DNA of 64,000 nucleotides from an archaeon. GTDB lineage: Archaea > Nanobdellota > Nanobdellia > Woesearchaeales > GW2011-AR15. Every line of letters starts with the position of its first letter. Positions within the stretch are counted from its first letter, which is position 1. The position numbers were made by a program, and so were the translations under genes. The stretch is from positions 15,202-79,201 of the forward strand of contig JAZDLQ010000017.1 in assembly GCA_043801855.1 (NCBI GenBank), written 5' to 3'. The notes beneath the pieces were generated by a model. The model was not told the DNA's origin and made no database searches. It saw only the letters and a program-made list of their open reading frames with translations. Below are positions 1 to 64,000 of the stretch, piece after piece.

Positions 1-1
1 A

Positions 2-382
2 GTGTATGCATTCACTGATGGAGATATTTACGGTTGGATGAACATATACAGAACTTTGAAGGTAGGATCTGGTAATGCTGCTCACATTAACAAATATTTC
101 TGCGTACCAAATGCCAGATTTTTGGGAGTCACTGCAAGAGATATAATTGATTATAAATTGCCAACACATCCTCTTAAGGATATAGATATTAAAAGAGGCA
201 AAGATGCTATTAAGAATGACCCCTTTGTGATACAGCATAAAGAATGGCAAAAAGCAATTATTGAAATGTCATTAATGAAGAAAAGAGCAGAACAACAAGC
301 TTTGGCAAGATGGGGTCTTAATTACGTTATTAGTAATTATTTACCTGACAAACTTAAAAACCCAAAAACTTGGTTGCCTTGA
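2..382 (+). CDS. top6A: DNA topoisomerase VI subunit A (Spo11-like), C-terminal fragment; 5' end lies outside the window
   Basis: Toprim-like FTDGDIYGW acidic motif, then RFLGVTARDI and a KAIIEMS..ALARWGLNYVISNYLPDKL tail as in archaeal Top6A. The ORF enters from the window edge. Confidence 0.6.
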   Translation: MYAFTDGDIYGWMNIYRTLKVGSGNAAHINKYFCVPNARFLGVTARDIIDYKLPTHPLKDIDIKRGKDAIKNDPFVIQHKEWQKAIIEMSLMKKRAEQQALARWGLNYVISNYLPDKLKNPKTWLP

Positions 383-441
383 TCTTTTAATTTCCACAAC
401 TTTTTTATTTCCCAATTTGTTCTCCATAATACTGATTTTCA

Positions 442-1260
442 ATGAATAAATTATTAACCCTCAAAAAAGTGGATAATGAGAGATGGGCATTTGTGTGGCC
501 CTGTATAAATAATGACCTTCTTTATGACGGTTTTGAGCATATGGGTGGAGGAAGCAAAGCTAAAGCAAAAAAATGTTTTGAAAAAGTGTTATCTGTTTTT
601 CCTAACCATATTGATGCTCTCTGCGCCATGTCTTCTCTTGAAAAAGACAGATTAAAATCCCTTGCATATTTGAACAAAGCATTAAATATCGGAAAAAAAG
701 CGATTCCAGAAGGATTTGATATGAAAAAAGACAGGATTGAATGGATATTTTTGGAGAACAGGGCATTCTTAAGGGCATATCACACTTATGGCTTATTTTT
801 ATTGAATGAAAACCAAACAGAAAAAGCAGTAAAAGTTTTTGAGCAGATGCTTATCTGGAATCCAAATGACAACCAGGGTGTGCGAGATATACTGGCAGAT
901 ATTTATATACAATTGGAAGACTGGAGAAAAATGCTTTGGCTTGGAAATAAATATAAGGGAGATTCCAGCCCATCAATTTCTTATGCATGGGCGCTTATTT
1001 TATTTATGACAAAAAGAAGAGAAGAGGCAGACAAAGCTCTTTTTGAAGCAATTAAGTTTCTTCCATTGTGTGCCAAGGAATTAATAAAGAAAACGCATAA
1101 AAAACCAAAAACCGACATGCCGGGGCATATTGCTTTCGGAGGAGAAGATCAGGCTTATGAATTCTGGGAGACCCAAGGTCAGTTTAAAGCATGGCAGGAT
1201 GAAGAAGTGCAAAAATGGATTGGCAACATGGTTGAAAAAGTCCATGAGAAAAAAATATGA
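442..1260 (+). CDS. helical-repeat (TPR-like) protein, function unknown
   Basis: 272-aa ORF in the same orientation as neighbours with repetitive amphipathic helices (..ALNIGKKAI.., ..AVKVFEQMLIWNPND..). No catalytic motifs seen. Confidence 0.45.
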   Translation: MNKLLTLKKVDNERWAFVWPCINNDLLYDGFEHMGGGSKAKAKKCFEKVLSVFPNHIDALCAMSSLEKDRLKSLAYLNKALNIGKKAIPEGFDMKKDRIEWIFLENRAFLRAYHTYGLFLLNENQTEKAVKVFEQMLIWNPNDNQGVRDILADIYIQLEDWRKMLWLGNKYKGDSSPSISYAWALILFMTKRREEADKALFEAIKFLPLCAKELIKKTHKKPKTDMPGHIAFGGEDQAYEFWETQGQFKAWQDEEVQKWIGNMVEKVHEKKI

Positions 1261-1286
1261 ATTGCAAGTACAAAAGGTAGAAAAAA

Positions 1287-1679
1287 ATGGATGAAAAAAC
1301 AGTAAACGTCAATTGTGATTTCTGTGGAAAAGAAATAGAATGCCCCATAAGCATGATGGAAAAATCAAAAAAGCACATGTGCCATGAATGCTTTTTGGAA
1401 AGGCCAAAAAACGGGAGTGATGAAGAGCTTAAGGATGTGCATGTTGATTTTCCAACAGAAGATTTTATAGAAGAAGCAGCAAATATGATGGTTGGCAAAA
1501 TGGTTGATGAAACGTTTCCAAGCCTTTGGAGCGAGAGAAAAAATCAGCTTAAGGAATTGTCTAAAAAGGAGTTGGCACAGGAGATGTTTGGTGCAGGAGC
1601 ATACCTTGCACTCAGCACTTTTATGAAATTACAGCATGAAGAGGAAAAAAAAGAGGCAGATAAAAAGGAAGTGTCTTAA
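1287..1679 (+). CDS. small zinc-ribbon protein (CxxC...CxxC)
   Basis: NCDFCGKEIEC ... HMCHECF cysteine pairs at the N-terminus followed by an acidic C-terminal half. A-rich region upstream of the ATG. Confidence 0.45.
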   Translation: MDEKTVNVNCDFCGKEIECPISMMEKSKKHMCHECFLERPKNGSDEELKDVHVDFPTEDFIEEAANMMVGKMVDETFPSLWSERKNQLKELSKKELAQEMFGAGAYLALSTFMKLQHEEEKKEADKKEVS

Positions 1680-1680
1680 A

Positions 1681-2406
1681 ATGGAACAACTCAAAAAACT
1701 TATTGAAAAAGGAAAAGATGCATTTGAAGCAAATGATTATGAAAAGGCAATTAATTATTTTGAAAAAGCACTTAAAATTGATAGAAATAATATTGATGCG
1801 TTGCAATATCTTGGTGTTTGCCTGACCATGGCTGGAAATCCTGGAACAGGGCTCCTTTTATTGAATCGTGCGCTTGAGCAGAATCCTGATAAAGATAAAA
1901 AGATTGAAATTTATGCTGCTCTTGCCAATGCATTCAGCTTCAAGGGGCAGGAAAAAGGAGACACAAGATTCTATGATAAATCAATAGAGATCAACACAAT
2001 TGTATTAAAAGAACTTAAGGATGAAGGAACCTATCTAAATTTAGGCAATGTTTACAAATATAAGCAGGATTACAAAAATTCAATTAAGATATTTAATGAA
2101 GGGTTAACCAAGTATCCTAAAAGCGCAAGGCTTATGGTTCATCTTGGAAACACATTTTCTGCACAAAGTGATGACAATGGAAATTTCCCAACTGAAGCAG
2201 TTGAAATGTATAATCAGGCAAAAAAAATTGATCCAAATTATATTGGCTCTTATCTTAACCTTGGGATAGCATATATGAATGTTGGAGAGGATAAGCTTGC
2301 AGAAAAAGAATTTCGACAAGTGTTAAAGCTGGATCCTTATAATGAGCAGGCGATTTTTTTTCTTGAAGATATTAAAAAACAAAACAGAATAATGAAGCTA
2401 GCCTGA
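1681..2406 (+). CDS. TPR repeat protein
   Basis: Several canonical 34-aa TPR units (AINYFEKALKIDRNNIDALQYLG; SYLNLGIAYMNVGEDKLAEKEFRQVLKLDPYN). The start is probably the internal ATG at 1681 (MEQLKK) rather than the overlapping 1636. Confidence 0.6.
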   Translation: MEQLKKLIEKGKDAFEANDYEKAINYFEKALKIDRNNIDALQYLGVCLTMAGNPGTGLLLLNRALEQNPDKDKKIEIYAALANAFSFKGQEKGDTRFYDKSIEINTIVLKELKDEGTYLNLGNVYKYKQDYKNSIKIFNEGLTKYPKSARLMVHLGNTFSAQSDDNGNFPTEAVEMYNQAKKIDPNYIGSYLNLGIAYMNVGEDKLAEKEFRQVLKLDPYNEQAIFFLEDIKKQNRIMKLA

Positions 2407-2423
2407 GCAATTGAAAGATAAAA

Positions 2424-5291
2424 ATGGACGAGCTTCAAGCAACAATTGTTTCGGATGAGCTTTTCGTATGGGGCTTTTCTTCGCATACAGATGAGGTTTT
2501 CACTCCTTATTTGCGGCTCGAAAAAATATATGATGAACTTGGAATGTCCGGAAAGGAATGCAGCGCAGAAATAATGCTTCCATATTCTGAAGAAAAACTA
2601 GTAGTTTCGCAAGGCATGCAGATTTTTTACAGCCAATACGATGTTGGAGAAATAACGCAAAAAAAAATCATTGTTAAGGGAATTGAGCTGGACAAAAAAT
2701 TAATATTTAATATTTTCCTTAACAATGAAAAGCAGCACGGGATTTCTTTTGGCGATTCTTATGATTTTTTAAGGTTGTGCGCCAAATTTGCACTAAGCCT
2801 GGTTTCCAGGGAAAGGTTTGTTCCTTTCCATAATGAAAACAGAAGCGCTTTTAGCGCAAATTTTGACAACACTAAAGATTATGAAATATTTCTTGCGCTG
2901 GCTCACCAAGCTCCGCTTTCTATTGGAATAGATGTTAGTAAGAATAACAGCGAAGAAATAGTAAAGGCAGCAATTAATTTTTTTGTGGAGCTAATTGTTC
3001 AAAGTGCGCTTGAAAAAATATCCATACGGCATAATAATACTGATACAGACAAATGGCTTATTGGGCTATGTGGAAAATATGCAGCTCTCTCAAAAGAAAT
3101 AGCAAATGGATTAGATGAGTGGCTTGCCATAAGAAAAGTTAACAAAAGCCAGGAATTTAGCCTGATGTTTAGGCTTATCGAGCCAGAGGAAGGGAAATGG
3201 GCACTATCTTTTAATATCCAGTCAAGAAAAGATCCCAGCTTAATTTATAATCTTTCAGACATATGGAAAAGCAAGAGCGCTCCTGTGACAAAAGTATTTT
3301 TATTATCTGAACTTGGAGCAGCCTCAAAATATTCAAAAGTTATTGAAAGAGCGCTATATAAGCCAAGTCCCGCAGAATCAATTCTATCTGATGATGAAGC
3401 ACATTTCTTTATGATAAATGACAGCTTTTTTCTAAATGATGCCGGGTTTAACATACAGATTCCTAAGATAAATTATGCGCATCTAAAAGAATTTAGAATT
3501 AAGGTTAGGCTAAAAAATAACGGCAAGATTGCAGGCACAGGAATGCTTGGCAGCTCTTTATTTGATTTTGATTATACTGTTGCAATCGGCGACCTTGTGC
3601 TGTCAAAAGAGGAATTCAATAATCTTTCAATGGCAAAGCAAAAGCTTGTGAATGTTAATGGCAAATGGGTTGAAATTAATCAGAGTGACATAAATAAAGT
3701 CATTCAATTCTTTGAGAAAAAAAAGCTTCTGTCACTGCAGGACACATTTGCTGCAGGCCTTAATGGGATAATAATTGATGAAATTTCTTTTCCTAATGAA
3801 ATTGAAAAGAAAGTAAATGGCCTGTTCAATTTCAGCGGTTTGCCGATGCTTGAATGCCCTGATAAAATTAAAGGAAGCCTAAGGCCTTATCAATTGCAGG
3901 GATACTCATGGATGGTATTTTTAAATAACCTTGGGTTTGGCGGAATTCTTGCCGATGATATGGGTCTTGGAAAAACAATTCAGGCAATAGCATACCTAAT
4001 GCATTTAGGCAAACAATCACTTGTTATATGCCCCACTTCAGTTATTGGAAATTGGCAGCGGGAATTAAAAACATTTGCGCCATCACTAAATGTTTTAGTG
4101 CATCATGGCTCAAAAAGGCTGACAAAAGCTGCATTTGAAAATGAAATAAAAAACAAAGATGTTATTATAACAAGCTATTCTACTCTGCGAATAGATGAAG
4201 AATTGTTTAAGAAAACACAATGGGAAGCGCTAATTCTTGATGAAGCGCAAAATATTAAAAACTGCTATACTAAGCAGGCTTTGGCAATAACTAAACTAAA
4301 TGCAAATGGAAAGTTTTGCCTTTCAGGAACTCCAATTGAAAACAGGCTGTCAGAATTATGGTCACTATTTAATTTTGTAAATCCAGGGCTTCTTGGCGGG
4401 TGGAATTCGTTTAGGGATAATATTGCCGCACCTATTGAGGTTAATGGAGATGCAGTGAAAACTGAAATATTAAAGCGAATAACATCTCCATTTATATTAA
4501 GAAGACTAAAAACTGATAAAAAAATAATAAAAGACCTTCCTGAAAAAACAGAGATAAAAGAATATTGTACATTAACAAAAGAGCAAGCAACACTATACCA
4601 GGCAATTGTTGACGATACTCTTATTAAAGCAAAGGAAGATGCAAATGGCAGAAGAGCAGTTATTATGGCTGCCCTTATTAAGCTTAAGCAGGTGTGCAAT
4701 CATCCATCAAATTACCTTAAAGACACAAAAAAGCTGGGAGAGAGAAGCGGAAAAGTTGCGAGGCTTCGGGAGCTTGTTAAAGATATACTTGAGAACAATG
4801 AAAAATGCCTTATATTTACCCAATACACTGAAATGGGAGAAATGCTAAAGCTTGATCTTGAAGAAATTTTTGATGAGCCAGTATTATTTTTACATGGAAG
4901 CCTAGACAGGACAAAAAGAGAAAAAATGATTGATATTTTTCAGTCTATTGATAATGCCTCTCCAAGAATATTTATCCTTTCTCTTAAAGCAGGAGGGCTA
5001 GGGATAAACTTAACAAAAGCAAACCATGTAATTCATTTTGACAGGTGGTGGAATCCTGCTGTTGAGAACCAGGCTACTGACAGGGCATACAGGATAGGCC
5101 AGGAAAAGAATGTTTTTGCATACAAATTTATTGCTGAAGGAACAATTGAGGAAAAAATAGATGACATGATTATTAGAAAACTTTATTTATCAGATTCAGT
5201 TCTTACAAAAGGGGATACTGCGATTACTGAGCTTGATAATGAGTCGCTAAAAGAGATATTAAGCTTAAGAAAAAATTATCTTGAGGAATAA
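2424..5291 (+). CDS. SNF2-family DNA-dependent ATPase/helicase (RapA/YwqA-like) with N-terminal SNF2-associated region
   Basis: Motif I LADDMGLGKTIQAIA, DEAQNIKN (motif II), LSGTPIEN (motif III), helicase-C HFDRWWNPAVENQATDRAYRIGQ. 955 aa. Confidence 0.85.
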   Translation: MDELQATIVSDELFVWGFSSHTDEVFTPYLRLEKIYDELGMSGKECSAEIMLPYSEEKLVVSQGMQIFYSQYDVGEITQKKIIVKGIELDKKLIFNIFLNNEKQHGISFGDSYDFLRLCAKFALSLVSRERFVPFHNENRSAFSANFDNTKDYEIFLALAHQAPLSIGIDVSKNNSEEIVKAAINFFVELIVQSALEKISIRHNNTDTDKWLIGLCGKYAALSKEIANGLDEWLAIRKVNKSQEFSLMFRLIEPEEGKWALSFNIQSRKDPSLIYNLSDIWKSKSAPVTKVFLLSELGAASKYSKVIERALYKPSPAESILSDDEAHFFMINDSFFLNDAGFNIQIPKINYAHLKEFRIKVRLKNNGKIAGTGMLGSSLFDFDYTVAIGDLVLSKEEFNNLSMAKQKLVNVNGKWVEINQSDINKVIQFFEKKKLLSLQDTFAAGLNGIIIDEISFPNEIEKKVNGLFNFSGLPMLECPDKIKGSLRPYQLQGYSWMVFLNNLGFGGILADDMGLGKTIQAIAYLMHLGKQSLVICPTSVIGNWQRELKTFAPSLNVLVHHGSKRLTKAAFENEIKNKDVIITSYSTLRIDEELFKKTQWEALILDEAQNIKNCYTKQALAITKLNANGKFCLSGTPIENRLSELWSLFNFVNPGLLGGWNSFRDNIAAPIEVNGDAVKTEILKRITSPFILRRLKTDKKIIKDLPEKTEIKEYCTLTKEQATLYQAIVDDTLIKAKEDANGRRAVIMAALIKLKQVCNHPSNYLKDTKKLGERSGKVARLRELVKDILENNEKCLIFTQYTEMGEMLKLDLEEIFDEPVLFLHGSLDRTKREKMIDIFQSIDNASPRIFILSLKAGGLGINLTKANHVIHFDRWWNPAVENQATDRAYRIGQEKNVFAYKFIAEGTIEEKIDDMIIRKLYLSDSVLTKGDTAITELDNESLKEILSLRKNYLEE

Positions 5292-5293
5292 AA

Positions 5294-5971
5294 ATGGGAT
5301 ACTATGAATATTATCATTTTCCAAAAGCAAGCCCAAGGCCAAAAGCAGCGCCTGGCAAGGAAAGAAAAAAATTCGGGGCAACATGGTGGGGAAAAAGATG
5401 GGTCGACTTGCTTTCGAAGTTTGAATATGACCAAAGAATGTCAAGGGGAAGAGCGTATGCCAGAGCAAATCATGTAAAAAATTTTAAGATTAGCGAAGGA
5501 AAAATTTCTGCAACTGTTCAAGGCTCAAGCGGAAATTACAGAGTAAGCATTTCTTTTGATAAATTTAAAGAAAAAGAATGGGATGAGATAACTGCTAAGC
5601 TTTCAGAAGTGCCAATATTGTTTGGAAAGCTTCTTAATAATGAAATGCCAGAAAATATGAAGGAGATAACCGGGTTTGAGTTTATTCCGGATAAATTTAA
5701 ATCTGAATGCAGCTGCCCGGACTATGCAAACCCATGCAAGCATATTGCAGCGGTCTTCTACACTCTTGCAGATGAAATTGACTATAGCCCAATGATTCTG
5801 TTTGCCTTAAGAGGAAAAAGCAAGGAATCACTTTTTGAAAAAACTGGCTTAGAAGAAAAGCAACAGCAACCTGTAAAATCAAGCATTGAATTAGCAAAAA
5901 CAAAGAAAATAAAAACTGTAAAAAAGGCAGTAAAAAGCAATACAAAAAAGAAAGCAAATAAAAAGGAATAA
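5294..5971 (+). CDS. SWIM zinc-finger protein, partner of the SNF2 helicase
   Basis: CSCPDYANPCKHIAAVFY matches the SWIM CxC..CxH signature. Starts 3 nt after the helicase stop (coupled). Lys-rich C-terminal tail. Confidence 0.7.
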   Translation: MGYYEYYHFPKASPRPKAAPGKERKKFGATWWGKRWVDLLSKFEYDQRMSRGRAYARANHVKNFKISEGKISATVQGSSGNYRVSISFDKFKEKEWDEITAKLSEVPILFGKLLNNEMPENMKEITGFEFIPDKFKSECSCPDYANPCKHIAAVFYTLADEIDYSPMILFALRGKSKESLFEKTGLEEKQQQPVKSSIELAKTKKIKTVKKAVKSNTKKKANKKE

Positions 5972-5973
5972 CA

Positions 5974-6198
5974 ATGAAAAATTTTTACTCATTTAGAACT
6001 AAGGCTAATATACATATAGCTATACAGCAGCCTGAAGTTGAAATGAGCGTAATTAAGAGATTAGGAAAGCCAAAGTTCTATGTTTCAAATAATGATTTTG
6101 ATGAAATCATGGGAAAAATGTACAAAACTGCCTCAAAAAAAGCATTGGATATTGCGCTAAATTCAGGTAAGAACACAAATGCATACAGAAACCCTTGA
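5974..6198 (+). CDS. small hypothetical protein
   Basis: 74-aa ORF packed between the SWIM and DUF45 genes, overlapping the next start. No recognisable motif. Confidence 0.3.
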   Translation: MKNFYSFRTKANIHIAIQQPEVEMSVIKRLGKPKFYVSNNDFDEIMGKMYKTASKKALDIALNSGKNTNAYRNP

Positions 6199-6907
6199 CA
6201 TTGACGGAAAAAATATTATTTTTAATATTTATCATGAAAACAGGAATAGTGCGCGCTGCTCTATTGGAAAAAACGCTGTAATTATAAGGCTTCCTTCTGC
6301 TCTAAGTGAGCGTGAAAAATACAAATGGGTATTAAAATATAAAATCTGGGCAATAAAAAAAATAAAAGAAATGCCGCAGAATACTATACTGAATAGATGC
6401 AAAATTTACAAAGATGCGGATGTGCTTGAAATTGGCGATGAAAAATTTTATCTTAGCATTTCATCTGCAGAAAAAGTATCCAGCAGCGCAAGGCTAATTG
6501 AGGATAAAATTATTATTATTCTTTCTTCAAATTTGTCGGATAATTGGAAAAATAAAGTAACATCAACTCTTCTAAGCAGAGTCATTGCAAAAAAAAGGAT
6601 GCCTAAATTAGTCCAAAGAATTAACGAGCTAAATAAAACGCATTTCAATAAGCCGATAAACAAGATTTTTTTCAAAAACACCAGTTCAAGGTGGGGAAGC
6701 TGCTCAAAAGCTGGAAACATAAATATTTCAACTCGGCTTTTATTTGCGCCTGATGATGTGCTGACATATGTGTGCCTCCATGAGCTTGCGCATTTAATTG
6801 AGCCAAACCATAGCAAAAACTACTGGGAGCTTGTTGAAAATGCAATGCCTGATTATAAAAAGCACATTAACTGGCTGAAGGAGAATGGGCATAAGTGCAT
6901 GTTTTAG
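6179..6907 (+). CDS. YgjP/DUF45-like zinc-dependent metallohydrolase (M48/WLM-like)
   Basis: C-terminal HELAHLIEPNHSKNYWELVENAMPDYKKHINWL matches the HExxH..NHs..FW...P.y signature of the YgjP (UTP pyrophosphatase-like) family. Confidence 0.7.
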   Translation: MHTETLDIDGKNIIFNIYHENRNSARCSIGKNAVIIRLPSALSEREKYKWVLKYKIWAIKKIKEMPQNTILNRCKIYKDADVLEIGDEKFYLSISSAEKVSSSARLIEDKIIIILSSNLSDNWKNKVTSTLLSRVIAKKRMPKLVQRINELNKTHFNKPINKIFFKNTSSRWGSCSKAGNINISTRLLFAPDDVLTYVCLHELAHLIEPNHSKNYWELVENAMPDYKKHINWLKENGHKCMF

Positions 6908-6948
6908 CCTATACAGCATGAACAGGAAAAAAACCAAAGGTAGATAAC

Positions 6949-8031
6949 ATGACACAAAAAAACGCTGAAGCAGATAAATGGTATAACAAGTATGAGAAAA
7001 TTAAAGGCCATGAAGAAAAAATCAAGACAGTTCTTGATATATGCAGTTCCAATAAGCCAATAGAATTTTACAAGTATGTTGATATATTTGAAATAATTGA
7101 CAGTGACATCCAAAAGGGATTTATGGAAAACGAAAATTTATCTTTGTATTTTGAGTTTCTTGATAAATTCATGGAACAGTGCCCAGTTGCTTTTTCAGTC
7201 GATTTCATGTGGTACATAAGAGAAATGATTAAATGGCATGTATATAAAGAAAATTACGATAAAGTGCACAGGTTAGCTAATTATCTTATTGAGAACCCAA
7301 AGGAAGAGCCAGACATAATTTTTGACATAATAGACCACCTTATACTTAACAATTGCATTGATGACGCTTCGAGTTTATCTGAAAAATATTATCGTGTATT
7401 AAGTGATGGCAAAGAAACATTGGGTGGCGGTATTTTTGAAATGGCGATAATTGGAAGCATGCTTGCTATTAGTAAATGCCTTCAAGAAAATAGTTGTAAT
7501 TATGATGCGCTAATAAAAATACTGGATAAATATGGTCTTGGGCAAGAGGAAAAAATTATTAAAAAAAGAGTGGATATTCTTAACAAAAAAATAGGATATG
7601 CAGAATGGCAAGATGATAATCTCACTAAAAAAGAATATATTTATTTGCTTACGCTTGAATTTGCAATGTATTTAAATGAGAATTATAAATTAGATTATGC
7701 TGTCTCGCTTTATCTACATATTCTTATCCTTAATTATTTGCTTGAGACTAAACAAAAAATTGATGTGAAATTAAACCACAAAATAACAGACGAATATATT
7801 GCATCATATGCAGGCGGTATGTGCTCACTTTCGCAGTCGCGCGCATTTGGAATACTTGTTGCGCTGAACTTTTTTTATGATTTTTTAAAGTCTAAGTGTA
7901 TTATCGACAATGATACATATTCAACCTCACAGAAAACACTCACCAAGTTAAATTTGGATTTGCTGCATGCATTTGAAAACAGCATTTGGAGATATAATTT
8001 TGCATTGAAATATCTATACTCAAAGAAATAA
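6949..8031 (+). CDS. hypothetical protein
   Basis: 360-aa ORF with A-rich/GG upstream region. All-helical-looking, no motif recognised. Confidence 0.45.
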   Translation: MTQKNAEADKWYNKYEKIKGHEEKIKTVLDICSSNKPIEFYKYVDIFEIIDSDIQKGFMENENLSLYFEFLDKFMEQCPVAFSVDFMWYIREMIKWHVYKENYDKVHRLANYLIENPKEEPDIIFDIIDHLILNNCIDDASSLSEKYYRVLSDGKETLGGGIFEMAIIGSMLAISKCLQENSCNYDALIKILDKYGLGQEEKIIKKRVDILNKKIGYAEWQDDNLTKKEYIYLLTLEFAMYLNENYKLDYAVSLYLHILILNYLLETKQKIDVKLNHKITDEYIASYAGGMCSLSQSRAFGILVALNFFYDFLKSKCIIDNDTYSTSQKTLTKLNLDLLHAFENSIWRYNFALKYLYSKK

Positions 8032-8089
8032 ATTTTCAGACAAAATTTAGTCTTTTCATAATAAGCAACCGGCATATAAGATTGTATAA

Positions 8090-8905
8090 TTAATTATGCC
8101 TGTTGTTATAAGTAAAATCAAGTTTCATTTGTGAATCTTTTTTCATTTCTTTATCGCCTTTTGACATATCCTGCAAAGCATGCCATCCGTTTTTCAAAAG
8201 GTGCTCTAATTTATTCTGTTCTGCAAATTTCACTGCTCTTTGGTAAAATTGCGCTGCATTACTTTTTTCTGTTTCCTTTGGGTCAAAATAAATATCTCTG
8301 CCAACAAGCCTTATGATATATTTTTTGTGCTCCATTTCAAGCCACGATTGAAGCGGTTCACCAATCTTGTCAATTATGACCTGAAATCCTGCTTCTCTTA
8401 AATCATCCTTAGCTTTGATATTAATATACCCTGTACATATTCTAATGATAGTTGATTCCTGCAAGGGATGTATTGAGTGAATTATTTCAAATGCCTTTTT
8501 AGCATATTCGTCAAGGTATGCTTTTTCTGCAAATAAATTACCTTGAAAAAAAGATACATTTATTTCTTTAGTATGGAACATTTCTGTTTCTGAATCATAT
8601 GCTCCGCACAGAACGCCTCCAAGAGGAAAGCCCCAGCCACTGTCGTCAATCATGATAATACGCTTTCTGCTTAGGTCTTCACGCTCTTTTCCTGATATGA
8701 GCTCATCAAGAAGCAATTTATCCGTTGTTACAAGAGTCAGCCTGCCTTTTTTGTTATGATATACTTTTATATTGAAAGAGGAAGGTGATTTTACACCGTT
8801 TCCTTTTTTATGAACAAGAAGGCTTGTATTGTTTTCTATAACATCAGGCAGGCTAATTTTTTTGATTTTTTCAAGATATGAGTGGTCAATTATTTCAGTG
8901 AACAT
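8090..8905 (-). CDS. hypothetical protein
   Basis: 271-aa ORF, last gene of a minus-strand operon (10842->8090). Conserved-looking IIMIDDSGWGFPLGGVLCG core but the family was not recognised. Confidence 0.45.
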   Translation of the reverse strand: MFTEIIDHSYLEKIKKISLPDVIENNTSLLVHKKGNGVKSPSSFNIKVYHNKKGRLTLVTTDKLLLDELISGKEREDLSRKRIIMIDDSGWGFPLGGVLCGAYDSETEMFHTKEINVSFFQGNLFAEKAYLDEYAKKAFEIIHSIHPLQESTIIRICTGYINIKAKDDLREAGFQVIIDKIGEPLQSWLEMEHKKYIIRLVGRDIYFDPKETEKSNAAQFYQRAVKFAEQNKLEHLLKNGWHALQDMSKGDKEMKKDSQMKLDFTYNNRHN

Positions 8906-8934
8906 TTTAGTTTACCTTATTGTTATATTTTGAC

Positions 8935-10035
8935 TCATATATTCTTCACAATCGCCATCAGCGAGTATTTTTTGCCGTATTTTGCAATTATCTCATTTTT
9001 TGTCTTGATAAAAAACCTTCCACTTTTATCAAGCTTTTTAATGTCTTTAAGCAATTCTCCTGCTTTTTTATAATGAAAACCTGTTCCTGAATCAATCCAG
9101 CCTATGCACATCTTCTTTTTTAACTCACAAGATAGCATTGGATAATTTTTTGCAAGTTTTTCAGACAGCATTTCAGTAAATCCATGCTCATTAAAGCCTT
9201 TATAGTAGTCATAAGCCTTCTTGTAATCCTTTTCTTCATAATAAAGCCTGGATAAAAATATTTTTTTGCCTTTTTTTTCAGCTGTGTCAACAATCTTTTT
9301 TAGATAATTCTGCCATTCATTTTTTGAGGCAATGCTTTTTAGGAGAAGATAATACTTAATATCAAAGGCATAAATCAAAGCATCAAGAATTGTTTTTGTT
9401 AGTTCAGCGTTTTTTCCAATTTTTTTATAGATTTCAATTTTTTTGTCAAAAGCAAACATCTTAACATAGGATTCGCCAGGCATATTATCACTTGCATCAA
9501 GAGCTTCATCTAACCTATTTAGTGAAATTAATTTTGTGATAAGTGCAGGATAATTTTTATGGCTTTTTTCATAATCAAGATACTCTTCATTTAGATTTAA
9601 CTTTTCGCATATTTCAGGATATATTGAATTGAATAATGAATCTGTTTCATCACCTTCCAATTCTTCTATGTCTTCGCTGTATGTGCCTATATCACTTTTA
9701 TGTTTTATTTTCTCTTTTTGCTCAAATTCATGCAGTTTTTTTCTTATTAATTCTATATCCTCTTTTTTTGTGCATAAACCAACAAGCGCTTTTGCATAGC
9801 TGTTCTCATTGCCATAATCCTCTTTTTCAATTATTGATATTATTTTATCTGCAAATATTTCCTTATACTTCTTATCATCAAATAGCGTAGCAAACATCTC
9901 CCCGTACATCAAAAACCAATCCTCAAGAAAGATTCCCAAATCGCCCTCATCAAAATATTCTTCACCCCTATAATAAATTGTGCTGCCAAATAGGTCCCTA
10001 ATGTCTTTTTTTTCAATATCAAAAAGCGATTTCAT
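8935..10035 (-). CDS. hypothetical protein
   Basis: 366-aa ORF. A 9-nt gap to the upstream gene suggests an operon. Acidic, helical. Confidence 0.45.
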   Translation of the reverse strand: MKSLFDIEKKDIRDLFGSTIYYRGEEYFDEGDLGIFLEDWFLMYGEMFATLFDDKKYKEIFADKIISIIEKEDYGNENSYAKALVGLCTKKEDIELIRKKLHEFEQKEKIKHKSDIGTYSEDIEELEGDETDSLFNSIYPEICEKLNLNEEYLDYEKSHKNYPALITKLISLNRLDEALDASDNMPGESYVKMFAFDKKIEIYKKIGKNAELTKTILDALIYAFDIKYYLLLKSIASKNEWQNYLKKIVDTAEKKGKKIFLSRLYYEEKDYKKAYDYYKGFNEHGFTEMLSEKLAKNYPMLSCELKKKMCIGWIDSGTGFHYKKAGELLKDIKKLDKSGRFFIKTKNEIIAKYGKKYSLMAIVKNI

Positions 10036-10044
10036 TCTATTTCC

Positions 10045-10842
10045 TCAATTATTCAGCGCCTTGTCGGCGAGCACGCATCTAATCTCTCCATAAGTGATAT
10101 TTTCAGGAAGAGCCAGTTTGATATCAGAGAGTTTTTGAGCATTCCCAAATTTTTTCCTTGCAGCAAGAATAGTTTCAATTTTTTCCTTTGAAACAACTTT
10201 ATCTGCATTTACATATCCATTAGAAATCAGATTGTAAAAATGCCCGTAAATAGTTGATTCAACTAGCCCTCTTTCTTTAGCAATTTCAGAAATGCTTTTT
10301 CCAAGCTTGTGCATCTCAAGAGTAATTTTATCTGATTCACCAACTTCTGCTTGTTTTTTTTCTTTAATTACTTGAAGGTTGACATCTATTTTTTCATTAA
10401 GGACTTTAACTCCCGCAGCCGTTAAAACATAATATGAATAAAATTCAGACACTTGCGACCTTCTGATAAGCTCCATTGCCTCAAGCTGCTCAATGAATTT
10501 TTCAATAATAAGTATCTCATGCCACATAAGCCCTCCAAAGCCTGCCAAGTTAGAATACATAACAACATCTTTGGATTTTGAGCCTTTTAAAAACTCCGCT
10601 AATTTGAGTTTTCCAAGTTGAACAGCGCTAATCGCTGACAGGATAATCCATGCTATGTTTTCACTTTCTTTTTTTCTATCTTTTTTAATATAATAATCTC
10701 TAATTGACTCTTTAACATGCCTGCTTTCAGGGAAGTATTCTTTGAAATAACAGTCATCGCACATTCCATCGTGAATGTACTTATTATGGCCATTTATTTT
10801 TATATTGCATTTTTTGCAATTGAATTCATCATCCATTTGCAC
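10045..10842 (-). CDS. RecQ C-terminal-like DNA-binding protein (zinc ribbon + RQC-like winged helix + HTH_40-like domain), no helicase core
   Basis: N-terminal CKKCNI..CDDCY ribbon. LKGSKSKDVVMYSNLAGFGGL...IEQLEAMELIRR resembles the RQC winged helix. The C-terminal ISEIAKERGLVESTIYGHFYNLISNGYV resembles the helix-turn-helix found at RecQ C-termini. Confidence 0.45.
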   Translation of the reverse strand: MQMDDEFNCKKCNIKINGHNKYIHDGMCDDCYFKEYFPESRHVKESIRDYYIKKDRKKESENIAWIILSAISAVQLGKLKLAEFLKGSKSKDVVMYSNLAGFGGLMWHEILIIEKFIEQLEAMELIRRSQVSEFYSYYVLTAAGVKVLNEKIDVNLQVIKEKKQAEVGESDKITLEMHKLGKSISEIAKERGLVESTIYGHFYNLISNGYVNADKVVSKEKIETILAARKKFGNAQKLSDIKLALPENITYGEIRCVLADKALNN

Positions 10843-10968
10843 TAGTTAAATGTTAATAAAATATAAATTTATTCCTAAATTGGACGCAACAACAAGTGTT
10901 CACATCTGCCAAAGAAACTGAAAGATCCAAAAAGCTGGCTGCCTTAATTCCATTCAAATAAAAGATTA

Positions 10969-11571
10969 CTAAAAATTAAATAGCATATAACTAATCGCTG
11001 ATGTTGCTAGAATTAGGACTATAAATGCAAATTTGAATATAACAACAATAATACCAATTGTTAATAATCTTTGCCAGCTAATGCTTGGATAATGGCTATA
11101 AATTATTACATATGACACCATTGAAGAGAATAGTGAGCGAATTAAATCAATTGGAATAAATAGAGATAATAAATGAATTATAGTTAATATTACTGTTAAT
11201 TTAAGTGCTTTTCTGTAGCTATATGATTCTTTTGCTTCATCATTGCAAAGATATGGTGAAAATAAATCAAGTACAAATGCTTGAAGTAAAATAGCAACTA
11301 CTGCTAGAGCAAGCATAATTAACCATGCAATGTAGACTTTTAATGTATAAGAATAATCCTGTGTATCCTTATAAACTAAATAATTAAAAACAAGGCTTAA
11401 TATTATAAAAAGCATGATTCCAAAGTAAGGATTCCAAAAAAATTTTATAACTTTACTTTCAAGTTCATTATACCTTTCTAATGCAAGCCTTCTTTTCTCT
11501 TTCTCATAATCAATCTTGTCGTAATGATTTTTCATCATTGTTACAAGCTTTTCAAATGATTCCTTACTCAT
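10969..11571 (-). CDS. integral membrane protein (4-5 TM helices)
   Basis: 200 aa with hydrophobic segments (IMLFIILSLVFNYLV, IAWLIMLALAVVAILLQAFVL, VIFKFAFIVLILATS). Confidence 0.5.
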   Translation of the reverse strand: MSKESFEKLVTMMKNHYDKIDYEKEKRRLALERYNELESKVIKFFWNPYFGIMLFIILSLVFNYLVYKDTQDYSYTLKVYIAWLIMLALAVVAILLQAFVLDLFSPYLCNDEAKESYSYRKALKLTVILTIIHLLSLFIPIDLIRSLFSSMVSYVIIYSHYPSISWQRLLTIGIIVVIFKFAFIVLILATSAISYMLFNF

Positions 11572-11950
11572 CTACAAACATAAAATTAAATTGAATTTAA
11601 ATTTATTCAATTTTTATTGGTAGATGATATCATTGGCGAATTAAACAGGTCAACCTAGAAAAAACAAGTGCGTTATTTTAATTTTATTTTTTTGCTTTTT
11701 CCTGCACTATATCTCACTCTCATATACATGAATCCCAAGCTCGTCAATCTCCCATGTCTGAAGCTCTTCTATTTCTTCAGGCATGTAAAGCTTGCCGTCT
11801 TTGTCCTGATACATCATTTTTTCATCTCACCTCGTTTTATACATATTACGCAAATCAAGTTATTAAATGTTGCCTTATACTACATTAACTAAATGGCAAT
11901 AAGTATCCTAAAAGTAATCTTTATGGCCAAAAGTTGTAATTTAAGCAAAA

Positions 11951-11978
11951 TTTTAAAAACAAATTGGAATTTTTAAAT
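11951..11978 (+). promoter_or_regulatory. putative archaeal TATA/BRE region for the tRNA gene
   Basis: TTTTAAAAAC and TTTTAAAT A/T boxes 15-40 nt upstream of the tRNA 5' end. Confidence 0.3.
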
Positions 11979-11992
11979 GAAAACAAACAAAT

Positions 11993-12088
11993 GGGCTAGT
12001 GGCCTAGCCTGGATAAGGCGTCTGCCTTCTAATTGGGTAAAACCAAAAAGTGAGCAGAACACCGGGGGTTCAAATCCTCCCTAGCCCA
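11993..12088 (+). tRNA. tRNA-Arg (anticodon UCU) with ~21-nt canonical intron after position 37; no encoded CCA
   Basis: Acceptor GGGCTAG/CTAGCCC + discriminator A. D-arm GCCT-AGCCTGGATA-AGGC. Anticodon stem TCTGC/GCAGA with loop CTTCTAA interrupted by ATTGGGTAAAACCAAAAAGTG. T-arm GGGGG-TTCAAAT-CCTCC. Confidence 0.7.
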
Positions 12089-12198
12089 TTTACTATTTTC
12101 TTACGAAATCAATTGTTATATTTGAAGATAATTTGAACACACAGTCACTTCGTTCCTGTGCGCTTCGTTTCACTCCGCGAATCCTCCCTAGCCCATTT
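12073..12198 (+). repeat. 19-nt direct repeat (AATCCTCCCTAGCCCATTT) duplicating the tRNA 3' end; copies at 12073-12091 and 12180-12198
   Basis: Exact 19-mer found twice, 107 bp apart. The first copy is the T-arm 3' strand + acceptor 3' strand + discriminator of the tRNA. Confidence 0.8.
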
Positions 12199-12270
12199 TT
12201 CCATTATTTTTATCTAGTTTTCTTTACTTATCCGTAATTATAAAAGATTAAAAAGAAAAGAATTTATTAA

Positions 12271-12411
12271 ATGCCCATGGGTCGGAAGGGAAAATCAATT
12301 TGCCATTGTTGCAAATGTTCCACAGCGTGTTCTGATTTTGCCGAGAATGAAAGGCTTGCTAATGAAGGCTTTTGCCTAAGCATTGTCGAGTGCGAGAATT
12401 TCAAGAATTAA
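12271..12411 (+). CDS. small Cys-rich (zinc-binding?) protein, 46 aa
   Basis: MPMGRKGKSICHCCKCSTACSDF...CLSIVEC has 8 Cys. Below the ORF-track size cutoff. Confidence 0.3.
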   Translation: MPMGRKGKSICHCCKCSTACSDFAENERLANEGFCLSIVECENFKN

Positions 12412-12931
12412 CATTAAATTGAGATGGTTGCTTTTTTTCAATAGTCCTATTCCAGAGATAAGATATTCTTTTGTAAGCTAAAAAAGGCAAAACACCATAT
12501 ATGACATTTCGCACAATGTCTTGCCCAAAATCTGCATTTTGAGCTCCCATAAAGTATGTCTGTGTAACTTCAACACCTACTCCAACAGCTGTTGCTGTAA
12601 GCAGAGCAAAATAATATCTGAATGACTGAGGAAGCTGTGAATTTGTAATTCTATTATATATTTTATTTATATAGTTATAAATTACAGAATATCCTAGTTG
12701 CATCGCACCAAAAGAAAAAATTCCGTGGGCTATCTCATCACGTGTTACTGATCTTAAAAAAGGTGTTTCATCTAATAAATTAGTCTCAACAGCATATCTT
12801 GCAGCAATTACTGCGCAACTAAGCGCATAAGAACCCTTATCAACTATTTTCTCAAGCGATGCTTGTCTCATAAGTGTATTTTTTAAAAGAATCAATAATA
12901 TATTTAAAAAGAAACCTATATTTCTATGCAT
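12401..12931 (-). CDS. hypothetical protein
   Basis: 176-aa ORF divergent from thiI. The true start may be the internal Met (nt 12871), which leaves a divergent promoter. No motif recognised. Confidence 0.4.
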   Translation of the reverse strand: MHRNIGFFLNILLILLKNTLMRQASLEKIVDKGSYALSCAVIAARYAVETNLLDETPFLRSVTRDEIAHGIFSFGAMQLGYSVIYNYINKIYNRITNSQLPQSFRYYFALLTATAVGVGVEVTQTYFMGAQNADFGQDIVRNVIYGVLPFLAYKRISYLWNRTIEKKQPSQFNVNS

Positions 12932-12932
12932 T

Positions 12933-14042
12933 ATGCACTTTGTAATTCATTACGCTGGAGAAATAGGCTCTAAGGGGCAAAACAGGAATTTTTTTTCCAA
13001 AAAGCTAAAGGATAATATAAGAAGCGCGTTTCGTCGCGAAGATTATGATTCTATTAAATCTGAAAATTCAAGAATAATTATAACTGTTAACAAAAATGCT
13101 GAAAAAATAACTGAAAAGATTCAGATGATTGCAGGGATTGGCTTTTTTGGCATTGCAGATTTTGCAAAAAATAATATTACGGATATAAAATCCGTTGTTG
13201 AAAAAAATCATCCTGGAAAATACAATATTAAGATATTTCTTTCGAATAAGCAGTCAGGAATCGTTTTCCAGGAATTAAAAGATTCTCTTTCGAACCATTA
13301 TGATATACATTCACCTGAGCTTAACATTGAGATACTTGATTCTGGTGCGTATGTTTATGATAAAAAGATTGACGGGATGGGTGGGCTTCCTGTAGGATGC
13401 ACTGGAAAATTAATCTCATTATTATCTGGTGGAATCGATAGCCCTGTTGCGTCCTGGAAGATGTATCGAAGAGGATGCTCTGTGTCATTTGTGCATTTTT
13501 ATAATCCGACGACAAATAAGGCTTCAGTCAAGCAGAAGATATTTGACCTTGTGCAGATTTTATCAAAGTACCAGTTCAAGACAAAATTATTTATCGTGAA
13601 ATTTGATGATGTGCAAAGGCAGATTATCGCAAGTGTTCCTGCTGATGTGCGAATGATTGTTTACCGAAGATTCATGTTTAGAATAGCACAAAAAATCGCT
13701 GAATCTGAAAAAGCGCTTGGCTTTGTTACAGGGGATTCTTTGTCACAAGTTGCATCCCAGACTCTTGAAAACATAGGAGTAATATATGAAGCAGCAAAGA
13801 TTCCTGTTTTTGCGCCGTTAATCGGTGAAGATAAAGATGCAATAATTGCCCTTGCTAAAAAAATAGGGACATATTCTACTTCAATTCAGCCATACGATGA
13901 TTGCTGCTCGTTTTTTGTAGCAGAGCATCCAAAGACAAAATCAACAATTGCAGAAATATTAGCAGTTGAAAAAAAAATGGATGTAAAAGCATTAGTAAAT
14001 ATGGCGCTTGTTGATGTTGAAGTAAAGACAATCGTTGGGTAA
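12933..14042 (+). CDS. thiI: tRNA 4-thiouridine synthase / sulfurtransferase ThiI
   Basis: N-terminal ferredoxin-like/THUMP region and PP-loop SLLSGGIDSPVASW. 369 aa. Confidence 0.85.
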   Translation: MHFVIHYAGEIGSKGQNRNFFSKKLKDNIRSAFRREDYDSIKSENSRIIITVNKNAEKITEKIQMIAGIGFFGIADFAKNNITDIKSVVEKNHPGKYNIKIFLSNKQSGIVFQELKDSLSNHYDIHSPELNIEILDSGAYVYDKKIDGMGGLPVGCTGKLISLLSGGIDSPVASWKMYRRGCSVSFVHFYNPTTNKASVKQKIFDLVQILSKYQFKTKLFIVKFDDVQRQIIASVPADVRMIVYRRFMFRIAQKIAESEKALGFVTGDSLSQVASQTLENIGVIYEAAKIPVFAPLIGEDKDAIIALAKKIGTYSTSIQPYDDCCSFFVAEHPKTKSTIAEILAVEKKMDVKALVNMALVDVEVKTIVG

Positions 14043-14054
14043 TTCTAAGAAAAA

Positions 14055-14951
14055 ATGGAATTAGTTAAAATCACTGAAAAGGTATTTTACATTCAAGGTA
14101 GCGTAAATATTGGTGTAATTCTACTTAGCGAAAATAGCTGTTGCCTAGTTGACACTGGGCTTAATGAGGATACTGCAAGAAAGGTATACAATCTCCTTAC
14201 TGAAAAAAAGATTGCGATAAAGGCGATAATAAATACGCACCATCATGCTGACCATTGCGGCGGAAATAAACTATTGAAAGATAGGTCTGGCGCTAAGATT
14301 TATGCGCCTGCTTTTGAAGAGGCGATAATCTCAAACACACTGCTTGAACCCATATACTTATTTTCAGGTGCGTTTCCGATTGATGAGATGCAGAAGGATT
14401 TTTTAATGGCAAAATCAACAAAGCCAGATATTGTTTTTTCATCTGAATCAAATGATATTATGATTGATGATATTAAAATAGGAGTGTTTCCATTGCCAGG
14501 CCACTCACCCGGACAGGTCGGAATCGCATTTGACAATGTGCTTTTCTGCGCTGATTCCCTTATATCAAAAGAGATTGCAGATAAATATAAGATTCCATAT
14601 AACTGCGATATTGAGAAAACAAAAGAGAGCCTGCGAAAACTTATTGCATCTGATTTTAAATTCTATATTCCTTCGCATGGAGCGCTAGTTTTTGATATAA
14701 AAGAGCTTGCAATATTTAACATTGAATTAATTGAGGACGTTGAAAAAAGAATTCTGAAGCTTTTAATAACTGAAAAAACAACAGAAGATGTGCTCTCAAC
14801 ATTATGCAATAGCTTAGGAGTAACGCTTGCAAAAGCACCATCATATTATCTTATGAATAGTGCTGTAATGGCTTACCTTGGCTATCTGCACAACAGCAAA
14901 AAAATCATGTATTTCATCAGAGATAATTCACTTTACTGGAAAATCGCATGA
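14055..14951 (+). CDS. MBL-fold metallo-hydrolase
   Basis: INTHHHADHCGGN (HxHxDH) plus downstream GHSPGQ and SHG metal ligands. Confidence 0.8.
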   Translation: MELVKITEKVFYIQGSVNIGVILLSENSCCLVDTGLNEDTARKVYNLLTEKKIAIKAIINTHHHADHCGGNKLLKDRSGAKIYAPAFEEAIISNTLLEPIYLFSGAFPIDEMQKDFLMAKSTKPDIVFSSESNDIMIDDIKIGVFPLPGHSPGQVGIAFDNVLFCADSLISKEIADKYKIPYNCDIEKTKESLRKLIASDFKFYIPSHGALVFDIKELAIFNIELIEDVEKRILKLLITEKTTEDVLSTLCNSLGVTLAKAPSYYLMNSAVMAYLGYLHNSKKIMYFIRDNSLYWKIA

Positions 14952-15054
14952 GATCTTTTTTGCCTTATTGCATTACTTAAAATAAGCCATGAACTTTCAG
15001 CAAGAGCTATTACAGCAATCTCAATTCCTATGCTTAATATGTTTATCATAACCT

Positions 15055-15135
15055 ATAATACGCAAGCCTGGTTTATAAGGCTGGCGCGGGAATGTCCAGT
15101 GACTAGTGGCCGTGCACTGGACAAGTCCACGTTAG
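15055..15135. ncRNA. candidate structured RNA / GC-rich element (unassigned)
   Basis: Locally GC-rich patch in AT-rich intergenic DNA with hairpins AGCC-N10-GGCT and GTCCAGTG-N13-CACTGGAC. No tRNA cloverleaf could be built. Confidence 0.2.
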
Positions 15136-15181
15136 GTATTTAAAGCATTAACAAGATATATTTTTCAGACAGCAAGGTAAA

Positions 15182-15586
15182 ATGTTAATGGAAGATTCAC
15201 TTTCAATGTTTAAAAATGATGACGTGGCACGAATAGTTGCATTAATTAATAGTGATGGACATTTACAAACAGGAAGAAGAAATCTTATCTCATTTTATTC
15301 AAAAGAATCAGATGAAATAGATTCAGCAAAAAATCTTGTTGAAAAGATATTTAAAATTAATGGAAAGATTTACAAAGACACTCGCGGTAACAGATATAAG
15401 CTTTTTTTTTATTCTAAAGCTGTGCAGATATGCTTATTGAATTGGGTGTTTCGCCTGGCAATAAGACCAATACTTCTTTTTTAGTACTTGACTGGATTTA
15501 TAATGGAAATTCCAATAGGGAACTTTGCAAAAATCATGTTTTATAGCGTGCGCATAGATAATCGAAATTATTAATGCGCACGATAT
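15182..15586 (+). pseudogene. LAGLIDADG-family homing endonuclease relic (single-domain, frameshifted)
   Basis: VALINSDGHL..RRNLISFYSKESDEID..LVEKIFKINGKIYKDTRGNRYKLFFYSK parallels the I-DmoI-type LAGLIDADG domain. The expected continuation ..ADMLIELGVSPGNKTNTSF.. lies in another frame after a T9 run. Confidence 0.4.
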
Positions 15587-15725
15587 ATTGGAGCGCAAAT
15601 AAAAATTTCTACGAATATTACGTGCGCTCCCTATACATGAAGAGCAAAAGCTCTCTCGACGTGAAAAATGTGCTGCAAAGTTATCTATACTCAAAGCGCA
15701 AAAATTGCGCTTTTCCTAATAGCAA
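15545..15725. repeat. three hairpins sharing a GCGC core (GTGCGCAT/ATGCGCAC; GGAGCGCA/TGCGCTCC; AAAGCGCAA/TTGCGCTTT)
   Basis: 8-9-bp perfect inverted repeats within 180 bp, directly after the LAGLIDADG relic. Confidence 0.5.
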
Positions 15726-15904
15726 AGGAATATATCCATTTGCTATATTAGGAGTTTGCAAAGTTTTTTGCAAACTTCTCTATACTCTTTAGCATTGTTT
15801 TCATATAGTTCATACCTTCTTGAATATTTATATTATTGTTTTTTTACTTATTTTCTTTTTTGTCTTACAATTGTCATACAATTATAATACAATATACAAA
15901 AACG

Positions 15905-15920
15905 TAATATTTATATACTA
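15905..15920 (+). promoter_or_regulatory. TTTATATA archaeal TATA-box candidate upstream of the RHH/surface-protein operon
   Basis: Exact TTTATATA at 15910-15917 in a 180-bp AT-rich stretch. Distance to the first ATG is ~70 nt. Confidence 0.3.
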
Positions 15921-15985
15921 CACAGATAATACAAAAATACAATTATTATACTAAAATGATTATCAGTATACTATTTTAGTCAAAA

Positions 15986-16144
15986 ATGGGTCCAAAAGCA
16001 GTAGTTGTAAACATAAGGCTTCCTGATAACATAATCTCCTGGTTGGATTCACTAGTTGAATCAGAGCTTTATAATTCAAGATCTGAAGCAATCAGAGCGT
16101 TCTCACGGGATTATGTTCTTAAAAACAGGGGTGGTGACAGATAG
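15986..16144 (+). CDS. ribbon-helix-helix (CopG/NikR-like) DNA-binding protein, 52 aa
   Basis: VNIRLPDNIISWLDSLVESELYNSRSEAIRAFSRDYV matches the RHH pattern (beta strand, then two helices with an SRSE motif). Below the ORF-track cutoff. Confidence 0.6.
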   Translation: MGPKAVVVNIRLPDNIISWLDSLVESELYNSRSEAIRAFSRDYVLKNRGGDR

Positions 16145-16167
16145 CTGACCAGATAATATCACTAAGA

Positions 16168-16404
16168 ATGCCAAAATCCCTTGTTGAAGAATTAAATAGT
16201 GTTGCAGATAAAAACCATTTTCTTGATATTAGTGAAGAAATCAGGTTTCTTCTTCGTGAAAAATATTTAAGCTATCATGATCCTTATGCATCAGAACTTG
16301 AAAAAATAAGAAATAATTTATCAAAAGTGACTGTTCCGGAAAAAGTTGATGCATTGAAAAAAGACCTGCAAAAGCTATTGGAGGGGCTAAATGACATCAG
16401 GTAG
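16168..16404 (+). CDS. second RHH-like small protein
   Basis: MPKSLVEELNSVADKNHFLDISEEIRFLLREKYL has the RHH N-terminal strand + helix pattern. Its 3' end overlaps the next gene. Confidence 0.45.
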   Translation: MPKSLVEELNSVADKNHFLDISEEIRFLLREKYLSYHDPYASELEKIRNNLSKVTVPEKVDALKKDLQKLLEGLNDIR

Positions 16405-19400
16405 GCTACTATCAAGAATTGTACTTTTAGCACTTTGTATAGCTGCGCTTTTAAATGCAAGCTCTCAGGTTGCGATAATTGATAATAGCACAATCTCAAT
16501 AGATGGTTTTGCATTTAGAAATATTGAAAATCAGGATTATAATGTAGCAAGCGCCGGTTCAATGGCTACGTTCTATGATATGTCTTACTATAATGGCTCA
16601 GGATTTTACCTTGGCGATATTGGAATGGGAACAGATGTTATTTATACCTCTGGATTGAATGCAACCCTTGTTGAAATTTCACTCGTTAAAAAAGAGCCTG
16701 GAAATGTTGATGCGCTACTTGCTTGTGATTATTTTGTTGAAGGATCTTTTGTATGCCAGAATTGGAGTATAGCTGACTTTGACTACGCAGAAAATGAAAC
16801 ACATGTTGTTTTTATAGCAGATTCATTTACTGCGATCGCCGGGCATATTGCTAAGGAGAATAATTTAAAAGAAACATTGCTTGACGTATGGCCGCAAACA
16901 ATTATCGGAAAGCCATATGGTGGAAAGGCCGCATATCCTGGAAATGTGTCTTATATTTATTCGAACTTTACAGATGGAGCATCAGGAGATATATTATCCG
17001 ATGGATTTTGCACAGCAACAGAAACAGTATCTAATTATACAATGATCTACGATTCAGCAAAAAAATTATTCACTTACGCAGTACTATATGATAATCCTGG
17101 AAACTATTCTTTTGGAATTTATTGTTGCAGTGAGGGATATTACTGTTCTAACAAATCAGTAGTCCTTGAAATAAGCCCTCTTATCTCAGCAAACGATACA
17201 CATCTAGACAATGATGGTGACGGGTATTCTTATATCTATGACTGTAATGACAACAACCCGAATATAAATCCCGGAAAAGTTGAAATATTATATAATGGAG
17301 TTGATGATGACTGCAGCAGTGCAACACTTGATTATTTCTTTTTTGATATCAGCACAAATAAGCTGACATATGGATTGGGCGAATCAGTTCAGGTAACAAT
17401 TAGGTCATACAATAATTCCGATGCATATATAACCATTAATTCGCCGTCAAATATTTCTTATGTGTATATATATGCTAATGATACTTATCCTAAAACTCTT
17501 ATTTTTTCACACACAAACAATTCAGGCAATTATTCAATAGAAGGAATTTCTTATTATAATAATTATACCATTTCAAAAGAGATTTCATTTGGCGTTGAAA
17601 ATAATCTTGTAGCCATTGCATCCGCAAACCAGACAGAAGCTTTTAAAAATAATAAGATTGGCTTTTTTGCATCAGCCTCAGGTGGAACCGCACCTTACAC
17701 ATACTCATGGAATTTTGACGACGGAACAGTTGTGTCTGAAAAAGATTTAGTGCATGCATTTAATTCTTCAAAAACTTATAATGTTCTGCTAAGAGTAAAA
17801 GACTACTTCGGAAACCAAAGAACGCAGACACTAACAATTTCTGTAATTGATGAGTATAAGCTTTTAGTGAAAGTAGTTGACAATAATACTAATGCTGCAA
17901 TTAAAAACATTAAAGTGAAGCTTGATAGTGATGCTAAATACACTAATTCAAGCGGGAGCGTTGAATTTAGGGTTGCATTAAAAACATATGATATAAAGCT
18001 ATCTCATGCAAATTACAGCACATACTCGGCTGAAATAAAAATAAATGGAACACATGATAAAGAGTATAGGCTTATAAGAGAAATAACTGGCCTTCCTCCT
18101 CAGATATTTGTCCAGTTGCCTTCTGATAATTCAGAGTATAAAAATAGAGATGTTGAATTTTCTTTCTATGTGATTGATGATACAGATTTAAACTGCACTC
18201 TTTACACTTCTTTTGGAGATTCATGGTGGACAGCTGAAAAAACATTTAGTAATTTAGTTTCTAATAAAGAGGCAAAGCACACTCTTTCTGGGCTAAAAAA
18301 TGGAGAATATTACTGGAAAATTGAATGTATTGATAAAGAAAAAAAGAGTGCAGAAACATCTGAATATAGTTTTACTATAAAAACAGAAGAAAAAAATTCT
18401 ATCGATACAGAGGTGGCTGATATAAACGAAACTTCATCAGCTGTGCAAAGTGTCTATGACCTGCTTCCAGATCTTGATTCTTACACACCTGATCAAAAAA
18501 GAGTGCTTGAATTACTGGATATTTACAATGTACTTGAAGAATCAAAAGTTGAGTTAGACAGGGCAAATAGAGATATGTTTAATCTGCGTTATAGGAAAGA
18601 TTTAATTGATCCAATTGGTGAATCTGAAAAAATAATTCAGCAAATAGCGGCAGTAAAGGATAAGACGCCAAGGTCAGTTACTGTTGAAGATAAGGTTGAA
18701 TTTATTAAATATGTTGATGATAAAGAGGCAGAAGAGTTAATAAATAAATATATTGATTTAAAAAATACACAACTTTCATCAGGAGATAGAAAAAAAATAG
18801 TTGATCAAAACAAGCTGCTCCAAAAAAAGATAACTGTATCCACAGAAAGCTATAATGTGAGAATAGAGTATCTTTCAGGTCGAATTAAAGAACTAACACT
18901 TATTAGCAAAAAATCTGATTACAACAGTGTTACTAATGGGAAATTTGTAGAATTTATTCCTGATGAAATAATAGGCTCTGCAGAATTATCTGTAATTACA
19001 GCATCTCCTGCCATTTTACAGGATGGCAGAATTTTTGAAATACCACAGGATGAAGCGCACACCTTATCTTATTCTATAAATAAAAAGATTTTACTTAGTG
19101 AAATACCAAAAATGAAATCATTACTTATAACGCTCGACGAGCAAAGTGAAATTAAAGAAGGAGGAACAATAACAGGGTTTGCGTTGTTTAATACGCAAGG
19201 CTCAAATAATAAAATTGTATTTTACATCGAAATACTGGTTATTGTAATCCTTGCAGGCATCTATATTTCATATCAATTTAGATATGGCGGAGCCGAAACT
19301 GTGAATGGCGTTCCTGAAACAGCCAAAAGCAAAGAGCCGGTTTCAAGCTATAATTTTTATGGCCAAGGCTTTAAAGCAATTGATAGCGCATCTTCTCTTC

Positions 19401-19723
19401 TTGAGAATGGAAATATTTCGGAATCTTCAATTAAATTTTCAGAAGCAAAATATCTTTTCAACAAAATGTCTGATTACCACAAGTCACTACTCTATCCAAA
19501 AATAATCCACTGTGCAAATAAAATCAATATCAAATACATGCATAGCTTAATTGATGACTGCTATATTAGGATGGCAGAAGGCAATATTGACGGCGCATTA
19601 ATATTATATCAGGAGATTTCAGAGGAATATGCTCTCCTTGATGAAAACTCTATAGAAAAAATTTATCCAAAAATATGCGAGTTAATTGTGGCTCTTGAGA
19701 TAAAAAAATTGAATTGTAATTAA
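16391..19723 (+). CDS. large type-I surface protein: signal peptide, Asp-rich metal-binding-like motif, PKD domain, C-terminal TM helix and ~150-aa cytoplasmic tail
   Basis: Signal peptide LLSRIVLLALCIAALLNASS, GGAGGGG RBS, DNDGDGYSYIYDCNDNNPNINPG..DDDCSS, PKD-like ASASGGTAPYTYSWNFDDGT..H.F...G.YNVLLRVKDYFGN, TM IEILVIVILAGIYISY. Very dense N-x-S/T sequons. Confidence 0.8.
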   Translation: MTSGRLLSRIVLLALCIAALLNASSQVAIIDNSTISIDGFAFRNIENQDYNVASAGSMATFYDMSYYNGSGFYLGDIGMGTDVIYTSGLNATLVEISLVKKEPGNVDALLACDYFVEGSFVCQNWSIADFDYAENETHVVFIADSFTAIAGHIAKENNLKETLLDVWPQTIIGKPYGGKAAYPGNVSYIYSNFTDGASGDILSDGFCTATETVSNYTMIYDSAKKLFTYAVLYDNPGNYSFGIYCCSEGYYCSNKSVVLEISPLISANDTHLDNDGDGYSYIYDCNDNNPNINPGKVEILYNGVDDDCSSATLDYFFFDISTNKLTYGLGESVQVTIRSYNNSDAYITINSPSNISYVYIYANDTYPKTLIFSHTNNSGNYSIEGISYYNNYTISKEISFGVENNLVAIASANQTEAFKNNKIGFFASASGGTAPYTYSWNFDDGTVVSEKDLVHAFNSSKTYNVLLRVKDYFGNQRTQTLTISVIDEYKLLVKVVDNNTNAAIKNIKVKLDSDAKYTNSSGSVEFRVALKTYDIKLSHANYSTYSAEIKINGTHDKEYRLIREITGLPPQIFVQLPSDNSEYKNRDVEFSFYVIDDTDLNCTLYTSFGDSWWTAEKTFSNLVSNKEAKHTLSGLKNGEYYWKIECIDKEKKSAETSEYSFTIKTEEKNSIDTEVADINETSSAVQSVYDLLPDLDSYTPDQKRVLELLDIYNVLEESKVELDRANRDMFNLRYRKDLIDPIGESEKIIQQIAAVKDKTPRSVTVEDKVEFIKYVDDKEAEELINKYIDLKNTQLSSGDRKKIVDQNKLLQKKITVSTESYNVRIEYLSGRIKELTLISKKSDYNSVTNGKFVEFIPDEIIGSAELSVITASPAILQDGRIFEIPQDEAHTLSYSINKKILLSEIPKMKSLLITLDEQSEIKEGGTITGFALFNTQGSNNKIVFYIEILVIVILAGIYISYQFRYGGAETVNGVPETAKSKEPVSSYNFYGQGFKAIDSASSLLENGNISESSIKFSEAKYLFNKMSDYHKSLLYPKIIHCANKINIKYMHSLIDDCYIRMAEGNIDGALILYQEISEEYALLDENSIEKIYPKICELIVALEIKKLNCN

Positions 19724-19724
19724 G

Positions 19725-22700
19725 ATGAAAAATAAGCTAAATAAAAAAAGTATTGACAATCTACTTGAAAAAACACTCATTATTTTAGTTTTATCTATAT
19801 CGTTCATGTCTTTATTGTTCTTCAGGGATTTCATTGGATTTGCTTCCTTCCATGCTGCAAGAGGCGGTCAGATATCAGAAATCAATCTTGCGCAGGAAGA
19901 GCCTGCAGAATATTGGAATGGAATCTATGGCTTAGTTATTATGTTTCCTGCAATCAATAATACATGGTCAGTGCTTACGGAAAATGCTGGAATGAATCAG
20001 CTAGTAATGCTGGTGCCATGCCTGCTTGGAGGCCAAGAAAACGAGCTATATGCTGCGAATGTAACATCAGAACAAATAGAATGGGAAAATGTTGTTGCTG
20101 CGGATGCTGAAATCGTTGATGAATACCTTCAGATAAATTCTGGATCACTTATATCAGCAAATAAGACGTTTACAGATACTATGACTATTGAACTTGGTAC
20201 CAGAACAATTTATGATATCCCTATGGTTCACACTTACCAGCGTGATGATCATAACAGCGAAGTGTTTTCGCATGGTGTCTTAACAGATGGAGAGCACATA
20301 ATATTAGTTGCAAAAGTAACAGAAGGATATCCTATGGGATTTGATGGAAACCTTTACAATTACCAGATGTTTGTGCCTGTTCCTTTAAACAGGACAGTCA
20401 GATATTATATATTGACGGATCCATATGACACCTGTCCGGCAGGAGAAGATGTAGGATTAGGAACCGGATATGTATCTGGCTGGGTGACAGACAACTCAAC
20501 TGGGCTTCCGATTGAGAATGCAGAAGTATTTGTCGGAAAAAGTAGTGCTGTTAGTGATGAAGATGGATACTATAATTTTTCTGTCACAGAAGGCACATAT
20601 AAAATAATAGGAATAAAATATGGCTATAACAATTATATAAGTAATATTACTGTCTATTACAGCAATTATACTGAGCATAATATATCAATGACATTATATC
20701 AGGAGCCGCTTACAGGGATAGGTTCAGGTGTCGGTACTGGAGTTGGCCCTGGTCAAACCGACAAGACAAGGACAGGTGTCGGCCCAGGAGTTGGTCCAGG
20801 AGTTGGTCCAAATATCGGACCATATCTAGAAAAACCAGAGCTAATGGGCATAGATCATTTTATTACTCTTGACAAAATTGATAAAAAAATAAGATTGGAC
20901 AATTTCTTTACAGAGACTGTTTTTCTCTATAGTTTTAGGAAAGAAAATGCACTTGTCCAAATAAGGCTTAATGGAAATGTAACAGAAATTGTCGAGATAG
21001 ACAAAGAATCTGTAACAATTGAGCCAAATGGCGTTGCAAATGTGACTGTCACAGGATTCGGAAAAGAGATTGGTGAATATATTGGATCTCTTGACTTTGG
21101 CGGTGATTTTAACGACAGCCTTCCGATTAAAATTAGAGTAACAGATGAAGATAAGCTTCCAGTTGAAGCGCTTCTTATGGAGCTTGAGCTATTGACGCCT
21201 CATCCATATGCTGGTGATTTATACAAATTTAAGCTCAATCTTCATAACATGCTTATTGAAGAAAGGTATAACATTTCTCTCAAATATAAAATCCAAGGTA
21301 TTGAGGCAAGGACATCAAATTATTCAATGGAATTAGAACCAGAAAGTGTTGCAATCTTAACAACAGTATCTCTAATTAAGCAATTTAACATACCGAAAAA
21401 TTGGCCGAAAGGAGAATACCTTCTTGACATTGAGGCCGAGTATCTGGATCTTTATTCAAAAACATCAACTGTTTTTAATGTATATGAGCCTATTTATATG
21501 TATAAGCTTTTTGGAGTTCTTGAGTTATGGAAATTGTTTTTAGGAATTCTTTGCCTTGCAATAATTGTATTTGGTGTGATATTTATTAGGAGGCATATTG
21601 AATCGAAAAAGAGATTCCATGGAAAAGTCGAATATAAATTGCTCCCAAAAAAAGGGCCAAGGTCATTGTATATCGGAAAAATAGCTGAAACTGAAAATGA
21701 TACTTACATGGATATGGATGTATTAACAGTTCACTCAATAATTGCTGGTTCAACAGGCGGCGGTAAATCCATTTCCGGTCAGGATATAGTAGAAGAATGC
21801 CTGCTGAAAAATGTTGCAGTGATAGTTTTTGATCCTACAGCTCAGTGGAGCGGAATGCTCCGAAAATGCTCCGACAAAAAGATGATGGAATTTTATCCAA
21901 GATTTAATATGACGCCAAAAAGCGCAAGAGCTTTTTCCGGCAACATCAGAGCAATTAAAGACCCAAGAGAAAAAGTTGACCTGATGAAATACCTTAAGCC
22001 TGGAGAAATTCAGATATTTACAATGAGCACCCTTGACCCAAAAGGAATTGACATTTTTGTTGCAAATACCGTGAGGGCAATTTTCCAGTCAAACCTTCAG
22101 GAATATAGGGGGCTTAGATATATGATGGTTTACGATGAAGTCCACAGGCTTCTTCCTAAATTTGGCGGAAGTGGCGAAGGCTTCATCCAGATCGAAAGAG
22201 CATGCAGGGAATTCAGAAAATGGGGAATAGGTGTAGTTCTTATTTCCCAAGTCCTGGCGGATTTCGTAGGTCAAATCAAAGCTAACATTAACACAGAAAT
22301 CCAGATGAAAACAAGAGATGAAGGAGATCTTGCAAGAATCGAAACTAAGTATGGAAAAGAATTTTTACAGGGATTAGTAAAGGCGCCAGTTGGTTCAGGA
22401 ATGCTGCAAAATTCGGCATGGAATAGAGGTAAACCGTATTATGTCACATTCAGGCCGATCATGCACAGCGTAACAAGATTGACAGATGAGGAGCTATCAT
22501 TGTACAATAAATATAATGAGATGGTTGATGACTTATCTTACCAGATAGACCAGCTTGAAAAAGAAGAATTAGATGTTTTTGATTTGAGGCTAGAATTAAA
22601 GTTATCTCTTGATAAGATAAAAACTGGAAGTTTTAACATGGTTGATATTTATCTGGAAGGCTTAAAGCCTAGGCTTGAAAAAATGTGGAAGGATCTTGGA

Positions 22701-23555
22701 AAAAAACCTAAAAAAAGAACTTTAGAACTTGTGTCTGAAGATGATATAAAGGCAGATATTGCAGCAGCTCAAAAATCAAGAGAGCAATATGAAAAAGAAA
22801 AAGGGCCCTCTGCCGGAGGAGAAGAAAAAAAAGGCCCTGCATCATTAGGGTTTAATGACGAAGTTCCTCCTGATAAGCTCCTTAACCTCTCAAACGGAAT
22901 GATTGTAATAAGTATGAAAGGGCTTTATGATGAGCTTGTTCCGATGAAAGATTCAGATTATAAAAATGAAGTAAATGAAAACAAGAACACTTTTGCAAAC
23001 TGGATCAGAACAGCATTAAATAGTCCAAAGCTTGCTGATATCGCTGATAATATTATTGCAAAAGAAGATTATCTTGCATTTTTCGATTCAATAAAAGCAG
23101 GAACAGGTGAAAAATTCAAGCCAAAAGCGCCAAGGCCACCAAAGGAGGCAGCAGCACCAGTAGCAGGCTCAGCACCAGTGGCAGCAGCGACACAAGCAGC
23201 ATCTATTGCACCAGTTTATCCTGCAATAGTTCAACCTGTTGCTCAGCCTTCGGTACAAAATTTGCAAGAACAGTCTACGCAGGCAAATGCGTCTTCAGGG
23301 CAATCAGGAGTTGCTCCTCTTGAATTATTCGACGGTACCAGAATTAATAGTTTAAAAGATTTGTTTGAAGCATTGTCAAAAATAGATGATGATACATTTA
23401 TGCTCTACGTTAATGAAGGAAACAATGAATTTGCAGAATGGATAAGAACAAGCCTTAAAGATGAGGCTTTTGCAAATGAAATTTCATCGCTAAAAACAAG
23501 AGAAGAGCTGAAGAAAAAAGTAGAAGAGAAATTAAAAGTCTTAAAAGTTGGTTAA
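19725..23555 (+). CDS. membrane-anchored HerA/FtsK-superfamily (DUF87-like) ATPase with ~600-aa extracellular N-terminal domain and two C-terminal copies of the novel docking domain
   Basis: N-terminal TM. CarboxypepD_reg-like beta-sandwich (GWVTDNSTGLPIENAEVFV..DGYYNF). Elastin-like GVGPG repeats. Second TM LGILCLAIIVFGVIFI. Walker A AGSTGGGKS, Walker B MVYDEVHRLLP, RKWGIGVVLISQ and NTEIQMKTRDEGD motifs typical of HerA/DUF87. Pro/Ala-rich linker. Confidence 0.8.
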   Translation: MKNKLNKKSIDNLLEKTLIILVLSISFMSLLFFRDFIGFASFHAARGGQISEINLAQEEPAEYWNGIYGLVIMFPAINNTWSVLTENAGMNQLVMLVPCLLGGQENELYAANVTSEQIEWENVVAADAEIVDEYLQINSGSLISANKTFTDTMTIELGTRTIYDIPMVHTYQRDDHNSEVFSHGVLTDGEHIILVAKVTEGYPMGFDGNLYNYQMFVPVPLNRTVRYYILTDPYDTCPAGEDVGLGTGYVSGWVTDNSTGLPIENAEVFVGKSSAVSDEDGYYNFSVTEGTYKIIGIKYGYNNYISNITVYYSNYTEHNISMTLYQEPLTGIGSGVGTGVGPGQTDKTRTGVGPGVGPGVGPNIGPYLEKPELMGIDHFITLDKIDKKIRLDNFFTETVFLYSFRKENALVQIRLNGNVTEIVEIDKESVTIEPNGVANVTVTGFGKEIGEYIGSLDFGGDFNDSLPIKIRVTDEDKLPVEALLMELELLTPHPYAGDLYKFKLNLHNMLIEERYNISLKYKIQGIEARTSNYSMELEPESVAILTTVSLIKQFNIPKNWPKGEYLLDIEAEYLDLYSKTSTVFNVYEPIYMYKLFGVLELWKLFLGILCLAIIVFGVIFIRRHIESKKRFHGKVEYKLLPKKGPRSLYIGKIAETENDTYMDMDVLTVHSIIAGSTGGGKSISGQDIVEECLLKNVAVIVFDPTAQWSGMLRKCSDKKMMEFYPRFNMTPKSARAFSGNIRAIKDPREKVDLMKYLKPGEIQIFTMSTLDPKGIDIFVANTVRAIFQSNLQEYRGLRYMMVYDEVHRLLPKFGGSGEGFIQIERACREFRKWGIGVVLISQVLADFVGQIKANINTEIQMKTRDEGDLARIETKYGKEFLQGLVKAPVGSGMLQNSAWNRGKPYYVTFRPIMHSVTRLTDEELSLYNKYNEMVDDLSYQIDQLEKEELDVFDLRLELKLSLDKIKTGSFNMVDIYLEGLKPRLEKMWKDLGKKPKKRTLELVSEDDIKADIAAAQKSREQYEKEKGPSAGGEEKKGPASLGFNDEVPPDKLLNLSNGMIVISMKGLYDELVPMKDSDYKNEVNENKNTFANWIRTALNSPKLADIADNIIAKEDYLAFFDSIKAGTGEKFKPKAPRPPKEAAAPVAGSAPVAAATQAASIAPVYPAIVQPVAQPSVQNLQEQSTQANASSGQSGVAPLELFDGTRINSLKDLFEALSKIDDDTFMLYVNEGNNEFAEWIRTSLKDEAFANEISSLKTREELKKKVEEKLKVLKVG
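20722..20820 (+). repeat. elastin-like (G)VGPG tandem repeats encoded in the ATPase gene
   Basis: GVGTGVGPGQ...GVGPGVGPGVGP at the nucleotide level is GGTGTCGG/GGAGTTGG repeated. Confidence 0.6.
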
Positions 23556-23557
23556 AT

Positions 23558-23779
23558 ATGGTAAATGAACTGATTAAAATTTTTGAAAACAGACGCAGTA
23601 ATTTAGTGAAGTTGCTTGACAATGCAAGGGATGATATGGATGCAGGCAAGCAACATCAGCTCTATGGCGCAATACTGGAGATTGACAATGTGCTTGAGGC
23701 AATGCAGGATTTGCACTGTAAAAATATTTCAAAAAAATTATGTGATCGAAAAGATAACTTATTGAGGCTTAAATGCTGA
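23558..23779 (+). CDS. small helical protein
   Basis: 73 aa, 3 nt after the previous stop. No motif. Confidence 0.4.
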   Translation: MVNELIKIFENRRSNLVKLLDNARDDMDAGKQHQLYGAILEIDNVLEAMQDLHCKNISKKLCDRKDNLLRLKC

Positions 23780-23780
23780 T

Positions 23781-24590
23781 ATGGAAGAAGAAATACCTCC
23801 TGAAAAGTATTTTTATGTACATGATGGAACAATAATAAGATGTATTGATGAGCTTCCGATATACCTTACGAGTATGGATGAGCAGATATTTGTATTCCAT
23901 GTAACTGAAGAAAAAAATGACTTTGCATCCTGGATAATGGGTGTTTTTAACGAATCATTGCTTGCCGAAAAAGTACAAAATTCCAAAACAAAAGACGAAA
24001 TGATTAATATAATAGGAGAATACATGGAAAGCAAAATTGTCCTCTCTGTTAATAATTATAACTCTATCAATGCAGATCAGCCAGCGCAGCAGATACATTC
24101 TTCTTTAGAAAAATATGAAAAAGAAATTTCTGAGCACGGCAATGAAGAACTAAATGGTTTGAAATCTGAGGAGTTAACGGCAATCGACTCGCTAAATCTT
24201 TCAAAAGAGGCTCTGGAAATAAATTCATTAACTACAAATCAAGAACCTGAAAAAATTAAGAAACAAGAAGATCAAAAAACAATATTGAATCAAAATGATA
24301 CAAAAGATAATTACATATATACCTACAAAAGAGGAGAAAAAAATCAAAATAGCATAATTTCAAAAGCATTTTTTTTTCATTATGATGAGTTAAAAAAGAA
24401 AATTTCTGAAAAAAGAAAAAAGGGATATGATACTAGCCATTGCAATTTGTTAATTATGCAAATTCCTTCAAAAATCAAGCTGCTTGAACACTTTTTTTCT
24501 GAAAAAGAGTCGCTGAAGCTCATACACTTATTTTATATTATTAATGAAGAATTAAATATACTTACTAAAAAGGAGATGGTGTTGGCGTGA
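23781..24590 (+). CDS. soluble protein with N-terminal docking domain (F.FHV..EKNDFASWI)
   Basis: N-terminal 75 aa align to the C-termini of the 1276-aa and 1493-aa proteins. The C-terminal LIHLFYIINEELN is shared with the next ORF. Confidence 0.6.
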   Translation: MEEEIPPEKYFYVHDGTIIRCIDELPIYLTSMDEQIFVFHVTEEKNDFASWIMGVFNESLLAEKVQNSKTKDEMINIIGEYMESKIVLSVNNYNSINADQPAQQIHSSLEKYEKEISEHGNEELNGLKSEELTAIDSLNLSKEALEINSLTTNQEPEKIKKQEDQKTILNQNDTKDNYIYTYKRGEKNQNSIISKAFFFHYDELKKKISEKRKKGYDTSHCNLLIMQIPSKIKLLEHFFSEKESLKLIHLFYIINEELNILTKKEMVLA

Positions 24591-25279
24591 AACAAAATAA
24601 GACAAAAACAATTCAAAAAATTGATAAAAATAAAGGTAATAAGGAGTTTATTACGTGCACTGGCCAGAAAATAAAAACACTTATGAGCCTTCCGATTGCG
24701 CTTCGTACAATGGATGACATGTGTTTTTCAGCGCACGTGAATGAAAACAAAAATGATTTTGCAGAATGGGTCATTAATGAAATTGGACAAAAGAACTTAG
24801 GAGAAAGAATGCAAGAGCATAAAGATAAGGCATCGCTCCTTAAATTCCTAGTTGATTACCTTGCAGACAAAACCTTAATTCAGGAAGAACTGCAAAATGG
24901 TAGCATGGCTAATGAAAAAATACCTGTTGGCTTTTTTCAAAATTTAATCTATAAGATAAAAAAGACTCTTCATCTAAAGCAAATTGTTAAACCCAATTTA
25001 AGCGAAGCCATACGTGGAAGGCTTTTTATTAGTAAAGTTAAAGATATATCTGATTTGGAAGTAATATTTAGCGAGTCGCTTGAGGAATACAGGTGGAAAG
25101 TATATAGCTTAAAAAGCCGTGGCGAGAACACACAGGAGTGCCAGCTTTATCTTGGAACAACAGAGATGAAGATTAGAGAATTTGGCCAATATGTAAATGA
25201 AAAAAATGCAATAGATATCCTTCATTTATTCTATTGTCTGGATGATGAAATAAAAAAGCATGAAAATTCCAAGACCTAG
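24587..25279 (+). CDS. paralog of the previous ORF (docking-domain protein)
   Basis: ALRTMDDMCFSAHVNENKNDFAEWVINEIG at the N-terminus and ILHLFYCLDDEIK at the C-terminus. 4-nt start/stop overlap with the upstream gene. Confidence 0.6.
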   Translation: MKQNKTKTIQKIDKNKGNKEFITCTGQKIKTLMSLPIALRTMDDMCFSAHVNENKNDFAEWVINEIGQKNLGERMQEHKDKASLLKFLVDYLADKTLIQEELQNGSMANEKIPVGFFQNLIYKIKKTLHLKQIVKPNLSEAIRGRLFISKVKDISDLEVIFSESLEEYRWKVYSLKSRGENTQECQLYLGTTEMKIREFGQYVNEKNAIDILHLFYCLDDEIKKHENSKT

Positions 25280-25348
25280 ATTTATAAACTAGATTAAAAT
25301 ATCAAGATATCACAGCAATACTTGTAATTATTAAAAAAGAGGTTGAAT

Positions 25349-26449
25349 ATGTGGCCGTTTAAGCCAAAATTTGCAAGAATAGAAGACCAGCAGGAAAAAA
25401 AAGAGGATGAGTCAGCGGTAGCTGCGCCTAGCAATGATGATTTTCAAGGGAAATCTTCTGATTCTATGCTTGGCGCTGAAATTATGAAATTAAAAGCGCA
25501 GTTTGACCAATTTTCAGAGCTTCGAAAAGTATTTAATGAACGCTTTACAAGAATAAACGAGCAGATTGGGGAACTTCGTGGAATGATAATGGATACTAAT
25601 CGTTCCATGCAGGATGTAGAAGTAAAAACTGTAAAAGCAGTTGACTTGGTAAGCGCAGTTCAGCCAGATAAGCTAATGGTTGAAGTAAAAAAGCAGGATG
25701 CAAAAATTGAGGCACTCAAAGCTAATATAGAAAGTAACGAAGCTATTATGAAATCAATTCTTGACCAGCTAAAAGATATGAGAATACAAGTGTCAAAATT
25801 CAGAGGAGTTGACCAGATTGTTTCTTTATCTGAAGATGTAAAAAAAGAGCTGATGAACATCAAAAAAGTAGAGGCAACTCTTGAGCGACACTCTGATAAG
25901 GTTGAAGGAATATTTATGGAATCACAAAAACGGTTCCAGGATTTTGAGAGAGTTGTAAACAAGCAGGCGGACTTTGACAAGCAGGTGAAAGCAATTCAAG
26001 AGCAGTCTGATCAGCTTAAAATTAAGATTCCCGTTTTTTCAACAAAAAAGGAGATGGAAGATCTTCAGGGTAAATACAATGAATTTGAAAAACACACTGC
26101 AAATGTAATTGATCTTGTTACAAAAAGAGCAAATGATCTTCCTGTCGAGATAAACGACAGATTTGCTCGCTTTGAAAAAAATATAAACAGTGCATTTGAA
26201 AAAAAGATAAGAAAAACAGATGAAACAAATAAATTGATTTCAGAAATTGAAAAAAAAGCACAGAAAATTGCCAAAGAATTAAAACTTCACCAGGCAACCA
26301 CTGAAAAAAAAGAGGAAGGAGCGTCTCTAATAAATTCAGATATGCCAAAAGCTGAAAATAAGGATGAAGCTCCATCAAAAGAGGCAACTGAAAAAAAAGC
26401 AAGATTCTTAGAAGGGCTGTTTAAGAAAAAAGAGAAAGAAAAGAAATAA
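25349..26449 (+). CDS. coiled-coil protein
   Basis: ~366 aa dominated by heptad-like K/E-rich segments. The listed ORF starts at TTG 25343, but ATG 25349 (MWPFKPK) with an upstream GAGG is more likely. Confidence 0.5.
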   Translation: MWPFKPKFARIEDQQEKKEDESAVAAPSNDDFQGKSSDSMLGAEIMKLKAQFDQFSELRKVFNERFTRINEQIGELRGMIMDTNRSMQDVEVKTVKAVDLVSAVQPDKLMVEVKKQDAKIEALKANIESNEAIMKSILDQLKDMRIQVSKFRGVDQIVSLSEDVKKELMNIKKVEATLERHSDKVEGIFMESQKRFQDFERVVNKQADFDKQVKAIQEQSDQLKIKIPVFSTKKEMEDLQGKYNEFEKHTANVIDLVTKRANDLPVEINDRFARFEKNINSAFEKKIRKTDETNKLISEIEKKAQKIAKELKLHQATTEKKEEGASLINSDMPKAENKDEAPSKEATEKKARFLEGLFKKKEKEKK

Positions 26450-26483
26450 TTAATTTGTGAACTTTTTTGCTTTTTGAAGTTCA

Positions 26484-28337
26484 TTAGCGTAAATCAATAG
26501 GAGTAATAGTCTCTTTTTTGAATTTCTCTTTGGCTTCTGCCAGCCTTTTTCGCTGCTGCATTAGGTGCTCATGGAAAATAATTGGGACATCTTGCTCATC
26601 AGCATATATTTTTTCTATTCGCAGTAGCCTGTCCAAAAGCTTTTCAGTTCTGATTGAAAAGAGCTTAACATAGTCTTCTTTTGAGAAATCTCTGTTAAAA
26701 GTTTTTCTGAATAATAATTGCAAATCATCGTACTTAGGAATAAATCCAATTGGTGTTTCAATTGCATCATATTCGTTGTGAATTCTTCCTTCCATCCACA
26801 AAAGCCACACCTTTTTATCAACTTTTTGATTCAAGAATTTTCCGTTTTCCTTAAGGAAATAATTGGTTGCAAAGATTTTAGGAGTTTCATCAAGTATTTC
26901 TCCAAACTTTAAGTGATTATTGATGTAAGTTCCTAGCGGAATAACTAAAAAATCCATATTTGCCATTGGGTCATGAACTCTTACTCCTTCCTGGCCTATT
27001 TTTGCTGATGTTGTCTCTGATTCAAGAGCACTACCGATAAATACGCCATGCGACCAGCTAAGTGATTCAATTACAGGCGGACTAGTATCTGAATCCCTTC
27101 CACCATAAATAATTCCTGAGACAGGAACTCCTTTCTTATTGTGAAGATTAGGATCTGCATTTTCAAGTTCATTAATCCTAATTGTATATCTTGCATTTTT
27201 ATGTGCTGGAAGTATCTCTTTTCCATCATGTCCCATCTTTCCCTCACTCCACTCGCCTGAAAAATTTTCTCCATTAGCTGGAAGCTCTTGCCCCATTCCA
27301 AGCCAATAAGGGTTTCCATTTTTTACCAGTATATTAGACATGATAAGTTCTCTTTTTGTTGTAAGGGCCTTATGGATGACTGGATCATCAATAGGATTTA
27401 TATCCTGAATTATTCCAAAAATTCCCTGTTCAACATTTGCAGCATAGCACAGGCCGTCTTCTCCTGCCCGGAGATATGAAATATCATCACCTATAATTGA
27501 TTGGCCAGGAACCATTGCAGTAGATGTTTTCCCGCATGCGCTTGGGAACGCTCCAGTAAAATAAGTAACTCTTTCTTTTCCAGGAGGATGCACTCCCATC
27601 ACAAACATGTGCTCGCAAAGCCAGCCTTCCCTATTTGCTTTACTGATCGCAAGCCTTAGCGCAAGCTTTTTTAGCCCTACACTGTTGCCTGCATATTGAT
27701 TGTTTATTGTAAAAACTCTTTCTTCTTCTAGATCCATATAGATTCTTCTTTTGTCAACATCTATTGAATTATTATTTGAAGTAAGTTTTCCAGCTGAATG
27801 GATAAAATGAAAAAATTTATCCGTTCCATTTAAGTTGACAAATTCATCATATCCTTTCCGATAAAGTATAGATTCGCTGTGTGCAACATATGCAGAATCA
27901 GTTATCTGCAGTGCAGGAATTGAAAATATTGATTCGTTTGGCCCAAGGCAAAAAAAGCACACGAGCATTTCTTTTCCTTCCATTATTCCATCCAGGAGAT
28001 TAAGTATTTCATCTAATCCATCATCCCTGTCAATTGTATTAATAGATTTTGAAAGCATCTTTCCCTTTGGAAGGAGAATTTTTGTATTTTGTGCATCCCT
28101 GCCCTGATCAAAATAACCATCAAAATGAATCGTGTGGCCAGAAATATTAAGAGGCTTCTCCTCACAATTTTTTAACGAAAGCGTTCTAATGTATTCAAGA
28201 TCCTCGTCTGATCCGCTAAGCACAGTAATTTTTCTCGGTCTGCATAGCTTTGCATATTTTTCAATTATTGAATCCACATGTGAATTATTTAATTTAGCAA
28301 GCTTTTTAGCGCTGTTTTTATCCATTAACTCATTCAT
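26484..28337 (-). CDS. pckG: phosphoenolpyruvate carboxykinase (GTP)
   Basis: Kinase-1a signature FPSACGKTSTAM, 617 aa, and a GIIYGGRDSDTSPPV C-terminal nucleotide-binding region typical of GTP-PEPCK. Confidence 0.85.
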   Translation of the reverse strand: MNELMDKNSAKKLAKLNNSHVDSIIEKYAKLCRPRKITVLSGSDEDLEYIRTLSLKNCEEKPLNISGHTIHFDGYFDQGRDAQNTKILLPKGKMLSKSINTIDRDDGLDEILNLLDGIMEGKEMLVCFFCLGPNESIFSIPALQITDSAYVAHSESILYRKGYDEFVNLNGTDKFFHFIHSAGKLTSNNNSIDVDKRRIYMDLEEERVFTINNQYAGNSVGLKKLALRLAISKANREGWLCEHMFVMGVHPPGKERVTYFTGAFPSACGKTSTAMVPGQSIIGDDISYLRAGEDGLCYAANVEQGIFGIIQDINPIDDPVIHKALTTKRELIMSNILVKNGNPYWLGMGQELPANGENFSGEWSEGKMGHDGKEILPAHKNARYTIRINELENADPNLHNKKGVPVSGIIYGGRDSDTSPPVIESLSWSHGVFIGSALESETTSAKIGQEGVRVHDPMANMDFLVIPLGTYINNHLKFGEILDETPKIFATNYFLKENGKFLNQKVDKKVWLLWMEGRIHNEYDAIETPIGFIPKYDDLQLLFRKTFNRDFSKEDYVKLFSIRTEKLLDRLLRIEKIYADEQDVPIIFHEHLMQQRKRLAEAKEKFKKETITPIDLR

Positions 28338-28392
28338 CTTTACACCTTATTTATTGTTTTAATACGAGCTGTCCTAACATTTAATGCGAGTA

Positions 28393-29709
28393 CTATTTTT
28401 TAAAAAAATCCTCGCACGCATTATAAATGTTATCGAACAATTGTTTCATATCTTTTTGCGCAACGCTTGAAAACGCAATCCTCAGCATATTTTTTATTGA
28501 TATTACCCCTGTATCATATTTAGAAAGAAGAATGTGCCTTATTTTTTCAGAATCTAATCCTTCTTGTAGTTTTATGCACATAAAATAGCCTGAGTTAAAT
28601 GGAACTGGAGAAAAGTGCTTCTCATATTTTTTGTCGCGTAATGTTTCTTTTATTTTTTCATACCTTCCTTTAAGGATATCGAATTTCTTCTTTTTTTCAG
28701 AAATATATTCAAGTGAATTAATAGATTTTAGCACAAGGCTTTGGGATAAGTGCGGCGCATTTGAAATGCTTCCCCTTACAGCTCCTGCTGTTTTATCTTC
28801 AAGAGCTTTGTAGCTTTCTGCATTTAGCCCTTTTGATGCATAAGTAATAAATCCAACCCTTAGTCCCCATGCATAATCTTCTTTTGTTGCGCCGTCTAAT
28901 TTTACAGCAAGGACATTTTCATGAATATTTGCTAAAAGAGTAAATATTGACTCACTGTAAATTCCATCTTCAAATACAAGGCCAAAATACGCATCGTCGC
29001 AGATTACAATTATTTTATTTCCTTTTACAGCAGCTTTCTTAATTATTTCTGCAATCTCTTTTACCTCTGAATTTGTTGGAGTATATCCTGTAGGGTTATT
29101 CGGAAAATTAAGAAGGACTATTTTTTTCCCGAAATTTTCATTTAATTTATTGTTCAGTGCCTCAGTGTCAAAGTGCTTTTCTACAAACGTATTAAATGTG
29201 TCGAGACTCGCGCCGTACGCATTTTCGAAAATAAGCCTGTAATTTCCCCATAATTTATCTGCAAGAATTATTTTGTCTCCTTGGTTTACAAATAAATAGC
29301 CTATCATGGAAAGCCCATGCGTAAGGGCGCAGGTAACAACAGGCTCTGAGACATTTGCCTTGAGGCTTGGGTTTTTTTTGTATATAAGATTCTTCCAAGC
29401 AGTTCGAAGTTCTGGCTTGCCATAGCTTCCTGCATAGGAAAAAGCATCTTTTGGGTCTATTCCAATATATTTTGATATTGTTGAAAGCCGCATAGGTGTT
29501 CCATCATCTTCAATTGCAGCTCCTATTGTTGCATTAATTTTCTTTCCTTTGGCCTGTGCGCTTTGTGCTAATATTCCTTCCTTTGGAAAATATATTGCTT
29601 TTCCTTTTTCAGATAATAAGTCGTATATTATAGGGTTTGCCTTCTCTATAATGCTGTTAAGCTCTTCTGCCTGCATATTTATTGCTGCCATAACAAAGGA
29701 GAATGGCAA
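28393..29709 (-). CDS. class I/II PLP-dependent aminotransferase
   Basis: NPTGYTPTNSEVKEIAEII...IVICDDAYFGLVFEDG and the PLP-lysine region ATKEDYAWGLRVGF (K...G.R.G). Confidence 0.75.
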   Translation of the reverse strand: MPFSFVMAAINMQAEELNSIIEKANPIIYDLLSEKGKAIYFPKEGILAQSAQAKGKKINATIGAAIEDDGTPMRLSTISKYIGIDPKDAFSYAGSYGKPELRTAWKNLIYKKNPSLKANVSEPVVTCALTHGLSMIGYLFVNQGDKIILADKLWGNYRLIFENAYGASLDTFNTFVEKHFDTEALNNKLNENFGKKIVLLNFPNNPTGYTPTNSEVKEIAEIIKKAAVKGNKIIVICDDAYFGLVFEDGIYSESIFTLLANIHENVLAVKLDGATKEDYAWGLRVGFITYASKGLNAESYKALEDKTAGAVRGSISNAPHLSQSLVLKSINSLEYISEKKKKFDILKGRYEKIKETLRDKKYEKHFSPVPFNSGYFMCIKLQEGLDSEKIRHILLSKYDTGVISIKNMLRIAFSSVAQKDMKQLFDNIYNACEDFFKK

Positions 29710-29851
29710 TGCTCTTTTAAATCTATTTGCAAAGCTATTATATTATATATTTTCGAAAAATTTATATATTGTAAAATTTCAATAAATATCAATAAATTAT
29801 TTTTATTATAATAATATTGATAAAAATTGATAATTTTCACAAAGTGATTTT

Positions 29852-30022
29852 ATGAGAAAGCCAAAACCAAAAAAGACAAGATTATGGCTCTATGTAGATG
29901 AGAAAATCCTTTCGTGGGTATATGAAAAAATGGAAAAAAAAGAGTATTCAGATGAGTCGCACTGCTTTGAGCGGCTTGTCATGGAAAAAATGAATTCAGA
30001 AGAAGTAAATGGAGCTAAGTAA
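29852..30022 (+). CDS. small protein (56 aa) upstream of the KaiC-like gene
   Basis: MRKPKPKKTRLWLYVDEKILSWVYEKMEKK... A basic N-terminus plus helix may indicate a small regulator. Below the ORF-track cutoff. Confidence 0.3.
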   Translation: MRKPKPKKTRLWLYVDEKILSWVYEKMEKKEYSDESHCFERLVMEKMNSEEVNGAK

Positions 30023-30045
30023 TTTAAAAAAATAAGGTGAAATAA

Positions 30046-30915
30046 ATGGAAAATCAAAAATCAGAGATTCTAAAAAATAATTCTATTACAGACACAGCGC
30101 TCGATTACGATGCAGCAACGCATATAGGCTCGTCGCAGGGAGAAGGCTTACCGCAAAATAAAGTCTACACAATGAAATACCTAAAAACAGGAGTTCCTGG
30201 TTTTGATGAGCTTATTGATGTTGGTATTCCTCGTGGCTCGCAAGTTCTTATATCAGGCGGGCCTGGGACGTCAAAAACTACTTTTTGCCTGCAGCTTCTT
30301 GTACATGGGGCAAAAAACAATGAAAAATGTCTTTTTTTGTCTTTTGAAGAAGATACAGAAAAGCTAATTTATTATATGAGAAAATACGGCTGGGATCCTG
30401 ATGAGCTTATAAAAAATGGTAATCTATTAATAAAAAAGCTTGACCCATTTAAAATTTCAAGAAGCGTTGAGACTCTTTTGGCACAAGCAAGAGGAGAGCT
30501 TTTAATTGAGACAAACCAAGTTAAGGATTTAATACCAGATGATTTTATTCCGGACAGAATTGTTCTTGATTCACTATCTGCTGTTGCGGCAGGATTTTTT
30601 GGAAAAGACGAAGGCTATAGGGCTTACATCAGCCAGATATTTGATACCTTTAGAAAAATTGGGGCAACTTCATTTTTAATTTCAGAAATAGAGCACTCGA
30701 CAACTAAATACAGCCAGTCTGGAGTTGAGGAATTTTTAGCTGATGCGGTTTTTGTCTTTTATAATCTGAGGCAAGGAACACAGAGGATTAACGCAACTGA
30801 AATTGTGAAAATAAGAGGGACATCACATAAAAAAAGAATAGTTCCGTTTAAGATTAATTCAGGAAAAGGCGTTGTTGTATATCCTATGGAAGAATTATTT
30901 TTTGATGATAAATAA
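30046..30915 (+). CDS. KaiC/RadA-like single-domain ATPase
   Basis: GVPGFDELIDVGIPRGSQVLISGGPGTSKTTFCLQLLVHG (KaiC-type Walker A) and downstream LDSLSAV core strands. 289 aa. Confidence 0.75.
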   Translation: MENQKSEILKNNSITDTALDYDAATHIGSSQGEGLPQNKVYTMKYLKTGVPGFDELIDVGIPRGSQVLISGGPGTSKTTFCLQLLVHGAKNNEKCLFLSFEEDTEKLIYYMRKYGWDPDELIKNGNLLIKKLDPFKISRSVETLLAQARGELLIETNQVKDLIPDDFIPDRIVLDSLSAVAAGFFGKDEGYRAYISQIFDTFRKIGATSFLISEIEHSTTKYSQSGVEEFLADAVFVFYNLRQGTQRINATEIVKIRGTSHKKRIVPFKINSGKGVVVYPMEELFFDDK

Positions 30916-30968
30916 TAATTAGCTTGAATATTCGAACTATATTTATGAACCAAAAAAAGAGGTGAAAA

Positions 30969-33900
30969 TTGGCAGAAAAAAAGTTAGCTAAAAAATCAAT
31001 ATTATTTATGCTAGCTTTTGCTCTGCTTATCTTTTTAATTATTTTTTCACTGCCGCAGATTTTTGCGCCAGCAGGAAGAATCTGCAATTCAACATCACCC
31101 TGCGCATGCGGCAGCGCCTGCAACTCTGGCAATGAAGTTTCAAATGGATATAATACTATAGACAGCTGTCGGGATGGCCCAAATTATAATTACGAATGGA
31201 TCCACGATATTAATATAACAAACCAGAACGACTCTGTTTTTAACGGGCACGATACTGTTCAAGCAGATGCTTTCTTAAACTGCGATCTTGACGGCGATTC
31301 TGTTTCTTTTGCTTATAATAACGGCAGCGGCTGGAAAAATGTGGGTGATGCAACATGCTCTGTTGACGGATATTCACATAGATACCAAAATATAACTTTA
31401 GATAATGTAAGAGGATATCACACAATAAGGGTAATAATTTCGCCTACTGCGTATGGCGGAAGAACTGGGATGACGTGCGGATACACTTATGATACAGGAT
31501 ATTCTGATTCAGATGATGTTAGCCTTTACGTTCTTTTATCAGGTCAGGTAGTGGATTTAGTGATGCCATCAGTAAGAAACTTAAATCCATCAGGCACTGA
31601 ATTCAATTACCAAAACAATCTTGTAATTAATATTTCAGCAAACGTCTCTGATAATATTAACGTAAGCACAGTTTTCGCAAATGTTTCCTGGTCAACAAAA
31701 AATGAGTTAATAAGCCTTGCGCATGTTGGAAATGGGATTTATCTTGGCAATTTTACAAACACAAGTTTTCTTGGCATCTACAATTATACTCTAATTGCAA
31801 ATGATACTTTAAACAACATAAACCAGACAGTAAAAAATTATTTCATAATCAATATGACTTCAAATATTACAGTTTACTCTCCTGTTTCAAACAGCGTTTA
31901 CAAATATCAGGAAACTGATTTCTTTTTTGAGATACCTGCTTTATATGGAGCAGATTTTGTGTGGTATTATTTAGAAGGATATTCTACTGAATTTGCAAAC
32001 GATAATTACAAGCTGTCTTTTGAAGAAAGCGGAAGCGAAGAAGAAGAGATCTCCCAGGCAAGCGTTGATTTAACAAATATCTCGCAGTCGTTTGCTACTG
32101 TTTATGGAATGAATATAAACAAAATCTCACTTAAGATTAAAAAAACAGGAAACCCTGAGAACTCAACTGTTGAAATAAAGGATAATTCAGGCTATCCGCT
32201 AAATAATGCAATTGCAACTGCAAACATAACTTCAGATGATGTTTCTGAAGGATCTTTTGAATGGGTTAACTTGACATTTAACCAGACTGTTTCTTTAAAC
32301 GCAGATACAACTTACTGGATATATTTAATTTCAAATGGAACTGAACAAAATTTTTATGAATTTGAGATAAATTCACAAAGCGCATATGCTGGCGGAAACT
32401 TAAGCAACAATGCAACAAAAGATATGCTCTTTAGGCTATATGACAATAAAAAATACCTGATAAGAGATATTGATTTGGAAAGGCAGGAATATAATGTCCA
32501 ATTTTTTGCAAACCATTCTGTTTTTCCGCAGATTGAATCCGAATACATTACTTTTATTGTAGATTATACTCCTCCTGTGATAAGCGATCTAACTTACACA
32601 CCTTCAGATAGCGATGGGCTTGATCCAGGCACTCCAATAAATGTATCATTGATGGTTTCAGATGAGCTGGCAGGAGCAAATGCTACCCTTCGTTATATGC
32701 ATGAAGATGATGATGACTGGTCAGTTTTTGAGATGGAAAATAAGACTGGTTATTTTGAAGGGAATTTTACGCCTGATAGGGAAGGCCAATGGTATTTTTC
32801 GATTTATGTAATTGACTCTTCATTTAATGATGATTCAATTGAAAACAATGAGCTTGACGTGCGCTATGAATACAACTGGTCAATAACACCAAATGTATTT
32901 AATTCAACAGGCGGAATGCTTGGCACAAATATAACAATTGGGACTCTATTGATAAATAATAGCGCGGACTTTACATATGAATTCAATGTATCGCCTCTCC
33001 AGGCATCTCCTATAATTTATATCAATGAATCAGTCCAGAGATTAATTACACTAGATCCAGGAGAAACAATTTCATATCAGATAATAGGAACTACAAAAAA
33101 TTCGCTTTCAACAGATTATATAAATATATTAGTTGATGCGCAAAACGACACAGCATCACCGCAATCTTATTACAGTAATATTACATTGATATCTGTTTTA
33201 AGCGGCCCATTTTTGCATGTTGATATTGTAGACTATTCATCAACTGTTGTCCAGGGAAGCCATGTAAATACAATCAAGGCAAGAATAACAAATGTTGGAA
33301 ACGAGACAGCTTTTAATGTCAGTGCAAACTGGACTCTTCCAGAAGGATGGACAAGCAGGGAAGCAACAAACCTTACTTATGATAATATATCTTCTGGCGG
33401 TTATGACTCAAAAGAATATACAATTAGCGCTGATGTTTCATCGAGTGCGCCATTAGGTGCAGCCCTGATTGAAATTATTGTAAACTGCAGTGAAGGAAGC
33501 AGTGATTCTGACACAAGAACTGTTACTGTTACATCAGCTAGCCAGGATGATAATAACCAAAATAATAACAATAATAATGATAACAATGGAGGCGGTGGCG
33601 GTGGCTCAACAGGCGGCGGCTCAACAGGCGGTGGCTCAACTGTTTATGTGCGTGACCCAAAGCTTGAAATAAATATATCTGATTTTGAAATTATCCGCGG
33701 CCAAAAAAAAGAATTTGCTTTTAGCATCATGAATAATGTATCTGATATAATATTTGGTTCTATAAATTTTAGCATTGAAGGCCTTTATAAAAATTATTAT
33801 AATATCACACCAAATGAAATATTGAACTTTAGCTATGAGGAAAAAGAAGAGATAAAAATCATCATAATTGCGCCAATCTATATGCAGGCAGGCAAGCATG

Positions 33901-35450
33901 ATTTTGTCTTAAAAGCAATAACAGACCAAGGTGTTTTTTCAGATGAATTCAGTTTGATTGTTTTTGATTCTGCTATTAGTAATATCTCATGTCTTGATGA
34001 ATCTTTAAGATTAGTAGATGAACTTGAAATTGCTGGTTTTAATGTAAACAAGCTTAAGGAAGATTATGAAAAAGCAAGTTATCTTAATAACTTAAAAAAT
34101 TACAAAGAGCTATTATCTGCTTGCGATATGATAAAACTTTCTGCTGCTAATGCAATAAAAACAAAAGAAGGCTTACAAAAAATAGAAGATGAAATAATCA
34201 GTCTTAAAGCGCAAGGTTACAACATAAATGCTGCGAATTCTTCGTTAAGTGAATCTTTGCTTCTTCTTAACAGCGGCGAATTTGACAAGGCATATGTGGC
34301 GCTGAAAGATTCAATATTTCTTTTAGACATAACAAAAAAAACAGGAAAGCCGCTGCCAATTGCAGTAGGAGATTTTATAAAAAAAAATCTGGTTGCAATT
34401 TTACTTGGCTTAATTGCTATAGCTATATTCATAACGCTTAGCGTAAAGCATATTGCGCTTGTTACAATGAAAAGAAAGCTTAGATTATTAAAAAGTGAAG
34501 AAAAAGAGATAATGAAGCTTTTTTGCAATATTCAAAAAGAACATTTTGAAGATAAGATTATGGGAACCAGACTTTATTTAAAATACATGGATGAATACAG
34601 GGCCAGGCTTGCAAAAATAAAAGAAGAAACTATAAGGCTTGAGTTAAATATATTGAACAATGGCTCATCACGACATGGCTTAAATGAGCATAGAAAAAGA
34701 ATTGAGCGGCTTGTTATTGATATCCAGGATTCCTACTATAATAAAAAGGTGCTTGATAAATCATCATATGAAAAAATGCTATATATCTATCAGCAGCAGC
34801 TTGCGTCGCTTGATGAAAAAATATTGCTTACCAAAAAAAACAAGAGCCACAAAAATGAAGAGAAAAAAGAGCAATTAACAGAAGCTACATTTTTGAATAG
34901 TAGATATGATAAAAATCTAGATTTGCATAGTACTCAAGAAGAAAATAAGCAACAAGAAGCTGAAAAAAGTGAGTATGAAGTTGATTATGATGAAGAGCAT
35001 ATTGTATCCGAATCTTCTGGCAAACAAGGTACAAATGATGATTTGTTAGTTCAAGAAGAGAACTTAACTTCGGAAGATAATTTGCTTGCAAGTAAAAAAC
35101 ACACAGCAGTGCTAAACTATCTCTTACATAGAGATGATTCAGATAGCACTCTTAATGAAGAAAATAATTATAGGCAAAAAGAGCCGGAAAAAAATATCTC
35201 TGCTGAAAAATATTTTATTCTTTCAGACGGAAGAAAAATTGATTCAATAGATAATTTGCATACTATTCTTCTGGAAATTACAGATGAAACATTTGCTTAT
35301 CATGTTTCACAAAGCCGAAATGATTTTTCAGATTGGATTACAAATGTATTTAATAATAAAGAACTTGGAGAAAAAATACAGGCTGCAAAAACAAGGAAGG
35401 AAATAATAACAGTGCTTGATAATTTTTTAAGTGAAAATGAAAAAGACTAA
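30969..35450 (+). CDS. 1493-aa type-I surface protein with a Cys-rich N-terminus, N/G-rich linker, C-terminal TM, cytoplasmic coiled-coil/acidic tail ending in the docking domain; TTG start
   Basis: GAGGTGA RBS 6 nt upstream of TTG. Signal/anchor SILFMLAFALLIFLIIFSL. CNSTSPCACGSACNSG. Linker NNQNNNNNNDNNGGGGGGSTGGGSTGGGS. TM LVAILLGLIAIAIFITLSV. C-terminus ..ITDETFAYHVSQSRNDFSDWITNVF... Confidence 0.8.
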   Translation: MAEKKLAKKSILFMLAFALLIFLIIFSLPQIFAPAGRICNSTSPCACGSACNSGNEVSNGYNTIDSCRDGPNYNYEWIHDINITNQNDSVFNGHDTVQADAFLNCDLDGDSVSFAYNNGSGWKNVGDATCSVDGYSHRYQNITLDNVRGYHTIRVIISPTAYGGRTGMTCGYTYDTGYSDSDDVSLYVLLSGQVVDLVMPSVRNLNPSGTEFNYQNNLVINISANVSDNINVSTVFANVSWSTKNELISLAHVGNGIYLGNFTNTSFLGIYNYTLIANDTLNNINQTVKNYFIINMTSNITVYSPVSNSVYKYQETDFFFEIPALYGADFVWYYLEGYSTEFANDNYKLSFEESGSEEEEISQASVDLTNISQSFATVYGMNINKISLKIKKTGNPENSTVEIKDNSGYPLNNAIATANITSDDVSEGSFEWVNLTFNQTVSLNADTTYWIYLISNGTEQNFYEFEINSQSAYAGGNLSNNATKDMLFRLYDNKKYLIRDIDLERQEYNVQFFANHSVFPQIESEYITFIVDYTPPVISDLTYTPSDSDGLDPGTPINVSLMVSDELAGANATLRYMHEDDDDWSVFEMENKTGYFEGNFTPDREGQWYFSIYVIDSSFNDDSIENNELDVRYEYNWSITPNVFNSTGGMLGTNITIGTLLINNSADFTYEFNVSPLQASPIIYINESVQRLITLDPGETISYQIIGTTKNSLSTDYINILVDAQNDTASPQSYYSNITLISVLSGPFLHVDIVDYSSTVVQGSHVNTIKARITNVGNETAFNVSANWTLPEGWTSREATNLTYDNISSGGYDSKEYTISADVSSSAPLGAALIEIIVNCSEGSSDSDTRTVTVTSASQDDNNQNNNNNNDNNGGGGGGSTGGGSTGGGSTVYVRDPKLEINISDFEIIRGQKKEFAFSIMNNVSDIIFGSINFSIEGLYKNYYNITPNEILNFSYEEKEEIKIIIIAPIYMQAGKHDFVLKAITDQGVFSDEFSLIVFDSAISNISCLDESLRLVDELEIAGFNVNKLKEDYEKASYLNNLKNYKELLSACDMIKLSAANAIKTKEGLQKIEDEIISLKAQGYNINAANSSLSESLLLLNSGEFDKAYVALKDSIFLLDITKKTGKPLPIAVGDFIKKNLVAILLGLIAIAIFITLSVKHIALVTMKRKLRLLKSEEKEIMKLFCNIQKEHFEDKIMGTRLYLKYMDEYRARLAKIKEETIRLELNILNNGSSRHGLNEHRKRIERLVIDIQDSYYNKKVLDKSSYEKMLYIYQQQLASLDEKILLTKKNKSHKNEEKKEQLTEATFLNSRYDKNLDLHSTQEENKQQEAEKSEYEVDYDEEHIVSESSGKQGTNDDLLVQEENLTSEDNLLASKKHTAVLNYLLHRDDSDSTLNEENNYRQKEPEKNISAEKYFILSDGRKIDSIDNLHTILLEITDETFAYHVSQSRNDFSDWITNVFNNKELGEKIQAAKTRKEIITVLDNFLSENEKD
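33546..33641 (+). repeat. low-complexity poly-Asn / (STGGG)n coding repeat
   Basis: AATAATAAC repeats followed by GGCTCAACAGGCGG x3. Confidence 0.6.
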
Positions 35451-35463
35451 AGGATTTGCAAAA

Positions 35464-36804
35464 ATGAATATTCATTCTTTAATTTTATGTGTTTTATTAG
35501 TTTTACTGTTAGCTGTGCAGCCAGCATTTGGAGAAAATGTAAATATTACTTATTCAAAAATTGTTGGATTTGCAGAAGATTTAAACATGCGCAATATGGA
35601 TGCAGAGCGTATTTTAGAATTGCATATTGAGGCAAAAGAGGCGCTGCAGAAAAACGATTATATCCTGTATGAAAAAAAAGTTAATCAGGCATACGATGCA
35701 TATCTTTTTGCTATAAGCCTTTATGAATCACAGCAGGTACTTGATAAAAATATTGTATCGCTTGGATCTCTTAATTATTCTCAAAAAGAGATAAAGAAAA
35801 AAGCATATGAAATATCATATGAACTATCTGTTGGAAATTATGAGCAGGCAAAAATATACTTAGATTATGCAAACTCAGAAATTAACAATATCTCAAAAGA
35901 TGTGAAAAAAACCATTAATACAAGGCTTTCTGCACTAAATGCTACTCTATTGCAAAATGGCATTAAACTAAGGCTGATAGAATCTTATTATAACAGTGTA
36001 AATTCAGCACAAGAAGCAAGTGATATTTCAAAGCTTGCCGAGATATTGCAGAATACTATTGAGCTTGAAAAATCTATTGGATATCTTGTTTTACTAAAGC
36101 AGTTTGAAATCAATGCCAAAGAAAATAATGTACCTACTATTATCTTCAAAGACATCAGCGATGAAGCAAATAACCTGATTGAAAAATCAAGATTTGAATC
36201 TGTAAAAGAATTGTATTTGTTGGGAAGAGAAAAATACAACAAGGCAATAGGTGCATATGCAGCAATTAGTGATGCACAAACAAAAATCGCAAAGCTTAAT
36301 AGCACAGTTACAGATGCCGCAGAAAGCGAAATAGCTGCTGCATCTTTTGCGTTAGAAAAAGCAAAGAAGCAATTCAATGAAAGCGATTTTGAAAGTTCTT
36401 TATTGAACGCAAAAGATGCTATTGCCAAAGCAGAAGGAATTGAAAACAAAAATAAGGTTCTGAGTGCAATTACACTCTCAAGATTAAATGTAGATTTTAT
36501 TGGGTTTATAAAAAAGAACTGGATATATTTATTTGCATTATTTGTTGCTATTATAATATTTTGGGTATATATATACAAAAAAATACAAATACTTGTGTAT
36601 CAATATAAATTAAAAAAAGCAATAGAGCAAAAAAATAATCTCATTAGTTGCATCAAAAAACTTCAAGACGATTATTATAATAAAAAGTCAATGCCAAGGC
36701 CAATATATGATGCAAGGCTTGATGCATATCAGGAAGGACTGATACGCCTGACACGCGAAATTCCATTGCTTAAAAATGCTATTGCAAAGGAGAAAAAGAG
36801 GTGA
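35464..36804 (+). CDS. type-I membrane coiled-coil protein (signal peptide, extracellular coiled-coil, C-terminal TM, short cytoplasmic tail)
   Basis: MNIHSLILCVLLVLLLAVQPAFG signal, long helical region, TM NWIYLFALFVAIIIFWVYIY. The likely start is ATG 35464 rather than the overlapping 35431. Confidence 0.55.
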   Translation: MNIHSLILCVLLVLLLAVQPAFGENVNITYSKIVGFAEDLNMRNMDAERILELHIEAKEALQKNDYILYEKKVNQAYDAYLFAISLYESQQVLDKNIVSLGSLNYSQKEIKKKAYEISYELSVGNYEQAKIYLDYANSEINNISKDVKKTINTRLSALNATLLQNGIKLRLIESYYNSVNSAQEASDISKLAEILQNTIELEKSIGYLVLLKQFEINAKENNVPTIIFKDISDEANNLIEKSRFESVKELYLLGREKYNKAIGAYAAISDAQTKIAKLNSTVTDAAESEIAAASFALEKAKKQFNESDFESSLLNAKDAIAKAEGIENKNKVLSAITLSRLNVDFIGFIKKNWIYLFALFVAIIIFWVYIYKKIQILVYQYKLKKAIEQKNNLISCIKKLQDDYYNKKSMPRPIYDARLDAYQEGLIRLTREIPLLKNAIAKEKKR

Positions 36805-36805
36805 G

Positions 36806-37234
36806 ATTATGAAAAATAAAAGTGATTTTGTATTTGAAAACTTAGAGGATTTGAAAGCGTATAAAGTTGGAGGAGTAGCAGGTTACTTCTATCTTGAGAT
36901 GTTTAATAATAGCGGCATAAAATATGATTATTCAGATAATGAAGCTGATTCGCTTCAAAAACTTGTAGCAGGGAGAATTGACCTTCTGCCTTTCACAACA
37001 TCAAATGGATGGGATCTAATTCGCAGCAAATATCCAGATGAGGCCAGCAATTTTGGCACATTAGACAAGCCGCTTGACTCAAATAGCATTGGATTGATAA
37101 TTTCGAAAAATTACCAAAGCTCAAATGAGTTGTTAAGCCAGTTTAACTCAGCCGTTAGGAAAATTGTTGAAAATGGAAAATATCAGGCAATACTTACAGC
37201 ACACGGACAGCAAGAAGGAAGTATAATTGAGTGA
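36806..37234 (+). CDS. truncated solute-binding-protein-like (SBP_bac_3 C-lobe-like) domain protein, no signal peptide
   Basis: DSLQKLVAGRIDLL..NGWDLI...IGLIISKNY..LLSQFNSAVRKIVENGKYQAI resembles the second lobe of amino-acid-binding proteins. GGAGA/GAGGTGA RBS before ATG 36806. Confidence 0.45.
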   Translation: MMKNKSDFVFENLEDLKAYKVGGVAGYFYLEMFNNSGIKYDYSDNEADSLQKLVAGRIDLLPFTTSNGWDLIRSKYPDEASNFGTLDKPLDSNSIGLIISKNYQSSNELLSQFNSAVRKIVENGKYQAILTAHGQQEGSIIE

Positions 37235-37256
37235 ATTTGTTAGAAACTAGTTAAAA

Positions 37257-38918
37257 ATGAAAAGCCACATTCTTTACAAAGTAATTGCTATATTGGTAAT
37301 TTCTGTAATTGCTATGATGGTAATTGAAGGTGTTTTCTCATATTTGTCAGAAAAAAATAAAGCGATAGCTGGCATGAATAAGAATGCAGACCTGTCAGTT
37401 GAGCGCCTTTCCAACAGCCTTATTTATCCTTTATGGAATATCAATTATCCAGAGATTGAAAAAAGCATGATTTTTGAGATGATTAGCCCTGATGTTAAGG
37501 CGATTTTGCTGTTTAATTACAATGGCAAATTTCTCATTGGCAAATCAAAAGACAGTAATCAGGAAATCAAAAAAATTGAGTTAGATGCCAAAACTCAGGA
37601 TGAACTTGATAAAAGCTTTTTAACTCGAACAAAATCAATTACCAAAGAAAATGAGCTCAAAGAAAATGAGGTTATAGGTTCAGTAACAATATACTATACG
37701 GATTTTTTCATGAATAAATATCTTAAAACTGAAATATTAAAGATACTCGTTCAAATCATAGTGGTTTCCACAGCAATTATTTTTATTTTATTTATTAGTT
37801 TAAGGCAAATGATTCTTTTGCCGCTCTTAAATCTGGAAAAAATAGTGAAACAGTTTAGAAATAATGATTTTTCTGCACGAGTTCAGAATATTTCAGATGA
37901 TGAAATAGGAGAACTTTATTTCTCTTTCAATAAGATGCTTGACCAATTGATTTCATCAAAAAAAGTTATAGAAAATCATAATAGAGAATTAGAAAATAAG
38001 ATTGCTAATAGGACTAATGAATTGGATAATAGGGTTAAAGAGCTTGAAAATACCAAAAAGGCAACCTTGAATATTCTTGAAGATATAGATAACACAAATA
38101 AGGAGCTGATATCCGCAAAAGAAGAGCTTGGCAATAAAGTAAAGGAGCTTGAAGTAATGGACAGGAAAAAAGATGAGTTCTTGTCTGTAACAGCCCACGA
38201 ATTAAAAACTCCGCTTACAAGCATCAAGGGCTTTGCAGATCTTCTTAATAACGAAAAAATAATGGAAAACAAGGAATTAAGGAAAAAATATTTTGGCATA
38301 ATTATTGAGGATACAATAAGGCTTGAGCGCCTGATAACTGACATTCTTGATCTTTCGAGGTTGGATGTTGGTACCATGAAATTTAATTTTGAGAAGACAA
38401 CTGTAGATGAATTATTTACTGAATTAATCAACCTATCAACTGTATCAATTAAGAAAAAAGGGTTAATTCCCATATTTAAGGCACAAAAAGGAATTCCTTG
38501 TTTTTACGCTGATAAATCCAGGCTTATTCAGGTTTTATCAAATCTTATTAATAATGCAATAAAATACACTGAAAAAGGATATATTAAAATTGAAGCAAAA
38601 TTAACCGACAAGAAAAATATAGAATTTTCTGTGACTGATACAGGTATTGGAATAGTAAAAGACGAATTTTCGCATCTTTTTGAGCGCTTTTACCAGATTG
38701 ACTCATCATACACAAGAAAAGTTGGTGGCTCAGGGCTAGGCCTTGCGATTAGCAAAGGAATAATTCAGGCTTTAGGGGGAAAAATTTGGTTGGAAAGCAA
38801 ACCAGGCAAAGGCTCAAAATTCATTTTTGTCCTTCCAATAATGGAAAAAGAGGGTGTAGAAAAAGTTGATATGCTAAAAGATAAAAATGAAAACATTGCA
38901 AAAGATAATACAAATTAG
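37257..38918 (+). CDS. sensor histidine kinase (2 TM, HAMP, coiled-coil, HisKA, HATPase_c)
   Basis: TM helices. HAMP-like LPLLNLEKIVKQFRNNDFSARV. H-box SVTAHELKTPLTSIKGFADLL. N-box LSNLINNAIKYT. G-boxes DTGIGI and GGSGLGLAI. Confidence 0.85.
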   Translation: MKSHILYKVIAILVISVIAMMVIEGVFSYLSEKNKAIAGMNKNADLSVERLSNSLIYPLWNINYPEIEKSMIFEMISPDVKAILLFNYNGKFLIGKSKDSNQEIKKIELDAKTQDELDKSFLTRTKSITKENELKENEVIGSVTIYYTDFFMNKYLKTEILKILVQIIVVSTAIIFILFISLRQMILLPLLNLEKIVKQFRNNDFSARVQNISDDEIGELYFSFNKMLDQLISSKKVIENHNRELENKIANRTNELDNRVKELENTKKATLNILEDIDNTNKELISAKEELGNKVKELEVMDRKKDEFLSVTAHELKTPLTSIKGFADLLNNEKIMENKELRKKYFGIIIEDTIRLERLITDILDLSRLDVGTMKFNFEKTTVDELFTELINLSTVSIKKKGLIPIFKAQKGIPCFYADKSRLIQVLSNLINNAIKYTEKGYIKIEAKLTDKKNIEFSVTDTGIGIVKDEFSHLFERFYQIDSSYTRKVGGSGLGLAISKGIIQALGGKIWLESKPGKGSKFIFVLPIMEKEGVEKVDMLKDKNENIAKDNTN

Positions 38919-38955
38919 ATAAATTTAAGAACAAGATTAAATACTATTTTTATAG

Positions 38956-39336
38956 ATGATTAAAATGGCAAAACAAAAAATACTTGTTGTTGACGATGAA
39001 CCACATATGATTGAATTAGAACGTGCAATTCTTGAAAGCGAAGGCTTTGAAGTAATGGCTGCATCAGGTGGAGCAGAGGCTCTTGAAATGCTAAAAACAG
39101 TTAAACCTGCTCTTGTTCTCCTTGACATGATGATGCCTGTCATGTCAGGCAGAGAAGTGTGCGAAAAAATAAGAACAAATCCGAAGACAAAGGATTTAAA
39201 GGTGATTTTTGTTACAGTTGCAAGATTTTCAGAAATTGGCAAAAAAATCCTTGCTGATATGAAAGTTTCAGACTATGTTACAAAGCCTTTTGACAATGCC
39301 GATTTTGTTAGAAGGGTAAAGAAAGCGCTGGCCTAA
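38956..39336 (+). CDS. stand-alone response-regulator receiver (CheY-like)
   Basis: KILVVDDEPHM...LVLLDMMMPVMSGREV..KVIFVT has the phospho-acceptor Asp and conserved Lys context. 126 aa, no output domain. Confidence 0.85.
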   Translation: MIKMAKQKILVVDDEPHMIELERAILESEGFEVMAASGGAEALEMLKTVKPALVLLDMMMPVMSGREVCEKIRTNPKTKDLKVIFVTVARFSEIGKKILADMKVSDYVTKPFDNADFVRRVKKALA

Positions 39337-39452
39337 ATTTTTCTTTTTCAAAATTAGCTTATCTGATACGCTGCTAGATGAATAAATGTCAATTTTATAT
39401 CCGAAAATATTATATACAGGTTCTTCGTATTTAGTTTTAAAAAAGAGGGGAA

Positions 39453-42020
39453 ATGCAAAGCATAATTAGAGTACTAGAATTAGCATACGAAGATAATAAA
39501 GATTATGTTCTTCTGGTAGATGATGACCTTAAAATAATCTGGGCAAATAATGCTTTTTTTCATGATACTCCTAATAAAAAAAATAAAGTTCTTGGAAAAT
39601 CATGTCATGAAGCTTTTAAGAATTCACAATTTCACTGTGATGAGTTTCTGGTAACTGAGGCGTTAAATACAGGAAAACAATCATTTCATAGGCATAAAAA
39701 TGAGATCCACAGCGCAACTCCATTTGAGAATGCAGGAAGGGAATATGTACTTTATAAAATAAGCGATGGAAAGGCGATTCTGGGAGCAGATGCGGACTTA
39801 TCTGAAACAAAAATCACCAGCAAAGCGCCTGAAAAAAGCGATGAAAAATACAAGCTTCTTTTCAATAACATCTCAAACTGTGTTGCAATTTATGAAGCAG
39901 CAAGCGATGGCAAGGACTTTATATTTGTTGATGTAAATAAAGCAGCAGAAATATCATTAAGAACTAAGTCTAAAGACATGATTGGAAGGCGTGTCACGCA
40001 GGTTTTTCCAGGAATTATCAAGATGGGCCTTCTTAAGATCTTTTCAAGAGTTTATAAAACTGGAAAACCTGAATTATTTTCACAAACCGAATACAAAGAT
40101 AAAAAACTTTTTATGTGGGTTGAAAATTATATATTTAAGCTGCCTTCAGGGCTTATTGTCGCGATCTTTAACGACTATACAGAAAAGCACAAGATAGAGG
40201 AAGAACTTAAAAAGTCAAGGAACTATTACATGTCTCTTTTTGAAAACCTGCCAAACCCTATATGGATGTCTGGAAATGATGCAAAGTGCAATTATTTTAA
40301 CAAGGCATGGCTTGATTTTACTGGGCAAGCCTTAGAGCATGAGATGGGTGACGGCTGGACAGAAGGAGTTCATCCTGATGATTTGGCAAGATGCATTAAA
40401 ATATACATGGGGTCGTTTAAAGAAAGAAAGCCTTTTGTAATGGAATACAGGCTAAAGCATAATGACGGGGCATTTCACTGGATTATTGATTATGGAACAC
40501 CATTGTTTGACATGGAGGGCAAGTTTAGTGGATACATTGGCTCTTGCTATGATATTAATGAGAGAAAAATTGCAGAAGAGAGAATGGAGCAGGCAAACTT
40601 AATTATCCAAAATAGCTCAAATATTATATTCATCTGGTCTGCAAAAAAAGGATGGCCTGTATTATTTGTTTCAGATAATTTCAGTAAATGGGGCTATGCG
40701 GCAAGTGATTTCAATTCTGGGAAGTTTTGCTATGCAGATATTGTCTATAAAGAGGATTTGCCGCAGCTTGTTGAAAAAGTAAAAAACATTGAAGCGATTA
40801 ATTATGACGAAATAAAAATCCAATATCGTATTAGGAAAAAAGATGGCTCTATTATCTGGGTTGATCAATGGTCTTGCCTTATCCGTGATGAAAAAGGCAA
40901 TCCTTTGAAATATGAAGGAATTGTCAAAGATATAACTGCCCAAAAAGAGGCGGAAGAAATTGAACAAAAAAAATATGGAACTATCGAAAAATTTAACAAT
41001 TGCCTAAAAGAGATTGCAAAAAACGCTTCACTAAAGACAGGAAAGCTTGAATCTTTTTCAAAGAAATTATGCGAAAAAGTGGCAAAGATTATATGCACAA
41101 GGTATGTCAGCATATGGTTTTTTGATTCAGATAATAAAAATTTAGTATCACTTAGTTCATATGATTCAAAGAAAGGCAAACACACATCAATTGAAATCCT
41201 GGCTGTCAAAGATTGCTCTGCATATTTTAAGGCACTTAATGAACAAAGAGTAATTGCTGCAAACGATGCCATTAACGATTTTCGGACAAAAGAGTTCAAA
41301 GAATATTATTTTAAAAAACATAAAATTGTTTCTATGCTCGATTCGCCAATAAGAATAGGACATGATCTTGTTGGCATATTAAGTTTTGAGCATTCCGGTA
41401 AAATAAGAAGCTGGTCAAATGAAGAGCAGAATTTTGCCGTGTCTCTTGCAGAATTTATATCTCTAACATATTCTTCATTCAAGCTTAAAAAAAGCGAAGA
41501 AGAGGCAAGAGCTGAAAAACAATTTATTGAAAAAATTATTGAAAATGCGCCAAGTATTATTATCGGGCTTGATGAGAATAATAGAATTATTCTGTTTAAT
41601 GCTTATGCTGAGAATATTACTAAGTACAAAAAAGAAGAAGTGTTGAATAAAAAATGGGTTGAGATTTTTGGCTGTAAAGACACAGGAAGTAAAGATATCT
41701 TCGATATGCTCAAAAAAGGAGAAAGTAATATTACTTATGAGGAAGAGATAATATCAAAAGAAGGAAACAAGCTGATGATTTTTTGGTCAAGCAGTTCTTT
41801 CAATGATAAAAAATCTGAACTGAAATTCATGTTCATCGGCCAGGATATAACAGAAAAATCATGGCTTGAGCAAAAGGCAAATGCCCTTAATATTGAGCTA
41901 ACGAAGAAGATTGAGGACCTTGAACGGTTCCAGAACTTGACTGTTGGGCGCGAACTTAAGATGCTTGAGCTTAAAAAAAGAATTAAGGAATTAGAAGAAC
42001 AAATATCTTCACTTAAATAA
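39453..42020 (+). CDS. multi-PAS/GAF sensor protein without recognisable output domain, C-terminal coiled coil
   Basis: At least three PAS-like blocks (..NCVAIYEAASDGKDFIFVDVNKAAE.., ..NPIWMSGNDAKCNYFNKAWLDFTG..HPDD.., ..IIIGLDENNRIILFNAYAE..). GAF-like VSIWFFDSDNKNLVSLSSYD...LVGILSFEH. No kinase, GGDEF or HD motifs. Confidence 0.75.
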   Translation: MQSIIRVLELAYEDNKDYVLLVDDDLKIIWANNAFFHDTPNKKNKVLGKSCHEAFKNSQFHCDEFLVTEALNTGKQSFHRHKNEIHSATPFENAGREYVLYKISDGKAILGADADLSETKITSKAPEKSDEKYKLLFNNISNCVAIYEAASDGKDFIFVDVNKAAEISLRTKSKDMIGRRVTQVFPGIIKMGLLKIFSRVYKTGKPELFSQTEYKDKKLFMWVENYIFKLPSGLIVAIFNDYTEKHKIEEELKKSRNYYMSLFENLPNPIWMSGNDAKCNYFNKAWLDFTGQALEHEMGDGWTEGVHPDDLARCIKIYMGSFKERKPFVMEYRLKHNDGAFHWIIDYGTPLFDMEGKFSGYIGSCYDINERKIAEERMEQANLIIQNSSNIIFIWSAKKGWPVLFVSDNFSKWGYAASDFNSGKFCYADIVYKEDLPQLVEKVKNIEAINYDEIKIQYRIRKKDGSIIWVDQWSCLIRDEKGNPLKYEGIVKDITAQKEAEEIEQKKYGTIEKFNNCLKEIAKNASLKTGKLESFSKKLCEKVAKIICTRYVSIWFFDSDNKNLVSLSSYDSKKGKHTSIEILAVKDCSAYFKALNEQRVIAANDAINDFRTKEFKEYYFKKHKIVSMLDSPIRIGHDLVGILSFEHSGKIRSWSNEEQNFAVSLAEFISLTYSSFKLKKSEEEARAEKQFIEKIIENAPSIIIGLDENNRIILFNAYAENITKYKKEEVLNKKWVEIFGCKDTGSKDIFDMLKKGESNITYEEEIISKEGNKLMIFWSSSSFNDKKSELKFMFIGQDITEKSWLEQKANALNIELTKKIEDLERFQNLTVGRELKMLELKKRIKELEEQISSLK

Positions 42021-42021
42021 A

Positions 42022-42615
42022 TTACAATTCATAAAGCCTATCTGTAAACATCAGCAAATCTTTAAACAGCATCTCTTTTTCAGCGAATGATTCTTCGGCG
42101 CTGCATTCCCTGCTTGCAAACACTACCTTTTCATTGCTTCCTGCAGATTTGGAGAATCTGTCAATAAAAAGGACAATCTCATGCGGCCTGTTGTATTTTA
42201 GAAGAGCGCAAAGTGTATCTACAACAAATGCATCACAACTTTTAGCAGCTTCTGATATTTTACTTTCCAGTTCAGTTAAGTTATATGGTGCTGACACAAA
42301 AATACAATCATCAGTATCTTCCTTTTTTTGATAATGGCTGCTTAATACATCAATATACTTCAAGTCTTTTATTTTCAAATTAGCAGCATCTATTTTGGCT
42401 TCATCATAAGTCTTGTTTATACAGACTAGACAAGTTCTTTTTTTATTCTTATAGTTTTCAATCAGTGTTTTATTTATATTGGAATCAAGTAAATTTATTG
42501 GACTCACAACAAGGGAAAGTATGTTAATGTTTTGATTTTTATTTTCAGTCATTGATTGAGTAAGTATAGTTCTACTATTTATTCTTTTATCACTTCTATT
42601 TAATAACAAATACAA
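42022..42615 (-). CDS. hypothetical protein, paralog of 47208-47735
   Basis: Shares CxVxINK..(I/Y)xDx(L/I)S...C.F(V/I)S(A/S)P..LT(E/D)(L/I)....E..K.CD..(V/I)xDTL..L..Y....I..F with ORF 47208-47735. Possibly a P-loop-less RecA/KaiC-fold domain (inference). Confidence 0.45.
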   Translation of the reverse strand: MYLLLNRSDKRINSRTILTQSMTENKNQNINILSLVVSPINLLDSNINKTLIENYKNKKRTCLVCINKTYDEAKIDAANLKIKDLKYIDVLSSHYQKKEDTDDCIFVSAPYNLTELESKISEAAKSCDAFVVDTLCALLKYNRPHEIVLFIDRFSKSAGSNEKVVFASRECSAEESFAEKEMLFKDLLMFTDRLYEL

Positions 42616-42622
42616 TTTTTAT

Positions 42623-42698
42623 GAAATTTATCCCAAAATCTATAAATTTATCCTAAAATAGAAAAATTTATCCCAAAATCTATAAATTTATCCTATTA
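42623..42698. repeat. 2 x 38-bp tandem direct repeat (each unit containing two AAATTTATCC half-sites) in a divergent intergenic region
   Basis: GAAATTTATCCCAAAATCTATAAATTTATCCTAAAATA followed by GAAAAATTTATCCCAAAATCTATAAATTTATCCTATTA. Confidence 0.8.
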
Positions 42699-42740
42699 TT
42701 GTCATTAAGTATTTAAAGAATACTTTTTAATATACTACTT

Positions 42741-43733
42741 GTGGTCATTGCTGATATTTTTCGTGCAACAAGAATTGAGCGTGCATGTTTTGGCCTTGCG
42801 GCTGCTTTTGTTCCAATATCTCGCTTTCCAATAAGTACTTTTTATGCTATTAGCTTTGAATTTACTTTGTTTTGCGTTGCAGCAACATTGCTATATTGTG
42901 CACTTGGAATAATGAATGCATGGCTTGATAATGATTTTTCTCTACCACTTTTATGGAAGAAAGTGGTTTTCATAATGTTTATTGCAACAATTATTGTAAG
43001 CCTCTTTAGCATCAAGGTCTTCTTTGCAGTTCTTGCCTATATTTTTCTTGGGATAATATATAACACAGTAGCCAGAAAAATTTTTATGATGGACGGAATT
43101 TTGCTCAGCATTGCGCATTATTTTCTACCTGTATTTTTTACTTCTTATTTATTGAATGCAGATATTGTAAATTCACTTTATTTATCCTTTTATTTTTTTG
43201 CGTTTTCTTTTTTTTTCATGCCGCTAAAAAATATAAGAGGAGCAAAAGAAGACAGGAAGAGAGGCTACAAAACAATTCCTGCAATGCATGTAGCTGGAGG
43301 CATAATAACACTGATGCTTATGGACATTTCTTTTTTTGTCATGCTTATTGGCTTTTTTGCATTCAGGTTAAGCTTAATCTATTTAGTATGCCTTTTTCTG
43401 ATGCTTGTTTTAGGAAGCATTTTAAAATTTCTCCACAGCAGCGGTAATGAAGAGCTATTTGGCCATGTTTTCAGACTTGGCTTAATTTTTTTTCCGCTGT
43501 CATTTATCCTATCGAGCAGCCCGCCACTTTATGTCGTATTGTTTCCATTTGCATTATTTATTGTTTTAATCTATAAAATATACTCCTTTATCAAAAAATC
43601 AGGCATGTTAACATACAAATGCTTTATCTTCAATTTAAATAATTTTATTATATGGCATAAAAGAGTATTTTTTTCATCTTTTGCCAGAACAAATGATGAA
43701 AAAAGCTATGGTTTGCTTACAATAAGCAGATGA
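42741..43733 (+). CDS. UbiA-family prenyltransferase (possibly DGGGP synthase-like), polytopic membrane protein
   Basis: 8-9 hydrophobic helices. Asp-rich regions NAWLDNDFS and KEDRKRGYKTIPAMHVAGG resemble UbiA motifs. Confidence 0.5.
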   Translation: MVIADIFRATRIERACFGLAAAFVPISRFPISTFYAISFEFTLFCVAATLLYCALGIMNAWLDNDFSLPLLWKKVVFIMFIATIIVSLFSIKVFFAVLAYIFLGIIYNTVARKIFMMDGILLSIAHYFLPVFFTSYLLNADIVNSLYLSFYFFAFSFFFMPLKNIRGAKEDRKRGYKTIPAMHVAGGIITLMLMDISFFVMLIGFFAFRLSLIYLVCLFLMLVLGSILKFLHSSGNEELFGHVFRLGLIFFPLSFILSSSPPLYVVLFPFALFIVLIYKIYSFIKKSGMLTYKCFIFNLNNFIIWHKRVFFSSFARTNDEKSYGLLTISR

Positions 43734-43785
43734 CATAAAATAACAATAGTGCAAAATTTAGATTTTAAAAAAGAGGTCGAATCAA

Positions 43786-44958
43786 ATAACAAAAATCCTT
43801 ATTATTGGAGGAGGAATTGCAGGAAGCGCAATTTGCTACAATTTAAGCAGGTATTGCCCTGAAGCTGAAGTATATGTTGTTGAGCGAAATAATAGCGGTT
43901 CCGTCAGCAGCGATTATGGCTGTAGGCTCACATTCAGGCGAATTATTGAAGAATATAATCTTCCATACAAAAAAATATTCACAACTCTTAAATTCTGCAA
44001 CAGTAAGGAAGTAATATTTAATTTTAAAGAAAAAGAACTATACTGTGTTGATTACAGCACCATCTGCAATTATCTTTTTGAAAAATCAGGAGCAAAAAAA
44101 ATAAATGATAATGCAAAAGCTATCAACATAAAAAAAAACTTCCTGTTGTGCGAAAAAGGAAAATATGATTATGATTATCTGATTGATTGCTCAGGAAACT
44201 CGTTTTTTATAAGAAAGCTCCTTAAGTTGAATTTGCCATCCAAGCTCTGGATTGGAAAGACACGCCTTTTATTGCTTAACAAAAAGCCAAACTTTCAGAA
44301 TGAGGCATACTACTGCCTGAATGATGATGGGACATTTGAGGATTTTTATCCTTTTGAGAATTATGCAGCGAACGGTGTCTGGAGATACACAGATTCATCT
44401 GACTTAAATCATAAAACTCCTCTAAAAAACAGCCATTTTAGTGATATAATTGCCGAATCAAAAGTCTTTCTTGAAAAAAGAGTAATGGTTCCGGCAAACC
44501 CCGTCTTTCCGCTGCATTACAAAAATATCGGTTTTCTTGGAGATTCTTTTGGCAATGCAACAACAATTGCAAGCGAAGGAATAAGGCCAATTCTTGATAC
44601 ATCAAAGCTTTTATGCCAGGCAATAAGAAAAAATAACCTATCACTTTACGATTCTTCTTGGAAAAAAGTATACCTTAACACATACTTAAAGCACCTTGCC
44701 AGTAAAAACCTTGGTAAAAATAGGCACAAAGACAGAATGAGAACAATTCTTTCCCTAAAAGAGCATCCTGATGCGTTTTATAATATCCTGGATTCAAACC
44801 CTAATTACAAGTTTCCAAAAGAAGCTGTTAATAAAGTTCCATTTGATATTAAGCTTAAGCAATTAATCCATTACAATAAATACAAGCTATATTACTTTTT
44901 TCAGCAGCAATATGCATCTATTTCCTACCTGCTCAATTTTTTCAATAGCAAGGTTTGA
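43786..44958 (+). CDS. FAD-dependent oxidoreductase (geranylgeranyl-reductase-like); apparent ATA start (no in-frame ATG/GTG/TTG upstream of the FAD motif)
   Basis: (M)TKILIIGGGIAGSAICYNL dinucleotide-binding motif lies upstream of the ORF-track start (44146). Frame open from 43762; in-frame TAG at 43759. GAGGT RBS 8 nt before ATA 43786. Confidence 0.5.
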   Translation: MTKILIIGGGIAGSAICYNLSRYCPEAEVYVVERNNSGSVSSDYGCRLTFRRIIEEYNLPYKKIFTTLKFCNSKEVIFNFKEKELYCVDYSTICNYLFEKSGAKKINDNAKAINIKKNFLLCEKGKYDYDYLIDCSGNSFFIRKLLKLNLPSKLWIGKTRLLLLNKKPNFQNEAYYCLNDDGTFEDFYPFENYAANGVWRYTDSSDLNHKTPLKNSHFSDIIAESKVFLEKRVMVPANPVFPLHYKNIGFLGDSFGNATTIASEGIRPILDTSKLLCQAIRKNNLSLYDSSWKKVYLNTYLKHLASKNLGKNRHKDRMRTILSLKEHPDAFYNILDSNPNYKFPKEAVNKVPFDIKLKQLIHYNKYKLYYFFQQQYASISYLLNFFNSKV

Positions 44959-45999
44959 GCTAAGTGCATTTTCCGCCATGCCGGTTATGCCTGATGTGAT
45001 GCATGAGTCTTCAAACTGCGAATATGGAAATTTTTCAATGATAATTTTGATTTTTTCTTCCTGCCATGAAAATTTAGGGATTCCCCAGCCAAAACCTGAT
45101 GTAATCTTTTTTATCGCATTTATTCTTTCTTTTTTTGTTTTTATTGATGACAAAAAAGGCTTTGTAATTTCCCTGTGGGAATTCTGTATGCATTTTCTTG
45201 AAAAATCAAGAAGCCCATATTCATTCATATGATAAAAAATTAAGTTTGCAGCGCCGATTTCATTGATAGTTACATGCTCTTTTCCAAAATACATCAGGCT
45301 GTTTTTTTTTGTTTCAAGAATATTTGCAGTTATAAGGTCTTTTAGTGCAGCATACTCGTTTTTGTTAAATTCTATCGGACTCTCCTGTATGAAATTATGC
45401 CTGTAATAATTATCATCAGGAGCAATTTTTTTAAAGTCAGGAATGTACTTTGCCTTTAGTTTTTTTCCAGCTACAATGCAACAATCCTTTCCTGAAAAAG
45501 AGCATGAAATTTTTTCTGCCTCAATATTTTCTCCGGACAATATTGATACAATTCCGGAAATTACGCCTGCACTAAAGCCCTGCTCATTTGTTTTTGTGCA
45601 GAAAATATTATCTTTGCCGCTGAAAAAAAACTCTTTTTTAGTTTTATTGTATCCTACTTTTTCGTTTATCCTAAATCCAAAAAAACTGAGCATAAAAAGG
45701 ATAATCTTTAATTTAGGAAGTAGAATTGCTTCATTTGACTTGTCCATGTGTGCAAGTAACAATAGTCTGGTTCCTGTGTCTTTGCCAATCCTATAAAAAA
45801 TTTCTTGCGCCTTCTTTTTCCCTTCCTTTTTTATGATGCCTGATTGCAGATCGCAAAAAGCTTTTTCAAAAAGATATATTGACCTTTTTTTACGAAATGA
45901 CTTTCCATACCAGTCAGAGCCGCGTGACATAACAATCCCTGGTTCGTTTATAGAAATAATCTGTGGAAAGTATACTTTATCAAAAATTAATGCAGCCAT
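44887..45999 (-). CDS. V4R-domain protein
   Basis: FSAGVISGIVSILSGENIEAEKISCSFSGKDCCIVAGK matches the V4R G..G..C...G...C signature. 370 aa. Its 3' end overlaps the convergent reductase gene by 72 nt. Confidence 0.55.
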   Translation of the reverse strand: MAALIFDKVYFPQIISINEPGIVMSRGSDWYGKSFRKKRSIYLFEKAFCDLQSGIIKKEGKKKAQEIFYRIGKDTGTRLLLLAHMDKSNEAILLPKLKIILFMLSFFGFRINEKVGYNKTKKEFFFSGKDNIFCTKTNEQGFSAGVISGIVSILSGENIEAEKISCSFSGKDCCIVAGKKLKAKYIPDFKKIAPDDNYYRHNFIQESPIEFNKNEYAALKDLITANILETKKNSLMYFGKEHVTINEIGAANLIFYHMNEYGLLDFSRKCIQNSHREITKPFLSSIKTKKERINAIKKITSGFGWGIPKFSWQEEKIKIIIEKFPYSQFEDSCITSGITGMAENALSSNLAIEKIEQVGNRCILLLKKVI

Positions 46000-46034
46000 A
46001 CTCTTTTTTTTCTTTCTTAAGTTGCAGACCTGTT

Positions 46035-46745
46035 TTACTTATTGACTTTTATTCCACTGTTGCTTATAACGAAGGGAAGTGCAGAATCATGCTGGCATGT
46101 CCATCTCATTTTCGGAATAAATATCCTTCGCTCAATATTGCCAAATGAAAGGTACTCAAGGCTGATTTCTCCATCTATAAAAAACGATACTAAGCCTGTA
46201 AAGTCATTTAGCAATTTTGGATCCTTTTCAAGGACAAGAAGTGTTGTAAGCCCCTCTCTTCTAAACAAGGAAAATGATTCAACAATGAGCCTTCTTAGAT
46301 TTACTTTGCTTGCTATACTTTCTCCTTTTCCTGTGCCATAATGGAAATTGAAAAAGCCGTTGTAGCTGTCAATAACAAGCCTTGTGATCTTCTTATCCTC
46401 TCTTATTTTTGTAAATAGATCATTGTAGATGTTTTCAAATTCATCATAAGGTATGCACATAATCTTTAATTTTCCATTTTTTTCGTGTTCTAAAAGATTG
46501 CTGCCAAAATTAGCGCTTGAAAAGATTCTGTCAATGTTTTTTCTTGGCTCTTCAAGATTAATATATATCCCTTTTTCGTAGTTTTTTGCTCCTTCAAGAA
46601 GGAAGTGTAGTGATAGCAGTGATTTACCAATTCCTGCTGGACCAGATAATCCGATAACACTCCCTGAAGGCAAGCCTCCTTCAAGCATCCAATCCAGGCC
46701 GATAATTCCGGTTTTAATCCTTTCAATTGAGGTTTTTTTTGCCAT
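46035..46745 (-). CDS. KaiC/RadA-like single-domain ATPase
   Basis: GIIGLDWMLEGGLPSGSVIGLSGPAGIGKSLLSLHFLLEGA Walker A and RecA-like core. 236 aa. Confidence 0.75.
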   Translation of the reverse strand: MAKKTSIERIKTGIIGLDWMLEGGLPSGSVIGLSGPAGIGKSLLSLHFLLEGAKNYEKGIYINLEEPRKNIDRIFSSANFGSNLLEHEKNGKLKIMCIPYDEFENIYNDLFTKIREDKKITRLVIDSYNGFFNFHYGTGKGESIASKVNLRRLIVESFSLFRREGLTTLLVLEKDPKLLNDFTGLVSFFIDGEISLEYLSFGNIERRIFIPKMRWTCQHDSALPFVISNSGIKVNK

Positions 46746-46762
46746 TATTATTCACCATTAGA

Positions 46763-47068
46763 CTACAATTTTATCTTGTCAACGACAAAAACATAAATAT
46801 CTTTATGCTTGCTCTCTATTCTTTGGCAGCGGACATCGCTTTTAGAGTTAACTCCTTTTTCGCGAAACTTTTTTGGTATAAGAAAATAAATTGTAGAATC
46901 ATTTTTTCCCCTCATTGAGATCCTTGATTCATTAAGGCAGGCGCCTTCGGCAAAAATATGTATATTTTCCATGAATCCCTTTAGAGCAAGCGATTCTTCT
47001 TTCCCAAGAGAAATATTGTGAGTGACACTTCCGTCCTCTTCAAGCTTTGCATTAAGGATAGTTCCCAT
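46763..47068 (-). CDS. small hypothetical protein
   Basis: 101-aa ORF between the paralog gene and the KaiC-like gene, in the same operon by spacing (17 nt and 139 nt). Confidence 0.35.
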   Translation of the reverse strand: MGTILNAKLEEDGSVTHNISLGKEESLALKGFMENIHIFAEGACLNESRISMRGKNDSTIYFLIPKKFREKGVNSKSDVRCQRIESKHKDIYVFVVDKIKL

Positions 47069-47207
47069 TCATCTGCTCCTCTTTTAATATATTGGCTAAA
47101 ACCATAATCCTATCAACCCCTGAATTTGCTAAACGAGAACCCTATATAAATTTTTCTTTTGAGAAAAACAAAATAGTTTCATGCATTATATTTGTAACAA
47201 TAAAGTT

Positions 47208-47735
47208 TCAATCCATTGCAACAACGCTGTCTACAAACATATTTAAGTCTTTTACTAATTCTTCGCTATCCTCTTTTAATGCGACAAAAACAGATTTTTT
47301 TCCAAGCACCCGTATCTTGGTGATAAGGTTATGCGTAAACTTAATGACTGAATTTATATCCTGATAAACAATAAGCGTTGAAATTGTGTCAAAAATAGCG
47401 TTATCGCATCCCTTGTCAGACAAACCTTCTGAAAATGCAAGGCTGATATCTGTCAATGCAGTAGGTGATGAAATATATGTGCAGTTATTAGTATTAGTGG
47501 TAGACTGGACAGTATTAGTGATTGCATCAACAAAATAAAATTTGGAAGCTTCAATATTTCTCGACTTAAGCGCATTTACAATAGTGTTACTCGGTTTATT
47601 TAGAGTAACATAACAGACTTTATTTGATATGCTGCTTACAAGAGATAGAAGTTCCTGGGAATTTTTTATATAATTTCCCTTGCTCATTACAACTAGAGTT
47701 ACTTCACTATTAAGTAAATCCTCTTTTATTCCCAT
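47208..47735 (-). CDS. hypothetical protein, paralog of 42022-42615
   Basis: See 42022-42615. First gene of a minus-strand operon with the KaiC-like ATPase. Confidence 0.45.
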   Translation of the reverse strand: MGIKEDLLNSEVTLVVMSKGNYIKNSQELLSLVSSISNKVCYVTLNKPSNTIVNALKSRNIEASKFYFVDAITNTVQSTTNTNNCTYISSPTALTDISLAFSEGLSDKGCDNAIFDTISTLIVYQDINSVIKFTHNLITKIRVLGKKSVFVALKEDSEELVKDLNMFVDSVVAMD

Positions 47736-48038
47736 TATTTTTGGTAAATATAAACTCCTTTTTAACTCTTTTGTATAAATTACGGCAAATAAAAAGCTTT
47801 ATATATCATATAAATTATTATTTTGCTTGGGGGTTGATGCTAGTCAATTATCATTGTTATTTGCATAATTAAGCACTGTTGGTGACTTATTGATCGTCTA
47901 CTGCGCTTATCTTGAAACAGACAAATAGCTTTATTTTTGATTTTGCACCTTATGTTGCCATTCCTGCATGATAGAGCAAGATTCTTTTTGGTTTTAGAAA
48001 TATTTATAAATTATACTCTTTTTGATATATTATTATAT

Positions 48039-48143
48039 CTTAAAAGATATAACTGATTGAAAAAATAAAATTATAATAAAAACTTTTATATAGTATAATT
48101 ATAACTAAGAAAAGATATAACATTATACTATAAAAGATATAAT
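48039..48143. promoter_or_regulatory. operator-like perfect palindrome TTATATCTTAAAAGATATAA (48039-48058) plus two further AAGATATAA(C/T) half-sites (48111-48120, 48134-48143)
   Basis: 20-bp inverted repeat and repeated half-sites read directly in the sequence. A fourth half-site (AGAGATATAAC) lies at 48215-48225. Confidence 0.5.
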
Positions 48144-48195
48144 ACTCATCAGAGGGAAAACAATTAAAGAGGGAAAGAGGGGGCTGGAATCTGAG

Positions 48196-48771
48196 ATAGT
48201 TTCGCTTTTCAATAGAGATATAACTCTTTTAGCGAGCATCAATCAGCTTTCCAAAAAATTAAACAAGGCATACCCTTACATAAACAAAAAGGTAAGCGAG
48301 CTTATCCAGCAGGACGTATTTAAGAAAATTGATGTAGGAAGGTCTTATCTTTGCTCTGTAAACCTAAAAAATGAGCGCGCAGTTTTTCTTCTATCAATAA
48401 ATGAGATTGACAAAAAAGAGGCGTTCATAAAAAAGAACAAGGATATCAGGCTTGATGACATCCATTCATTAAAATCAAAATTCAAAGTCCATACTATCCT
48501 TTATTCATCAGGCAGCCTGATATTTGTCCTTGATTACATAAATGACAAAGATGCGATATTAAACCAGTATCCATCACTTAAAAAAATAAGCACCCTTTTT
48601 TTTGATAAGCAAAGTTTCCAGGAATATATCTTGTCAGATAGGGAAGTCATCGATAATCACATCCTTATCTACTCGTTTGAAAAATTCTTTGAACTGCTTT
48701 CTGAAATTGATGACCGGCTTATGCTTAAACATTCTTCAATATTTGGCAAAAACAGAGGCGGCCTGCAATGA
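48196..48771 (+). CDS. winged-helix-like putative regulator (~190 aa) translationally coupled to the giant gene; apparent ATA start
   Basis: Frame open 48121-48771 with no ATG/GTG/TTG until near the end. ..ITLLASINQLSKKLNKAYPYINKKVSELIQQDVFKK.. resembles a wHTH. Stop TGA overlaps ATG of the giant ORF (ATGA). AGAGGGGG upstream. Confidence 0.4.
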   Translation: MVSLFNRDITLLASINQLSKKLNKAYPYINKKVSELIQQDVFKKIDVGRSYLCSVNLKNERAVFLLSINEIDKKEAFIKKNKDIRLDDIHSLKSKFKVHTILYSSGSLIFVLDYINDKDAILNQYPSLKKISTLFFDKQSFQEYILSDREVIDNHILIYSFEKFFELLSEIDDRLMLKHSSIFGKNRGGLQ

Positions 48772-51700
48772 AAAAAAAGCTTAGCCTGATTTTGTGTGTA
48801 GTTGTATTTTCAGCGATTGCTTCTATTAGTTATGCAAATGCTGGTTATGTCTCTAAATATATTGCGCTTGAAAAAGAAACATATGCAGCAAAAGAAAGGA
48901 TAAATATCATCATTGATGCGCAGTCGCTTCCACAACTTAGCCTAAGGATATTAAGCGCTGAAAAAGAATATAGCTATTCTGGCCCTAAAAATACAGTATT
49001 TTTCTTGACGCAGTCAAATGGCCTGCATACAGTTGAGCTTTACAGCCAGAATATTTTAATCGATTCAGTTTCTTTTAATGTAAGCGATACCTTGCCAATA
49101 GTTTCACAACCTGAAATTAAAGAAGATGTATTACAAAAAAATTTTTCATTAATAAAAAACGATTCGGAAACAATTAATCAGCCTGTCCCTGCTCAGCATT
49201 CTAAAAGCCATTACCTTACTCTTGACAGAAAAGTCTATTATGAAAAAACCCCCGTAAGCATTAACCTATCAGCAGACCGATTCAAAAATGAGTCTGTTCT
49301 TGTAATAAAATATGCTGATAAGGAATATAAATTCATGAGTGAACTGACTGACACCATTAATTACATTCCATACACTCCTGGTAATTATTCGATCATACTA
49401 AAAGACCTAGTAAATAATATTATTGAATCAGTTGACTTTGAGGTATTAAAAAATGGAGCAGAAATTCCGCAAACTGATATCCATTTAAATATAACTGAGC
49501 AAAACAATCCAGGATTAAGCCAAGCTTTGCCTTCTATAAATAGTTCAATTCTAAATAGTTCTGTTCTAAATAATTCTAATGTCTCTTTTGGTAGTTTATT
49601 AAATGATACAATAAGCATATTTGAAAATAATATATCCGAATTTCAAAATATCACGAATAGCACTGATAATTATCATTTGATGCCATTAGATAATCTAACT
49701 AATCTAGTTGCAAAACCAAGGCAATTTATTAAAAACAGCAAAGGAGTATTAATGGATGCAACGTTTAATTTGACACAGGAAGCAGTAATTTTAGAAGCTT
49801 TTAATGGTTCTTTTGAAAATATTTCTTCTATTAAAAAATATAGTGCAACATTCAAGCCAAGATCAAAAAAAGATTTTGAACTAAAATTCAATGAATTTGC
49901 ATTCAATGATACAACTGAAATCAAATTTGAAGAGATTGATGTTTCCCAAGTAATTAGGCATAAAGAGCTTGCTGGGCTTGATGTTAAAGATGCATTTGCA
50001 ATAGACCCAACGCAGCTTGATTTTGCAAGCGCGCAGATAACAACGATTGCAAAAGGAACATCCCTTTACAAGTGCAAAGAATATGATTTTACAAGCCAGA
50101 TCTGCAATGGTTCCTGGATTAAAATAATGGATTTGATTCCAGGGCAGGAGTATTCTGTTGAGATATCACATGATGACCCTGCTTTTGCAGAAGTTGGCGT
50201 TGCCTCAATTAATTCACTCAAATCAATATACTATCCCGGGGAAACAGCAGAGCTTCTAATAGTTGTGCTTGACAGGTATGGATACTTGGCAGGAAACGCA
50301 AATGTTAGTGTAATTATTACAAGCCCAGCAAACTACAGCTATTTTTTATCAACAGATATAGGTTCGATTACAACTTTTGAAAGAGGGATTTACAGCGCCA
50401 ATTTTACAGGCACGATGGATGAAGGGTATTATACAATGCTTGTTTTTGCGTCAGGAATTAATGTAAACCAGACAATGAGCTCATATTTTATCGTAAAGAA
50501 TTATTATGAATTTGATATAATAAGAAATGCTCCAGTTACAATTGACCCATGGAAAAATTATTTTAATGTAAGTATTGAAATTATCTCAAACAATTATACT
50601 GGTACATTTAATTTTACAGAAAAAATTCCACTAAATTTCTCAATTATTGAAGCGCCTGGCGCAATATTAACTCAAGATGATGCCTTTAGGTATCTGACAT
50701 GGCGTGATGTGTATAATAGCACCAATTTTACATATTCTGCAAATGCGCCATTGATAACACCTGACCTTTATTCTATTGGTCCAGCGCAGATTTATTTTGA
50801 TAGCCAGATATTTGAAGAGGGGAGGCCTTGGTTTATTGCAGTAGATCCGCAGTTTGCTGCGTCAGCTAAATATGAAATATCACTAGCTTCCCTTGATAAC
50901 CAGACATTTGTAATCTCTTATATTGATGCAACATCATATGCAGCATGCTTTCAAGTGCTTGCAACAAATGGGACAGCTCTAGTTGGTGAGACTTGCCCAA
51001 ACGCAAATGTAGATGTTGATGGAAGAATTGATATTGCAGCAATTAATAGGACGCACTTTGCGATAAATATCTATGATGGGACAGCTGCTGATAATAATGA
51101 TGAGTACTATATATATAATAGGAATGGAAACCAGGAGCTTGGAAGGACAGAGTTTGATGCAAATGCTGGAACAAACGTCGATACAACAGTATGCTCACTG
51201 ACCGATAGGCTTGTTTTCAATTGGCAAGACCCAAATGATGGAAACGATGACCATGGTGAGATATGGAGTTATCGTGGAGTAAATCTTGTAGGCGAAACAG
51301 ATATTGATGCAAATAGTGCACCTGGTGCAACGCTGCAAAACTTAGCTGATTGCGCAGCAATTTCATCTACAAGATGGATTGCAGCAGAATATGATGATCA
51401 GGCAAATTCAGCTACTGTTGCAGTCTATTCAAATACATTTGCGGCAGCAATTGCGCTATTTAATGTTGATGCAAATGTTGGAGAGACAGGACAAGTTGCA
51501 GTAACTGCGTTAAAAAATAACAGATATGCATTCCTTTATTATGATAGTAACACTCAGGACATTTCTTTTGCGATAGGCGATATTACTGGTGATGTAAATA
51601 CCTACATCACTGGCCCAAAAGTGATTGAGAATAATCCTGGAACTTCAGCAAGGGTTGGTGTTACTGAAGTTCTTGTAAATGGTGTTAGCTATGTTGCAGG

Positions 51701-54700
51701 TACATGGTATGAGCAGGCAACAGGAACTATCAGAGCAGCTGTTTTTGACCAATATGGAAACTTAACTGTTCCAATATTTACTGTTGAAAATAACCCAAGT
51801 GCAACAAACCTTCTTTTGGGAATTACAGGAGGAGATTCGCTGTCAGGCACAAGCCTTTGCAACAGGAATTTTATAGTTGCATATACAGATAGCGCAAATA
51901 CAGCACAATATAAAAGATACAATTATCACGGAGAGCCTTGGGATGGCATATGTGTTACAGATTCTCAAGTGCCATCAATAAGTTTGAATGTGCCTTATAA
52001 CAACTCTGTTTATACTTATTCAAACATCACTTTTAATATTACAGCAATTGACAACCGTGACATCAGCCTTTGGTGTAATATTAGTGTTGATGGCGTATTA
52101 AGAGTTACAAATTACAGCGCAGCAAACAATTCATTTAATTTAACAACAATTAATGTTGCTGATGGATATCATTCATGGAACGCAAGCTGCGCTGATGATG
52201 ATAACAACCGCAACTTTACGCAGTTAAGCTATTTTTCTGTTGATGTTTTAGACAATAAGCAGGTTGATGATTCAGAAGGAGTTGATGTAGCAGGAATTGC
52301 TCTTGACAACACAACAATTGTAACAGCATGGATAGACACAAAAGATTCAAAAGCCTCTTTTGCAATCTGGAACACAAATGGCACCCTTATTAAAGAACAA
52401 ACTGTAGTTGATTCATTAGTTGACACAATTAGCAGGATTGCAATTACTCCTATAAATACAACTCATTTTATAATTTCTATAGTAGATGGCCCTGAAGATG
52501 ACCTTGACTTTTATATCTATGACAGGAATGCAACTCTTGTTTTAGGAAAAACAGAAGCAGACAATGATATCGGTGCATTTACAGATGTCAAAATATGCCA
52601 GCTTGGAACACAGTTTGTCTTAGTAGACGCAAATGACAATGACAATGATGCAGATTTTAGAGTTTATAACAATATTGGGACAATTGCTGTCACAGAATTA
52701 AATGTAGATGGTGGAATGGAGCCCGATGTATCGCTAAATAATCTTGTTGATTGCGCAGCTCTATCATCAACTAGATGGGTCTATTCATGGTTTGACGACG
52801 GTTCTGATGTTGTAAGTTATTCAGTTAGGGATAATGCAGGAACAAGTATAATTGGCCAGACTAATATTGACGCTGCATCTGGCGGCACAGCGCAGGTTGC
52901 ATCAGTTGGTTTACGTAACAACAGGTTTGCATATGCATTTTATGATGCAGCTGCAACTACTGTTTATTTAACGATCAGGGAATTAAGTGGTGCAGTTGTA
53001 AATACAATTCTTGCAAATACTGTACTTGATGCAACAGCAGGCGCATCAAGCAGGGTTGCGGTTACTGAGGTTGAATTTGGAGGCGTAAGCCATGTGGCAG
53101 TAGCGTGGCAGGATACAACAACAGGTGATATAAAAGCTGCTGTTTATGATTCCGATGGAGCAGTTGTTGCACCTCCATTTACAATCACTGCAAATGAAGA
53201 TGATGCATACAGCCTAATTTCATTAGTTGGAACAAATTCATTATTGAATTTTGGCTTATGCGACGGCAAATTTGCAATTATATATACAAATTCATCGAAT
53301 AATTTAATGTTTGATACTTTTTTTGATGTTGGCGTTCCATGGGATGGAAAATGCACTCCTGATGAGACGCCTCCTGCTATATCATTAATTGAGCCTATAG
53401 CATATGCAAATTATACCAATTCAAGCATATTGTTTAACTGGAGTGCAGCAGATAATATTGATCCAACAGTTCTTTGCAATCTTTATGTTGATGGAATAAG
53501 AAAAGCAGAGAATATTTCAACAGGAACTGATGATTTTGCTAATTATACATTAGGGATACCTGATGGAAACCACACATGGAATGTATCATGCTTTGATTCC
53601 AGGCTTAACTTAAATACAAGTGTGACAAGATACTTCACTGTTGATGTCCCTCAAGGTTATATTGATTCAAATGAGGCAGTTGATGTTGATATGGCAGCAA
53701 TTGATAATACAACATTAATTGTTGCATGGATTGATAATCAGGCAGGAAGGCCTGCTTCATTTGAAGTTTGGAGCACTAATGGTACATTATTAGTTGATCA
53801 GACAATAGTTGATGCAACTGGTGACAGGGATTCAAGAGTTGCAGTAAGCGCAATAAATAGGACGCATTTTGCTTTTGTTGTTGCAGATGGCCCTGATGAT
53901 GATATTGATATATATGTCTATCATAAAAATGGTTCAAGATCAATTGGGCCAACGCAGCTTAGCGCTGACACTGCAATTTTTACTGATACTTTTGCTTGCA
54001 GCCTTGGAAACAGGTTTGTTGCAGGATATGCAAATGATTTTGATAATGATGCTGATTTTCAGATTTACACAAATGCCGGTGCGCAGGTATTAATAGAAAC
54101 AAATGTTGATGGCGGCATGAATCCAGATGAACGGAGCCAAAACTTAATTGACTGCACAGTACTTTCTTCTACAAGATGGATATATTCATGGTTTGATGAC
54201 GGCTCAAATTTTGTAAGCATTGCAGCAAGAGATGAAGCAGGAACAAATGTTGTTGCCCAGACAAACATTGATGCAGCTGTTGGCGAGCAGGCGCAGGTTG
54301 CCTCAGCTAATCTGCTGAATAATAAGTTTGGGTTTTTATATTATGATTCAACAAATAACAACATAAATTACACTGTAAGGGAGTTATCTGGTGCAGCTTT
54401 CACAACAATTTTACCTAGCACTCTTCTTGATGATAATGCAGGAGCAGTTGCAGTTCTAAGCGCTGCTGAAATAAGTGATGGCATTGAAAGCTATAATGCG
54501 TTTGTATGGCAGGATAATGATGCAGGAAACATAAAAGCAGCAGTAATAGATTCTAATGGTACAATAATCACAGCGCCTTTTGTAATTAACAGCGCCCCTG
54601 ATGCATCATACCAGCTTATTGATGCAGTCGGTTATGATTCAGTTATAAATAATGGCTTATGCCCTGGAACATTTGCTGTTGCATATACAAATTCATCTGC

Positions 54701-57700
54701 TGAATTTACATTTGATTTGTTTTATTTTAATGGTGAGAGATGGGATGGTGTATGCAGATACACACCACCTTCAATTGCATTTTCATACCCAACACCTGGC
54801 GATGGCGTTCAAACGTCAAATGACAGTGTCCAATTGAAAGTAAGTATAAATGAATCAAACATGAAAAGCCTTACATTCACATGGGATGGCACAGGATATA
54901 CGCACTTTGATGACTCGCTTGTTTTGATGTATAACTTAGATAATGTCTCAGCAATTGGTGAGACTGGTACAAGAGTAGTTGACTTAAGCGTTCATGGTAA
55001 TAATGGAACAGTAACTAATGCAGTTGCAAACGCAAGCTGCCAATTTAACGGCTGCTATTATTTTGACGGTAATAATGATTACATACAAACTGCTGATGCA
55101 CCCGAACTTGGCCAACGCGTAAATTTTACTGTATCAATGTGGGTCTATGATACTGATCCTAGAGTTGATCGACAACTTGAGAAAGGCGATTCATATTTTT
55201 TCCTTGATGATATAAATGCTGGAGGGTGTGCGAACCCTGGCAGGTGGCAGTTTTTAGTTAAGCAAAGCAATGTTAACTTTTGTGTCGAAGATACTGTAGC
55301 GCATGAGCAGAGCAGATGGTATCATATACTTGGGATGAAAAATGACACGCATATTTCAATATATGTAGATGGCGTGTACAAGGCAAGTACAACTTTATCT
55401 GGCTTAATCGATGACGATGACCTTGCACTAATGATTGGCGCAGATGATTCAGCAAGCAATGATTTTATAGGATTAATCGATGAAGTAAGGATCTATAATA
55501 ACACTTTTAACAGTTCAGAAATAAGGCAATTGTATTATTCAAGCCTGAATAAATATGCAAGTGATAAATGGTATCTAACTGTAAATGAAGGCGACCTTGC
55601 CTTTGATGGCAACACCTATAAGGCTCAAGTGTATGATAATTACGGAAGCACAAGATCTACTGGGCAAAGGACACTTAACTATTATCTATATAGTTTGATA
55701 GATACAGACCCTCTTGTAGATATTGATACAATTGCAATAGATTCAACAAAAACAGTTCTTGCCTGGATTGACGGCGGAAGCTTTGAAGCTGATTTTGAAA
55801 TCTGGGACACTAATGGAACAATTCTTGTTTTTAGTTCTACAATTGATGCAACTGGAAATGCTGAAAGCAGAATTGCTCTTGCAGCAATAAACACAACAAC
55901 ATATGTTATTGGAATATCTGATGGCCCTGATACTGATGATGATATTGATTTTTATATCTATGATATTTCCGGATACTTATTGTCTGGGCCAACTGAAGTA
56001 GATGACAATATTGGGGATGCAGGTTCAGATGAGAGTGACGTTGCACTGTGCCAGCTTGGCGACAGGTTTGCAATACCTTATGTTGATGACACTGATGTAA
56101 CAGATAATTCTGCATCATTTTGGATGTATTACAACAACGGCTCATCGATTCCTGTAAGCTATGGGCACCTTGATGATGTTATTGCTCCTGGCAGGACAAG
56201 GCAGAACCTGATTGATTGCGCAGCATTAAGCTCTTCTAGGTGGGCTTCTGTCTGGTTTGATGATAACGATAATGATGCTACAATGAGGCTTGTTGATAGT
56301 GACGGGAATTTTTTAACTATTGAAACAGATCTAGATACTGATATTGGTGAAATTGGACAAGTCGCATCAGCCGGGCTTCCTGATGGAAGGTTTGCAGTTG
56401 CATACTATGATTCAACAGCATTAACTATTGCAATTAGTGTTCAGGATACAAGTACAGATGCATTTGTTCCAGTTTTAGCGCCGACAGTGATTGATGCAAG
56501 TGCAGGAGCAGACAGCAGGGTGTCAGTAGCAGAAGTTGAGTCTTCTCTTGGAGGAAGCAATTTTGTAGTTGCTTGGCGCGATACAAATGCAGGTGATATA
56601 AAAGCAGCGGTATATGATGATGATGGCCTACAGGTAACAGCGCCATTCACTATAACAACTCTGCCGCATGCAACATCCCTTATACTTGATGTTGTTGGCA
56701 CAAATTCTCTTTTAGGCTTTGGCCTTTGCAGTGATAATTTTGGAATATCATATGCAAATTCAACTGGTTCATCAGTTTTTGAAATATTCAATATTGATGG
56801 GTCACATTGGAATGGCATATGTGAAAAGTCACCCCCATTAATTGAATATACTGGGCAGACTCCTGCTGACCTGTCTTTTTCAACAGTCACTTCATTTGAA
56901 ATGAATGTAAGCATAAATGAGTCAAACCTGCGCGATGTCACATTATCTATGGATAGGGTTGATTATAGTATTTATGATTCAACTCTTGCACTAATGTTTA
57001 ATTTTGATAATATAAGTTCAATTGGAGATAACGCAACAAGAGCGCTTGATGTAAGCAGATATGGAAAAAATGGGACAATCAACGGGCCATTGTCATGGAC
57101 ATCAAGCGGAAAGTATGGGGGCGCTTATTCATTCAGTGACAATGCAGATTATATTTCAGTTCCAAATGATGCAACACTTGATTTACAGTCAGCATTTACA
57201 TTAAGCGCATGGATAAGGCCTGATAATTCAGGAAATTCTGATTACCAATCTATAATTACAAAAGAAACTGCAAGTGATAATCGGAATTATTGGCTTACAT
57301 TATGGACTGACGGAACACTGCATCTAAGGTTTTCAAGTTCATCGTTTGCAAGTGACTGTGATGCGGCAGGAGCAACAGACCTTCGTGATGGGACTTGGCA
57401 TCATGTTGCAGGAATTTATAATGGGACGCACTGCCAACTTTTCCTTGATGGTGCAACGCATGCGACAGACACAGTTGCTGCATCTCCTCAAGGGATTGGC
57501 TCATCTTTGTACATTGGATATGCGCAAGGAACCGCAGGAAGAGGGTTTGATGGATTAATAGATGAAGTAAGAATTTTTAATACAGCATATAATTACAGCG
57601 ACGTAAGACAGCTTTATTCCTCAAGCCTAAATAAATATGATACAGACAAATGGCTGTTTTACTCAAAGGAAGAAAACCTTTCAACAGAACAGCACCATTA

Positions 57701-60700
57701 TAGCTTAACATCAATTGACTTGTTTGGAAACACAAATTCAACTGCAGAGCGCGGCTATTCAGTTTATCAGCAGGGTATCTTGGATGATTATGGGATGATT
57801 GATTTGTCCCTTGCATCACTTGATAATACAACTGTAGTTCTTGCGTGGATTGATGCACAGAATTATGATGCATCATTTCAGGTAAGAAGCACAAATGGGA
57901 CAATTATTGCAGGAGAAAATGATATTGATATTAATGGAAATGCAACAAGCAGGATATCAGTAACTCAACTTAACAGGACAACATTTGCAATAGGAATAGT
58001 TGATGATCCTGAAGATGATGTTGATTATTTCATATTCAATAGAGATGGCACAAGAGTTTTATCGCGAACACAGGCAGATAATGATGTTGGTGCAAATACA
58101 GATATCTCTCTTTGCACGTTTGGCGCAAGATTTGCAATAGCAAATGCAAACGATCAGGACAATGATGCAGATTATAGGATTTATTCAAGAGAAGGCGCTT
58201 TGCAGGTATCTGAATTAAATGTTGATGGTGGAATGGAGCCAGATGTGCAGTTGCATAACCTTGTCTCCTGTGCTGGTTTAAGCGCAACACGATATGCTTA
58301 TTCATGGTTTGATGATGGCAGTAATGTAGTTAGCGTTTCAATTATCAATGAGACAGGTGGTGCTGTAATAGCACAGACTAATATTGACGGCGCATCAGGT
58401 GAAGCAGCTCAGGTTGCAATAGCAGGCATGCGAAATAATATGTTTGGCTATATATTTTATGATGCAGCAGCAATAACCGTATATGGTACAATTAGGCAGG
58501 TAAATGGGGTTGCGCTGACATCAATTCTTGCAAATACTGTACTAGATGCAACACTTGGCGCATGGAGCCGGGTTTCTTCTGCTGAAATTGAATCATATGG
58601 AAAAAGCTATATTGCATTTGGATGGCAGGATACAACATCAGGCGATATTAAAGTAACTGTTTATAATGCATCAGGAAGTGTTATTACATCTCCTTTTGTT
58701 GTTGCACAAAACATTAGCGCAAGTAACGTCTTATTTGAAATCGCTGGAACAAATTCACTATTAGGCTTTGGCCTTTGCGATGAAACATTTGCAATAGCTT
58801 ATACTAATTCATCAGGAACAGCAGTGATTGACACCTACGATATATATGGAAACAAATGGAACGGGATATGCGATAGAAATGCGCCAATTGCATCATTTGT
58901 AAATCCAACTCCAGCAGATAGGGCTCCAATTACACAGGATTTTTTTACAATAAATGTAAGCATCAATGAATCCTCGCTTAGCAAAATAAATTATGCATTT
59001 GACTTATCCAGTTACTTAATTTATGATTCAAATACAAAACTTTTGCTTAATTTTGATAATCTTACTTCAATTGGAGAAAACAGTTCAATAGTTGCTGATA
59101 TAAGCAGTTATGGAAATATTGGAAATGTAACTGGCGCATTATTAAATACAAGCCTCTGTAAAACAGGCTTTGGAAAATGCTACAGCTTTGATGGCAATTT
59201 GGATTCAATTGAATTTCAGGATAGCGATTCACTATCGCTTAGCGTTAATTTTACTGTTTCAATGTGGCTATATGACACTTCAGTGCAGAATGATAATATG
59301 CTTGAGAAAGGCGACTCATATTTTATAAAAGATGACTGGACTGCAGACGGATGCACAACAGCTGGAAGATTCCAGTTCCTAGTTAGGCAGAGCAATACAA
59401 ATTATTGTGTAGAAGATTTAGCAGCACACAATCAAAACCAATGGTACAATGTAGTTGGTGTCAAAAATGATTCTCATATTTCAATATATGTAAATGGCGT
59501 TTATAGATCAAGTAGCGCACTTGCAGGAAACATCGATGATGATAACCTTCCGCTAGTTATTGGTGCAGATGATTCAGCGTCAGCAGATTTTATTGGTTTA
59601 GTTGATAAAGTTGCAATTTTTGGAAAAGCACTAAGCAGCGCAGAAGTAGCGCTTCTTTATAACATAAATATATACAAAACAGATGCAACAGGCTATGCTT
59701 TAGAAATAAACCAGACAGCCCTAACTCTAGGCATGCATAACTATACAGCATCAGCTATGGACACTTCATTAAATACGCGCCAGCTTGAAACCAGATTAAT
59801 TTCATATTATTCACTTAGTTACCTTGATAATAATCCTTTCCTTGACATTGAACTTGCCGCTCTTGACAACACAACTGTAGTAATTGCATATATTGATTCT
59901 TACACTAATGAATCATCATTTTATATAATGGACACAAATGGAACTGTTTTGGTTGGTGAAGTAGATATAGATGTTGATGGTAATTTTGAATCAAGAATAT
60001 CAGTTGCGCCAATTAGCAGGAATAGTTTTGTGATTGCAATAATTGATGGGCCTGAAGACGATGTTGATTTTTTTATATATAATAGGACCGGCGGGATTGT
60101 GCGCGATAGGACTCAAGTGTCTGCTAATATTGCGTCAGCAGTTGGAGATTCTCATAGTGATATTGGCCTATGCCAACTAGGAGATAGGTTTATTATCACT
60201 TATGCAAAAGATATTGGCGCAGGCTCAGACCAGGATGCTGAATTTCAGGTTTGGACAAACGCAGGAGTCTTAGTTACAGGAGAAACAGCAGTTGATGATG
60301 TGATGAATGCAGAGCATTATAATTATAATTATGTTGACTGCGCAGCAACATCAGCCTCCAGATGGATCTATACATGGTTTGATGATGGAGATAATGATAT
60401 CTCAGTATCTCTTAGAAACCAGGTCGGAACTGCGGTTTTAGGTGCAGGTGACCTTGACACTGATGTTGGCGAAACAGCTGCTGTTGCTGCAACGGGTCTT
60501 CGAAACAATCGCTTTGCAACAGTATTTTTTGATTCAACTGACAATGACATCTCTTTTGAAATAAGGGATGTAACTGGTGACTCTTCTTATGCAATGGTAA
60601 TTGATAATTATGACATAGATGCAGATCCTGGAACAGAAAGCCGTGTTGCTGCTGCAGAAATTGAATATAACGGGCAAAGCTATTTTGTAGCAGCATGGCA

Positions 60701-63700
60701 AAAAACAGGCAATGACTCAATTTATGCAGGAGTTTATAATTCAACTGGGTCTTCGATGGCAACTCCATTTATTGTTGAGGGCAATTCATCCCAGAACTAC
60801 TTATTATTAGATGCAGTTGGAACATATTCAGTTCTTGGGTATGGCCTTTGCAATACAACTTTTGCAATCGCATACACAAATTCAAGCGGCTTGACAAAAC
60901 TTAAAACATACATGTATGATGGTACACCTTGGAATGGCATATGTGATTTTCAAGGCCCAAATATAACTCTTGACCGGCCTGTTAACAGCACAACAATTCT
61001 AACCAGAAGCTATGTAATTAATGCAAGTGTTAGGGACCAATCAAAAATTGCAAATGTTACTTTCTTATACAGGGAAAACCTAACAGCTGACTGGAATGTT
61101 GCATGTGTTGATTCTGATATATTAAATAATGTTTATGCAGAATGCAATTGGAACCTAAACGGCCTTCCTGAAACATATGAATACCAAGTAAGGGCATATG
61201 CAACTGATATTGCAGGAAACATTGGCGTTAATGATACACATGGAAATATTTCAGTAATACTAGGGCTTCCTGTTATCCAAAGAATACAATGCCTTGAAAA
61301 TGCAGTATGGCAAGATTGCTCACTTCTTGCATATCAGGATGTGATTAAAGGTGTCAGAGTCAACTGCACTAGTGAAGAAGGAACAATTATTAATGCAACT
61401 TTTAATTTGACAAATGTTCCTGACTCATCGACATATTTCTTTAATATCTCAACTGATTTTGAAAATGGCTACTGGGTGCATTATAAAAATATGACAATTA
61501 ATGATTCAGGATTATTCTATATGTATGCAAAATGTATAGATAATTCTTCAGCATATAAGCAGGGATATTCAACATGGCTTGTTCCGTGGGGAAACTTAAC
61601 ATCAACTCTTATCTCACCTAATGCAAATACTGATGTTGTTCAGAACCTGACATTCTTATTTACCAGTAGTGTTGCCTGCAGCGGCGGAGAATGCGGAAAT
61701 ATAAATTCAACACTTGACCCTGATGTAAACTGGTGGAACCGCTCGTGGAATTACAGAAAAGAAATCTCAATTATAAATAACGCAAGCAGCAATGCAACCA
61801 ATATTCCAGTATATATAAGAGTAAGCGCCGAATCTGCAATGAGGTATGATTACAATGACATAAGGTTTTTTGGGGCAGGATGTCTTGAGCAGGGACAGCT
61901 ATTAAATTATGATCTTGAATACAATAGTTCAGGCTTCGCTGTATTCTGGGTAAGAGTTCCTGCCATTCTTCCTGGAAATAATACAATCTGTATGTATTAT
62001 GGAAATCCAAATGCAACATTGCAGGCTAATCCCCAAGTAGTGTGGAATATTTCTGAATATGGAATAGTCTATCACATGAATTTGACAGGCGATGATTCAA
62101 CATTAAATAACAGAGACAGGATATCAAATTACGGCGCCCCATCTGCTGATGACGGGACAATTGGCTATGGGATTGGCTTTGATGGAAATGACGGCTGGAA
62201 CCAGATAAATCTTGCATACTGGGAAATTGCTTGGAATAACAGGACACATGAGGTATTTTTTACAACAAGTTCAGATGTTAATTCAAGGCAGACAGTTTTT
62301 GCAGAAGGAGATACTGCAAACGGCGCCATGATGTATATTTTAAACGGCAATCTTTATTCAAGATGGTGGAGCGAGACAAACGGACTTGGAGGAGATGTGT
62401 TTTCTTATCCTATAACAGAAGGCACCCAGTATCATGCTGTTATGACTTATACAAACCCTGGAAACCACTCTTTTTATCTGAATGGCAGGCTTGTTATGTC
62501 AAACACCTCAACTGCAACAATTGCAGCGCATGGAGGTAATGGCGGTATTGGCTATACTGGTTCAAGTTCAAAAGATTATCATGACTTGTTAGGCAGCCAG
62601 GGAAATTATTTCAGGGGAACCATTCATGAGTTTAGGGTTATTAACTGGAATCACAATGTAACTTGGTTCAATACCTCTTATTTAACAACATTTGATAGCA
62701 GCAGATATGTATTTTATGGAGCAGAACAAATTCAAACAAAAGGAACAATTCCAATGGCTTATGGCTCAGTCCCATTCCATTCAATTACACAAAATCCACT
62801 CTCATTAGATTACCTTGCATGCCTTACTGACATGAGACCAGGATCATCTTGCACTACAGACTGGACAGTTAATGCAACAGGGGATATTGATACAACTTGG
62901 GAATTTTATGTAATAGATGAGCCTGACACTTACTCTGGCCAGTATGCACCAGTTTATTCCAGCAGGATAAATATTACAATAGTTGATGTAATAAAGCCTA
63001 AAATTTCTGGACTGCAATGCCTTGAGAATAACTCTATTTGGACATCATGCTCAAATATACAATACATGGATAATGTGACCGCTGTTAGGGCAACATGCAG
63101 GTATGCTCTTTCTAATCCTGTTATGAATATGACTTTTAGAATGACTAATATTGAGGATAATACAACCTTTTTTGATTCTTATACAACAGATAACACATCA
63201 GGCTACTGGACACTTTATCTTCCAGGATATTACATACTTGATTCAGGAGCATTTAATATATACACTAGTTGCAGTGCTGATTCATATGGAGCAACAGGAT
63301 ATTACAATGAAACATGGATTGTTCCATTTGGAAGGCTTTATGGCACATGGTATAATCCAACAGGAAACATAAATGTTACACAAAATAGTTTCTCTCCTTT
63401 TTCAGTCAATGTTGCATGCCTTGGTGGAGAATGCGGAAATGTCTCAGCAGCTCTTGATCCTCAGTCAGAGTATCCTATTGTTTATATGAATTTTGAGAAT
63501 CCTACTGATTTTGTTACAAGTGGAGGAACCTGCGGAACAGGGGCATTATGGTCTTGTGCAACAAGTGCTCCATGGGATTATTATGATAATTGCGTTGCAC
63601 CAAGCAACACTTATGGCATTTGCGCATCTCCTGATGCAAGCAGGGTTGCCGGCGGAAATGGCCTTGAATGCAGAGGCTGTGATTCTTTTGCAGGCAGCGG

Positions 63701-64000
63701 TGCAGGATTATTTATTAACCTAAATGGCACACTTTGCGGCGGATATGCATGCCAATCGTTAAATATCTCTTATTATCAGGTTGTATCAAATATGGATATT
63801 GCAACTGAGGGAAGCGCTGTTTTTGTAAGCGACCTTGACGGAACATGGCGAACAGTATCGACTTGCTTAGACAATGATGCATACTGCGATTGCGAGTCGA
63901 TATTTGGCTGCTCGCTTGCAACAATGGGAAGATATGCGCAAAAAATAAATGTTGACATATGTCAGGTATCAGGGATTAACTGTTCAGAGCCATTGAACAT
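48768..64000 (+). CDS. giant secreted/surface protein, >5070 aa, 3' end beyond the window: signal peptide, Ig-like N-terminal region, at least six ~330-aa 7-bladed beta-propeller-like modules, three LamG/ConA-like domains, Cys-rich C-terminal modules
   Basis: Frame 0 is open from ATG 48768 to the window end, checked codon by codon at 48768, 50400, 55020, 60000 and 63960. Signal peptide MKKKLSLILCVVVFSAIASISYANA. LamG-like signature FDG.NDYI...WYH..G..N....IYVDG...IGADD..FIGLIDEVRIYN. Extreme N-x-S/T density. Confidence 0.85.
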   Translation, partial: MKKKLSLILCVVVFSAIASISYANAGYVSKYIALEKETYAAKERINIIIDAQSLPQLSLRILSAEKEYSYSGPKNTVFFLTQSNGLHTVELYSQNILIDSVSFNVSDTLPIVSQPEIKEDVLQKNFSLIKNDSETINQPVPAQHSKSHYLTLDRKVYYEKTPVSINLSADRFKNESVLVIKYADKEYKFMSELTDTINYIPYTPGNYSIILKDLVNNIIESVDFEVLKNGAEIPQTDIHLNITEQNNPGLSQALPSINSSILNSSVLNNSNVSFGSLLNDTISIFENNISEFQNITNSTDNYHLMPLDNLTNLVAKPRQFIKNSKGVLMDATFNLTQEAVILEAFNGSFENISSIKKYSATFKPRSKKDFELKFNEFAFNDTTEIKFEEIDVSQVIRHKELAGLDVKDAFAIDPTQLDFASAQITTIAKGTSLYKCKEYDFTSQICNGSWIKIMDLIPGQEYSVEISHDDPAFAEVGVASINSLKSIYYPGETAELLIVVLDRYGYLAGNANVSVIITSPANYSYFLSTDIGSITTFERGIYSANFTGTMDEGYYTMLVFASGINVNQTMSSYFIVKNYYEFDIIRNAPVTIDPWKNYFNVSIEIISNNYTGTFNFTEKIPLNFSIIEAPGAILTQDDAFRYLTWRDVYNSTNFTYSANAPLITPDLYSIGPAQIYFDSQIFEEGRPWFIAVDPQFAASAKYEISLASLDNQTFVISYIDATSYAACFQVLATNGTALVGETCPNANVDVDGRIDIAAINRTHFAINIYDGTAADNNDEYYIYNRNGNQELGRTEFDANAGTNVDTTVCSLTDRLVFNWQDPNDGNDDHGEIWSYRGVNLVGETDIDANSAPGATLQNLADCAAISSTRWIAAEYDDQANSATVAVYSNTFAAAIALFNVDANVGETGQVAVTALKNNRYAFLYYDSNTQDISFAIGDITGDVNTYITGPKVIENNPGTSARVGVTEVLVNGVSYVAGTWYEQATGTIRAAVFDQYGNLTVPIFTVENNPSATNLLLGITGGDSLSGTSLCNRNFIVAYTDSANTAQYKRYNYHGEPWDGICVTDSQVPSISLNVPYNNSVYTYSNITFNITAIDNRDISLWCNISVDGVLRVTNYSAANNSFNLTTINVADGYHSWNASCADDDNNRNFTQLSYFSVDVLDNKQVDDSEGVDVAGIALDNTTIVTAWIDTKDSKASFAIWNTNGTLIKEQTVVDSLVDTISRIAITPINTTHFIISIVDGPEDDLDFYIYDRNATLVLGKTEADNDIGAFTDVKICQLGTQFVLVDANDNDNDADFRVYNNIGTIAVTELNVDGGMEPDVSLNNLVDCAALSSTRWVYSWFDDGSDVVSYSVRDNAGTSIIGQTNIDAASGGTAQVASVGLRNNRFAYAFYDAAATTVYLTIRELSGAVVNTILANTVLDATAGASSRVAVTEVEFGGVSHVAVAWQDTTTGDIKAAVYDSDGAVVAPPFTITANEDDAYSLISLVGTNSLLNFGLCDGKFAIIYTNSSNNLMFDTFFDVGVPWDGKCTPDETPPAISLIEPIAYANYTNSSILFNWSAADNIDPTVLCNLYVDGIRKAENISTGTDDFANYTLGIPDGNHTWNVSCFDSRLNLNTSVTRYFTVDVPQGYIDSNEAVDVDMAAIDNTTLIVAWIDNQAGRPASFEVWSTNGTLLVDQTIVDATGDRDSRVAVSAINRTHFAFVVADGPDDDIDIYVYHKNGSRSIGPTQLSADTAIFTDTFACSLGNRFVAGYANDFDNDADFQIYTNAGAQVLIETNVDGGMNPDERSQNLIDCTVLSSTRWIYSWFDDGSNFVSIAARDEAGTNVVAQTNIDAAVGEQAQVASANLLNNKFGFLYYDSTNNNINYTVRELSGAAFTTILPSTLLDDNAGAVAVLSAAEISDGIESYNAFVWQDNDAGNIKAAVIDSNGTIITAPFVINSAPDASYQLIDAVGYDSVINNGLCPGTFAVAYTNSSAEFTFDLFYFNGERWDGVCRYTPPSIAFSYPTPGDGVQTSNDSVQLKVSINESNMKSLTFTWDGTGYTHFDDSLVLMYNLDNVSAIGETGTRVVDLSVHGNNGTVTNAVANASCQFNGCYYFDGNNDYIQTADAPELGQRVNFTVSMWVYDTDPRVDRQLEKGDSYFFLDDINAGGCANPGRWQFLVKQSNVNFCVEDTVAHEQSRWYHILGMKNDTHISIYVDGVYKASTTLSGLIDDDDLALMIGADDSASNDFIGLIDEVRIYNNTFNSSEIRQLYYSSLNKYASDKWYLTVNEGDLAFDGNTYKAQVYDNYGSTRSTGQRTLNYYLYSLIDTDPLVDIDTIAIDSTKTVLAWIDGGSFEADFEIWDTNGTILVFSSTIDATGNAESRIALAAINTTTYVIGISDGPDTDDDIDFYIYDISGYLLSGPTEVDDNIGDAGSDESDVALCQLGDRFAIPYVDDTDVTDNSASFWMYYNNGSSIPVSYGHLDDVIAPGRTRQNLIDCAALSSSRWASVWFDDNDNDATMRLVDSDGNFLTIETDLDTDIGEIGQVASAGLPDGRFAVAYYDSTALTIAISVQDTSTDAFVPVLAPTVIDASAGADSRVSVAEVESSLGGSNFVVAWRDTNAGDIKAAVYDDDGLQVTAPFTITTLPHATSLILDVVGTNSLLGFGLCSDNFGISYANSTGSSVFEIFNIDGSHWNGICEKSPPLIEYTGQTPADLSFSTVTSFEMNVSINESNLRDVTLSMDRVDYSIYDSTLALMFNFDNISSIGDNATRALDVSRYGKNGTINGPLSWTSSGKYGGAYSFSDNADYISVPNDATLDLQSAFTLSAWIRPDNSGNSDYQSIITKETASDNRNYWLTLWTDGTLHLRFSSSSFASDCDAAGATDLRDGTWHHVAGIYNGTHCQLFLDGATHATDTVAASPQGIGSSLYIGYAQGTAGRGFDGLIDEVRIFNTAYNYSDVRQLYSSSLNKYDTDKWLFYSKEENLSTEQHHYSLTSIDLFGNTNSTAERGYSVYQQGILDDYGMIDLSLASLDNTTVVLAWIDAQNYDASFQVRSTNGTIIAGENDIDINGNATSRISVTQLNRTTFAIGIVDDPEDDVDYFIFNRDGTRVLSRTQADNDVGANTDISLCTFGARFAIANANDQDNDADYRIYSREGALQVSELNVDGGMEPDVQLHNLVSCAGLSATRYAYSWFDDGSNVVSVSIINETGGAVIAQTNIDGASGEAAQVAIAGMRNNMFGYIFYDAAAITVYGTIRQVNGVALTSILANTVLDATLGAWSRVSSAEIESYGKSYIAFGWQDTTSGDIKVTVYNASGSVITSPFVVAQNISASNVLFEIAGTNSLLGFGLCDETFAIAYTNSSGTAVIDTYDIYGNKWNGICDRNAPIASFVNPTPADRAPITQDFFTINVSINESSLSKINYAFDLSSYLIYDSNTKLLLNFDNLTSIGENSSIVADISSYGNIGNVTGALLNTSLCKTGFGKCYSFDGNLDSIEFQDSDSLSLSVNFTVSMWLYDTSVQNDNMLEKGDSYFIKDDWTADGCTTAGRFQFLVRQSNTNYCVEDLAAHNQNQWYNVVGVKNDSHISIYVNGVYRSSSALAGNIDDDNLPLVIGADDSASADFIGLVDKVAIFGKALSSAEVALLYNINIYKTDATGYALEINQTALTLGMHNYTASAMDTSLNTRQLETRLISYYSLSYLDNNPFLDIELAALDNTTVVIAYIDSYTNESSFYIMDTNGTVLVGEVDIDVDGNFESRISVAPISRNSFVIAIIDGPEDDVDFFIYNRTGGIVRDRTQVSANIASAVGDSHSDIGLCQLGDRFIITYAKDIGAGSDQDAEFQVWTNAGVLVTGETAVDDVMNAEHYNYNYVDCAATSASRWIYTWFDDGDNDISVSLRNQVGTAVLGAGDLDTDVGETAAVAATGLRNNRFATVFFDSTDNDISFEIRDVTGDSSYAMVIDNYDIDADPGTESRVAAAEIEYNGQSYFVAAWQKTGNDSIYAGVYNSTGSSMATPFIVEGNSSQNYLLLDAVGTYSVLGYGLCNTTFAIAYTNSSGLTKLKTYMYDGTPWNGICDFQGPNITLDRPVNSTTILTRSYVINASVRDQSKIANVTFLYRENLTADWNVACVDSDILNNVYAECNWNLNGLPETYEYQVRAYATDIAGNIGVNDTHGNISVILGLPVIQRIQCLENAVWQDCSLLAYQDVIKGVRVNCTSEEGTIINATFNLTNVPDSSTYFFNISTDFENGYWVHYKNMTINDSGLFYMYAKCIDNSSAYKQGYSTWLVPWGNLTSTLISPNANTDVVQNLTFLFTSSVACSGGECGNINSTLDPDVNWWNRSWNYRKEISIINNASSNATNIPVYIRVSAESAMRYDYNDIRFFGAGCLEQGQLLNYDLEYNSSGFAVFWVRVPAILPGNNTICMYYGNPNATLQANPQVVWNISEYGIVYHMNLTGDDSTLNNRDRISNYGAPSADDGTIGYGIGFDGNDGWNQINLAYWEIAWNNRTHEVFFTTSSDVNSRQTVFAEGDTANGAMMYILNGNLYSRWWSETNGLGGDVFSYPITEGTQYHAVMTYTNPGNHSFYLNGRLVMSNTSTATIAAHGGNGGIGYTGSSSKDYHDLLGSQGNYFRGTIHEFRVINWNHNVTWFNTSYLTTFDSSRYVFYGAEQIQTKGTIPMAYGSVPFHSITQNPLSLDYLACLTDMRPGSSCTTDWTVNATGDIDTTWEFYVIDEPDTYSGQYAPVYSSRINITIVDVIKPKISGLQCLENNSIWTSCSNIQYMDNVTAVRATCRYALSNPVMNMTFRMTNIEDNTTFFDSYTTDNTSGYWTLYLPGYYILDSGAFNIYTSCSADSYGATGYYNETWIVPFGRLYGTWYNPTGNINVTQNSFSPFSVNVACLGGECGNVSAALDPQSEYPIVYMNFENPTDFVTSGGTCGTGALWSCATSAPWDYYDNCVAPSNTYGICASPDASRVAGGNGLECRGCDSFAGSGAGLFINLNGTLCGGYACQSLNISYYQVVSNMDIATEGSAVFVSDLDGTWRTVSTCLDNDAYCDCESIFGCSLATMGRYAQKINVDICQVSGINCSEPLN
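50880..60950 (+). repeat. tandem coding repeats: six beta-propeller modules (periods ~1400, 1400, 2035, 2085, 2045 nt), the last three carrying a LamG insert; ~75% nucleotide identity between modules
   Basis: Module starts near 50890, 52295, 53690, 55725, 57810 and 59855, recognised by the ..AALDNTT(V/I)V.AWID.. blade and recurring blades ..CAALSSTRW.YSWFDDGS.., ..AAVYD..G....PF. Shared 30-mer ATTCTTGCAAATACTGTACTTGATGCAACA. Confidence 0.75.

Follow-up and report, generated by a model that had tools for sequence, protein, structure and literature searches.

A frameshifted LAGLIDADG relic, probably of a tRNA-linked archaeal endonuclease lineage, next to an unexplained hairpin module

This study provided sequence evidence that a small locus in the window, namely the whole 64,000-nt stretch of archaeal contig analysed here, is probably a defunct LAGLIDADG gene of the free-standing, two-domain kind, from a lineage whose members normally adjoin a tRNA gene on its 5' side, in most cases tRNA-Cys(GCA). 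The relic is an ordinary decaying homing-endonuclease gene of this undescribed tRNA-linked lineage, and the hairpin module that adjoins it is real but unexplained. The gene call at the locus is an ORF at 15182-15484 (+ strand, 100 aa), entered at NCBI as hypothetical protein V1859_01630 / MFH0874607.1 from a MAG named 'archaeon'. The locus lies between a metallo-beta-lactamase-fold gene (end 14951) and a ribbon-helix-helix gene (15986), both complete protein genes, and two small ribbon-helix-helix-type proteins are encoded from 15986, directly downstream of the relic and the hairpin block. The genome has no close relative in the databases; the best identity for a neighbouring gene was 53%, for the ortholog of the metallo-beta-lactamase-fold gene. 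The features of the relic and its upstream region are as follows.

15061-15086, + strand: hairpin with a GC core, CGC.AGCCU...AGGCU.GCG; fold z -2.5 on the + strand and -4.0 on the - strand; status uncertain
15093-15123: inverted, cassette-specific motif pair, TGTCCAGTG (15093-15101) and CACTGGACA (15115-15123)
15115-15144, + strand: promoter block of CACTGGACA, 13 nt and TATA-like TATTTAAA (15137-15144), ~40 nt before the ATG, from comparison by eye
15182-15424, + strand: LAGLIDADG domain 1, first frame, residues 1-81, from homology, AF2 and codon usage
15402-15410, + strand: T9 homopolymer within the coding sequence (Leu-Phe-Phe-Tyr), not the frameshift site
15415-15431, + strand: interval of the 1-nt deletion; ..YSKAV closes the first frame at 15424, where ADMLIEL.. 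opens the second
15424-15516, + strand: LAGLIDADG domain 1, second frame, ADMLIELGVSPGNKTNTSFLVLDWIYNGNSN; family homology ends at 15516
15517-15546, + strand: non-homologous tail RELCKNHVL with TAG stop (15544-15546), overlapping the left arm of the hairpin module

The homology searches demonstrated that the ORF and the second frame at 15424-15516 together make up one complete LAGLIDADG domain, with a spliced product of 121 aa. When this two-frame splice was searched by phmmer against 1.8e9 representatives, 104 matches were obtained at E<1e-3 and 33 at E<1e-10, the best (E 4e-23) being ~50% identical, and the alignments cover query residues ~11-113 and span the frame junction at residue 80/81. 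The sequence-only reading had placed the continuation of the domain in a different frame; this was correct, as tblastn with 12 homologs gave collinear HSPs in two frames (15188-~15436, then ~15424-15516) through 15516. The codon-usage scores of the two parts in their own frames (0.50 for the first and 0.46 for the second) resemble those of real genes (0.44 +/- 0.11). The proposed profile search returned Pfam LAGLIDADG_3 (PF14528) at E 6.7e-4, although the score of 20.3-20.5 bits lies below the gathering score of 22.5, a cut-off that was passed by 9/10 scanned homologs of ~40-52% identity (29-46 bits) and failed by P0005 (20.6 bits). The NCBIfam models of intein-containing V-ATPase, RFC and RtcB also match the spliced protein.

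The LAGLIDADG helix VARIVALINSDGHL carries the Asp-Gly pair, and D25, G26 and H27 are invariant in a 13-sequence alignment. The AF2 model (pLDDT 83.8) has the order alpha-beta-beta-alpha-beta-beta-alpha (H13-25, E26-29, E35-40, H43-57, E61-66, E71-77, H79-87), and its top PDB matches by Foldseek are LAGLIDADG enzymes only: the endonuclease domains of the TliVMA and PhoVMA inteins, I-Tsp061I, I-DmoI and PI-PfuI. Based on the homology across the junction, the fold and the two-frame codon usage, the initial description of a free-standing, frameshifted relic of I-DmoI type was borne out.

Concerning the known enzymes, sequence identity between the window protein and the solved structures is only 16-26%. 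The closest solved relatives are the TliVMA and PhoVMA inteins (7qss, 7qst, 7qsu) and PI-PfuI, with a profile E of 1.3e-8 and a fold E of 6e-6; unlike archaeal inteins, the window ORF and its relatives of 221-256 aa have no Hint splicing blocks and no flanking host protein. The monomeric, two-domain enzymes I-DmoI and I-Tsp061I, encoded in archaeal rRNA introns, share the fold of the relic domain (2dch, E 7.5e-5; 1b24, E 4.9e-3), and their two-domain layout is also found in the full-length relatives, in which motif 1 has an Asp (..GDGH..) and motif 2 a Glu (..D.EG..). In contrast to I-DmoI and I-Tsp061I, these relatives are not intron-borne but free-standing, with their own promoter block and a position 5' of a tRNA gene, and the copy in the window is frameshifted and lacks domain 2.

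The lesion is a 1-nt deletion within 15415-15431, since in an insertion scan only a 1-nt insertion in this interval restored the frame; the other frame has a TAA at 15415-15417. The spliced length agrees with that of the family in the alignment (YSKAVADMLIELGV vs ISKPVTLFLNDIGV). The frameshift noticed in the sequence-only reading is therefore real, but it is not at the T9 run to which it had been attributed, and which lies one base off the position given there: T7, T8, T10 and T11 versions all run into premature stops, and no single-frame ORF was obtained by homopolymer correction. An assembly error could still be the origin of the frameshift, though the lesion lies outside the homopolymer.

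The upstream promoter block links the relic to a group of related loci. The exact motif CACTGGACA occurs nowhere else in the window on either strand, looser variants of the form CAYTRGAMA being present at 10218, 11475, 13400 and 37059, and in eight loci (the window, L001, L003, L004, L007, L008, L014 and L031) it precedes the start codon by 51-73 nt. The block CACTGGACA-N13-TATA at 50-75 nt upstream of the start codon is a feature of a subfamily, and the window carries the block at this distance. Its best match is L007 (CACTGGACAAGTGCGCGTAGAGAATATAAAG), where blastn aligned it to positions 2468-2502. In the relatives, the motif copies are direct repeats with variable spacing; therefore, the motif behaves as a protein-binding site and not as an RNA stem. 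The hairpin at 15061-15086, further upstream, resembles a tRNA D-arm in its loop and stem (AGCCTGGTTTATAAGGCT), and it has no tRNA match in Rfam or with R1, a purpose-built tRNA-Cys covariance model.

The tRNA-linked free-standing LAGLIDADG lineage, as a group defined in this analysis, comprises intact two-domain, free-standing genes of 221-256 aa. All 18 homologous loci that were recovered are free-standing, and a tRNA gene lies directly downstream in 17/18; therefore, the intergenic position, which had been regarded as anomalous, is not so for this lineage. The gap between the stop codon and the tRNA was 0-15 nt in 10 of the 13 measured loci, 35-38 nt in two and 92 nt in one. Among the 17 loci, the partner is tRNA-Cys in 15, usually tRNA-Cys(GCA), and tRNA-Leu in two; the partner genes often have non-canonical introns, multiple in some, and many have an unusual intron after position ~9. 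Intron-bearing partner tRNA-Cys genes were missed by ARAGORN, so that the notion of an unrecognised RNA gene holds for the relatives, whereas for the hairpin block of the window it is a possibility. Further frameshifted relics occur among the members (L005, L057/L058, L059), more distant homologs are intein-borne (L021, L024, L027-L030), and a scan of a genome collection for the family yielded one distant locus only. The lineage is undescribed, and its hosts are AT-rich DPANN-like archaea.

Phage T4 is known to carry homing endonuclease genes that are free-standing and lie next to their targets, e.g., SegB in the tRNA cluster and mobE in 'collaborative homing'. Like the T4 genes, the present lineage consists of an endonuclease gene that stands alone among conserved genes, which here are tRNA genes; unlike them (GIY-YIG or HNH), its enzyme is of LAGLIDADG type and its host archaeal. 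Such stand-alone genes presumably spread by cutting nearby endonuclease-less alleles, followed by co-conversion.

The second domain and the partner tRNA are absent from the window. Domain 2 was not found in the six frames of 15400-16000 by tblastn with 12 homologs or by a domain-2 HMM (all <=1.7 bits), nor was it found elsewhere in the 64 kb, and an eroded second domain under the hairpins was rejected on the same searches. No tRNA was detected downstream of the relic by ARAGORN, Rfam or R1. With this model, the partner tRNAs of the related loci were all detected (18-83 bits), and its best match in the window has 7.9 bits (E 0.38) and covers an acceptor stem only; concealment of the partner by introns was rejected because R1 finds multi-intron cases elsewhere (18-54 bits) and not here. 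The lineage is characterized by a tRNA gene ~0-100 nt downstream of the stop codon, and the window has none at this distance.

In place of these parts, a hairpin module follows the relic, of which the inverted repeat starts at 15515, while the endonuclease homology ends at 15516. The three hairpins with GCGC cores that had been noticed were confirmed (15547-15582, 15590-15630 and 15693-15713), but the structure had been understated, as there are six hairpins.

15515-15783, + strand: 269-nt non-coding hairpin module with six hairpins, bounded by a 19-nt inverted repeat
15547-15582, + strand: H1, CGTGCGCAT/ATGCGCACG, 9 bp, enclosing a 6-bp AU stem with CGAA loop; GCGC core
15590-15630, + strand: H2, GGAGCGCA/TGCGCTCC, 8 bp; GCGC core
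15639-15657, + strand: H3, AGAGC-AAAA-GCTCT, paralogue of H4
15693-15713, + strand: H4, AAAGCGCAA-AAA-TTGCGCTTT, 9 perfect bp; GCGC core
15714-15750, + strand: H5, CCTAATAGCAAAGG...CCATTTGCTATATTAGG
15750-15779, + strand: H6, AGGAGTTTGCAAA-GTTT-TTTGCAAACTTCT, competing with the closing inverted repeat of the module

The two arms of the inverted repeat, 15515-15533 (ATAGGGAACTTTGCAAAAA) and 15765-15783, are complementary at 17/19 positions, a quality reached in 1/100 dinucleotide shuffles and thus of modest significance (~0.01); a third copy lies at 15674-15688. The 3' arm of H2 may alternatively pair with that of H1 (15576-15589 with 15614-15627). The fold z-score is -7.9 on both strands for 15535-15790, and for the module (15512-15786) it is -9.7 as RNA and -10.9 as DNA. 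The top-ranked 120-nt windows of the 64 kb for structure on both strands belong to the module, ahead of the tRNA. Perfect hairpins with 8 bp or more and no fewer than 4 G/C in each arm occur at only six loci in the 64 kb, four of them within 15093-15713, and the densest GCGC cluster in the window (six GCGC in 200 nt) is also here. An explanation through GCGC avoidance or restriction sites was rejected, 175 GCGC being observed vs 153 expected in the genome. A 72-codon open frame at 15574-15792, in the second frame of the relic, was rejected as a gene on its codon score of 0.05 vs 0.44 for genes; its length has p ~0.04, it has no Pfam match, and it is not in the NCBI annotation. A consensus scan for intrinsic terminators gave 0 sites in 14900-16050, and TTTT follows only H4.

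The preferred reading starts from what is seen directly: the lineage promoter block CACTGGACA-N13-TATA and a complete first LAGLIDADG domain are preserved, the domain being interrupted by the 1-nt deletion near 15424. Homology stops abruptly at 15516, and both the second domain, the source of the second catalytic acidic residue, and the partner tRNA are absent. The module at 15515-15783 appears foreign to the endonuclease gene, either as a foldback/MITE-like insertion or as a rearrangement scar, and would have taken the place of the 3' half of the cassette. After an insertion alone, domain 2 should still be present beyond 15783, where it is absent; therefore, an extra deletion must be assumed. 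The relic would no longer yield an active nuclease, and the module is probably still transcribed from the preserved promoter as the 3' part of the relic mRNA, which would end in the T-runs after 15790. Homing at the 5' flank of the tRNA gene is presumably how the enzyme of the intact relatives spreads.

The module is like a MITE or foldback element in being small (269 bp) and non-coding, with 19-nt terminal inverted repeats, strong fold-back potential and flanking TA. It is unlike such elements in having one copy in the 64 kb, an imperfect repeat, no cognate transposase family identified and an interior of separate hairpins. With the limits of the element set at 15518-15780, a TA adjoins each end, and two bases are too short to have meaning as a target-site duplication.

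A rather unlikely reading is that the hairpins belong to a new structured non-coding RNA with a gene of its own, ~270 nt long and on the + strand, that merely abuts a truncated endonuclease gene. Such an RNA would be closed by a helix of 15515-21 with 15777-83, inside which lie a second helix (15522-29/15674-81) and five or six hairpins, and this nested architecture, the extreme z-scores and the strongest structure signal of the window are what would be expected of it. In addition, H3 and H4 are diverged paralogues that kept their stems (CTATAC-N-AAGNGCAAAA is present twice, at 15631 and 15685), the four wobble positions read by eye in the stems are all G.U on the + strand, and a TATA-like TTTTATAG lies at 15538-15545. 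However, this putative TATA box falls inside the closing helix, and DNA with perfect palindromes folds just as well (z -10.9), as does the minus strand, where the folding energy is even slightly lower; the argument for a + strand RNA is therefore weakened. The module has no NCBI/PGAP annotation, no phage or plasmid match, and no Rfam family at the gathering score or even at E<=10 (slices of 1.1 kb, 296 nt and 166 nt); no homolog was found, and hence no covariation. Known RNAs (RNase P, SRP, C/D, H/ACA, group I/II introns, omega RNAs) were rejected, the Rfam output being noise matches to miRNA/sRNA hairpins, and inspection by eye for C/D, H/ACA and bulge-helix-bulge motifs gave nothing convincing. 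The palindromes might instead act as DNA, as operator sites for a dimeric regulator such as the two small ribbon-helix-helix-type proteins encoded from 15986, and this seems quite improbable. The gene directly downstream, the equal DNA and RNA fold z-scores and the recurrence of short palindromes at roughly helical spacing (WGCGCW six times, TTTGCAAA twice, GCAAA eight times) would suit operators, whereas arms 18-25 nt apart are unusual for them, and the array ends ~200 nt upstream of the ribbon-helix-helix start codon, and a separate AT-rich repeat set, TACAATTNTNATACAA in three copies at 15866-15953, is nearer to the ribbon-helix-helix promoter. A decayed partner tRNA-Cys gene (acceptor stem plus introns) as the source of the GC-core hairpins is highly improbable. 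CGTGCGC stands directly after the relic stop codon, and in L015 a TAG stop is followed by the tRNA-Cys acceptor GCGTGCG with the 3' end CGTGCGC-T, a string also found in the window at 15620-15627; the best R1 match in a 3 kb slice is indeed a 7-bp acceptor-like stem plus U73 at 15576-15628. This match (7.9 bits, E 0.38) has no D-arm, anticodon arm or T-arm and no GCA anticodon loop in context, R1 recovers even multi-intron partners, and the acceptor sequence is present in only 1/14 related tRNA-Cys genes.

Concerning the endonuclease gene itself, a functional gene is very improbable; the frameshift would then have arisen in assembly or be bypassed, and a protein of one domain and 121 aa would act as an I-CreI-like homodimer. 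The spliced product is a complete, confidently modelled domain with the catalytic Asp, the promoter is intact, and an independent 118-aa homolog (P0003, L031) ends at almost the same point without a frameshift, but P0003 comes from a 523-nt contig and every full-length relative has two domains. Moreover, the lesion lies outside the homopolymer, a slippery heptamer that could allow -1 frameshifting is absent, and the last 10 codons are non-homologous and inside the inverted repeat. The suggestion in the sequence-only reading that the locus is a mobile intron-like remnant, which would make all of 15040-15790 a bulge-helix-bulge or group I intron carrying an endonuclease gene, was largely refuted and has scarcely any probability left. 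Structured GC-rich sequence does flank the ORF on both sides, and the structural neighbours include the intron-encoded I-Tsp061I and I-DmoI. However, no exons of any RNA or protein gene, rRNA and tRNA included, surround the locus, no group I/II or other intron model matches (Rfam, E<=10, small slices), the upstream 'structure' consists of two copies of the promoter-proximal motif, and the relatives are free-standing without exception. A replication origin was likewise rejected, as there is no skew switch and, in other genomes, the TCCAGTG motif, which resembles an ORB core, is confined to the endonuclease cassette. A viral or plasmid origin was rejected since blastn gave no match in the phage and plasmid collections; pattern matches in viral contigs were inside coding regions and due to chance.

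The relic alone matters little, being the expected end state of the homing-endonuclease life cycle (invade, fix, decay). We suggest only tentatively, and with some doubt, that the window combines a relic of an undescribed lineage at the tRNA 5' leaders of DPANN-like archaea with a module that is a new structured RNA or mobile element. The module has no known counterpart; either a new RNA or a small mobile element of a new kind is conceivable, and ATAGRGAASTTTGCAAAAA and the module are named here as probes for further copies in the rest of the MAG. The lineage is a coherent, unnamed family of archaeal LAGLIDADG genes and offers a set of new candidate meganucleases. Its position at the 5' edge of tRNA-Cys or tRNA-Leu is fixed across endonucleases that share only 40-50% identity with the copy in the window, which suggests a homing site tied to a tRNA gene. 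In the tentative reading, with a stop codon that abuts or overlaps the 5' end of the tRNA, processing by RNase P, not splicing, would render the insertion harmless. In many partner tRNAs, the intron after position ~9 might break the target site of the enzyme; if true, this would be an archaeal analogue of 'collaborative homing'. The family also makes it possible to test whether endonuclease pressure is connected with the odd positions of introns in the tRNA genes of DPANN archaea. Further, ARAGORN misses the intron-rich partner tRNAs, and such genomes may therefore appear to be without tRNA-Cys.

The frameshifted LAGLIDADG gene of the window (first frame 15182-15484, + strand; second frame from 15424) is an ordinary dead homing-endonuclease gene, and the 269-nt non-coding block behind it at 15515-15783, here termed the hairpin module, is genuine though as yet unexplained. 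Homolog alignments, codon usage, predicted fold and PDB neighbours together bear out the I-DmoI-type LAGLIDADG identity proposed by the sequence-only reading. The 100-aa ORF alone did match Pfam LAGLIDADG_3, but at 20.3 bits (E 6.7e-4), under the threshold of 22.5. When its first 81 codons were joined to the other frame from 15424 onward, the match to the NCBIfam intein-containing V-ATPase model moved from E 0.087 to 2.4e-5. An exhaustive phmmer search with this spliced protein gave 104 matches at E<1e-3 (33 at E<1e-10), the best about 50% identical, with alignments that cover query residues ~11-113 and cross the frame junction. AlphaFold2, supplied with the family alignment, returned one confident alpha-beta-beta-alpha-beta-beta-alpha domain (pLDDT >90 through residue 90), whose nearest solved folds are Thermococcus/Pyrococcus VMA intein endonuclease domains, I-Tsp061I, I-DmoI and PI-PfuI, and a profile-to-PDB sequence search was concordant.

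The interpretation as a frameshifted relic was also right, as 12 homologs aligned by tblastn to the window DNA in two collinear pieces (15188-~15436 and ~15424-15516), each with gene-like codon usage in its own frame (scores 0.50 and 0.46; genes 0.44 +/- 0.11, off-frame -0.15). The lesion had been placed in a T9 run at 15403-15411; the run actually lies at 15402-15410, and slippage there is ruled out, since editing it to T7, T8, T10 or T11 gave a stop codon every time because a TAA at 15415-15417 interrupts the target frame. The frame reopened only when a single base was inserted within 15415-15431, and the family alignment is consistent with a base lost at ~15424, where ..YSKAV/ADMLIELGV.. 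has exactly the length of ..ISKPVTLFLNDIGV.. From this insertion scan and alignment, the frameshift is a 1-nt deletion 5-20 nt past the homopolymer.

The relic and the module occupy a 1-kb gap (14951 to 15986) in the genome of an uncultured, AT-rich archaeon (G+C ~34%) with no close relative available in databases. NCBI records the ORF as MFH0874607.1, 'MAG: hypothetical protein V1859_01630 [archaeon]', within a contig of 165 kb, and the gap 3' of it carries no annotation, since the following locus tags are V1859_01635 and V1859_01640. The surrounding features are as follows.

11992-12089, intron-bearing tRNA-Arg(TCT)
12933-14042, + strand, ThiI gene, upstream of the relic
14055-14951, + strand, metallo-beta-lactamase-fold gene, upstream of the relic
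15115-15144, promoter block
15674-15688, third copy of the inverted-repeat arm of the module
from 15986, ribbon-helix-helix gene (52 aa), downstream of the relic
thereafter, a 78-aa ORF, then two very large surface/ATPase proteins

Full-length relatives have 221-256 aa and two LAGLIDADG domains (motif 1 ..ITGDGHLQ.., motif 2 ..YLRGLFD.EGS..), and nine of ten scanned passed the Pfam threshold. DNA was recovered for 18 loci, all of which hold a free-standing gene, and the proposed remnant of an intron-like mobile element is not supported. A tRNA gene follows in 17 of them (tRNA-adjacent listing: L001, L003, L004, L007-L011, L013-L020, L057/58). Among 13 loci with a measured stop-to-tRNA gap, 10 have 0-15 nt, two have 35-38 nt and one has 92 nt; in L015 the first tRNA base directly follows TAG, and in L018 the stop codon lies within the acceptor stem. 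Fifteen loci are paired with tRNA-Cys(GCA) and two with tRNA-Leu (L013 CAA, L020 GAG); a further tRNA lies just 5' of the gene in six loci and is tRNA-Arg(TCT) in L001 and L015. Several loci have a TATA-like run among the final 10 endonuclease codons, ~25-33 nt 5' of the tRNA. Several partner tRNAs are interrupted by an intron just past position ~9, some with one or two more introns, as in these tRNA-Cys(GCA) genes.

L001 6676-6810
L003 903-1008
L004 965-1137
L014 2903-3002
L017 1549-1663
L019 1618-1719
L057 3059-3216

ARAGORN detected none of these seven, and the Rfam tRNA model recovered just part of one, while a tRNA-Cys covariance model built from 11 hand-spliced sequences detected all intron-bearing partner tRNAs (18-83 bits). 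Genomes with such genes may therefore be wrongly scored as lacking tRNA-Cys. Frameshifted relics also occur among the relatives (L005, L057/L058, L059), as the homing-endonuclease life cycle predicts. Only one cluster member has an annotated name ('intein/homing endonuclease'), our literature search turned up no account of an archaeal family of free-standing, tRNA-linked LAGLIDADG genes, and the fixed position of this lineage 5' of tRNA genes appears undescribed.

The window and seven other loci have a common promoter block consisting of CACTGGACA, 51-73 nt 5' of the start codon, then ~13 nt and a TATA-like box. In one subfamily, one to three copies per locus, direct or inverted, lie 51-124 nt 5' of the start codon at the following sites.

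window 15093-15123
L001 ~5932
L003 ~76, ~120
L007 ~2410, ~2468
L008 ~2426
L014 ~2126
L031 ~20-90

An apparent hairpin 5' of the ORF arises from an inverted second copy at 15093-15101; the additional copies in relatives are direct repeats at variable spacing, and CACTGGACA therefore looks like a protein-binding site rather than an RNA stem. Exact copies were not found elsewhere in the 64 kb, where only looser variants occur. We regard it as a predicted cassette-specific operator, and autoregulation by the endonuclease would be one possibility, for which I-TevI is a precedent. Its core TCCAGTG resembles archaeal origin-recognition-box cores.

Family homology ends at 15516 (..WIYNGNSN), and the last ten codons of the second frame, up to TAG at 15544-15546, are unrelated to the family. 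No trace of the second domain was found by tblastn and a domain-2 HMM in six frames of 15400-16000 and the rest of the window. The best match of the tRNA-Cys model in 14000-17000 was no more than an acceptor-like stem of 7 bp plus U at 15576-15628 (7.9 bits, E 0.38), and over the whole window only the known tRNA-Arg scored. CGTGCGC directly follows the stop codon and recurs as CGTGCGC-T at 15620; this resembles the L015 tRNA-Cys acceptor and is taken as no more than a weak lead.

The three GCGC-core hairpins noted from sequence are real, but there are six in all; the original observation is confirmed with corrections to hairpin number and frameshift site. The 120-nt windows over 15521-15800 are the most structured in the 64 kb on both strands after G+C correction, above the tRNA. 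A 19-nt inverted repeat (15515-15533 / 15765-15783, 17/19 complementary), equalled in one of 100 dinucleotide shuffles, brackets the module, and 15512-15786 folds as a whole at -96.9 kcal/mol (z -9.7) into an outer helix, an inner helix around the first three hairpins, then the last three. Six GCGC form the densest cluster in the window and, together with eight GCAAA and three CTATAC counted by eye, tie the hairpins together.

In our best reading, the 3' UTR of the relic would now contain the module either as foreign foldback or MITE-like DNA or as the scar of a rearrangement. That it took the place of the cassette's 3' half is suggested mainly by the left arm, which begins at most one base from the end of endonuclease homology; domain 2 is not picked up again beyond 15783, so plain insertion would be insufficient and a deletion would also be needed. 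The main rival is a new structured RNA. The third and fourth hairpins are diverged copies that both kept the stem, and on the + strand each of the four stem wobble positions reads G.U, a hint of RNA-level selection that is weak with only four cases. Overall, folding is slightly better for the minus strand, and the DNA fold is equally exceptional (z -10.9). The module has no coding capacity, Rfam gave no match to a 296-nt slice at a cut-off as loose as E<=10, phage and plasmid collections gave no match, and no second copy was found within the window.

Directly 5' of the ribbon-helix-helix gene, 15790-15985 has 17-22% G+C, three TACAATTNTNATACAA copies (15866, 15877, 15938) and long imperfect inverted repeats, which are probably promoter/operator sites of that operon. 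More distant relatives (L006, L023 and L026, 353-372 aa; L021, L024, L027-L030) occur in two other settings: some have the domain pair fused to an N-terminal region of ~140 aa, described as winged-helix (P0009 has an HTH-like segment), and others lie within inteins of RFC, RtcB and thioredoxin-like proteins. The independent homolog P0003 (118 aa, L031 144-500, on a contig of just 523 nt) is 50% identical, keeps its frame and the same promoter motif, and ends (..WIYSGSKNIKSNFFTC*) at nearly the same residue as the spliced product; single-domain forms may recur, or the inter-domain linker may be a common break point. Finally, the last 19 nt of the tRNA-Arg(TCT) 3' end, AATCCTCCCTAGCCCATTT (12073-12091), are exactly duplicated 107 nt downstream at 12180-12198, which looks like an att-type scar of an element integrated into that 3' end.

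Follow-up and report, generated by a model that had tools for sequence, protein, structure and literature searches.

What does an archaeon do with a compact gene cluster that encodes a membrane ATPase beside a large surface protein, two small ribbon-helix-helix (RHH) proteins, paralogous docking-domain proteins and a coiled-coil protein? A sequence-only reading had taken the cluster for one functional system, a candidate novel surface or secretion module under local RHH control. Here we analysed the cluster at 15,986-26,449 of a 64,000-nt archaeal stretch (the window; all positions are counted from its first letter) together with its relatives in other genomes.

Layout and boundaries of the cluster

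The eight co-directional genes that had been described are all present where they had been placed, on the + strand, preceded by a promoter region:

15860-15975, +: promoter and putative operator region, [A/T]TACAA direct repeats around a TATA box
15986-16144, +: P1, 52 aa
16168-16404, +: P2 as given in the ORF list, 78 aa from ATG 16168
16141-16404, +: P2 extended, 87 aa from ATA 16141; RHH domain, then a C-terminal helix
16391-19723, +: P3, predicted type-I surface glycoprotein, 1110 aa
19725-23555, +: P4, predicted surface-tethered HerA-clade ATPase, 1276 aa
23558-23779, +: P5, 73 aa
23781-24590, +: P6, 269 aa; N-terminal OrfY-like domain (aa 1-88), linker, C-terminal domain common with P7
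24587-25279, +: P7, P6 paralog, 230 aa; GTG start with Shine-Dalgarno sequence GGAGATGGTG; OrfY-like domain at aa 13-99
25281-25348, +: P7-P8 spacer; TATA-like TTTATAAA at 25281-25288, GAGGT Shine-Dalgarno sequence 7 nt before ATG 25349
25349-26449, +: P8, 366 aa from ATG; in-frame TTG at 25343

P2 and P3 overlap by 14 nt and P6 and P7 by 4 nt, while 1, 2 and 1 nt separate P3 from P4, P4 from P5 and P5 from P6, so that the five junctions specified earlier (16391/16404, 19723/19725, 23555/23558, 23779/23781 and 24587/24590) are all correct. The claimed gap range of -14 to +23 nt holds for these junctions but not for P7-P8, where the gap is 63-69 nt (69 nt from ATG 25349), nor for P1-P2, which most likely overlap. 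As for internal promoters or terminators that might split the cluster, its core proved intact, with P1 to P7 joined by overlaps or gaps of 1-2 nt. Inspection of the spacer sequence left P8 as the only gene inside the cluster with a plausible promoter of its own, and the P7-P8 spacer is a possible candidate for it; T6 and T5 tracts follow the P8 stop codon (26465-26478). Neither a scan for sigma-70 promoters (49 found, 49 expected) nor one for hairpin terminators (8 found, 6.3 expected) gave any enrichment, and both are uninformative for an archaeon. The cluster and the rest of the window do not differ in GC content.

Conservation of the module in relatives

At least 586 stretches of species genomes contain a match to the P4 ATPase family, and the co-localisation check proposed earlier could be run on such relatives. 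A P3 homolog stands immediately upstream of the ATPase in 49 of the 58 loci with enough sequence, and homologs of P1 (42-76% identical), P2 and P3 together, the first two upstream of the third, directly precede the ATPase in 45 of the 58 informative loci. P8 was found within 4 kb downstream of the ATPase in 53/58, and P4 and P8 are the minimal conserved pair. This order is held although the flanking genes, which are housekeeping genes around our cluster, differ between relatives. On this comparative evidence, the cluster represents a conserved module that many Woesearchaeota-type DPANN genomes share. The genomes are all MAGs, several of them wrongly taxon-labelled, and a host-associated lifestyle is therefore assumed for them.

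The RHH proteins and their putative operator

P1 is an RHH protein by its Pfam RHH_1 match (E 4.2e-4, 20.6 bits against a cut-off of 20.5), with weak matches to NikR, CdrS and the ParD N-domain. For P2, the start is most likely ATA 16141 and not ATG 16168: the RHH beta-strand IADQIISLR is encoded upstream of this ATG, P2 homologs begin with M, V or L at the position aligned to the ATA, and the codons between the two starts show five synonymous and two conservative changes between the window and relative L001. Moreover, an SD-like GGTGGTGA precedes ATA 16141, while inspection found nothing SD-like before ATG 16168. Starting at the ATA, P2 would overlap the P1 stop codon TAG as ATAG, so that the 23-nt gap between the two genes would really be an overlap. 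The extended P2 reaches 16.8 bits (E 0.0065) against RHH_1, below the cut-off. Profile comparison of the two families (hhalign probability 96%, E 2.9e-9, 46 columns) shows that P1 and P2 are paralogous RHH proteins, as their earlier description as a tandem pair had it.

The region upstream of P1 contains the TATA box TTTATATA at 15910-15917, the box noticed in the sequence-only reading. Four [A/T]TACAA repeats precede it, at 15865, 15876, 15887 and 15894, in 11-nt steps except for a last step of 7 nt, and two more lie beyond it at 15929 and 15937. Nowhere else in the window is the motif as dense, with six copies in 100 nt here against three in the next-best place. Across 53 loci, ATACA is 8.5-fold enriched upstream of P1 (13.6/kb against a background of 1.6/kb), nearly always in a single orientation, and the distances between copies peak at 11 (44 pairs), 22 (16) and 33 (6). 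The leader also carries a conserved GTATAC palindrome at 15966-15971, and the promoters of relatives keep AAACATTTATATACTAC and YAGTATAC blocks. These features fit RHH autoregulation through a putative operator, and the conserved array with its 11-bp spacing around the TATA box, which the proposed operator search brought out, supports the local RHH control suggested before. The RHH autoregulators CopG, Arc, MetJ and omega are likewise small and encoded first in their operons, with short direct repeats that cover the core promoter at a spacing of one helical turn. Unlike them, the present locus has two paralogous RHH genes in tandem, whose products may form a heterodimer, P2 has an additional C-terminal helix, and the promoter is archaeal, with a TATA box.

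P3, a predicted surface glycoprotein with a variable distal part

P3 opens with a signal/anchor segment (aa 6-30) and a variable distal part (aa about 30-230), followed by a MopE-like motif (aa 284-311), a PKD domain (aa 416-485; PKD_4, E 1.6e-10), a CarboxypepD_reg domain (aa 493-552), which is the only domain it shares with P4, and a conserved stalk. A TM segment at aa 942-960 (nt 19214-19270) leads into a conserved helical cytoplasmic tail (aa 961-1110); TPR repeats were ruled out for this tail (hhalign probability 2%). Identity to 60 homologs is only 3-14% for aa 1-250 against about 25-30% for aa 250-950. The ectodomain has 25 N-glycosylation sequons, and the predicted ectodomains of P3 and P4 carry 2.5-2.8 sequons per 100 aa, compared with about 0.6 in the cytoplasmic parts. 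Hydrophobic segments, sequon distribution and the PKD_4 match all agree with the 1110-aa type-I surface protein with PKD that had been proposed.

P4, a predicted surface-tethered ATPase of the HerA clade

P4 consists of a short N-terminal cytoplasmic stub, TM1 (aa 19-37), an ectodomain (aa 38-602), TM2 (aa 603-621; nt 21531-21587) and, beginning about 20 aa further on, an ATPase domain at aa about 640-1000 (nt 21642-22724), behind which lie two OrfY-like domains at aa 1042-1129 (nt 22848-23111) and aa 1192-1275 (nt 23298-23549). The ectodomain of 565 aa is conserved and sequon-rich, hence predicted to be glycosylated, and contains a CarboxypepD_reg domain (aa 250-323) and a GVGPG linker. The ATPase matches DUF87/HerA (E 3.2e-9, 37.7 bits against a cut-off of 23.2) as well as HerA_C, and a profile search against solved structures returned HerA-type proteins only (10 chains, best E 1.8e-7). 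Walker A (AGSTGGGKS, aa 674-682) and Walker B (VYDEVH, aa 802-807) are both present, and GSTGGGKS and VYDEVH, with G675, G678, G680, K681, D804 and H807, are invariant in 16 homologs. Identity to homologs is 56-88% for the ATPase (50-aa blocks up to 88%) and 27-43% for the ectodomain. By its profiles and motifs, P4 belongs to the HerA clade of the FtsK-HerA superfamily with an intact P-loop motor, and the HerA match together with the two TM segments bears out its earlier description as a HerA-like membrane ATPase.

A phmmer search against 1.84 billion representatives yielded 979 relatives. Among the best 146 new ones, 49 reach 2000 aa or more, with a maximum of 6253 aa, and in every case the ATPase is near the C-terminus; in the giants this domain is 45-60% identical to that of P4. 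In 133 of 137 family representatives, no more than 70 aa separate the ATPase from a TM segment upstream of it. Weak ResIII/DEAD matches in P4 relatives echo, in an only suggestive way, the helicase-like match reported for SPEARE proteins (PMC10266531).

OrfY-like adaptors and the coiled-coil protein P8

P5 is a helical protein conserved in close relatives only, with homologs of 34-48% identity at the same position in L001, L009, L010, L011 and L021; family searches gave no match above threshold for it. P6 and P7, which align over 254 aa at 24% identity (E 5e-13), are paralogs, as had been noted for the two docking-domain proteins, and the docking domain can now be refined to an OrfY/DUF5752 half-repeat (domain HMM E 3.4e-38 for P7). 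It is common to P4, P6, P7 and the tail of a 1493-aa surface protein described below, and has the repeat fold, modelled as a single chain, and the NDF-x-x-W signature of OrfY/DUF5752. OrfY of Thermoproteus tenax (PDB 4CSO; Pfam DUF5752) stands alone, with two repeats in a protein of about 216 aa, and nothing is established about its function beyond the depositors' label of 4CSO, "transcription factor". In the proteins described here, the domains do not form a stand-alone tandem of about 200 aa; instead, the repeats occur singly, as extensions of an ATPase, of soluble proteins and of the tail of a surface protein, and a low-complexity linker of about 60 aa separates the two copies in P4. P6 is a candidate cytoplasmic adaptor.

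P8, previously read as a 366-aa coiled-coil protein, was indeed modelled by single-chain structure prediction as three long helices (aa 37-101, 106-230 and 234-324). Its N-terminus is aromatic-basic (MWPFKPK; MxxFKKK in the family) and its C-terminus is an amphipathic tail of K-G-L-F-x-K-L-F type. ESCRT-III and PspA were considered for P8, and neither sequence profiles nor fold searches, which covered solved structures, gave specific similarity to them.

A linked second module and a giant surface-protein gene

Further large surface proteins are encoded downstream in the window:

29852-35450, +: linked second module, comprising a 56-aa protein and the two genes below
30046-30915, +: KaiC-like ATPase (Pfam KaiC, E 2.7e-50)
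30969-35450, +: predicted 1493-aa bitopic surface protein, TM segments at aa 10-28 and 1141-1159
48768-64000, +: giant surface-protein gene, >5077 aa, running off the window, 22 kb downstream of the module

An OrfY-like domain (nt 35190-35429; domain HMM E 2.3e-20) forms the end of the cytoplasmic tail in the 1493-aa protein, and the trio of 56-aa, KaiC-like and 1493-aa proteins also lies within 10 kb downstream of this module in L001, L019 and L056. The giant protein has a signal peptide, four LamG/ConA-like lectin domains, a DUF2341 domain and 3.1 sequons per 100 aa. Homologs of its gene (E < 1e-10) were found downstream of P8 on the same strand in 28 non-duplicate loci. Of the 45 loci whose sequence extends at least 8 kb downstream, 31 have a same-strand ORF of 700 aa or more within about 8 kb after the ATPase. 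As judged from these loci, relatives usually have a giant lectin-domain surface gene after the module. Moreover, 12 of 26 ATPase-less giant ORFs (25 from the loci and the window's own) share ectodomain segments with the ATPase-fused giants.

Discussion

SPEARE proteins of Nanohaloarchaeota consist of a signal peptide, an Ig-rich ectodomain, a TM segment, a VirB4/TraG-like ATPase and a coiled coil, and have been proposed to act on host cells, their function being itself a proposal (Reva et al. 2023, PMC10266531). P4, likewise from a DPANN archaeon, has the same architecture, with an N-terminal signal/anchor, an extracellular Ig-like/beta-sandwich region, a TM segment, a cytoplasmic ATPase of the FtsK-HerA superfamily and a C-terminal helical part, an arrangement also seen in the 133 of 137 family representatives above; its comparison with the named SPEARE proteins (Ca. 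Nanohaloarchaeum antarcticus, SVXNc_0300, BNXNv_0298) covered their published description. The giant relatives of 2000-6253 aa that end in a P4-like ATPase follow the SPEARE plan, and L005 and L008 have a second ATPase gene adjoining the main one, a feature also reported for SPEARE loci. Unlike SPEARE proteins, which have thousands of residues and tens of Ig-like repeats, P4 is of moderate size, and the large adhesin-like parts are separate genes, namely P3 and the LamG protein. In addition, P4 scores best as HerA, whereas the SPEARE ATPase was called VirB4/TraG-like by its authors (PMC10266531), and the two RHH regulators with their conserved putative operator, the OrfY-like adaptors and the coiled-coil P8 have not been described for SPEARE loci. 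Of the "novel surface or secretion module", the surface or secretion part is consistent with the topology and the ATPase family, while "novel" has to be tempered because the ectodomain-TM-ATPase-coiled-coil plan has been described for SPEARE (PMC10266531).

We propose that the repeats would be bound by P1 and P2, which would repress or modulate the transcription of genes P1 to P7. HerA/FtsK ATPases hexamerise, and a P4 hexamer would have six ectodomain arms and a total of 12 TM helices, in association with P3. P6 and P7 may dock on the ATPase tail through pairing of single OrfY repeats, with P8 as a membrane-associated scaffold beneath the complex. ATP hydrolysis would then power either the passage of a macromolecule (DNA or protein) through the membrane or mechanical work on the surface structure, at sites where P3 and the associated giant lectin-domain protein make contact. 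Giant ectodomain and motor are encoded by separate neighbouring genes in what is otherwise the SPEARE blueprint. Against this reading stand the lack of a secretion component among the profile matches of the cluster proteins and, in the window, the distance of 22 kb to the giant gene, which is not adjacent. That the cluster is an RHH-autoregulated envelope module built in this way around a surface-tethered HerA-clade ATPase, and works by this mechanism, is in our judgement about evenly balanced. Its predicted function is that of an RHH-autoregulated envelope machine, probably a translocase serving host interaction.

To our knowledge, the characterised membrane-anchored members of the FtsK-HerA superfamily (FtsK/SpoIIIE, VirD4/TrwB, VirB4, EssC/EccC and CedB) all move DNA or protein across membranes. 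We tentatively suggest that the module may be a "split SPEARE", an uncharacterised archaeal trans-envelope translocation system with which Woesearchaeota-type DPANN cells move protein or DNA to or from a host. VirD4/TrwB, VirB4 and EssC/EccC share with P4 the superfamily, the membrane anchoring by two N-terminal TM segments per protomer and the cytoplasmic motor; the loop between the TM segments is 565 aa in P4 against a few tens in these type IV/VII ATPases. P4 scores sub-threshold against TraC (17.9 bits, cut-off 567), TraD (17.1, cut-off 366) and VirB4_plasma (15.1, cut-off 590), and its paralogs weakly match TrwB_AAD_bind and T4SS-DNA_transf. Profile searches of the cluster proteins revealed no VirB6/8/9/10 or relaxase of type IV secretion. 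As regards type VII secretion, P4 has a single ATPase domain and neither a FtsK_SpoIIIE match nor the multi-domain arrangement of EssC, and the small proteins P2 and P5 gave no WXG100 match.

Alternatively, the ATPase may anchor, assemble or tension P3 and the giant lectin-domain protein, or signal surface binding inward, with no passage through a pore. Large, conserved ectodomains with predicted glycosylation, the variable distal tip of P3, as in receptor-binding proteins, and the linkage of giant adhesin-like genes to the module all speak for such maintenance of a surface structure or adhesin, as does the OrfY-like domain on the tail of another surface protein, which suggests a shared cytoplasmic tether. 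Profile searches also found in the cluster no substrate or WXG100-type cargo, no relaxase, no polytopic protein that could form a channel and no further secretion component. However, no characterised FtsK-HerA ATPase is known as a pure maintenance machine, and the very high conservation of the motor with its intact catalytic motifs points to real mechanochemical work. We regard the maintenance-only reading as unlikely.

A machine for DNA import or export like crenarchaeal Ced/Ted or FtsK/SpoIIIE, supplying a metabolically reduced archaeon with nucleotides or genes, seems distinctly unlikely to us. The closest structural relatives of the motor are DNA-translocating HerA helicases, and since the depositors of 4CSO call OrfY a transcription factor, the C-terminal domains of P4 could bind DNA, like FtsK gamma; yet an OrfY-like domain on a surface-protein tail would be odd for a DNA reader. 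A weak NCBIfam match of P4 to the DNA-translocating ATPase CedD (E 1.3e-5) also speaks for such a machine, but it scores 24.1 bits against a cut-off of 600, and the cluster has no CedA-type polytopic membrane protein and no nuclease or competence genes, while its two RHH proteins are well accounted for as autoregulators by the operator array. P4 has the P-loop core in common with the HerA helicases that act with NurA in resection and with defence-associated HerA, but unlike these it is membrane-inserted with a large ectodomain, and profile searches detected no HAS-barrel N-domain and no NurA, Mre11 or Rad50 partner in the eight proteins.

That P4 is a membrane-anchored FtsK analogue and P8 a division-site coiled-coil scaffold in a device for cell division or chromosome segregation is, in our estimate, quite improbable. 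An anti-virus defence system or a conjugative or viral mobile element with a HerA-like ATPase and RHH genes is largely refuted: the ATPase is matched by the PADLOC models HerA (E 3e-15) and mad8 (E 4e-13), DndB and AbiEii genes occur close to one relative and RHH genes are common on archaeal mobile elements, but the PADLOC matches are confined to the generic ATPase core, profile searches of the cluster found no effector partner (Sir2, nuclease or DUF4297), integrase or relaxase, no relatives were found among 2.9 million viral contigs, and housekeeping flanks, window-like GC and a gene order kept across many species all argue against it.

As far as we know, attachment to and exchange with the host is a central open question for DPANN archaea, for which the giant SPEARE proteins of Nanohaloarchaeota are the sole molecular candidates so far. 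The module described here would carry the SPEARE blueprint into Woesearchaeota-type archaea, with ATPase relatives in the many genome stretches noted above, and would split it into tractable pieces, namely a 1276-aa motor, a partner whose tip varies, a set of small adaptors, a scaffold and a regulator-operator pair. The contact partners of the motor, the ligand of the OrfY-like domain, the movement of DNA versus protein and the switching of expression thereby become testable, and families annotated only as DUF87, DUF5752 or hypothetical gain a context. If the tentative translocation reading is true, the "split SPEARE" would be a DPANN functional counterpart of type IV/VII secretion built on a HerA-clade motor, in which adhesin, motor, adaptors and coiled-coil scaffold are separate, co-regulated genes.

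Layout and conserved order of the gene cluster

The eight co-directional ORFs that a sequence-only reading had joined into one compact operon, a candidate surface or secretion module under local RHH control, were all recovered at the positions assigned to them (15986-26449, + strand):

P1, P2: RHH proteins
P3: surface protein
P4: HerA-like membrane ATPase
P5: 73-aa protein
P6, P7: docking-domain paralogs
P8: coiled-coil protein

The domain labels of that reading are backed by Pfam matches (RHH_1 in P1, PKD_4 in P3, DUF87/HerA in P4), and the upstream box it had reported, TTTATATA, lies at 15910-15917. Its description of the junctions was right for the overlaps (14 nt and 4 nt) and for the three gaps between them (+1, +2 and +1 nt), but the P7-P8 spacer is 69 nt and the start of P2 had been misplaced. 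In this spacer TTTATAAA stands immediately 3' of the P7 stop and GAGGT lies 7 nt upstream of the ATG at 25349, which suggests that P8 may also be driven by a promoter of its own. The module is flanked by housekeeping genes (ThiI, a metallo-beta-lactamase-fold protein, PEPCK and an aminotransferase), and GC content is even throughout the window. Rfam matches were absent from 14900-27000 at E up to 0.1, and a scan for bacterial-type promoters and terminators, whose models are uninformative for an archaeon, gave no enrichment. A LAGLIDADG-like remnant (LAGLIDADG_3, E 6.7e-4) at 15182-15560, just upstream of the module promoter, seems to run on in another frame; it probably derives from a homing-endonuclease gene that has decayed.

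P8 and P6 are 100% identical to the 'hypothetical' proteins V1859_01670 and V1859_01660, respectively. The closest P4 homologs (61-69% identity) belong to Woesearchaeota and Nanoarchaeota MAGs, where their sole name is 'DUF87 domain-containing protein'. When one genome per species was scanned, at least 586 stretches proved to encode a P4 relative, and the 80 loci retrieved came nearly all from Woesearchaeota, Pacearchaeota or Nanoarchaeota MAGs. Many module-bearing MAGs (those of loci L009, L014, L018, L048 and others) are titled 'uncultured Methanosarcinales archaeon' and one 'Candidatus Saccharibacteria bacterium'; these titles probably reflect binning or labelling errors and name the wrong taxa.

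Conservation of gene order, named by the sequence-only reading as a check on its operon, was found when P1-P8 were compared with the ORFs in all six frames of 83 non-duplicate loci. Of 58 loci with 4 kb or more of sequence upstream, 49 have a P3 homolog on the same strand immediately 5' of the ATPase, and 45 have P1, P2 and P3 complete; a P8 homolog follows within 4 kb (median gap 760 nt) in 53 of the 58 loci whose downstream sequence is long enough. Since the genes bordering the module vary between loci, its members are kept together by selection rather than by recent common descent. P5 is restricted to close relatives, and a Pacearchaeota-type subset lacks P1-P3 within 10 kb yet retains P4 and P8, which marks these two as the minimal core. 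Some genomes carry two modules or tandem ATPases, as at L005 (7854-15142) and L008 (1651-6681 and 12372-16681), where ATPases stand in tandem (710 aa, 1713 aa) or two separate modules share one contig. These tandem and expanded ATPases look like a graded series towards giant forms. In the 1970-aa relative P0012, the ectodomain is enlarged by up to nine CarboxypepD_reg repeats.

P4 is a HerA-clade motor tethered to an ectodomain

P4 matches DUF87/HerA (E 3.2e-9), CarboxypepD_reg and, over a short stretch, DUF5752 in Pfam. Its topology, deduced like that of P3 from hydrophobicity and N-glycosylation sequon density, has TM1 at aa 19-37 and TM2 at aa 603-621, with a 565-aa ectodomain bearing 14 sequons between them and the ATPase on the cytoplasmic side after TM2. 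No variation was seen among 16 diverse homologs in the Walker A (GSTGGGKS) and Walker B (VYDEVH) residues, and over 76 homologs identity is 56-88% in the ATPase part and 27-43% in the ectodomain. A profile search of the ATPase part against all solved structures gave only HerA-type matches (best E 1.8e-7), NCBIfam and PADLOC also point to HerA, and the matches of P4 to TraC, TraD, VirB4 and CedD all fall far under the family cut-offs. On these sequence comparisons, P4 is best classed as a HerA-clade motor in an unusual membrane-inserted setting. Neither a HAS barrel, nor a NurA partner, nor an effector partner was found with it.

Exhaustive phmmer with P4 aa 625-1040 against 1.84 billion representatives returned 979 relatives of the ATPase, 370 of them at E up to 1e-30. 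Among the 146 best new representatives, in which the ATPase (45-60% identical to that of P4) is always near the C-terminus, 49 reach at least 2000 aa and 18 at least 4000 aa, the longest having 6253 aa; one 4862-aa giant carries DUF87 at residues 4288-4412. In 133 of 137 representatives the ATPase is preceded, at a distance of no more than 70 aa, by a hydrophobic helix. The family is defined by an ectodomain of any length, then a TM and a HerA-like ATPase, and P4 is a short-ectodomain member of it.

P3 combines a variable distal part with a conserved base

P3 contains PKD_4 (E 1.6e-10), a MopE-like motif and CarboxypepD_reg (Pfam), and runs from a signal/anchor (aa 6-30) through an ectodomain of ~910 aa, in which 25 sequons occur, to a TM (aa 942-960) that is followed by a cytoplasmic tail of 150 aa. 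Its aa ~1-230 (16391-17080) are essentially unconserved, at 3-14% identity, and the stalk, TM and tail show ~21-30%, a pattern in keeping with a conserved base that carries a variable distal part for binding. The unconserved N-terminal part could be a binding surface under diversifying selection. Two further candidates were rejected: a TPR identity for the cytoplasmic tail (hhalign probability 2%) and a wider homology between the P3 and P4 ectodomains, which have the CarboxypepD_reg domain alone in common.

P1 and P2 probably control their own promoter

P1 matches RHH_1 at 20.6 bits against a Pfam cut-off of 20.5. The P1 and P2 families, each well conserved, align with each other in profile comparison (96% probability, E 2.9e-9), which identifies P2 as another RHH domain, with a C-terminal helix after it. 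The codons for the RHH beta-strand of P2 (IADQIISLR) lie 5' of its listed ATG at 16168. Most P2 homologs have ATG, GTG or TTG at the exact aligned position, usually overlapping the P1 stop codon; the window (16141-16143), L001 and L009 have ATA there, which overlaps the P1 stop TAG as ATAG. Over the nine codons upstream of ATG 16168, a comparison of the window with L001 shows five changes that are synonymous and two that are conservative, indicating that these codons are translated. Moreover, GGTGGTGA precedes ATA 16141, nothing Shine-Dalgarno-like precedes ATG 16168, and P2 extended to the ATA matches RHH_1 at E 0.0065. P2 thus appears to start at the non-canonical ATA 16141-16143. Alternatives to such a start are termination-reinitiation or a -1 shift fusing P1 and P2.

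An operator search upstream of P1, likewise named as a check in the sequence-only reading, yielded an array of [A/T]TACAA boxes that is conserved in relatives:

15865, 15876, 15887 and 15894, upstream of P1: [A/T]TACAA boxes, followed by the TATA box
15929 and 15937, upstream of P1: further [A/T]TACAA boxes

This cluster is the densest of its kind in the 64 kb, and the aligned promoters of relatives have the same layout: three or four boxes precede a conserved AAACATTTATATACTAC block, which is followed by two further boxes and a conserved YAGTATAC. Over 53 loci, the 230 nt 5' of P1 contain 13.6 ATACA per kb, as against 1.6 per kb elsewhere; the motif there nearly always has the same orientation, and the distances between pairs show sharp maxima at 11 nt (44 pairs), 22 nt (16) and 33 nt (6). 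RHH repressors act on tandem sites that cover the core promoter at intervals of one helical turn, and such sites at the P1 promoter make autoregulation by P1 and P2 a well-supported inference. Given the conserved operator array, a role of the RHH proteins as relaxosome-like DNA-handling accessories is less likely than autoregulation. The YAGTATAC block (palindrome GTATAC) lies in the P1 leader at 15964-15971, ~50-60 nt 3' of the TATA box, and is kept in most close relatives; it may be a second operator, a transcription-start context or an RNA element.

P4, P6 and P7 share an OrfY-like domain

An HMM of the ~85-aa domain, built on an alignment from P4 homologs, matches the P4 tail twice, the N-termini of P6 and P7, and the C-terminus of a 1493-aa ORF (30969-35450); a search for P6 homologs returned P6 alone, the database-size E-value swamping an 85-aa domain. 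P6 and P7 show the same short DUF5752 match as P4, below the Pfam threshold. The 'docking domain' is a single OrfY repeat, half of Pfam DUF5752. OrfY itself, labelled a transcription factor by its depositors, is a tandem of two repeats, so docking by pairing of single repeats is a reasonable inference. Literature searches for OrfY with Thermoproteus tenax and for DUF5752 found no paper on OrfY. The domain occurs in only 22 of 146 family representatives, which indicates that it is specific to the P4 subfamily; many P4 homologs have TPR repeats in place of the second copy. P6 and P7 also have a C-terminal domain in common, which recurs in an ATPase-adjoining gene of 25 other distinct loci.

P8 gave only coiled-coil noise in Pfam and nothing significant by sequence against solved structures. 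Its 596 homologs bear no specific functional name, being labelled 'hypothetical' or generically. The family consensus has an aromatic-basic N-terminus (MxxFKKK), highly conserved core motifs (e.g. GELRGM, FEKH) and a KKGxFxKLF-type amphipathic C-terminal tail, and an AlphaFold2 model with search-derived homologs consists of three long helices (pLDDT 71). P8 is regarded here as a putative membrane-associated coiled-coil scaffold, assigned to no family.

Giant surface genes and a second trio near the module

Of 45 loci whose downstream sequence extends for 8 kb or more, 31 have an ORF of at least 700 aa on the same strand within ~8 kb after the ATPase; most of these ORFs exceed 1400 aa and leave the retrieved flank. 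In the window, a giant gene lies on the same strand 22 kb downstream of the module:

48768 to beyond 64000 (window end), + strand: giant ORF of >5077 aa with a signal peptide, four LamG/ConA-like lectin domains, DUF2341 and ~3 sequons per 100 aa

Homologs of this ORF lie directly downstream of the module in 28 non-duplicate other loci. The giant neighbours in L003 and L007 (4873 and 4002 aa) contain no DUF87, so the ATPase is missing from both. Among 26 ATPase-less giant ORFs (25 from the loci and the window's own), 12 have ectodomain segments in common with ATPase-fused giants, which points weakly to a fusion-type ('Rosetta stone') link. In favour of the window's own ORF being an ATPase-bearing giant there was a single weak domain-level hit, and its C-terminus is outside the window.

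In L001, L019 and L056, a second trio lies within 10 kb of the module, namely a small protein, a KaiC-like ATPase and the bitopic protein with the OrfY-like tail. The same three genes open a co-directional cluster of the window (29852-42020), where they encode a 56-aa RHH-like protein, the KaiC-like ATPase and a bitopic surface protein of 1493 aa with the OrfY-like domain at its C-terminus; the other members of the cluster are proteins of 457 and 152 aa, a HAMP histidine kinase, a response regulator and a PAS/GAF protein.

Proposed function and relation to SPEARE

The module is a co-oriented, conserved gene set with paralogous RHH proteins, an operator-like array, bitopic glycoproteins, an intact motor tethered to an ectodomain, an OrfY-like domain, a coiled-coil partner and linkage to giant genes. 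Characterized membrane-anchored FtsK-HerA ATPases (FtsK/SpoIIIE, VirD4, VirB4, EssC, CedB) move DNA or protein, and by this analogy the module may be a translocase. P1 and P2 would regulate their own expression through RHH binding at the operator-like array, P4 would form a hexamer with a 12-helix TM bundle and, with P3, a surface complex, P6 and P7 would dock through pairing of OrfY repeats, and P8 would serve as a scaffold. ATP would then power the movement of a macromolecule, or mechanical work, where the cell touches another one. The main rivals to the translocase reading are a machine that anchors adhesins without translocation, one that imports DNA, and a device for division or segregation. 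A defence system or mobile element is largely excluded, and a viral or mobile origin was rejected, as 2.9 million viral contigs contained no relative and the flanks of the module are housekeeping genes.

The module families are annotated solely as DUF87, DUF5752 or hypothetical. In the literature searched (on DUF5752, OrfY of Thermoproteus tenax, DUF87 in Woesearchaeota and FtsK/HerA in DPANN) the module is nowhere described, and the only related work is the papers on SPEARE, giant surface proteins with an ATPase described in Nanohaloarchaeota. SPEARE proteins combine a Sec signal, ~75 Ig-like domains, a TM, a 'VirB4/TraG-like' ATPase and, at the end, a coiled coil; another ATPase gene adjoins theirs. 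They were proposed to bind hosts and serve as secretion channels (PMC10266531); another group proposed roles in host recognition and invasion (bioRxiv 10.1101/2023.02.24.529834). Judged by the published description of their architecture, they have the same plan of ectodomain, TM and ATPase as the P4 family. Because this surface-tethered ATPase plan in DPANN archaea is already published for SPEARE, we rate the module as a variant of it and not as a wholly new one; what would be new is a multi-gene, putatively RHH-controlled, short-ectodomain version with new accessory families.

Follow-up and report, generated by a model that had tools for sequence, protein, structure and literature searches.

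The SPEARE proteins of Nanohaloarchaeota are giant surface proteins of 3300–9400 aa (PMC6642349, PMC10266531), whose published architecture comprises a signal peptide, an Ig-like ectodomain, a TM helix, a cytosolic ATPase, and a coiled coil (PMC10266531). Hamm et al. reported in 2019 that the intracellular portion is conserved and noted homologues in Woesearchaeota, along with Aenigmarchaeota, Micrarchaeota, and Altiarchaeales (PMC6642349); this region, behind the TM helix, was re-annotated in 2023 as a VirB4/TraG-like ATPase (PMC10266531). In the crenarchaeal Ced system, which imports DNA between contacting archaeal cells, CedB and CedD have their HerA-clade ATPase behind a TM helix (PMC11868833). 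Type IV coupling proteins (VirD4/TraG/TrwB and TcpA) have a cytoplasmic N-terminus, a TM helix, an outside loop, and a second TM helix that is immediately followed by the nucleotide-binding domain. FtsK/SpoIIIE and Streptomyces TraB, of the same superfamily, are DNA-pumping rings anchored in the membrane. Characterized ATPases of the HerA/FtsK type are hexameric rings.

A compact SPEARE-type protein

The window analyzed here is a 64-kb stretch of DNA from a DPANN archaeon of the Woesearchaeota type. The open reading frame of interest begins with ATG, and its coordinates and length of 1276 aa were exactly those first annotated. From the N-terminus, the protein contains a signal/anchor helix, an ectodomain, a second TM helix, a HerA-clade ATPase, a helical bundle, and two DUF5752/ORFY-like domains, as follows:

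19725..23555, + strand: SPEARE-type protein, whole ORF, 1276 aa
19773..19835, + strand: N-terminal hydrophobic segment, about residues 17–37 (hydropathy 2.11, Lys-rich n-region)
19911..20444, + strand: family-specific beta-rich N-terminal ectodomain, about residues 63–240 (AF2 pLDDT mostly >88)
20463..20693, + strand: CarboxypepD_reg/transthyretin-like domain, residues 247–323 (Pfam match at 250–323)
20706..20846, + strand: GVGPG-rich disordered linker, residues 328–374 (pLDDT <50; kept in the family consensus)
20856..21485, + strand: two membrane-proximal Ig-like (PapD/ASH/MSP-type) sandwiches, residues 378–473 and 483–587
21516..21587, + strand: TM2, residues 598–621 (hydropathy 2.85; RRHIESKKRFHGK next)
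21642..22484, + strand: HerA-clade P-loop ATPase, residues 640–920 (Pfam, PDB, and PADLOC matches)
22485..22814, + strand: C-terminal helical bundle of the motor, residues 921–1030 (four long helices in the AF2 model)
22851..23099, + strand: DUF5752/ORFY-like domain, copy 1, residues 1043–1125 (domain HMM E 2.6e-34)
23304..23552, + strand: DUF5752/ORFY-like domain, copy 2, residues 1194–1276 (domain HMM; after the Pro/Ala linker)

Residues 541–984 aligned with the C-terminus of SPEARE from Ca. Nanohaloarchaeum antarcticus with 40% identity over 454 aa (E 6e-113), and both proteins contain the motifs DPTAQWSG, VYDEVHRLL.KFGGSG, and REFRKWG. The homology covers the membrane-proximal Ig domain, the TM helix, the ATPase, and the helical region, and the order of parts is also the same, from signal peptide and adhesin-type ectodomain through the TM helix to the P-loop ATPase and helical tail (PMC10266531). 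The protein is thus almost certainly a compact SPEARE-family member, i.e., a DPANN surface protein. The relatives recovered in our search fell in the same taxa as the homologues of the 2019 study, whose Table S3 includes the very MAG that carries one of our related loci, L056 (PMC6642349). The apparatus had been regarded as undescribed, and this claim has to be withdrawn because of the homology and the published descriptions of 2019 and 2023. The type of protein is already described, and its role is what we infer from the sequence. The differences from SPEARE are, besides size, the lack of a Pfam laminin-G domain in the ectodomain, a tail made of DUF5752/ORFY-like repeats, and the lack of a second ATPase gene downstream. 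Moreover, the eight-gene operon found here, with two RHH-type genes, a PKD gene, and a coiled-coil gene, is not described for SPEARE in the consulted sections of PMC6642349 and PMC10266531.

The motor is closest to HerA

All the ATPase motifs first annotated were present: AGSTGGGKS at residues 674–682, YDEVH at 803–807, RKWGIGVVLISQ at 831–842, and NTEIQMKTRDEGD at 856–868. They did align to the HerA/FtsK class, in which both the profile search and the fold placed the domain. Pfam DUF87, the HerA central domain, matched residues 649–712 with 37.7 bits (cutoff 23.2), and the significant PDB sequence matches to the motor were exclusively HerA proteins. The AF2 model of the ATPase (pLDDT 88) gave Sulfolobus HerA 4d2i as the top fold match (E 5e-12), and the TcpA coupling protein, FtsK (E 1e-8), and EccC ranked below it. 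The landmarks of the motor are Walker A (G675–S682), Walker B (D804/E805), the strand-end Gln Q842, and a conserved ERACREFRKWG block; across 46 sequences, neither of the Walker motifs nor the REFRKWG...SQ block varied. Mean column conservation was 0.76 for the motor versus about 0.5 for the ectodomain, and 0.66 for the helical bundle, where the alignment with the nanohaloarchaeal SPEARE reaches residue 984.

Sequence and fold thus agree in placing the motor nearest to HerA. The best matches to its RecA-like core were archaeal HerA, a DNA end-resection translocase (PDB 4d2i, 9x1m), and bacterial defence HerA, with Walker A, Walker B, an E.RK.G block, and the strand-end Gln in common. Unlike HerA, this protein is embedded in the membrane and bears an ectodomain; a TM helix takes the position of the HAS-barrel, neither a HAS-barrel nor a nuclease domain was found in the motor region, and no NurA, Mre11, Rad50, Sir2, or DUF4297 partner is present. 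CedB and CedD share the order of TM helix and HerA-clade ATPase, whereas the Ced proteins have no large ectodomain, and the VirB4-like N-domain, polytopic CedA channel, and CedA1/A2 pilins of that system were not found here. The protein is not a CedD orthologue, since the weak NCBIfam CedD match scored 24 bits where the cutoff is 600. Coupling proteins share the membrane plan, but their outside loop has tens of residues versus about 560 aa here; the Pfam T4CP models matched the family only faintly, and there is no T4SS context. As for FtsK/SpoIIIE and TraB, their four N-terminal TM helices, long linker, and gamma (wHTH) domain are all missing, and the Pfam FtsK_SpoIIIE model scored below threshold against the protein.

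Topology and ectodomain

Kyte–Doolittle hydropathy identified two membrane segments, at residues 19–37 and 603–621. An in/out/in topology with an outward ectodomain, as proposed in the first-pass annotation, fits them, given the Lys-rich N-terminus and the RRHIESKKRFHGK after TM2, although TM1 may instead be removed as a Sec signal peptide rather than persist as a stable helix or signal-anchor. The ectodomain (residues 40–598, about 560 aa) contains 14 N-x-S/T sequons versus 4.6 expected from shuffles. Among 45 homologues, 777 sequons were observed in the ectodomains (301 expected) and 45 in the cytoplasmic parts (63 expected); in the alignment, C237 was invariant and C99 nearly so. The sequons of both the query and its homologues and the conserved Cys pair support an outward placement of this region, with predicted N-glycosylation. 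The N-terminal ectodomain carries C99/C237 and a conserved TDPxDxCPxG motif, and fold comparison gave no specific match for it. Overall, the ectodomain is composed of generic beta-sandwich modules. The GVGPG-rich stretch (about residues 330–366) and the Pro/Ala linker (about 1126–1193) were confirmed where first annotated.

Tail domains, operon, and family

The two C-terminal domains, for which "docking" is a label, proved to be real copies of one domain of about 80 aa. Pfam DUF5752 matched residues 1230–1260, and copy 2 weakly matched PDB 4cso, an "ORFY protein" that itself has two copies. Copy 1 was found in 36 of 45 homologues, and those without copy 2 are the ones with TPR Pfam annotations. 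The domain recurs in neighboring genes, N-terminally in d269 and d230 and at the end of the cytoplasmic tail in the 1493-aa protein. The ATPase gene belongs to a tight and conserved eight-gene operon, whose other members and a nearby module are:

15986..16144, + strand: RHH52, 52-aa ribbon-helix-helix (CopG-type) protein, first gene of the operon (Pfam RHH_1, E 4e-4, 20.6 bits, cutoff 20.5)
16168..16404, + strand: s78, 78 aa, RHH-like N-terminus by eye, conserved position
16391..19723, + strand: PKD1110, bitopic partner (Pfam MopE, PKD, CarboxypepD_reg)
23558..23779, + strand: s73, 73-aa predicted helical protein, detected by BLAST in close relatives only
23781..24590, + strand: d269, soluble, N-terminal DUF5752/ORFY-like domain (domain HMM E 2.6e-41)
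24587..25279, + strand: d230, d269 paralogue with the same N-terminal domain (domain HMM)
25343..26449, + strand: cc368, coiled-coil protein, last gene of the operon, conserved position
30046..35450, + strand: possibly associated module, KaiC-like ATPase (30046–30915) and 1493-aa bitopic surface protein (30969–35450)

These neighbors match the initial description of a PKD/MopE/CarboxypepD_reg protein upstream and domain-sharing proteins downstream, and the suggested envelope-associated cluster is indeed conserved, its order being kept across 80 related loci. In most of these 80 loci, which have flanking sequence, the same strand encodes an RHH52 homologue at about −3 kb. The end of s78 overlaps the start of PKD1110 by 14 nt, and it is kept upstream of the PKD gene in loci L001–L003 and most of the 80 loci; Pfam searches gave no significant match for s78 or s73. 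By hydropathy, PKD1110 has a signal peptide, a sequon-rich ectodomain of about 900 aa, a TM helix (942–960), and a 150-aa cytoplasmic tail; 26 of its 27 sequons precede residue 680. Its homologues are always directly upstream of the ATPase gene (23–43% identity in L001–L003). Homologues of d269 lie downstream of that gene at many loci and those of cc368 at most, with 43–64% identity for cc368 in L001–L003 and 30–36% in Micrarchaeota loci. Comparisons with cc368 returned generic coiled-coil matches only, and its aligned ends bear hydrophobic-basic motifs, MGLFGKKK and GLFGKLFKKK, that look like membrane-targeting sequences. In L001 and L051, the operon is followed after a few kb by close homologues of the KaiC-like/1493-aa pair; in L012, L013, and L015, the KaiC-like matches behind it are weaker.

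A survey of homologous fusions, which the first-pass annotation had suggested, revealed a wide family with a shared operon order. Relatives are encoded in at least 586 GTDB species-representative genomes; none were found in viral contigs. An exhaustive search gave 371 clusters at E ≤ 1e-30. Of 141 family representatives, 137 have a TM helix directly before the ATPase, behind sequon-rich N-terminal extensions of 0–5642 aa; ectodomain length ranges about 100-fold.

Possible function

Tentatively, and with somewhat more doubt than confidence, we propose a ring DNA translocase placed under an adhesin at the cell-contact site; hexamer formation, translocation, substrate, and direction of transport are each what we infer. 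The catalytic motifs of the motor are invariant. The Sec-targeting N-terminus would deliver the N-glycosylated ectodomain outside and TM2 would bring the chain back to the cytoplasm, where the ATPase begins about 25 residues later. If hexameric, the ring would sit flush on the membrane with six ectodomain stalks about a single axis, and ATP hydrolysis would thread a polymer through it. The variable ectodomain would provide adhesion together with the co-translated PKD protein. Partners or substrate would be recruited by the helical bundle, by the tails (DUF5752/ORFY-like or TPR), and by d269 and d230, and cc368 would use its terminal amphipathic motifs to scaffold the assembly on the cytoplasmic side of the membrane. 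As substrate we favor nucleic acid, which would probably be imported, and DNA over protein because the closest characterized relatives (HerA and, weakly, CedD) act on DNA and because the operon retains two small genes of the RHH type; their products would pass on DNA or regulate the operon, and they may be mere autoregulators, which counts against this reading. So does the lack of a polytopic channel (VirB6/CedA-like), pilin, relaxase, or nuclease in the operon and the window, and one or two helices per protomer (6–12 per hexamer) are few for a DNA-conducting pore. A defined tube of ectodomains is disfavored, since strings of Ig-like domains form stalks and not conduits and ectodomain length is so variable.

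It is less likely that the ATPase exports unfolded protein effectors to the host, either through the adhesin or along it, as in type IV secretion. A "straw" has been proposed for SPEARE proteins (PMC10266531), the TM-loop-TM-ATPase layout resembles that of coupling proteins, family members have faint precomputed Pfam matches to TrwB_AAD_bind, T4SS-DNA_transf, and AAA_10, and EccC and TcpA were among the fold matches; but the motor is nearer to HerA than to VirB4/VirD4, Pfam detected no CagE_TrbE_VirB N-domain, the operon and window have no VirB2-, VirB6-, or VirB8-like genes, and no candidate effector was identified. Moreover, nanohaloarchaeal loci have a second, VirB4/TraG-type ATPase gene downstream (PMC10266531), unlike this one.

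Rather unlikely, too, is a ring that clusters, tensions, or remodels surface proteins and a coiled-coil scaffold with nothing crossing the membrane. The extremely variable, stalk-like Ig modules, the few TM helices without a channel partner, the conserved cytoplasmic scaffold parts (a coiled coil with membrane-targeting-like ends and TPR/DUF5752-like tails), and the second surface protein with the same tail domain would suit this function, whereas the very strong conservation of the motor fits a defined substrate. Characterized HerA/FtsK-class ATPases thread polymers, and an adhesion motor is not known among them.

An FtsK-like role in division seems improbable, in which a membrane-anchored DNA pump would clear the chromosome or segregate it and the coiled-coil and RHH proteins would serve in positioning and centromere binding. 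The near-ubiquity of the family in these lineages and the fixed operon resemble a housekeeping function, RHH-type proteins and a putative membrane-binding coiled coil are encoded in the operon, and a ParA/MinD-like gene adjoins the coiled-coil gene at one relative's locus. Against it, it is not obvious why a pump for division should carry an ectodomain that is so large (up to 5600 aa), glycosylated, and hypervariable, and neither a membrane-motor linker nor an FtsK gamma-type DNA-recognition domain is present. Antiviral defence by a membrane HerA platform analogous to Sir2-HerA or DUF4297-HerA is very improbable, for although PADLOC HerA and mad8 models match the ATPase (best E 3e-15) and defence-system HerA proteins are among the best PDB sequence matches, there is no effector partner (Sir2, DUF4297, or NurA-like), PADLOC gave nothing meaningful for the rest of the operon (only a marginal E 6e-4 for cc368 versus a restriction-enzyme model), and the operon is not patchy in distribution but fixed and present lineage-wide, with no relative found among viral contigs.

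Compared with the published descriptions, the new elements are HerA as the nearest relative of a motor that lacks HAS-barrel and nuclease domains, the extent of the family, its TM-ATPase layout with a variable extension, and the eight-gene operon. Collectively, the number of genomes, this layout, the operon order, and the retention of cc368 in Micrarchaeota point to a conserved machine and not a stray fusion.

The ATPase protein and its operon

The open reading frame at 19725-23555 (+) starts with ATG and encodes 1276 amino acids, and all the motifs quoted for its product in the first-pass annotation were found in it. The gene is part of a tight cluster of eight genes on one strand.

Genes of the operon
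15986-26449 (+), tight same-strand cluster of eight genes
first operon gene (+), RHH52, 52-aa ribbon-helix-helix (RHH) protein
second gene (+), s78, 78-aa protein with an N-terminus that is RHH-like by eye; its end overlaps the next start
(+), PKD1110, 1110 aa, PKD/MopE/CarboxypepD_reg, signal peptide, C-terminal TM helix, 150-aa cytoplasmic tail
19725-23555 (+), ATPase protein, 1276 aa
directly after the ATPase gene (+), s73, 73-aa protein
23781-24590 (+), d269, protein with the tail domain of the ATPase protein
24587-25279 (+), d230, protein with the same tail domain
25343-26449 (+), cc368, 368-aa coiled-coil protein, last operon gene

A single base separates the PKD1110 gene from the ATPase gene. 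Gene order was identical in three homologous loci on long contigs, at 40-61% identity, and among the best 80 loci nearly all of those with flanking sequence had the RHH pair, the PKD gene immediately upstream of the ATPase gene and the coiled-coil gene downstream, on the same strand. Members of the coiled-coil family begin with MGLFGKKK or MFWFKKKK and often end with GLFGKLFKKK (alignment A5 of the family), and these hydrophobic-basic ends look like membrane-targeting sequences; besides them, only generic coiled-coil matches were obtained in PDB and Pfam. Kinship with ESCRT-III/PspA, considered for the likeness of the N-terminal MGLFGKKK, was rejected, as none of 35 members matched a Snf7 or PspA model. 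A viral or mobile-element origin was likewise discarded, since no relatives were present in IMG/VR viral contigs and the operon is fixed across lineages. In the stretch before the operon, at 15182-15985, there is a 100-aa ORF that weakly matches LAGLIDADG_3 (E 7e-4) and is probably a homing-endonuclease remnant. The next 500 bp or so are very rich in AT, lack a convincing gene and contain TATA-like runs immediately ahead of the first operon gene.

Topology and ectodomain

Hydropathy analysis placed membrane segments at residues 19-37 and 603-621. Lysines are abundant at the N-terminus, and RRHIESKKRFHGK directly follows the second segment, which is the positive-inside pattern expected for an in/out/in topology. 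Between the two segments there are 14 sequons, compared with 4.6 expected from shuffling. The full-length query search, in which low-complexity words probably dominated candidate selection, yielded 45 homologues; their ectodomains held 777 sequons against 301 expected, their cytoplasmic parts 45 against 63, and the bias toward the ectodomain was observed in 45 of 45. In the homologue alignment, the ectodomain residue C237 is invariant and C99 nearly so. The extracytoplasmic location that had been claimed for the region between the membrane segments was borne out by hydropathy, charge pattern and sequon excess, and, with the conserved ectodomain cysteines added, this predicted placement is well supported. 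The N-terminal hydrophobic segment may be a cleaved signal peptide and not a stable helix. About 45% of the chain is extracytoplasmic. Pfam detected CarboxypepD_reg at residues 250-323, and the AlphaFold model of residues 38-600 (pLDDT 82) showed a confident beta-rich N-terminal domain, then a transthyretin-like CarboxypepD_reg domain, a disordered GVGPG linker and two Ig-like sandwiches adjoining the membrane. Fold searches with the ectodomain returned generic sandwich domains only.

A HerA-type motor

The assignment of the cytoplasmic part to the HerA/FtsK class held, as DUF87, the HerA central domain, was detected above the Pfam cutoff at residues 649-712, the best fold match was HerA, and the motifs aligned. 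Residues 622-1040 were modelled by AlphaFold with pLDDT 88 and pTM 0.87 as a RecA-like core and, after it, four long helices. The top structural matches were Sulfolobus HerA (4d2i, E 5e-12), Sir2-HerA and HerA-NurA complexes, and DndH; the TcpA coupling protein, the FtsK motor and EccC ranked lower. Whether the ATPase region was searched alone or as a profile, significant sequence matches in PDB were to HerA proteins only. NCBIfam models ranked HerA first, then CedD, then TraC/TraD/VirB4, all far under their cutoffs. Walker A, Walker B, the ERACREFRKWG block and the strand-end Gln were invariant or nearly so in 46 sequences, and mean column conservation was 0.76 in the ATPase, the highest of any part of the protein, versus about 0.5 in the ectodomain. 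From the alignment, we take the E.RK.G block to be the holder of the arginine finger, as in HerA. The protein has, in sum, the RecA-like core, Walker A/B, E.RK.G block, strand-end Gln and HerA-like fold of that clade.

A HAS-barrel was not found. The second membrane helix ends at residue 621, a mere 53 residues or so before Walker A (G675), and HerA aligns only from its residue ~108-136 onward, past its HAS-barrel, indicating that this domain is absent; judged from these alignments, a predicted membrane helix occupies its place. No nuclease domain was found in the protein, and no neighbour gene had a Pfam or PADLOC match to NurA, Mre11/Rad50 or a defence effector.

The C-terminal repeats

Residues 1043-1125 and 1194-1276 are two copies of one domain of about 80 aa with the signature F..HV....ND/TF..WI, and a short DUF5752 match was detected by Pfam at residues 1230-1260. 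The same domain opens d269 and d230 and ends a 1493-aa protein encoded at 30969-35450.

Copies of the DUF5752/ORFY-like domain in the window, five in four proteins
22851-23099, ATPase protein, copy 1
23304-23552, ATPase protein, copy 2
23781-24044, d269
24623-24871, d230
35184-35447, 1493-aa protein

Copy 1 is present in 36 of the 45 homologues, and TPR Pfam annotations are carried by exactly those homologues that have no copy 2. The sole structural lead was a weak match (E 3e-4 over 24 residues) to PDB 4cso, T. tenax ORFY, deposited as 'transcription factor', which the repeat profile matches twice. Pfam DUF5752, a model of 208 positions, appears to consist of two ~80-aa units in tandem, as in 4cso. 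A profile search with the 80-aa repeat returned four short proteins only, and no papers on ORFY or DUF5752 were found in the literature searched. The domain is a conserved cytoplasmic module, present on surface-protein tails and soluble partners; the 'docking' role that the first-pass annotation gave it is a guess.

Membership in the SPEARE family

SPEARE are the giant surface proteins of Nanohaloarchaeota. The SPEARE sequence of Ca. Nanohaloarchaeum antarcticus, taken from the supplement of the 2019 paper (PMC6642349), was aligned by BLASTP with the ATPase protein at 40% identity over 454 aa (E 6e-113). The alignment joined the last 476 residues of the former to residues 541-984 of the latter and contained the common motifs DPTAQWSG, VYDEVHRLL.KFGGSG and REFRKWG. 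Given this identity and the family motifs in the alignment, the protein is, by sequence, a compact SPEARE family member from a Woesearchaeota-type archaeon. As in SPEARE, a TM helix directly precedes the cytoplasmic conserved region and the N-terminal part lies outside. The protein gave no Pfam match to Laminin_G and has 1276 aa, not thousands of residues; adhesion-type Ig-like domains do occur in it, according to the model and the fold search. An envelope-spanning translocation apparatus had been proposed as undescribed: its HerA-type motor, outside ectodomain and conserved cluster stood, and the novelty did not, because the protein type had already been published as SPEARE.

In the portions of the published work used here, annotations conflict, with restriction enzyme plus protease in one account (PMC6642349) and a VirB4/TraG secretion ATPase in the other (PMC10266531). 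The conserved intracellular part was labelled a type III restriction enzyme domain in 2019 (PMC6642349), and the weak ResIII (PF04851) matches that are the source of this label recur in precomputed lists for the family of the window protein; they are a reflection of the shared P-loop. In the 2023 description, nanohaloarchaeal SPEARE begin with a signal peptide and about 75 Ig-like domains; a TM helix then leads to a cytosolic VirB4/TraG-like ATPase, and the end is a coiled coil (PMC10266531). Similar sequences in Woese-, Aenigm- and Micrarchaeota and Altiarchaeales were reported in 2019, and Table S3 of that paper includes a protein from 'Euryarchaeota archaeon SM23-78' (PMC6642349). The same MAG was among our loci (L056) and encodes a full-length homologue with 46% identity to the window protein. 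A literature search linking HerA, DUF87 or FtsK to DPANN or Woesearchaeota returned nothing relevant. Set against the portions of the published descriptions consulted, four points appear new: the assignment of the motor to the HerA clade without a HAS-barrel, the conserved operon with its coiled coil and ORFY-like proteins as partners, the occurrence in at least 586 species, and ectodomain sizes that form a continuum.

The wider family

Scanning species-representative genomes gave at least 599 matching stretches, at least 586 of which were confirmed as relatives. The best 80 of these all came from MAGs of Woese-, Pace- or Nanoarchaeota type, a few of them plainly misnamed. Many operon-bearing MAGs (L004, L009, L013-L015, L043 and others) have the record title 'uncultured Methanosarcinales archaeon', and one has 'Candidatus Saccharibacteria bacterium'; these titles are probably wrong. 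When the ATPase core alone was the query, 313 relatives were found, with source names that include Micr-, Alti- and Aenigmarchaeota. HMMER, run exhaustively over 1.84 billion representative proteins, gave 371 clusters at E<=1e-30.

Architecture was analyzed in 144 of the 150 best HMMER matches. The ATPase was always C-terminal in these 144, and a hydrophobic helix directly preceded it in 137 of 141. Size is a poor SPEARE criterion, since N-terminal extensions in the family ranged from none to 5642 aa (median ~860, 41 above 2000 aa), with 6253 aa for the longest protein. The extensions are sequon-rich, with up to 7.8 per 100 aa, and the source names of giant versions include Woesearchaeota, Aenigmatarchaeota, Nanoarchaeota and Hadarchaeales. 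A short one-TM version adjoins a TPR-AAA protein. Micrarchaeota loci have a fused ORF of ~2000-2460 aa with the coiled-coil homologue still after it. In one of them, on a 1.2-Mb contig from Micrarchaeia (L086, 1-10961), a 2462-aa ectodomain-TM-HerA fusion comes first, followed by two ~100-aa proteins with several hydrophobic segments each, a 417-aa soluble HerA-type paralogue and the coiled-coil homologue. This layout is reminiscent of the CedB/CedD pair and its small membrane proteins, and the soluble paralogue recalls the 'second ATPase downstream' described for nanohaloarchaeal SPEARE loci in the part of the 2023 paper used (PMC10266531).

Other genes in the window

The remaining observations concern the surroundings of the operon.

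Other features
2424-5971 (+), SNF2-family helicase (955 aa, with DUF3670), directly followed by SWIM zinc-finger protein (225 aa)
11992-12089 (+), tRNA-Arg(TCT), the only tRNA of the window, 98 nt, long for a tRNA
30046-37234 (+), second membrane module, with a KaiC-like ATPase (289 aa) first
30046-30915 (+), 46035-46745 (-) and 47208-47735 (-), three KaiC/RecA-like ATPase genes in 64 kb, the last with a weak DUF7504 match
48729-64000 (+), ORF of more than 5090 aa running off the window end, N-terminal signal-like segment, at least 4 Laminin_G_3 domains, DUF2341

The tRNA gene may carry an intron. The second membrane module also holds the 1493-aa protein, which is bitopic and has 50 ectodomain sequons; its cytoplasmic tail is a coiled coil with the DUF5752/ORFY-like domain at its end. 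The other two proteins of the module have 457 aa (bitopic and helical) and 152 aa. PEPCK and aminotransferase genes on the opposite strand lie between this module and the HerA operon. Close homologues of the KaiC-like gene and the 1493-aa protein were found a few kb downstream of the HerA operon in two related loci (L001 and L051), and weaker KaiC-like matches after it in three (L012, L013, L015). Laminin-G is a hallmark of SPEARE ectodomains. The ORF of more than 5090 aa was compared with the family as a candidate second SPEARE and showed only repeat-level, laminin-G-type similarity (26-32%) to some ATPase-terminated giants; its C-terminus, where a TM helix and HerA-type motor would lie, is beyond the window.

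Discussion

The analysis establishes the architecture, the indicators of topology, an intact motor and a conserved set of partners. We tentatively favor a DNA translocase, in which a membrane-flush ring under an adhesin would move nucleic acid; the hexamer, the translocation of a polymer, the identity of the substrate and the direction are what we infer in this reading. Characterised FtsK-HerA superfamily members form hexamers as a rule. Nucleic acid is favored because the closest characterised relatives by sequence and fold (HerA and, weakly, CedD) act on DNA, because the operon has two small, conserved genes of RHH type, and because these archaea are expected to need external nucleotides. 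CedD is required for DNA import between contacting archaea (PMC11868833). The CedD model of NCBIfam scored 24.1 bits on the window protein against a cutoff of 600, and no neighbour gene was polytopic or pilin-like, as the partners CedA, CedA1 and CedA2 would be. Several points count against a DNA translocase: no polytopic channel protein, pilin, relaxase or nuclease was found nearby with Pfam, in the operon or the window; one or two helices per protomer are few for a DNA pore; and ectodomains varying 100-fold in length resemble stalks, not conduits.

The export of effectors, proposed in 2023 for SPEARE as a type-IV-like injecting 'straw' (PMC10266531, in the part used), seems doubtful to us. 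The membrane plan, by hydropathy, matches that of type IV coupling proteins (VirD4/TraG/TrwB), and TcpA is structural match number 15 of the motor. T4SS-DNA_transf and TrwB models gave no match to the window protein at E<=0.01, with faint or weak precomputed ones in relatives; NCBIfam TraC and VirB4 scored 15-18 bits against cutoffs of 567-590; and neither a CagE_TrbE_VirB domain nor a Pfam match to VirB2/B3/B6/B8 was found in the protein or in any window ORF of at least 100 aa. A second ATPase gene immediately downstream is reported, in the same source, for the SVXNc and BNXNv SPEARE loci (PMC10266531); here, Pfam detected no ATPase domain in the downstream products s73, d269, d230 and cc368.

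A non-translocating organiser of adhesins, which would agree with the stalk-like ectodomains, is in our judgement rather unlikely; the ATPase, with its nearly invariant motifs, is the most conserved part of the protein. An FtsK-like role in division is improbable: the protein gave no FtsK_SpoIIIE Pfam match and has at most two TM helices, whereas FtsK/SpoIIIE has four at its N-terminus, a linker and a gamma wHTH domain, unlike the helical bundle and DUF5752-like repeats of the tail observed here. A role in defence is very improbable, as PADLOC matched the ATPase protein with generic HerA/mad8 models only and no effector accompanied it; on the other operon proteins, it gave only a marginal match (E 6e-4), to the coiled coil.

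A broader proposal, speculative and in our view unlikely as a whole, is that the conserved eight-gene operon would be the minimal core of a DPANN-wide contact machine, so far undefined as a system, importing host nucleic acid as a nucleotide supply for these reduced archaea. Such a machine would have a membrane-flush HerA-type ring with adhesin stalks, six in number; the bitopic PKD protein would be its partner, the coiled coil, bound to the membrane, its scaffold, and the ORFY-like proteins its adaptors. Two RHH DNA-binding proteins would feed or receive DNA, and the giant SPEARE proteins would be elaborated forms of the same core.

SPEARE proteins, 3000-9400 aa long, are a leading genomic candidate for the uptake of host material by DPANN archaea, and the window protein has the same conserved core, modelled with high confidence, in 1276 aa. 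The motor assignment is now firmer (HerA clade, no nuclease domain, no HAS-barrel), and the TM and motor module is found behind ectodomains from near zero to ~5600 aa in Woese-, Pace-, Micr-, Aenigm- and Altiarchaeota, even Hadarchaeales. The two RHH-type proteins, the PKD bitopic protein, the proteins with ORFY-like domains and the coiled coil form a conserved partner list for binding tests, and biochemistry is practical on the soluble motor domain of ~420 aa and the small partners. For studies of what SPEARE proteins do, the compact version is a possible tractable model.
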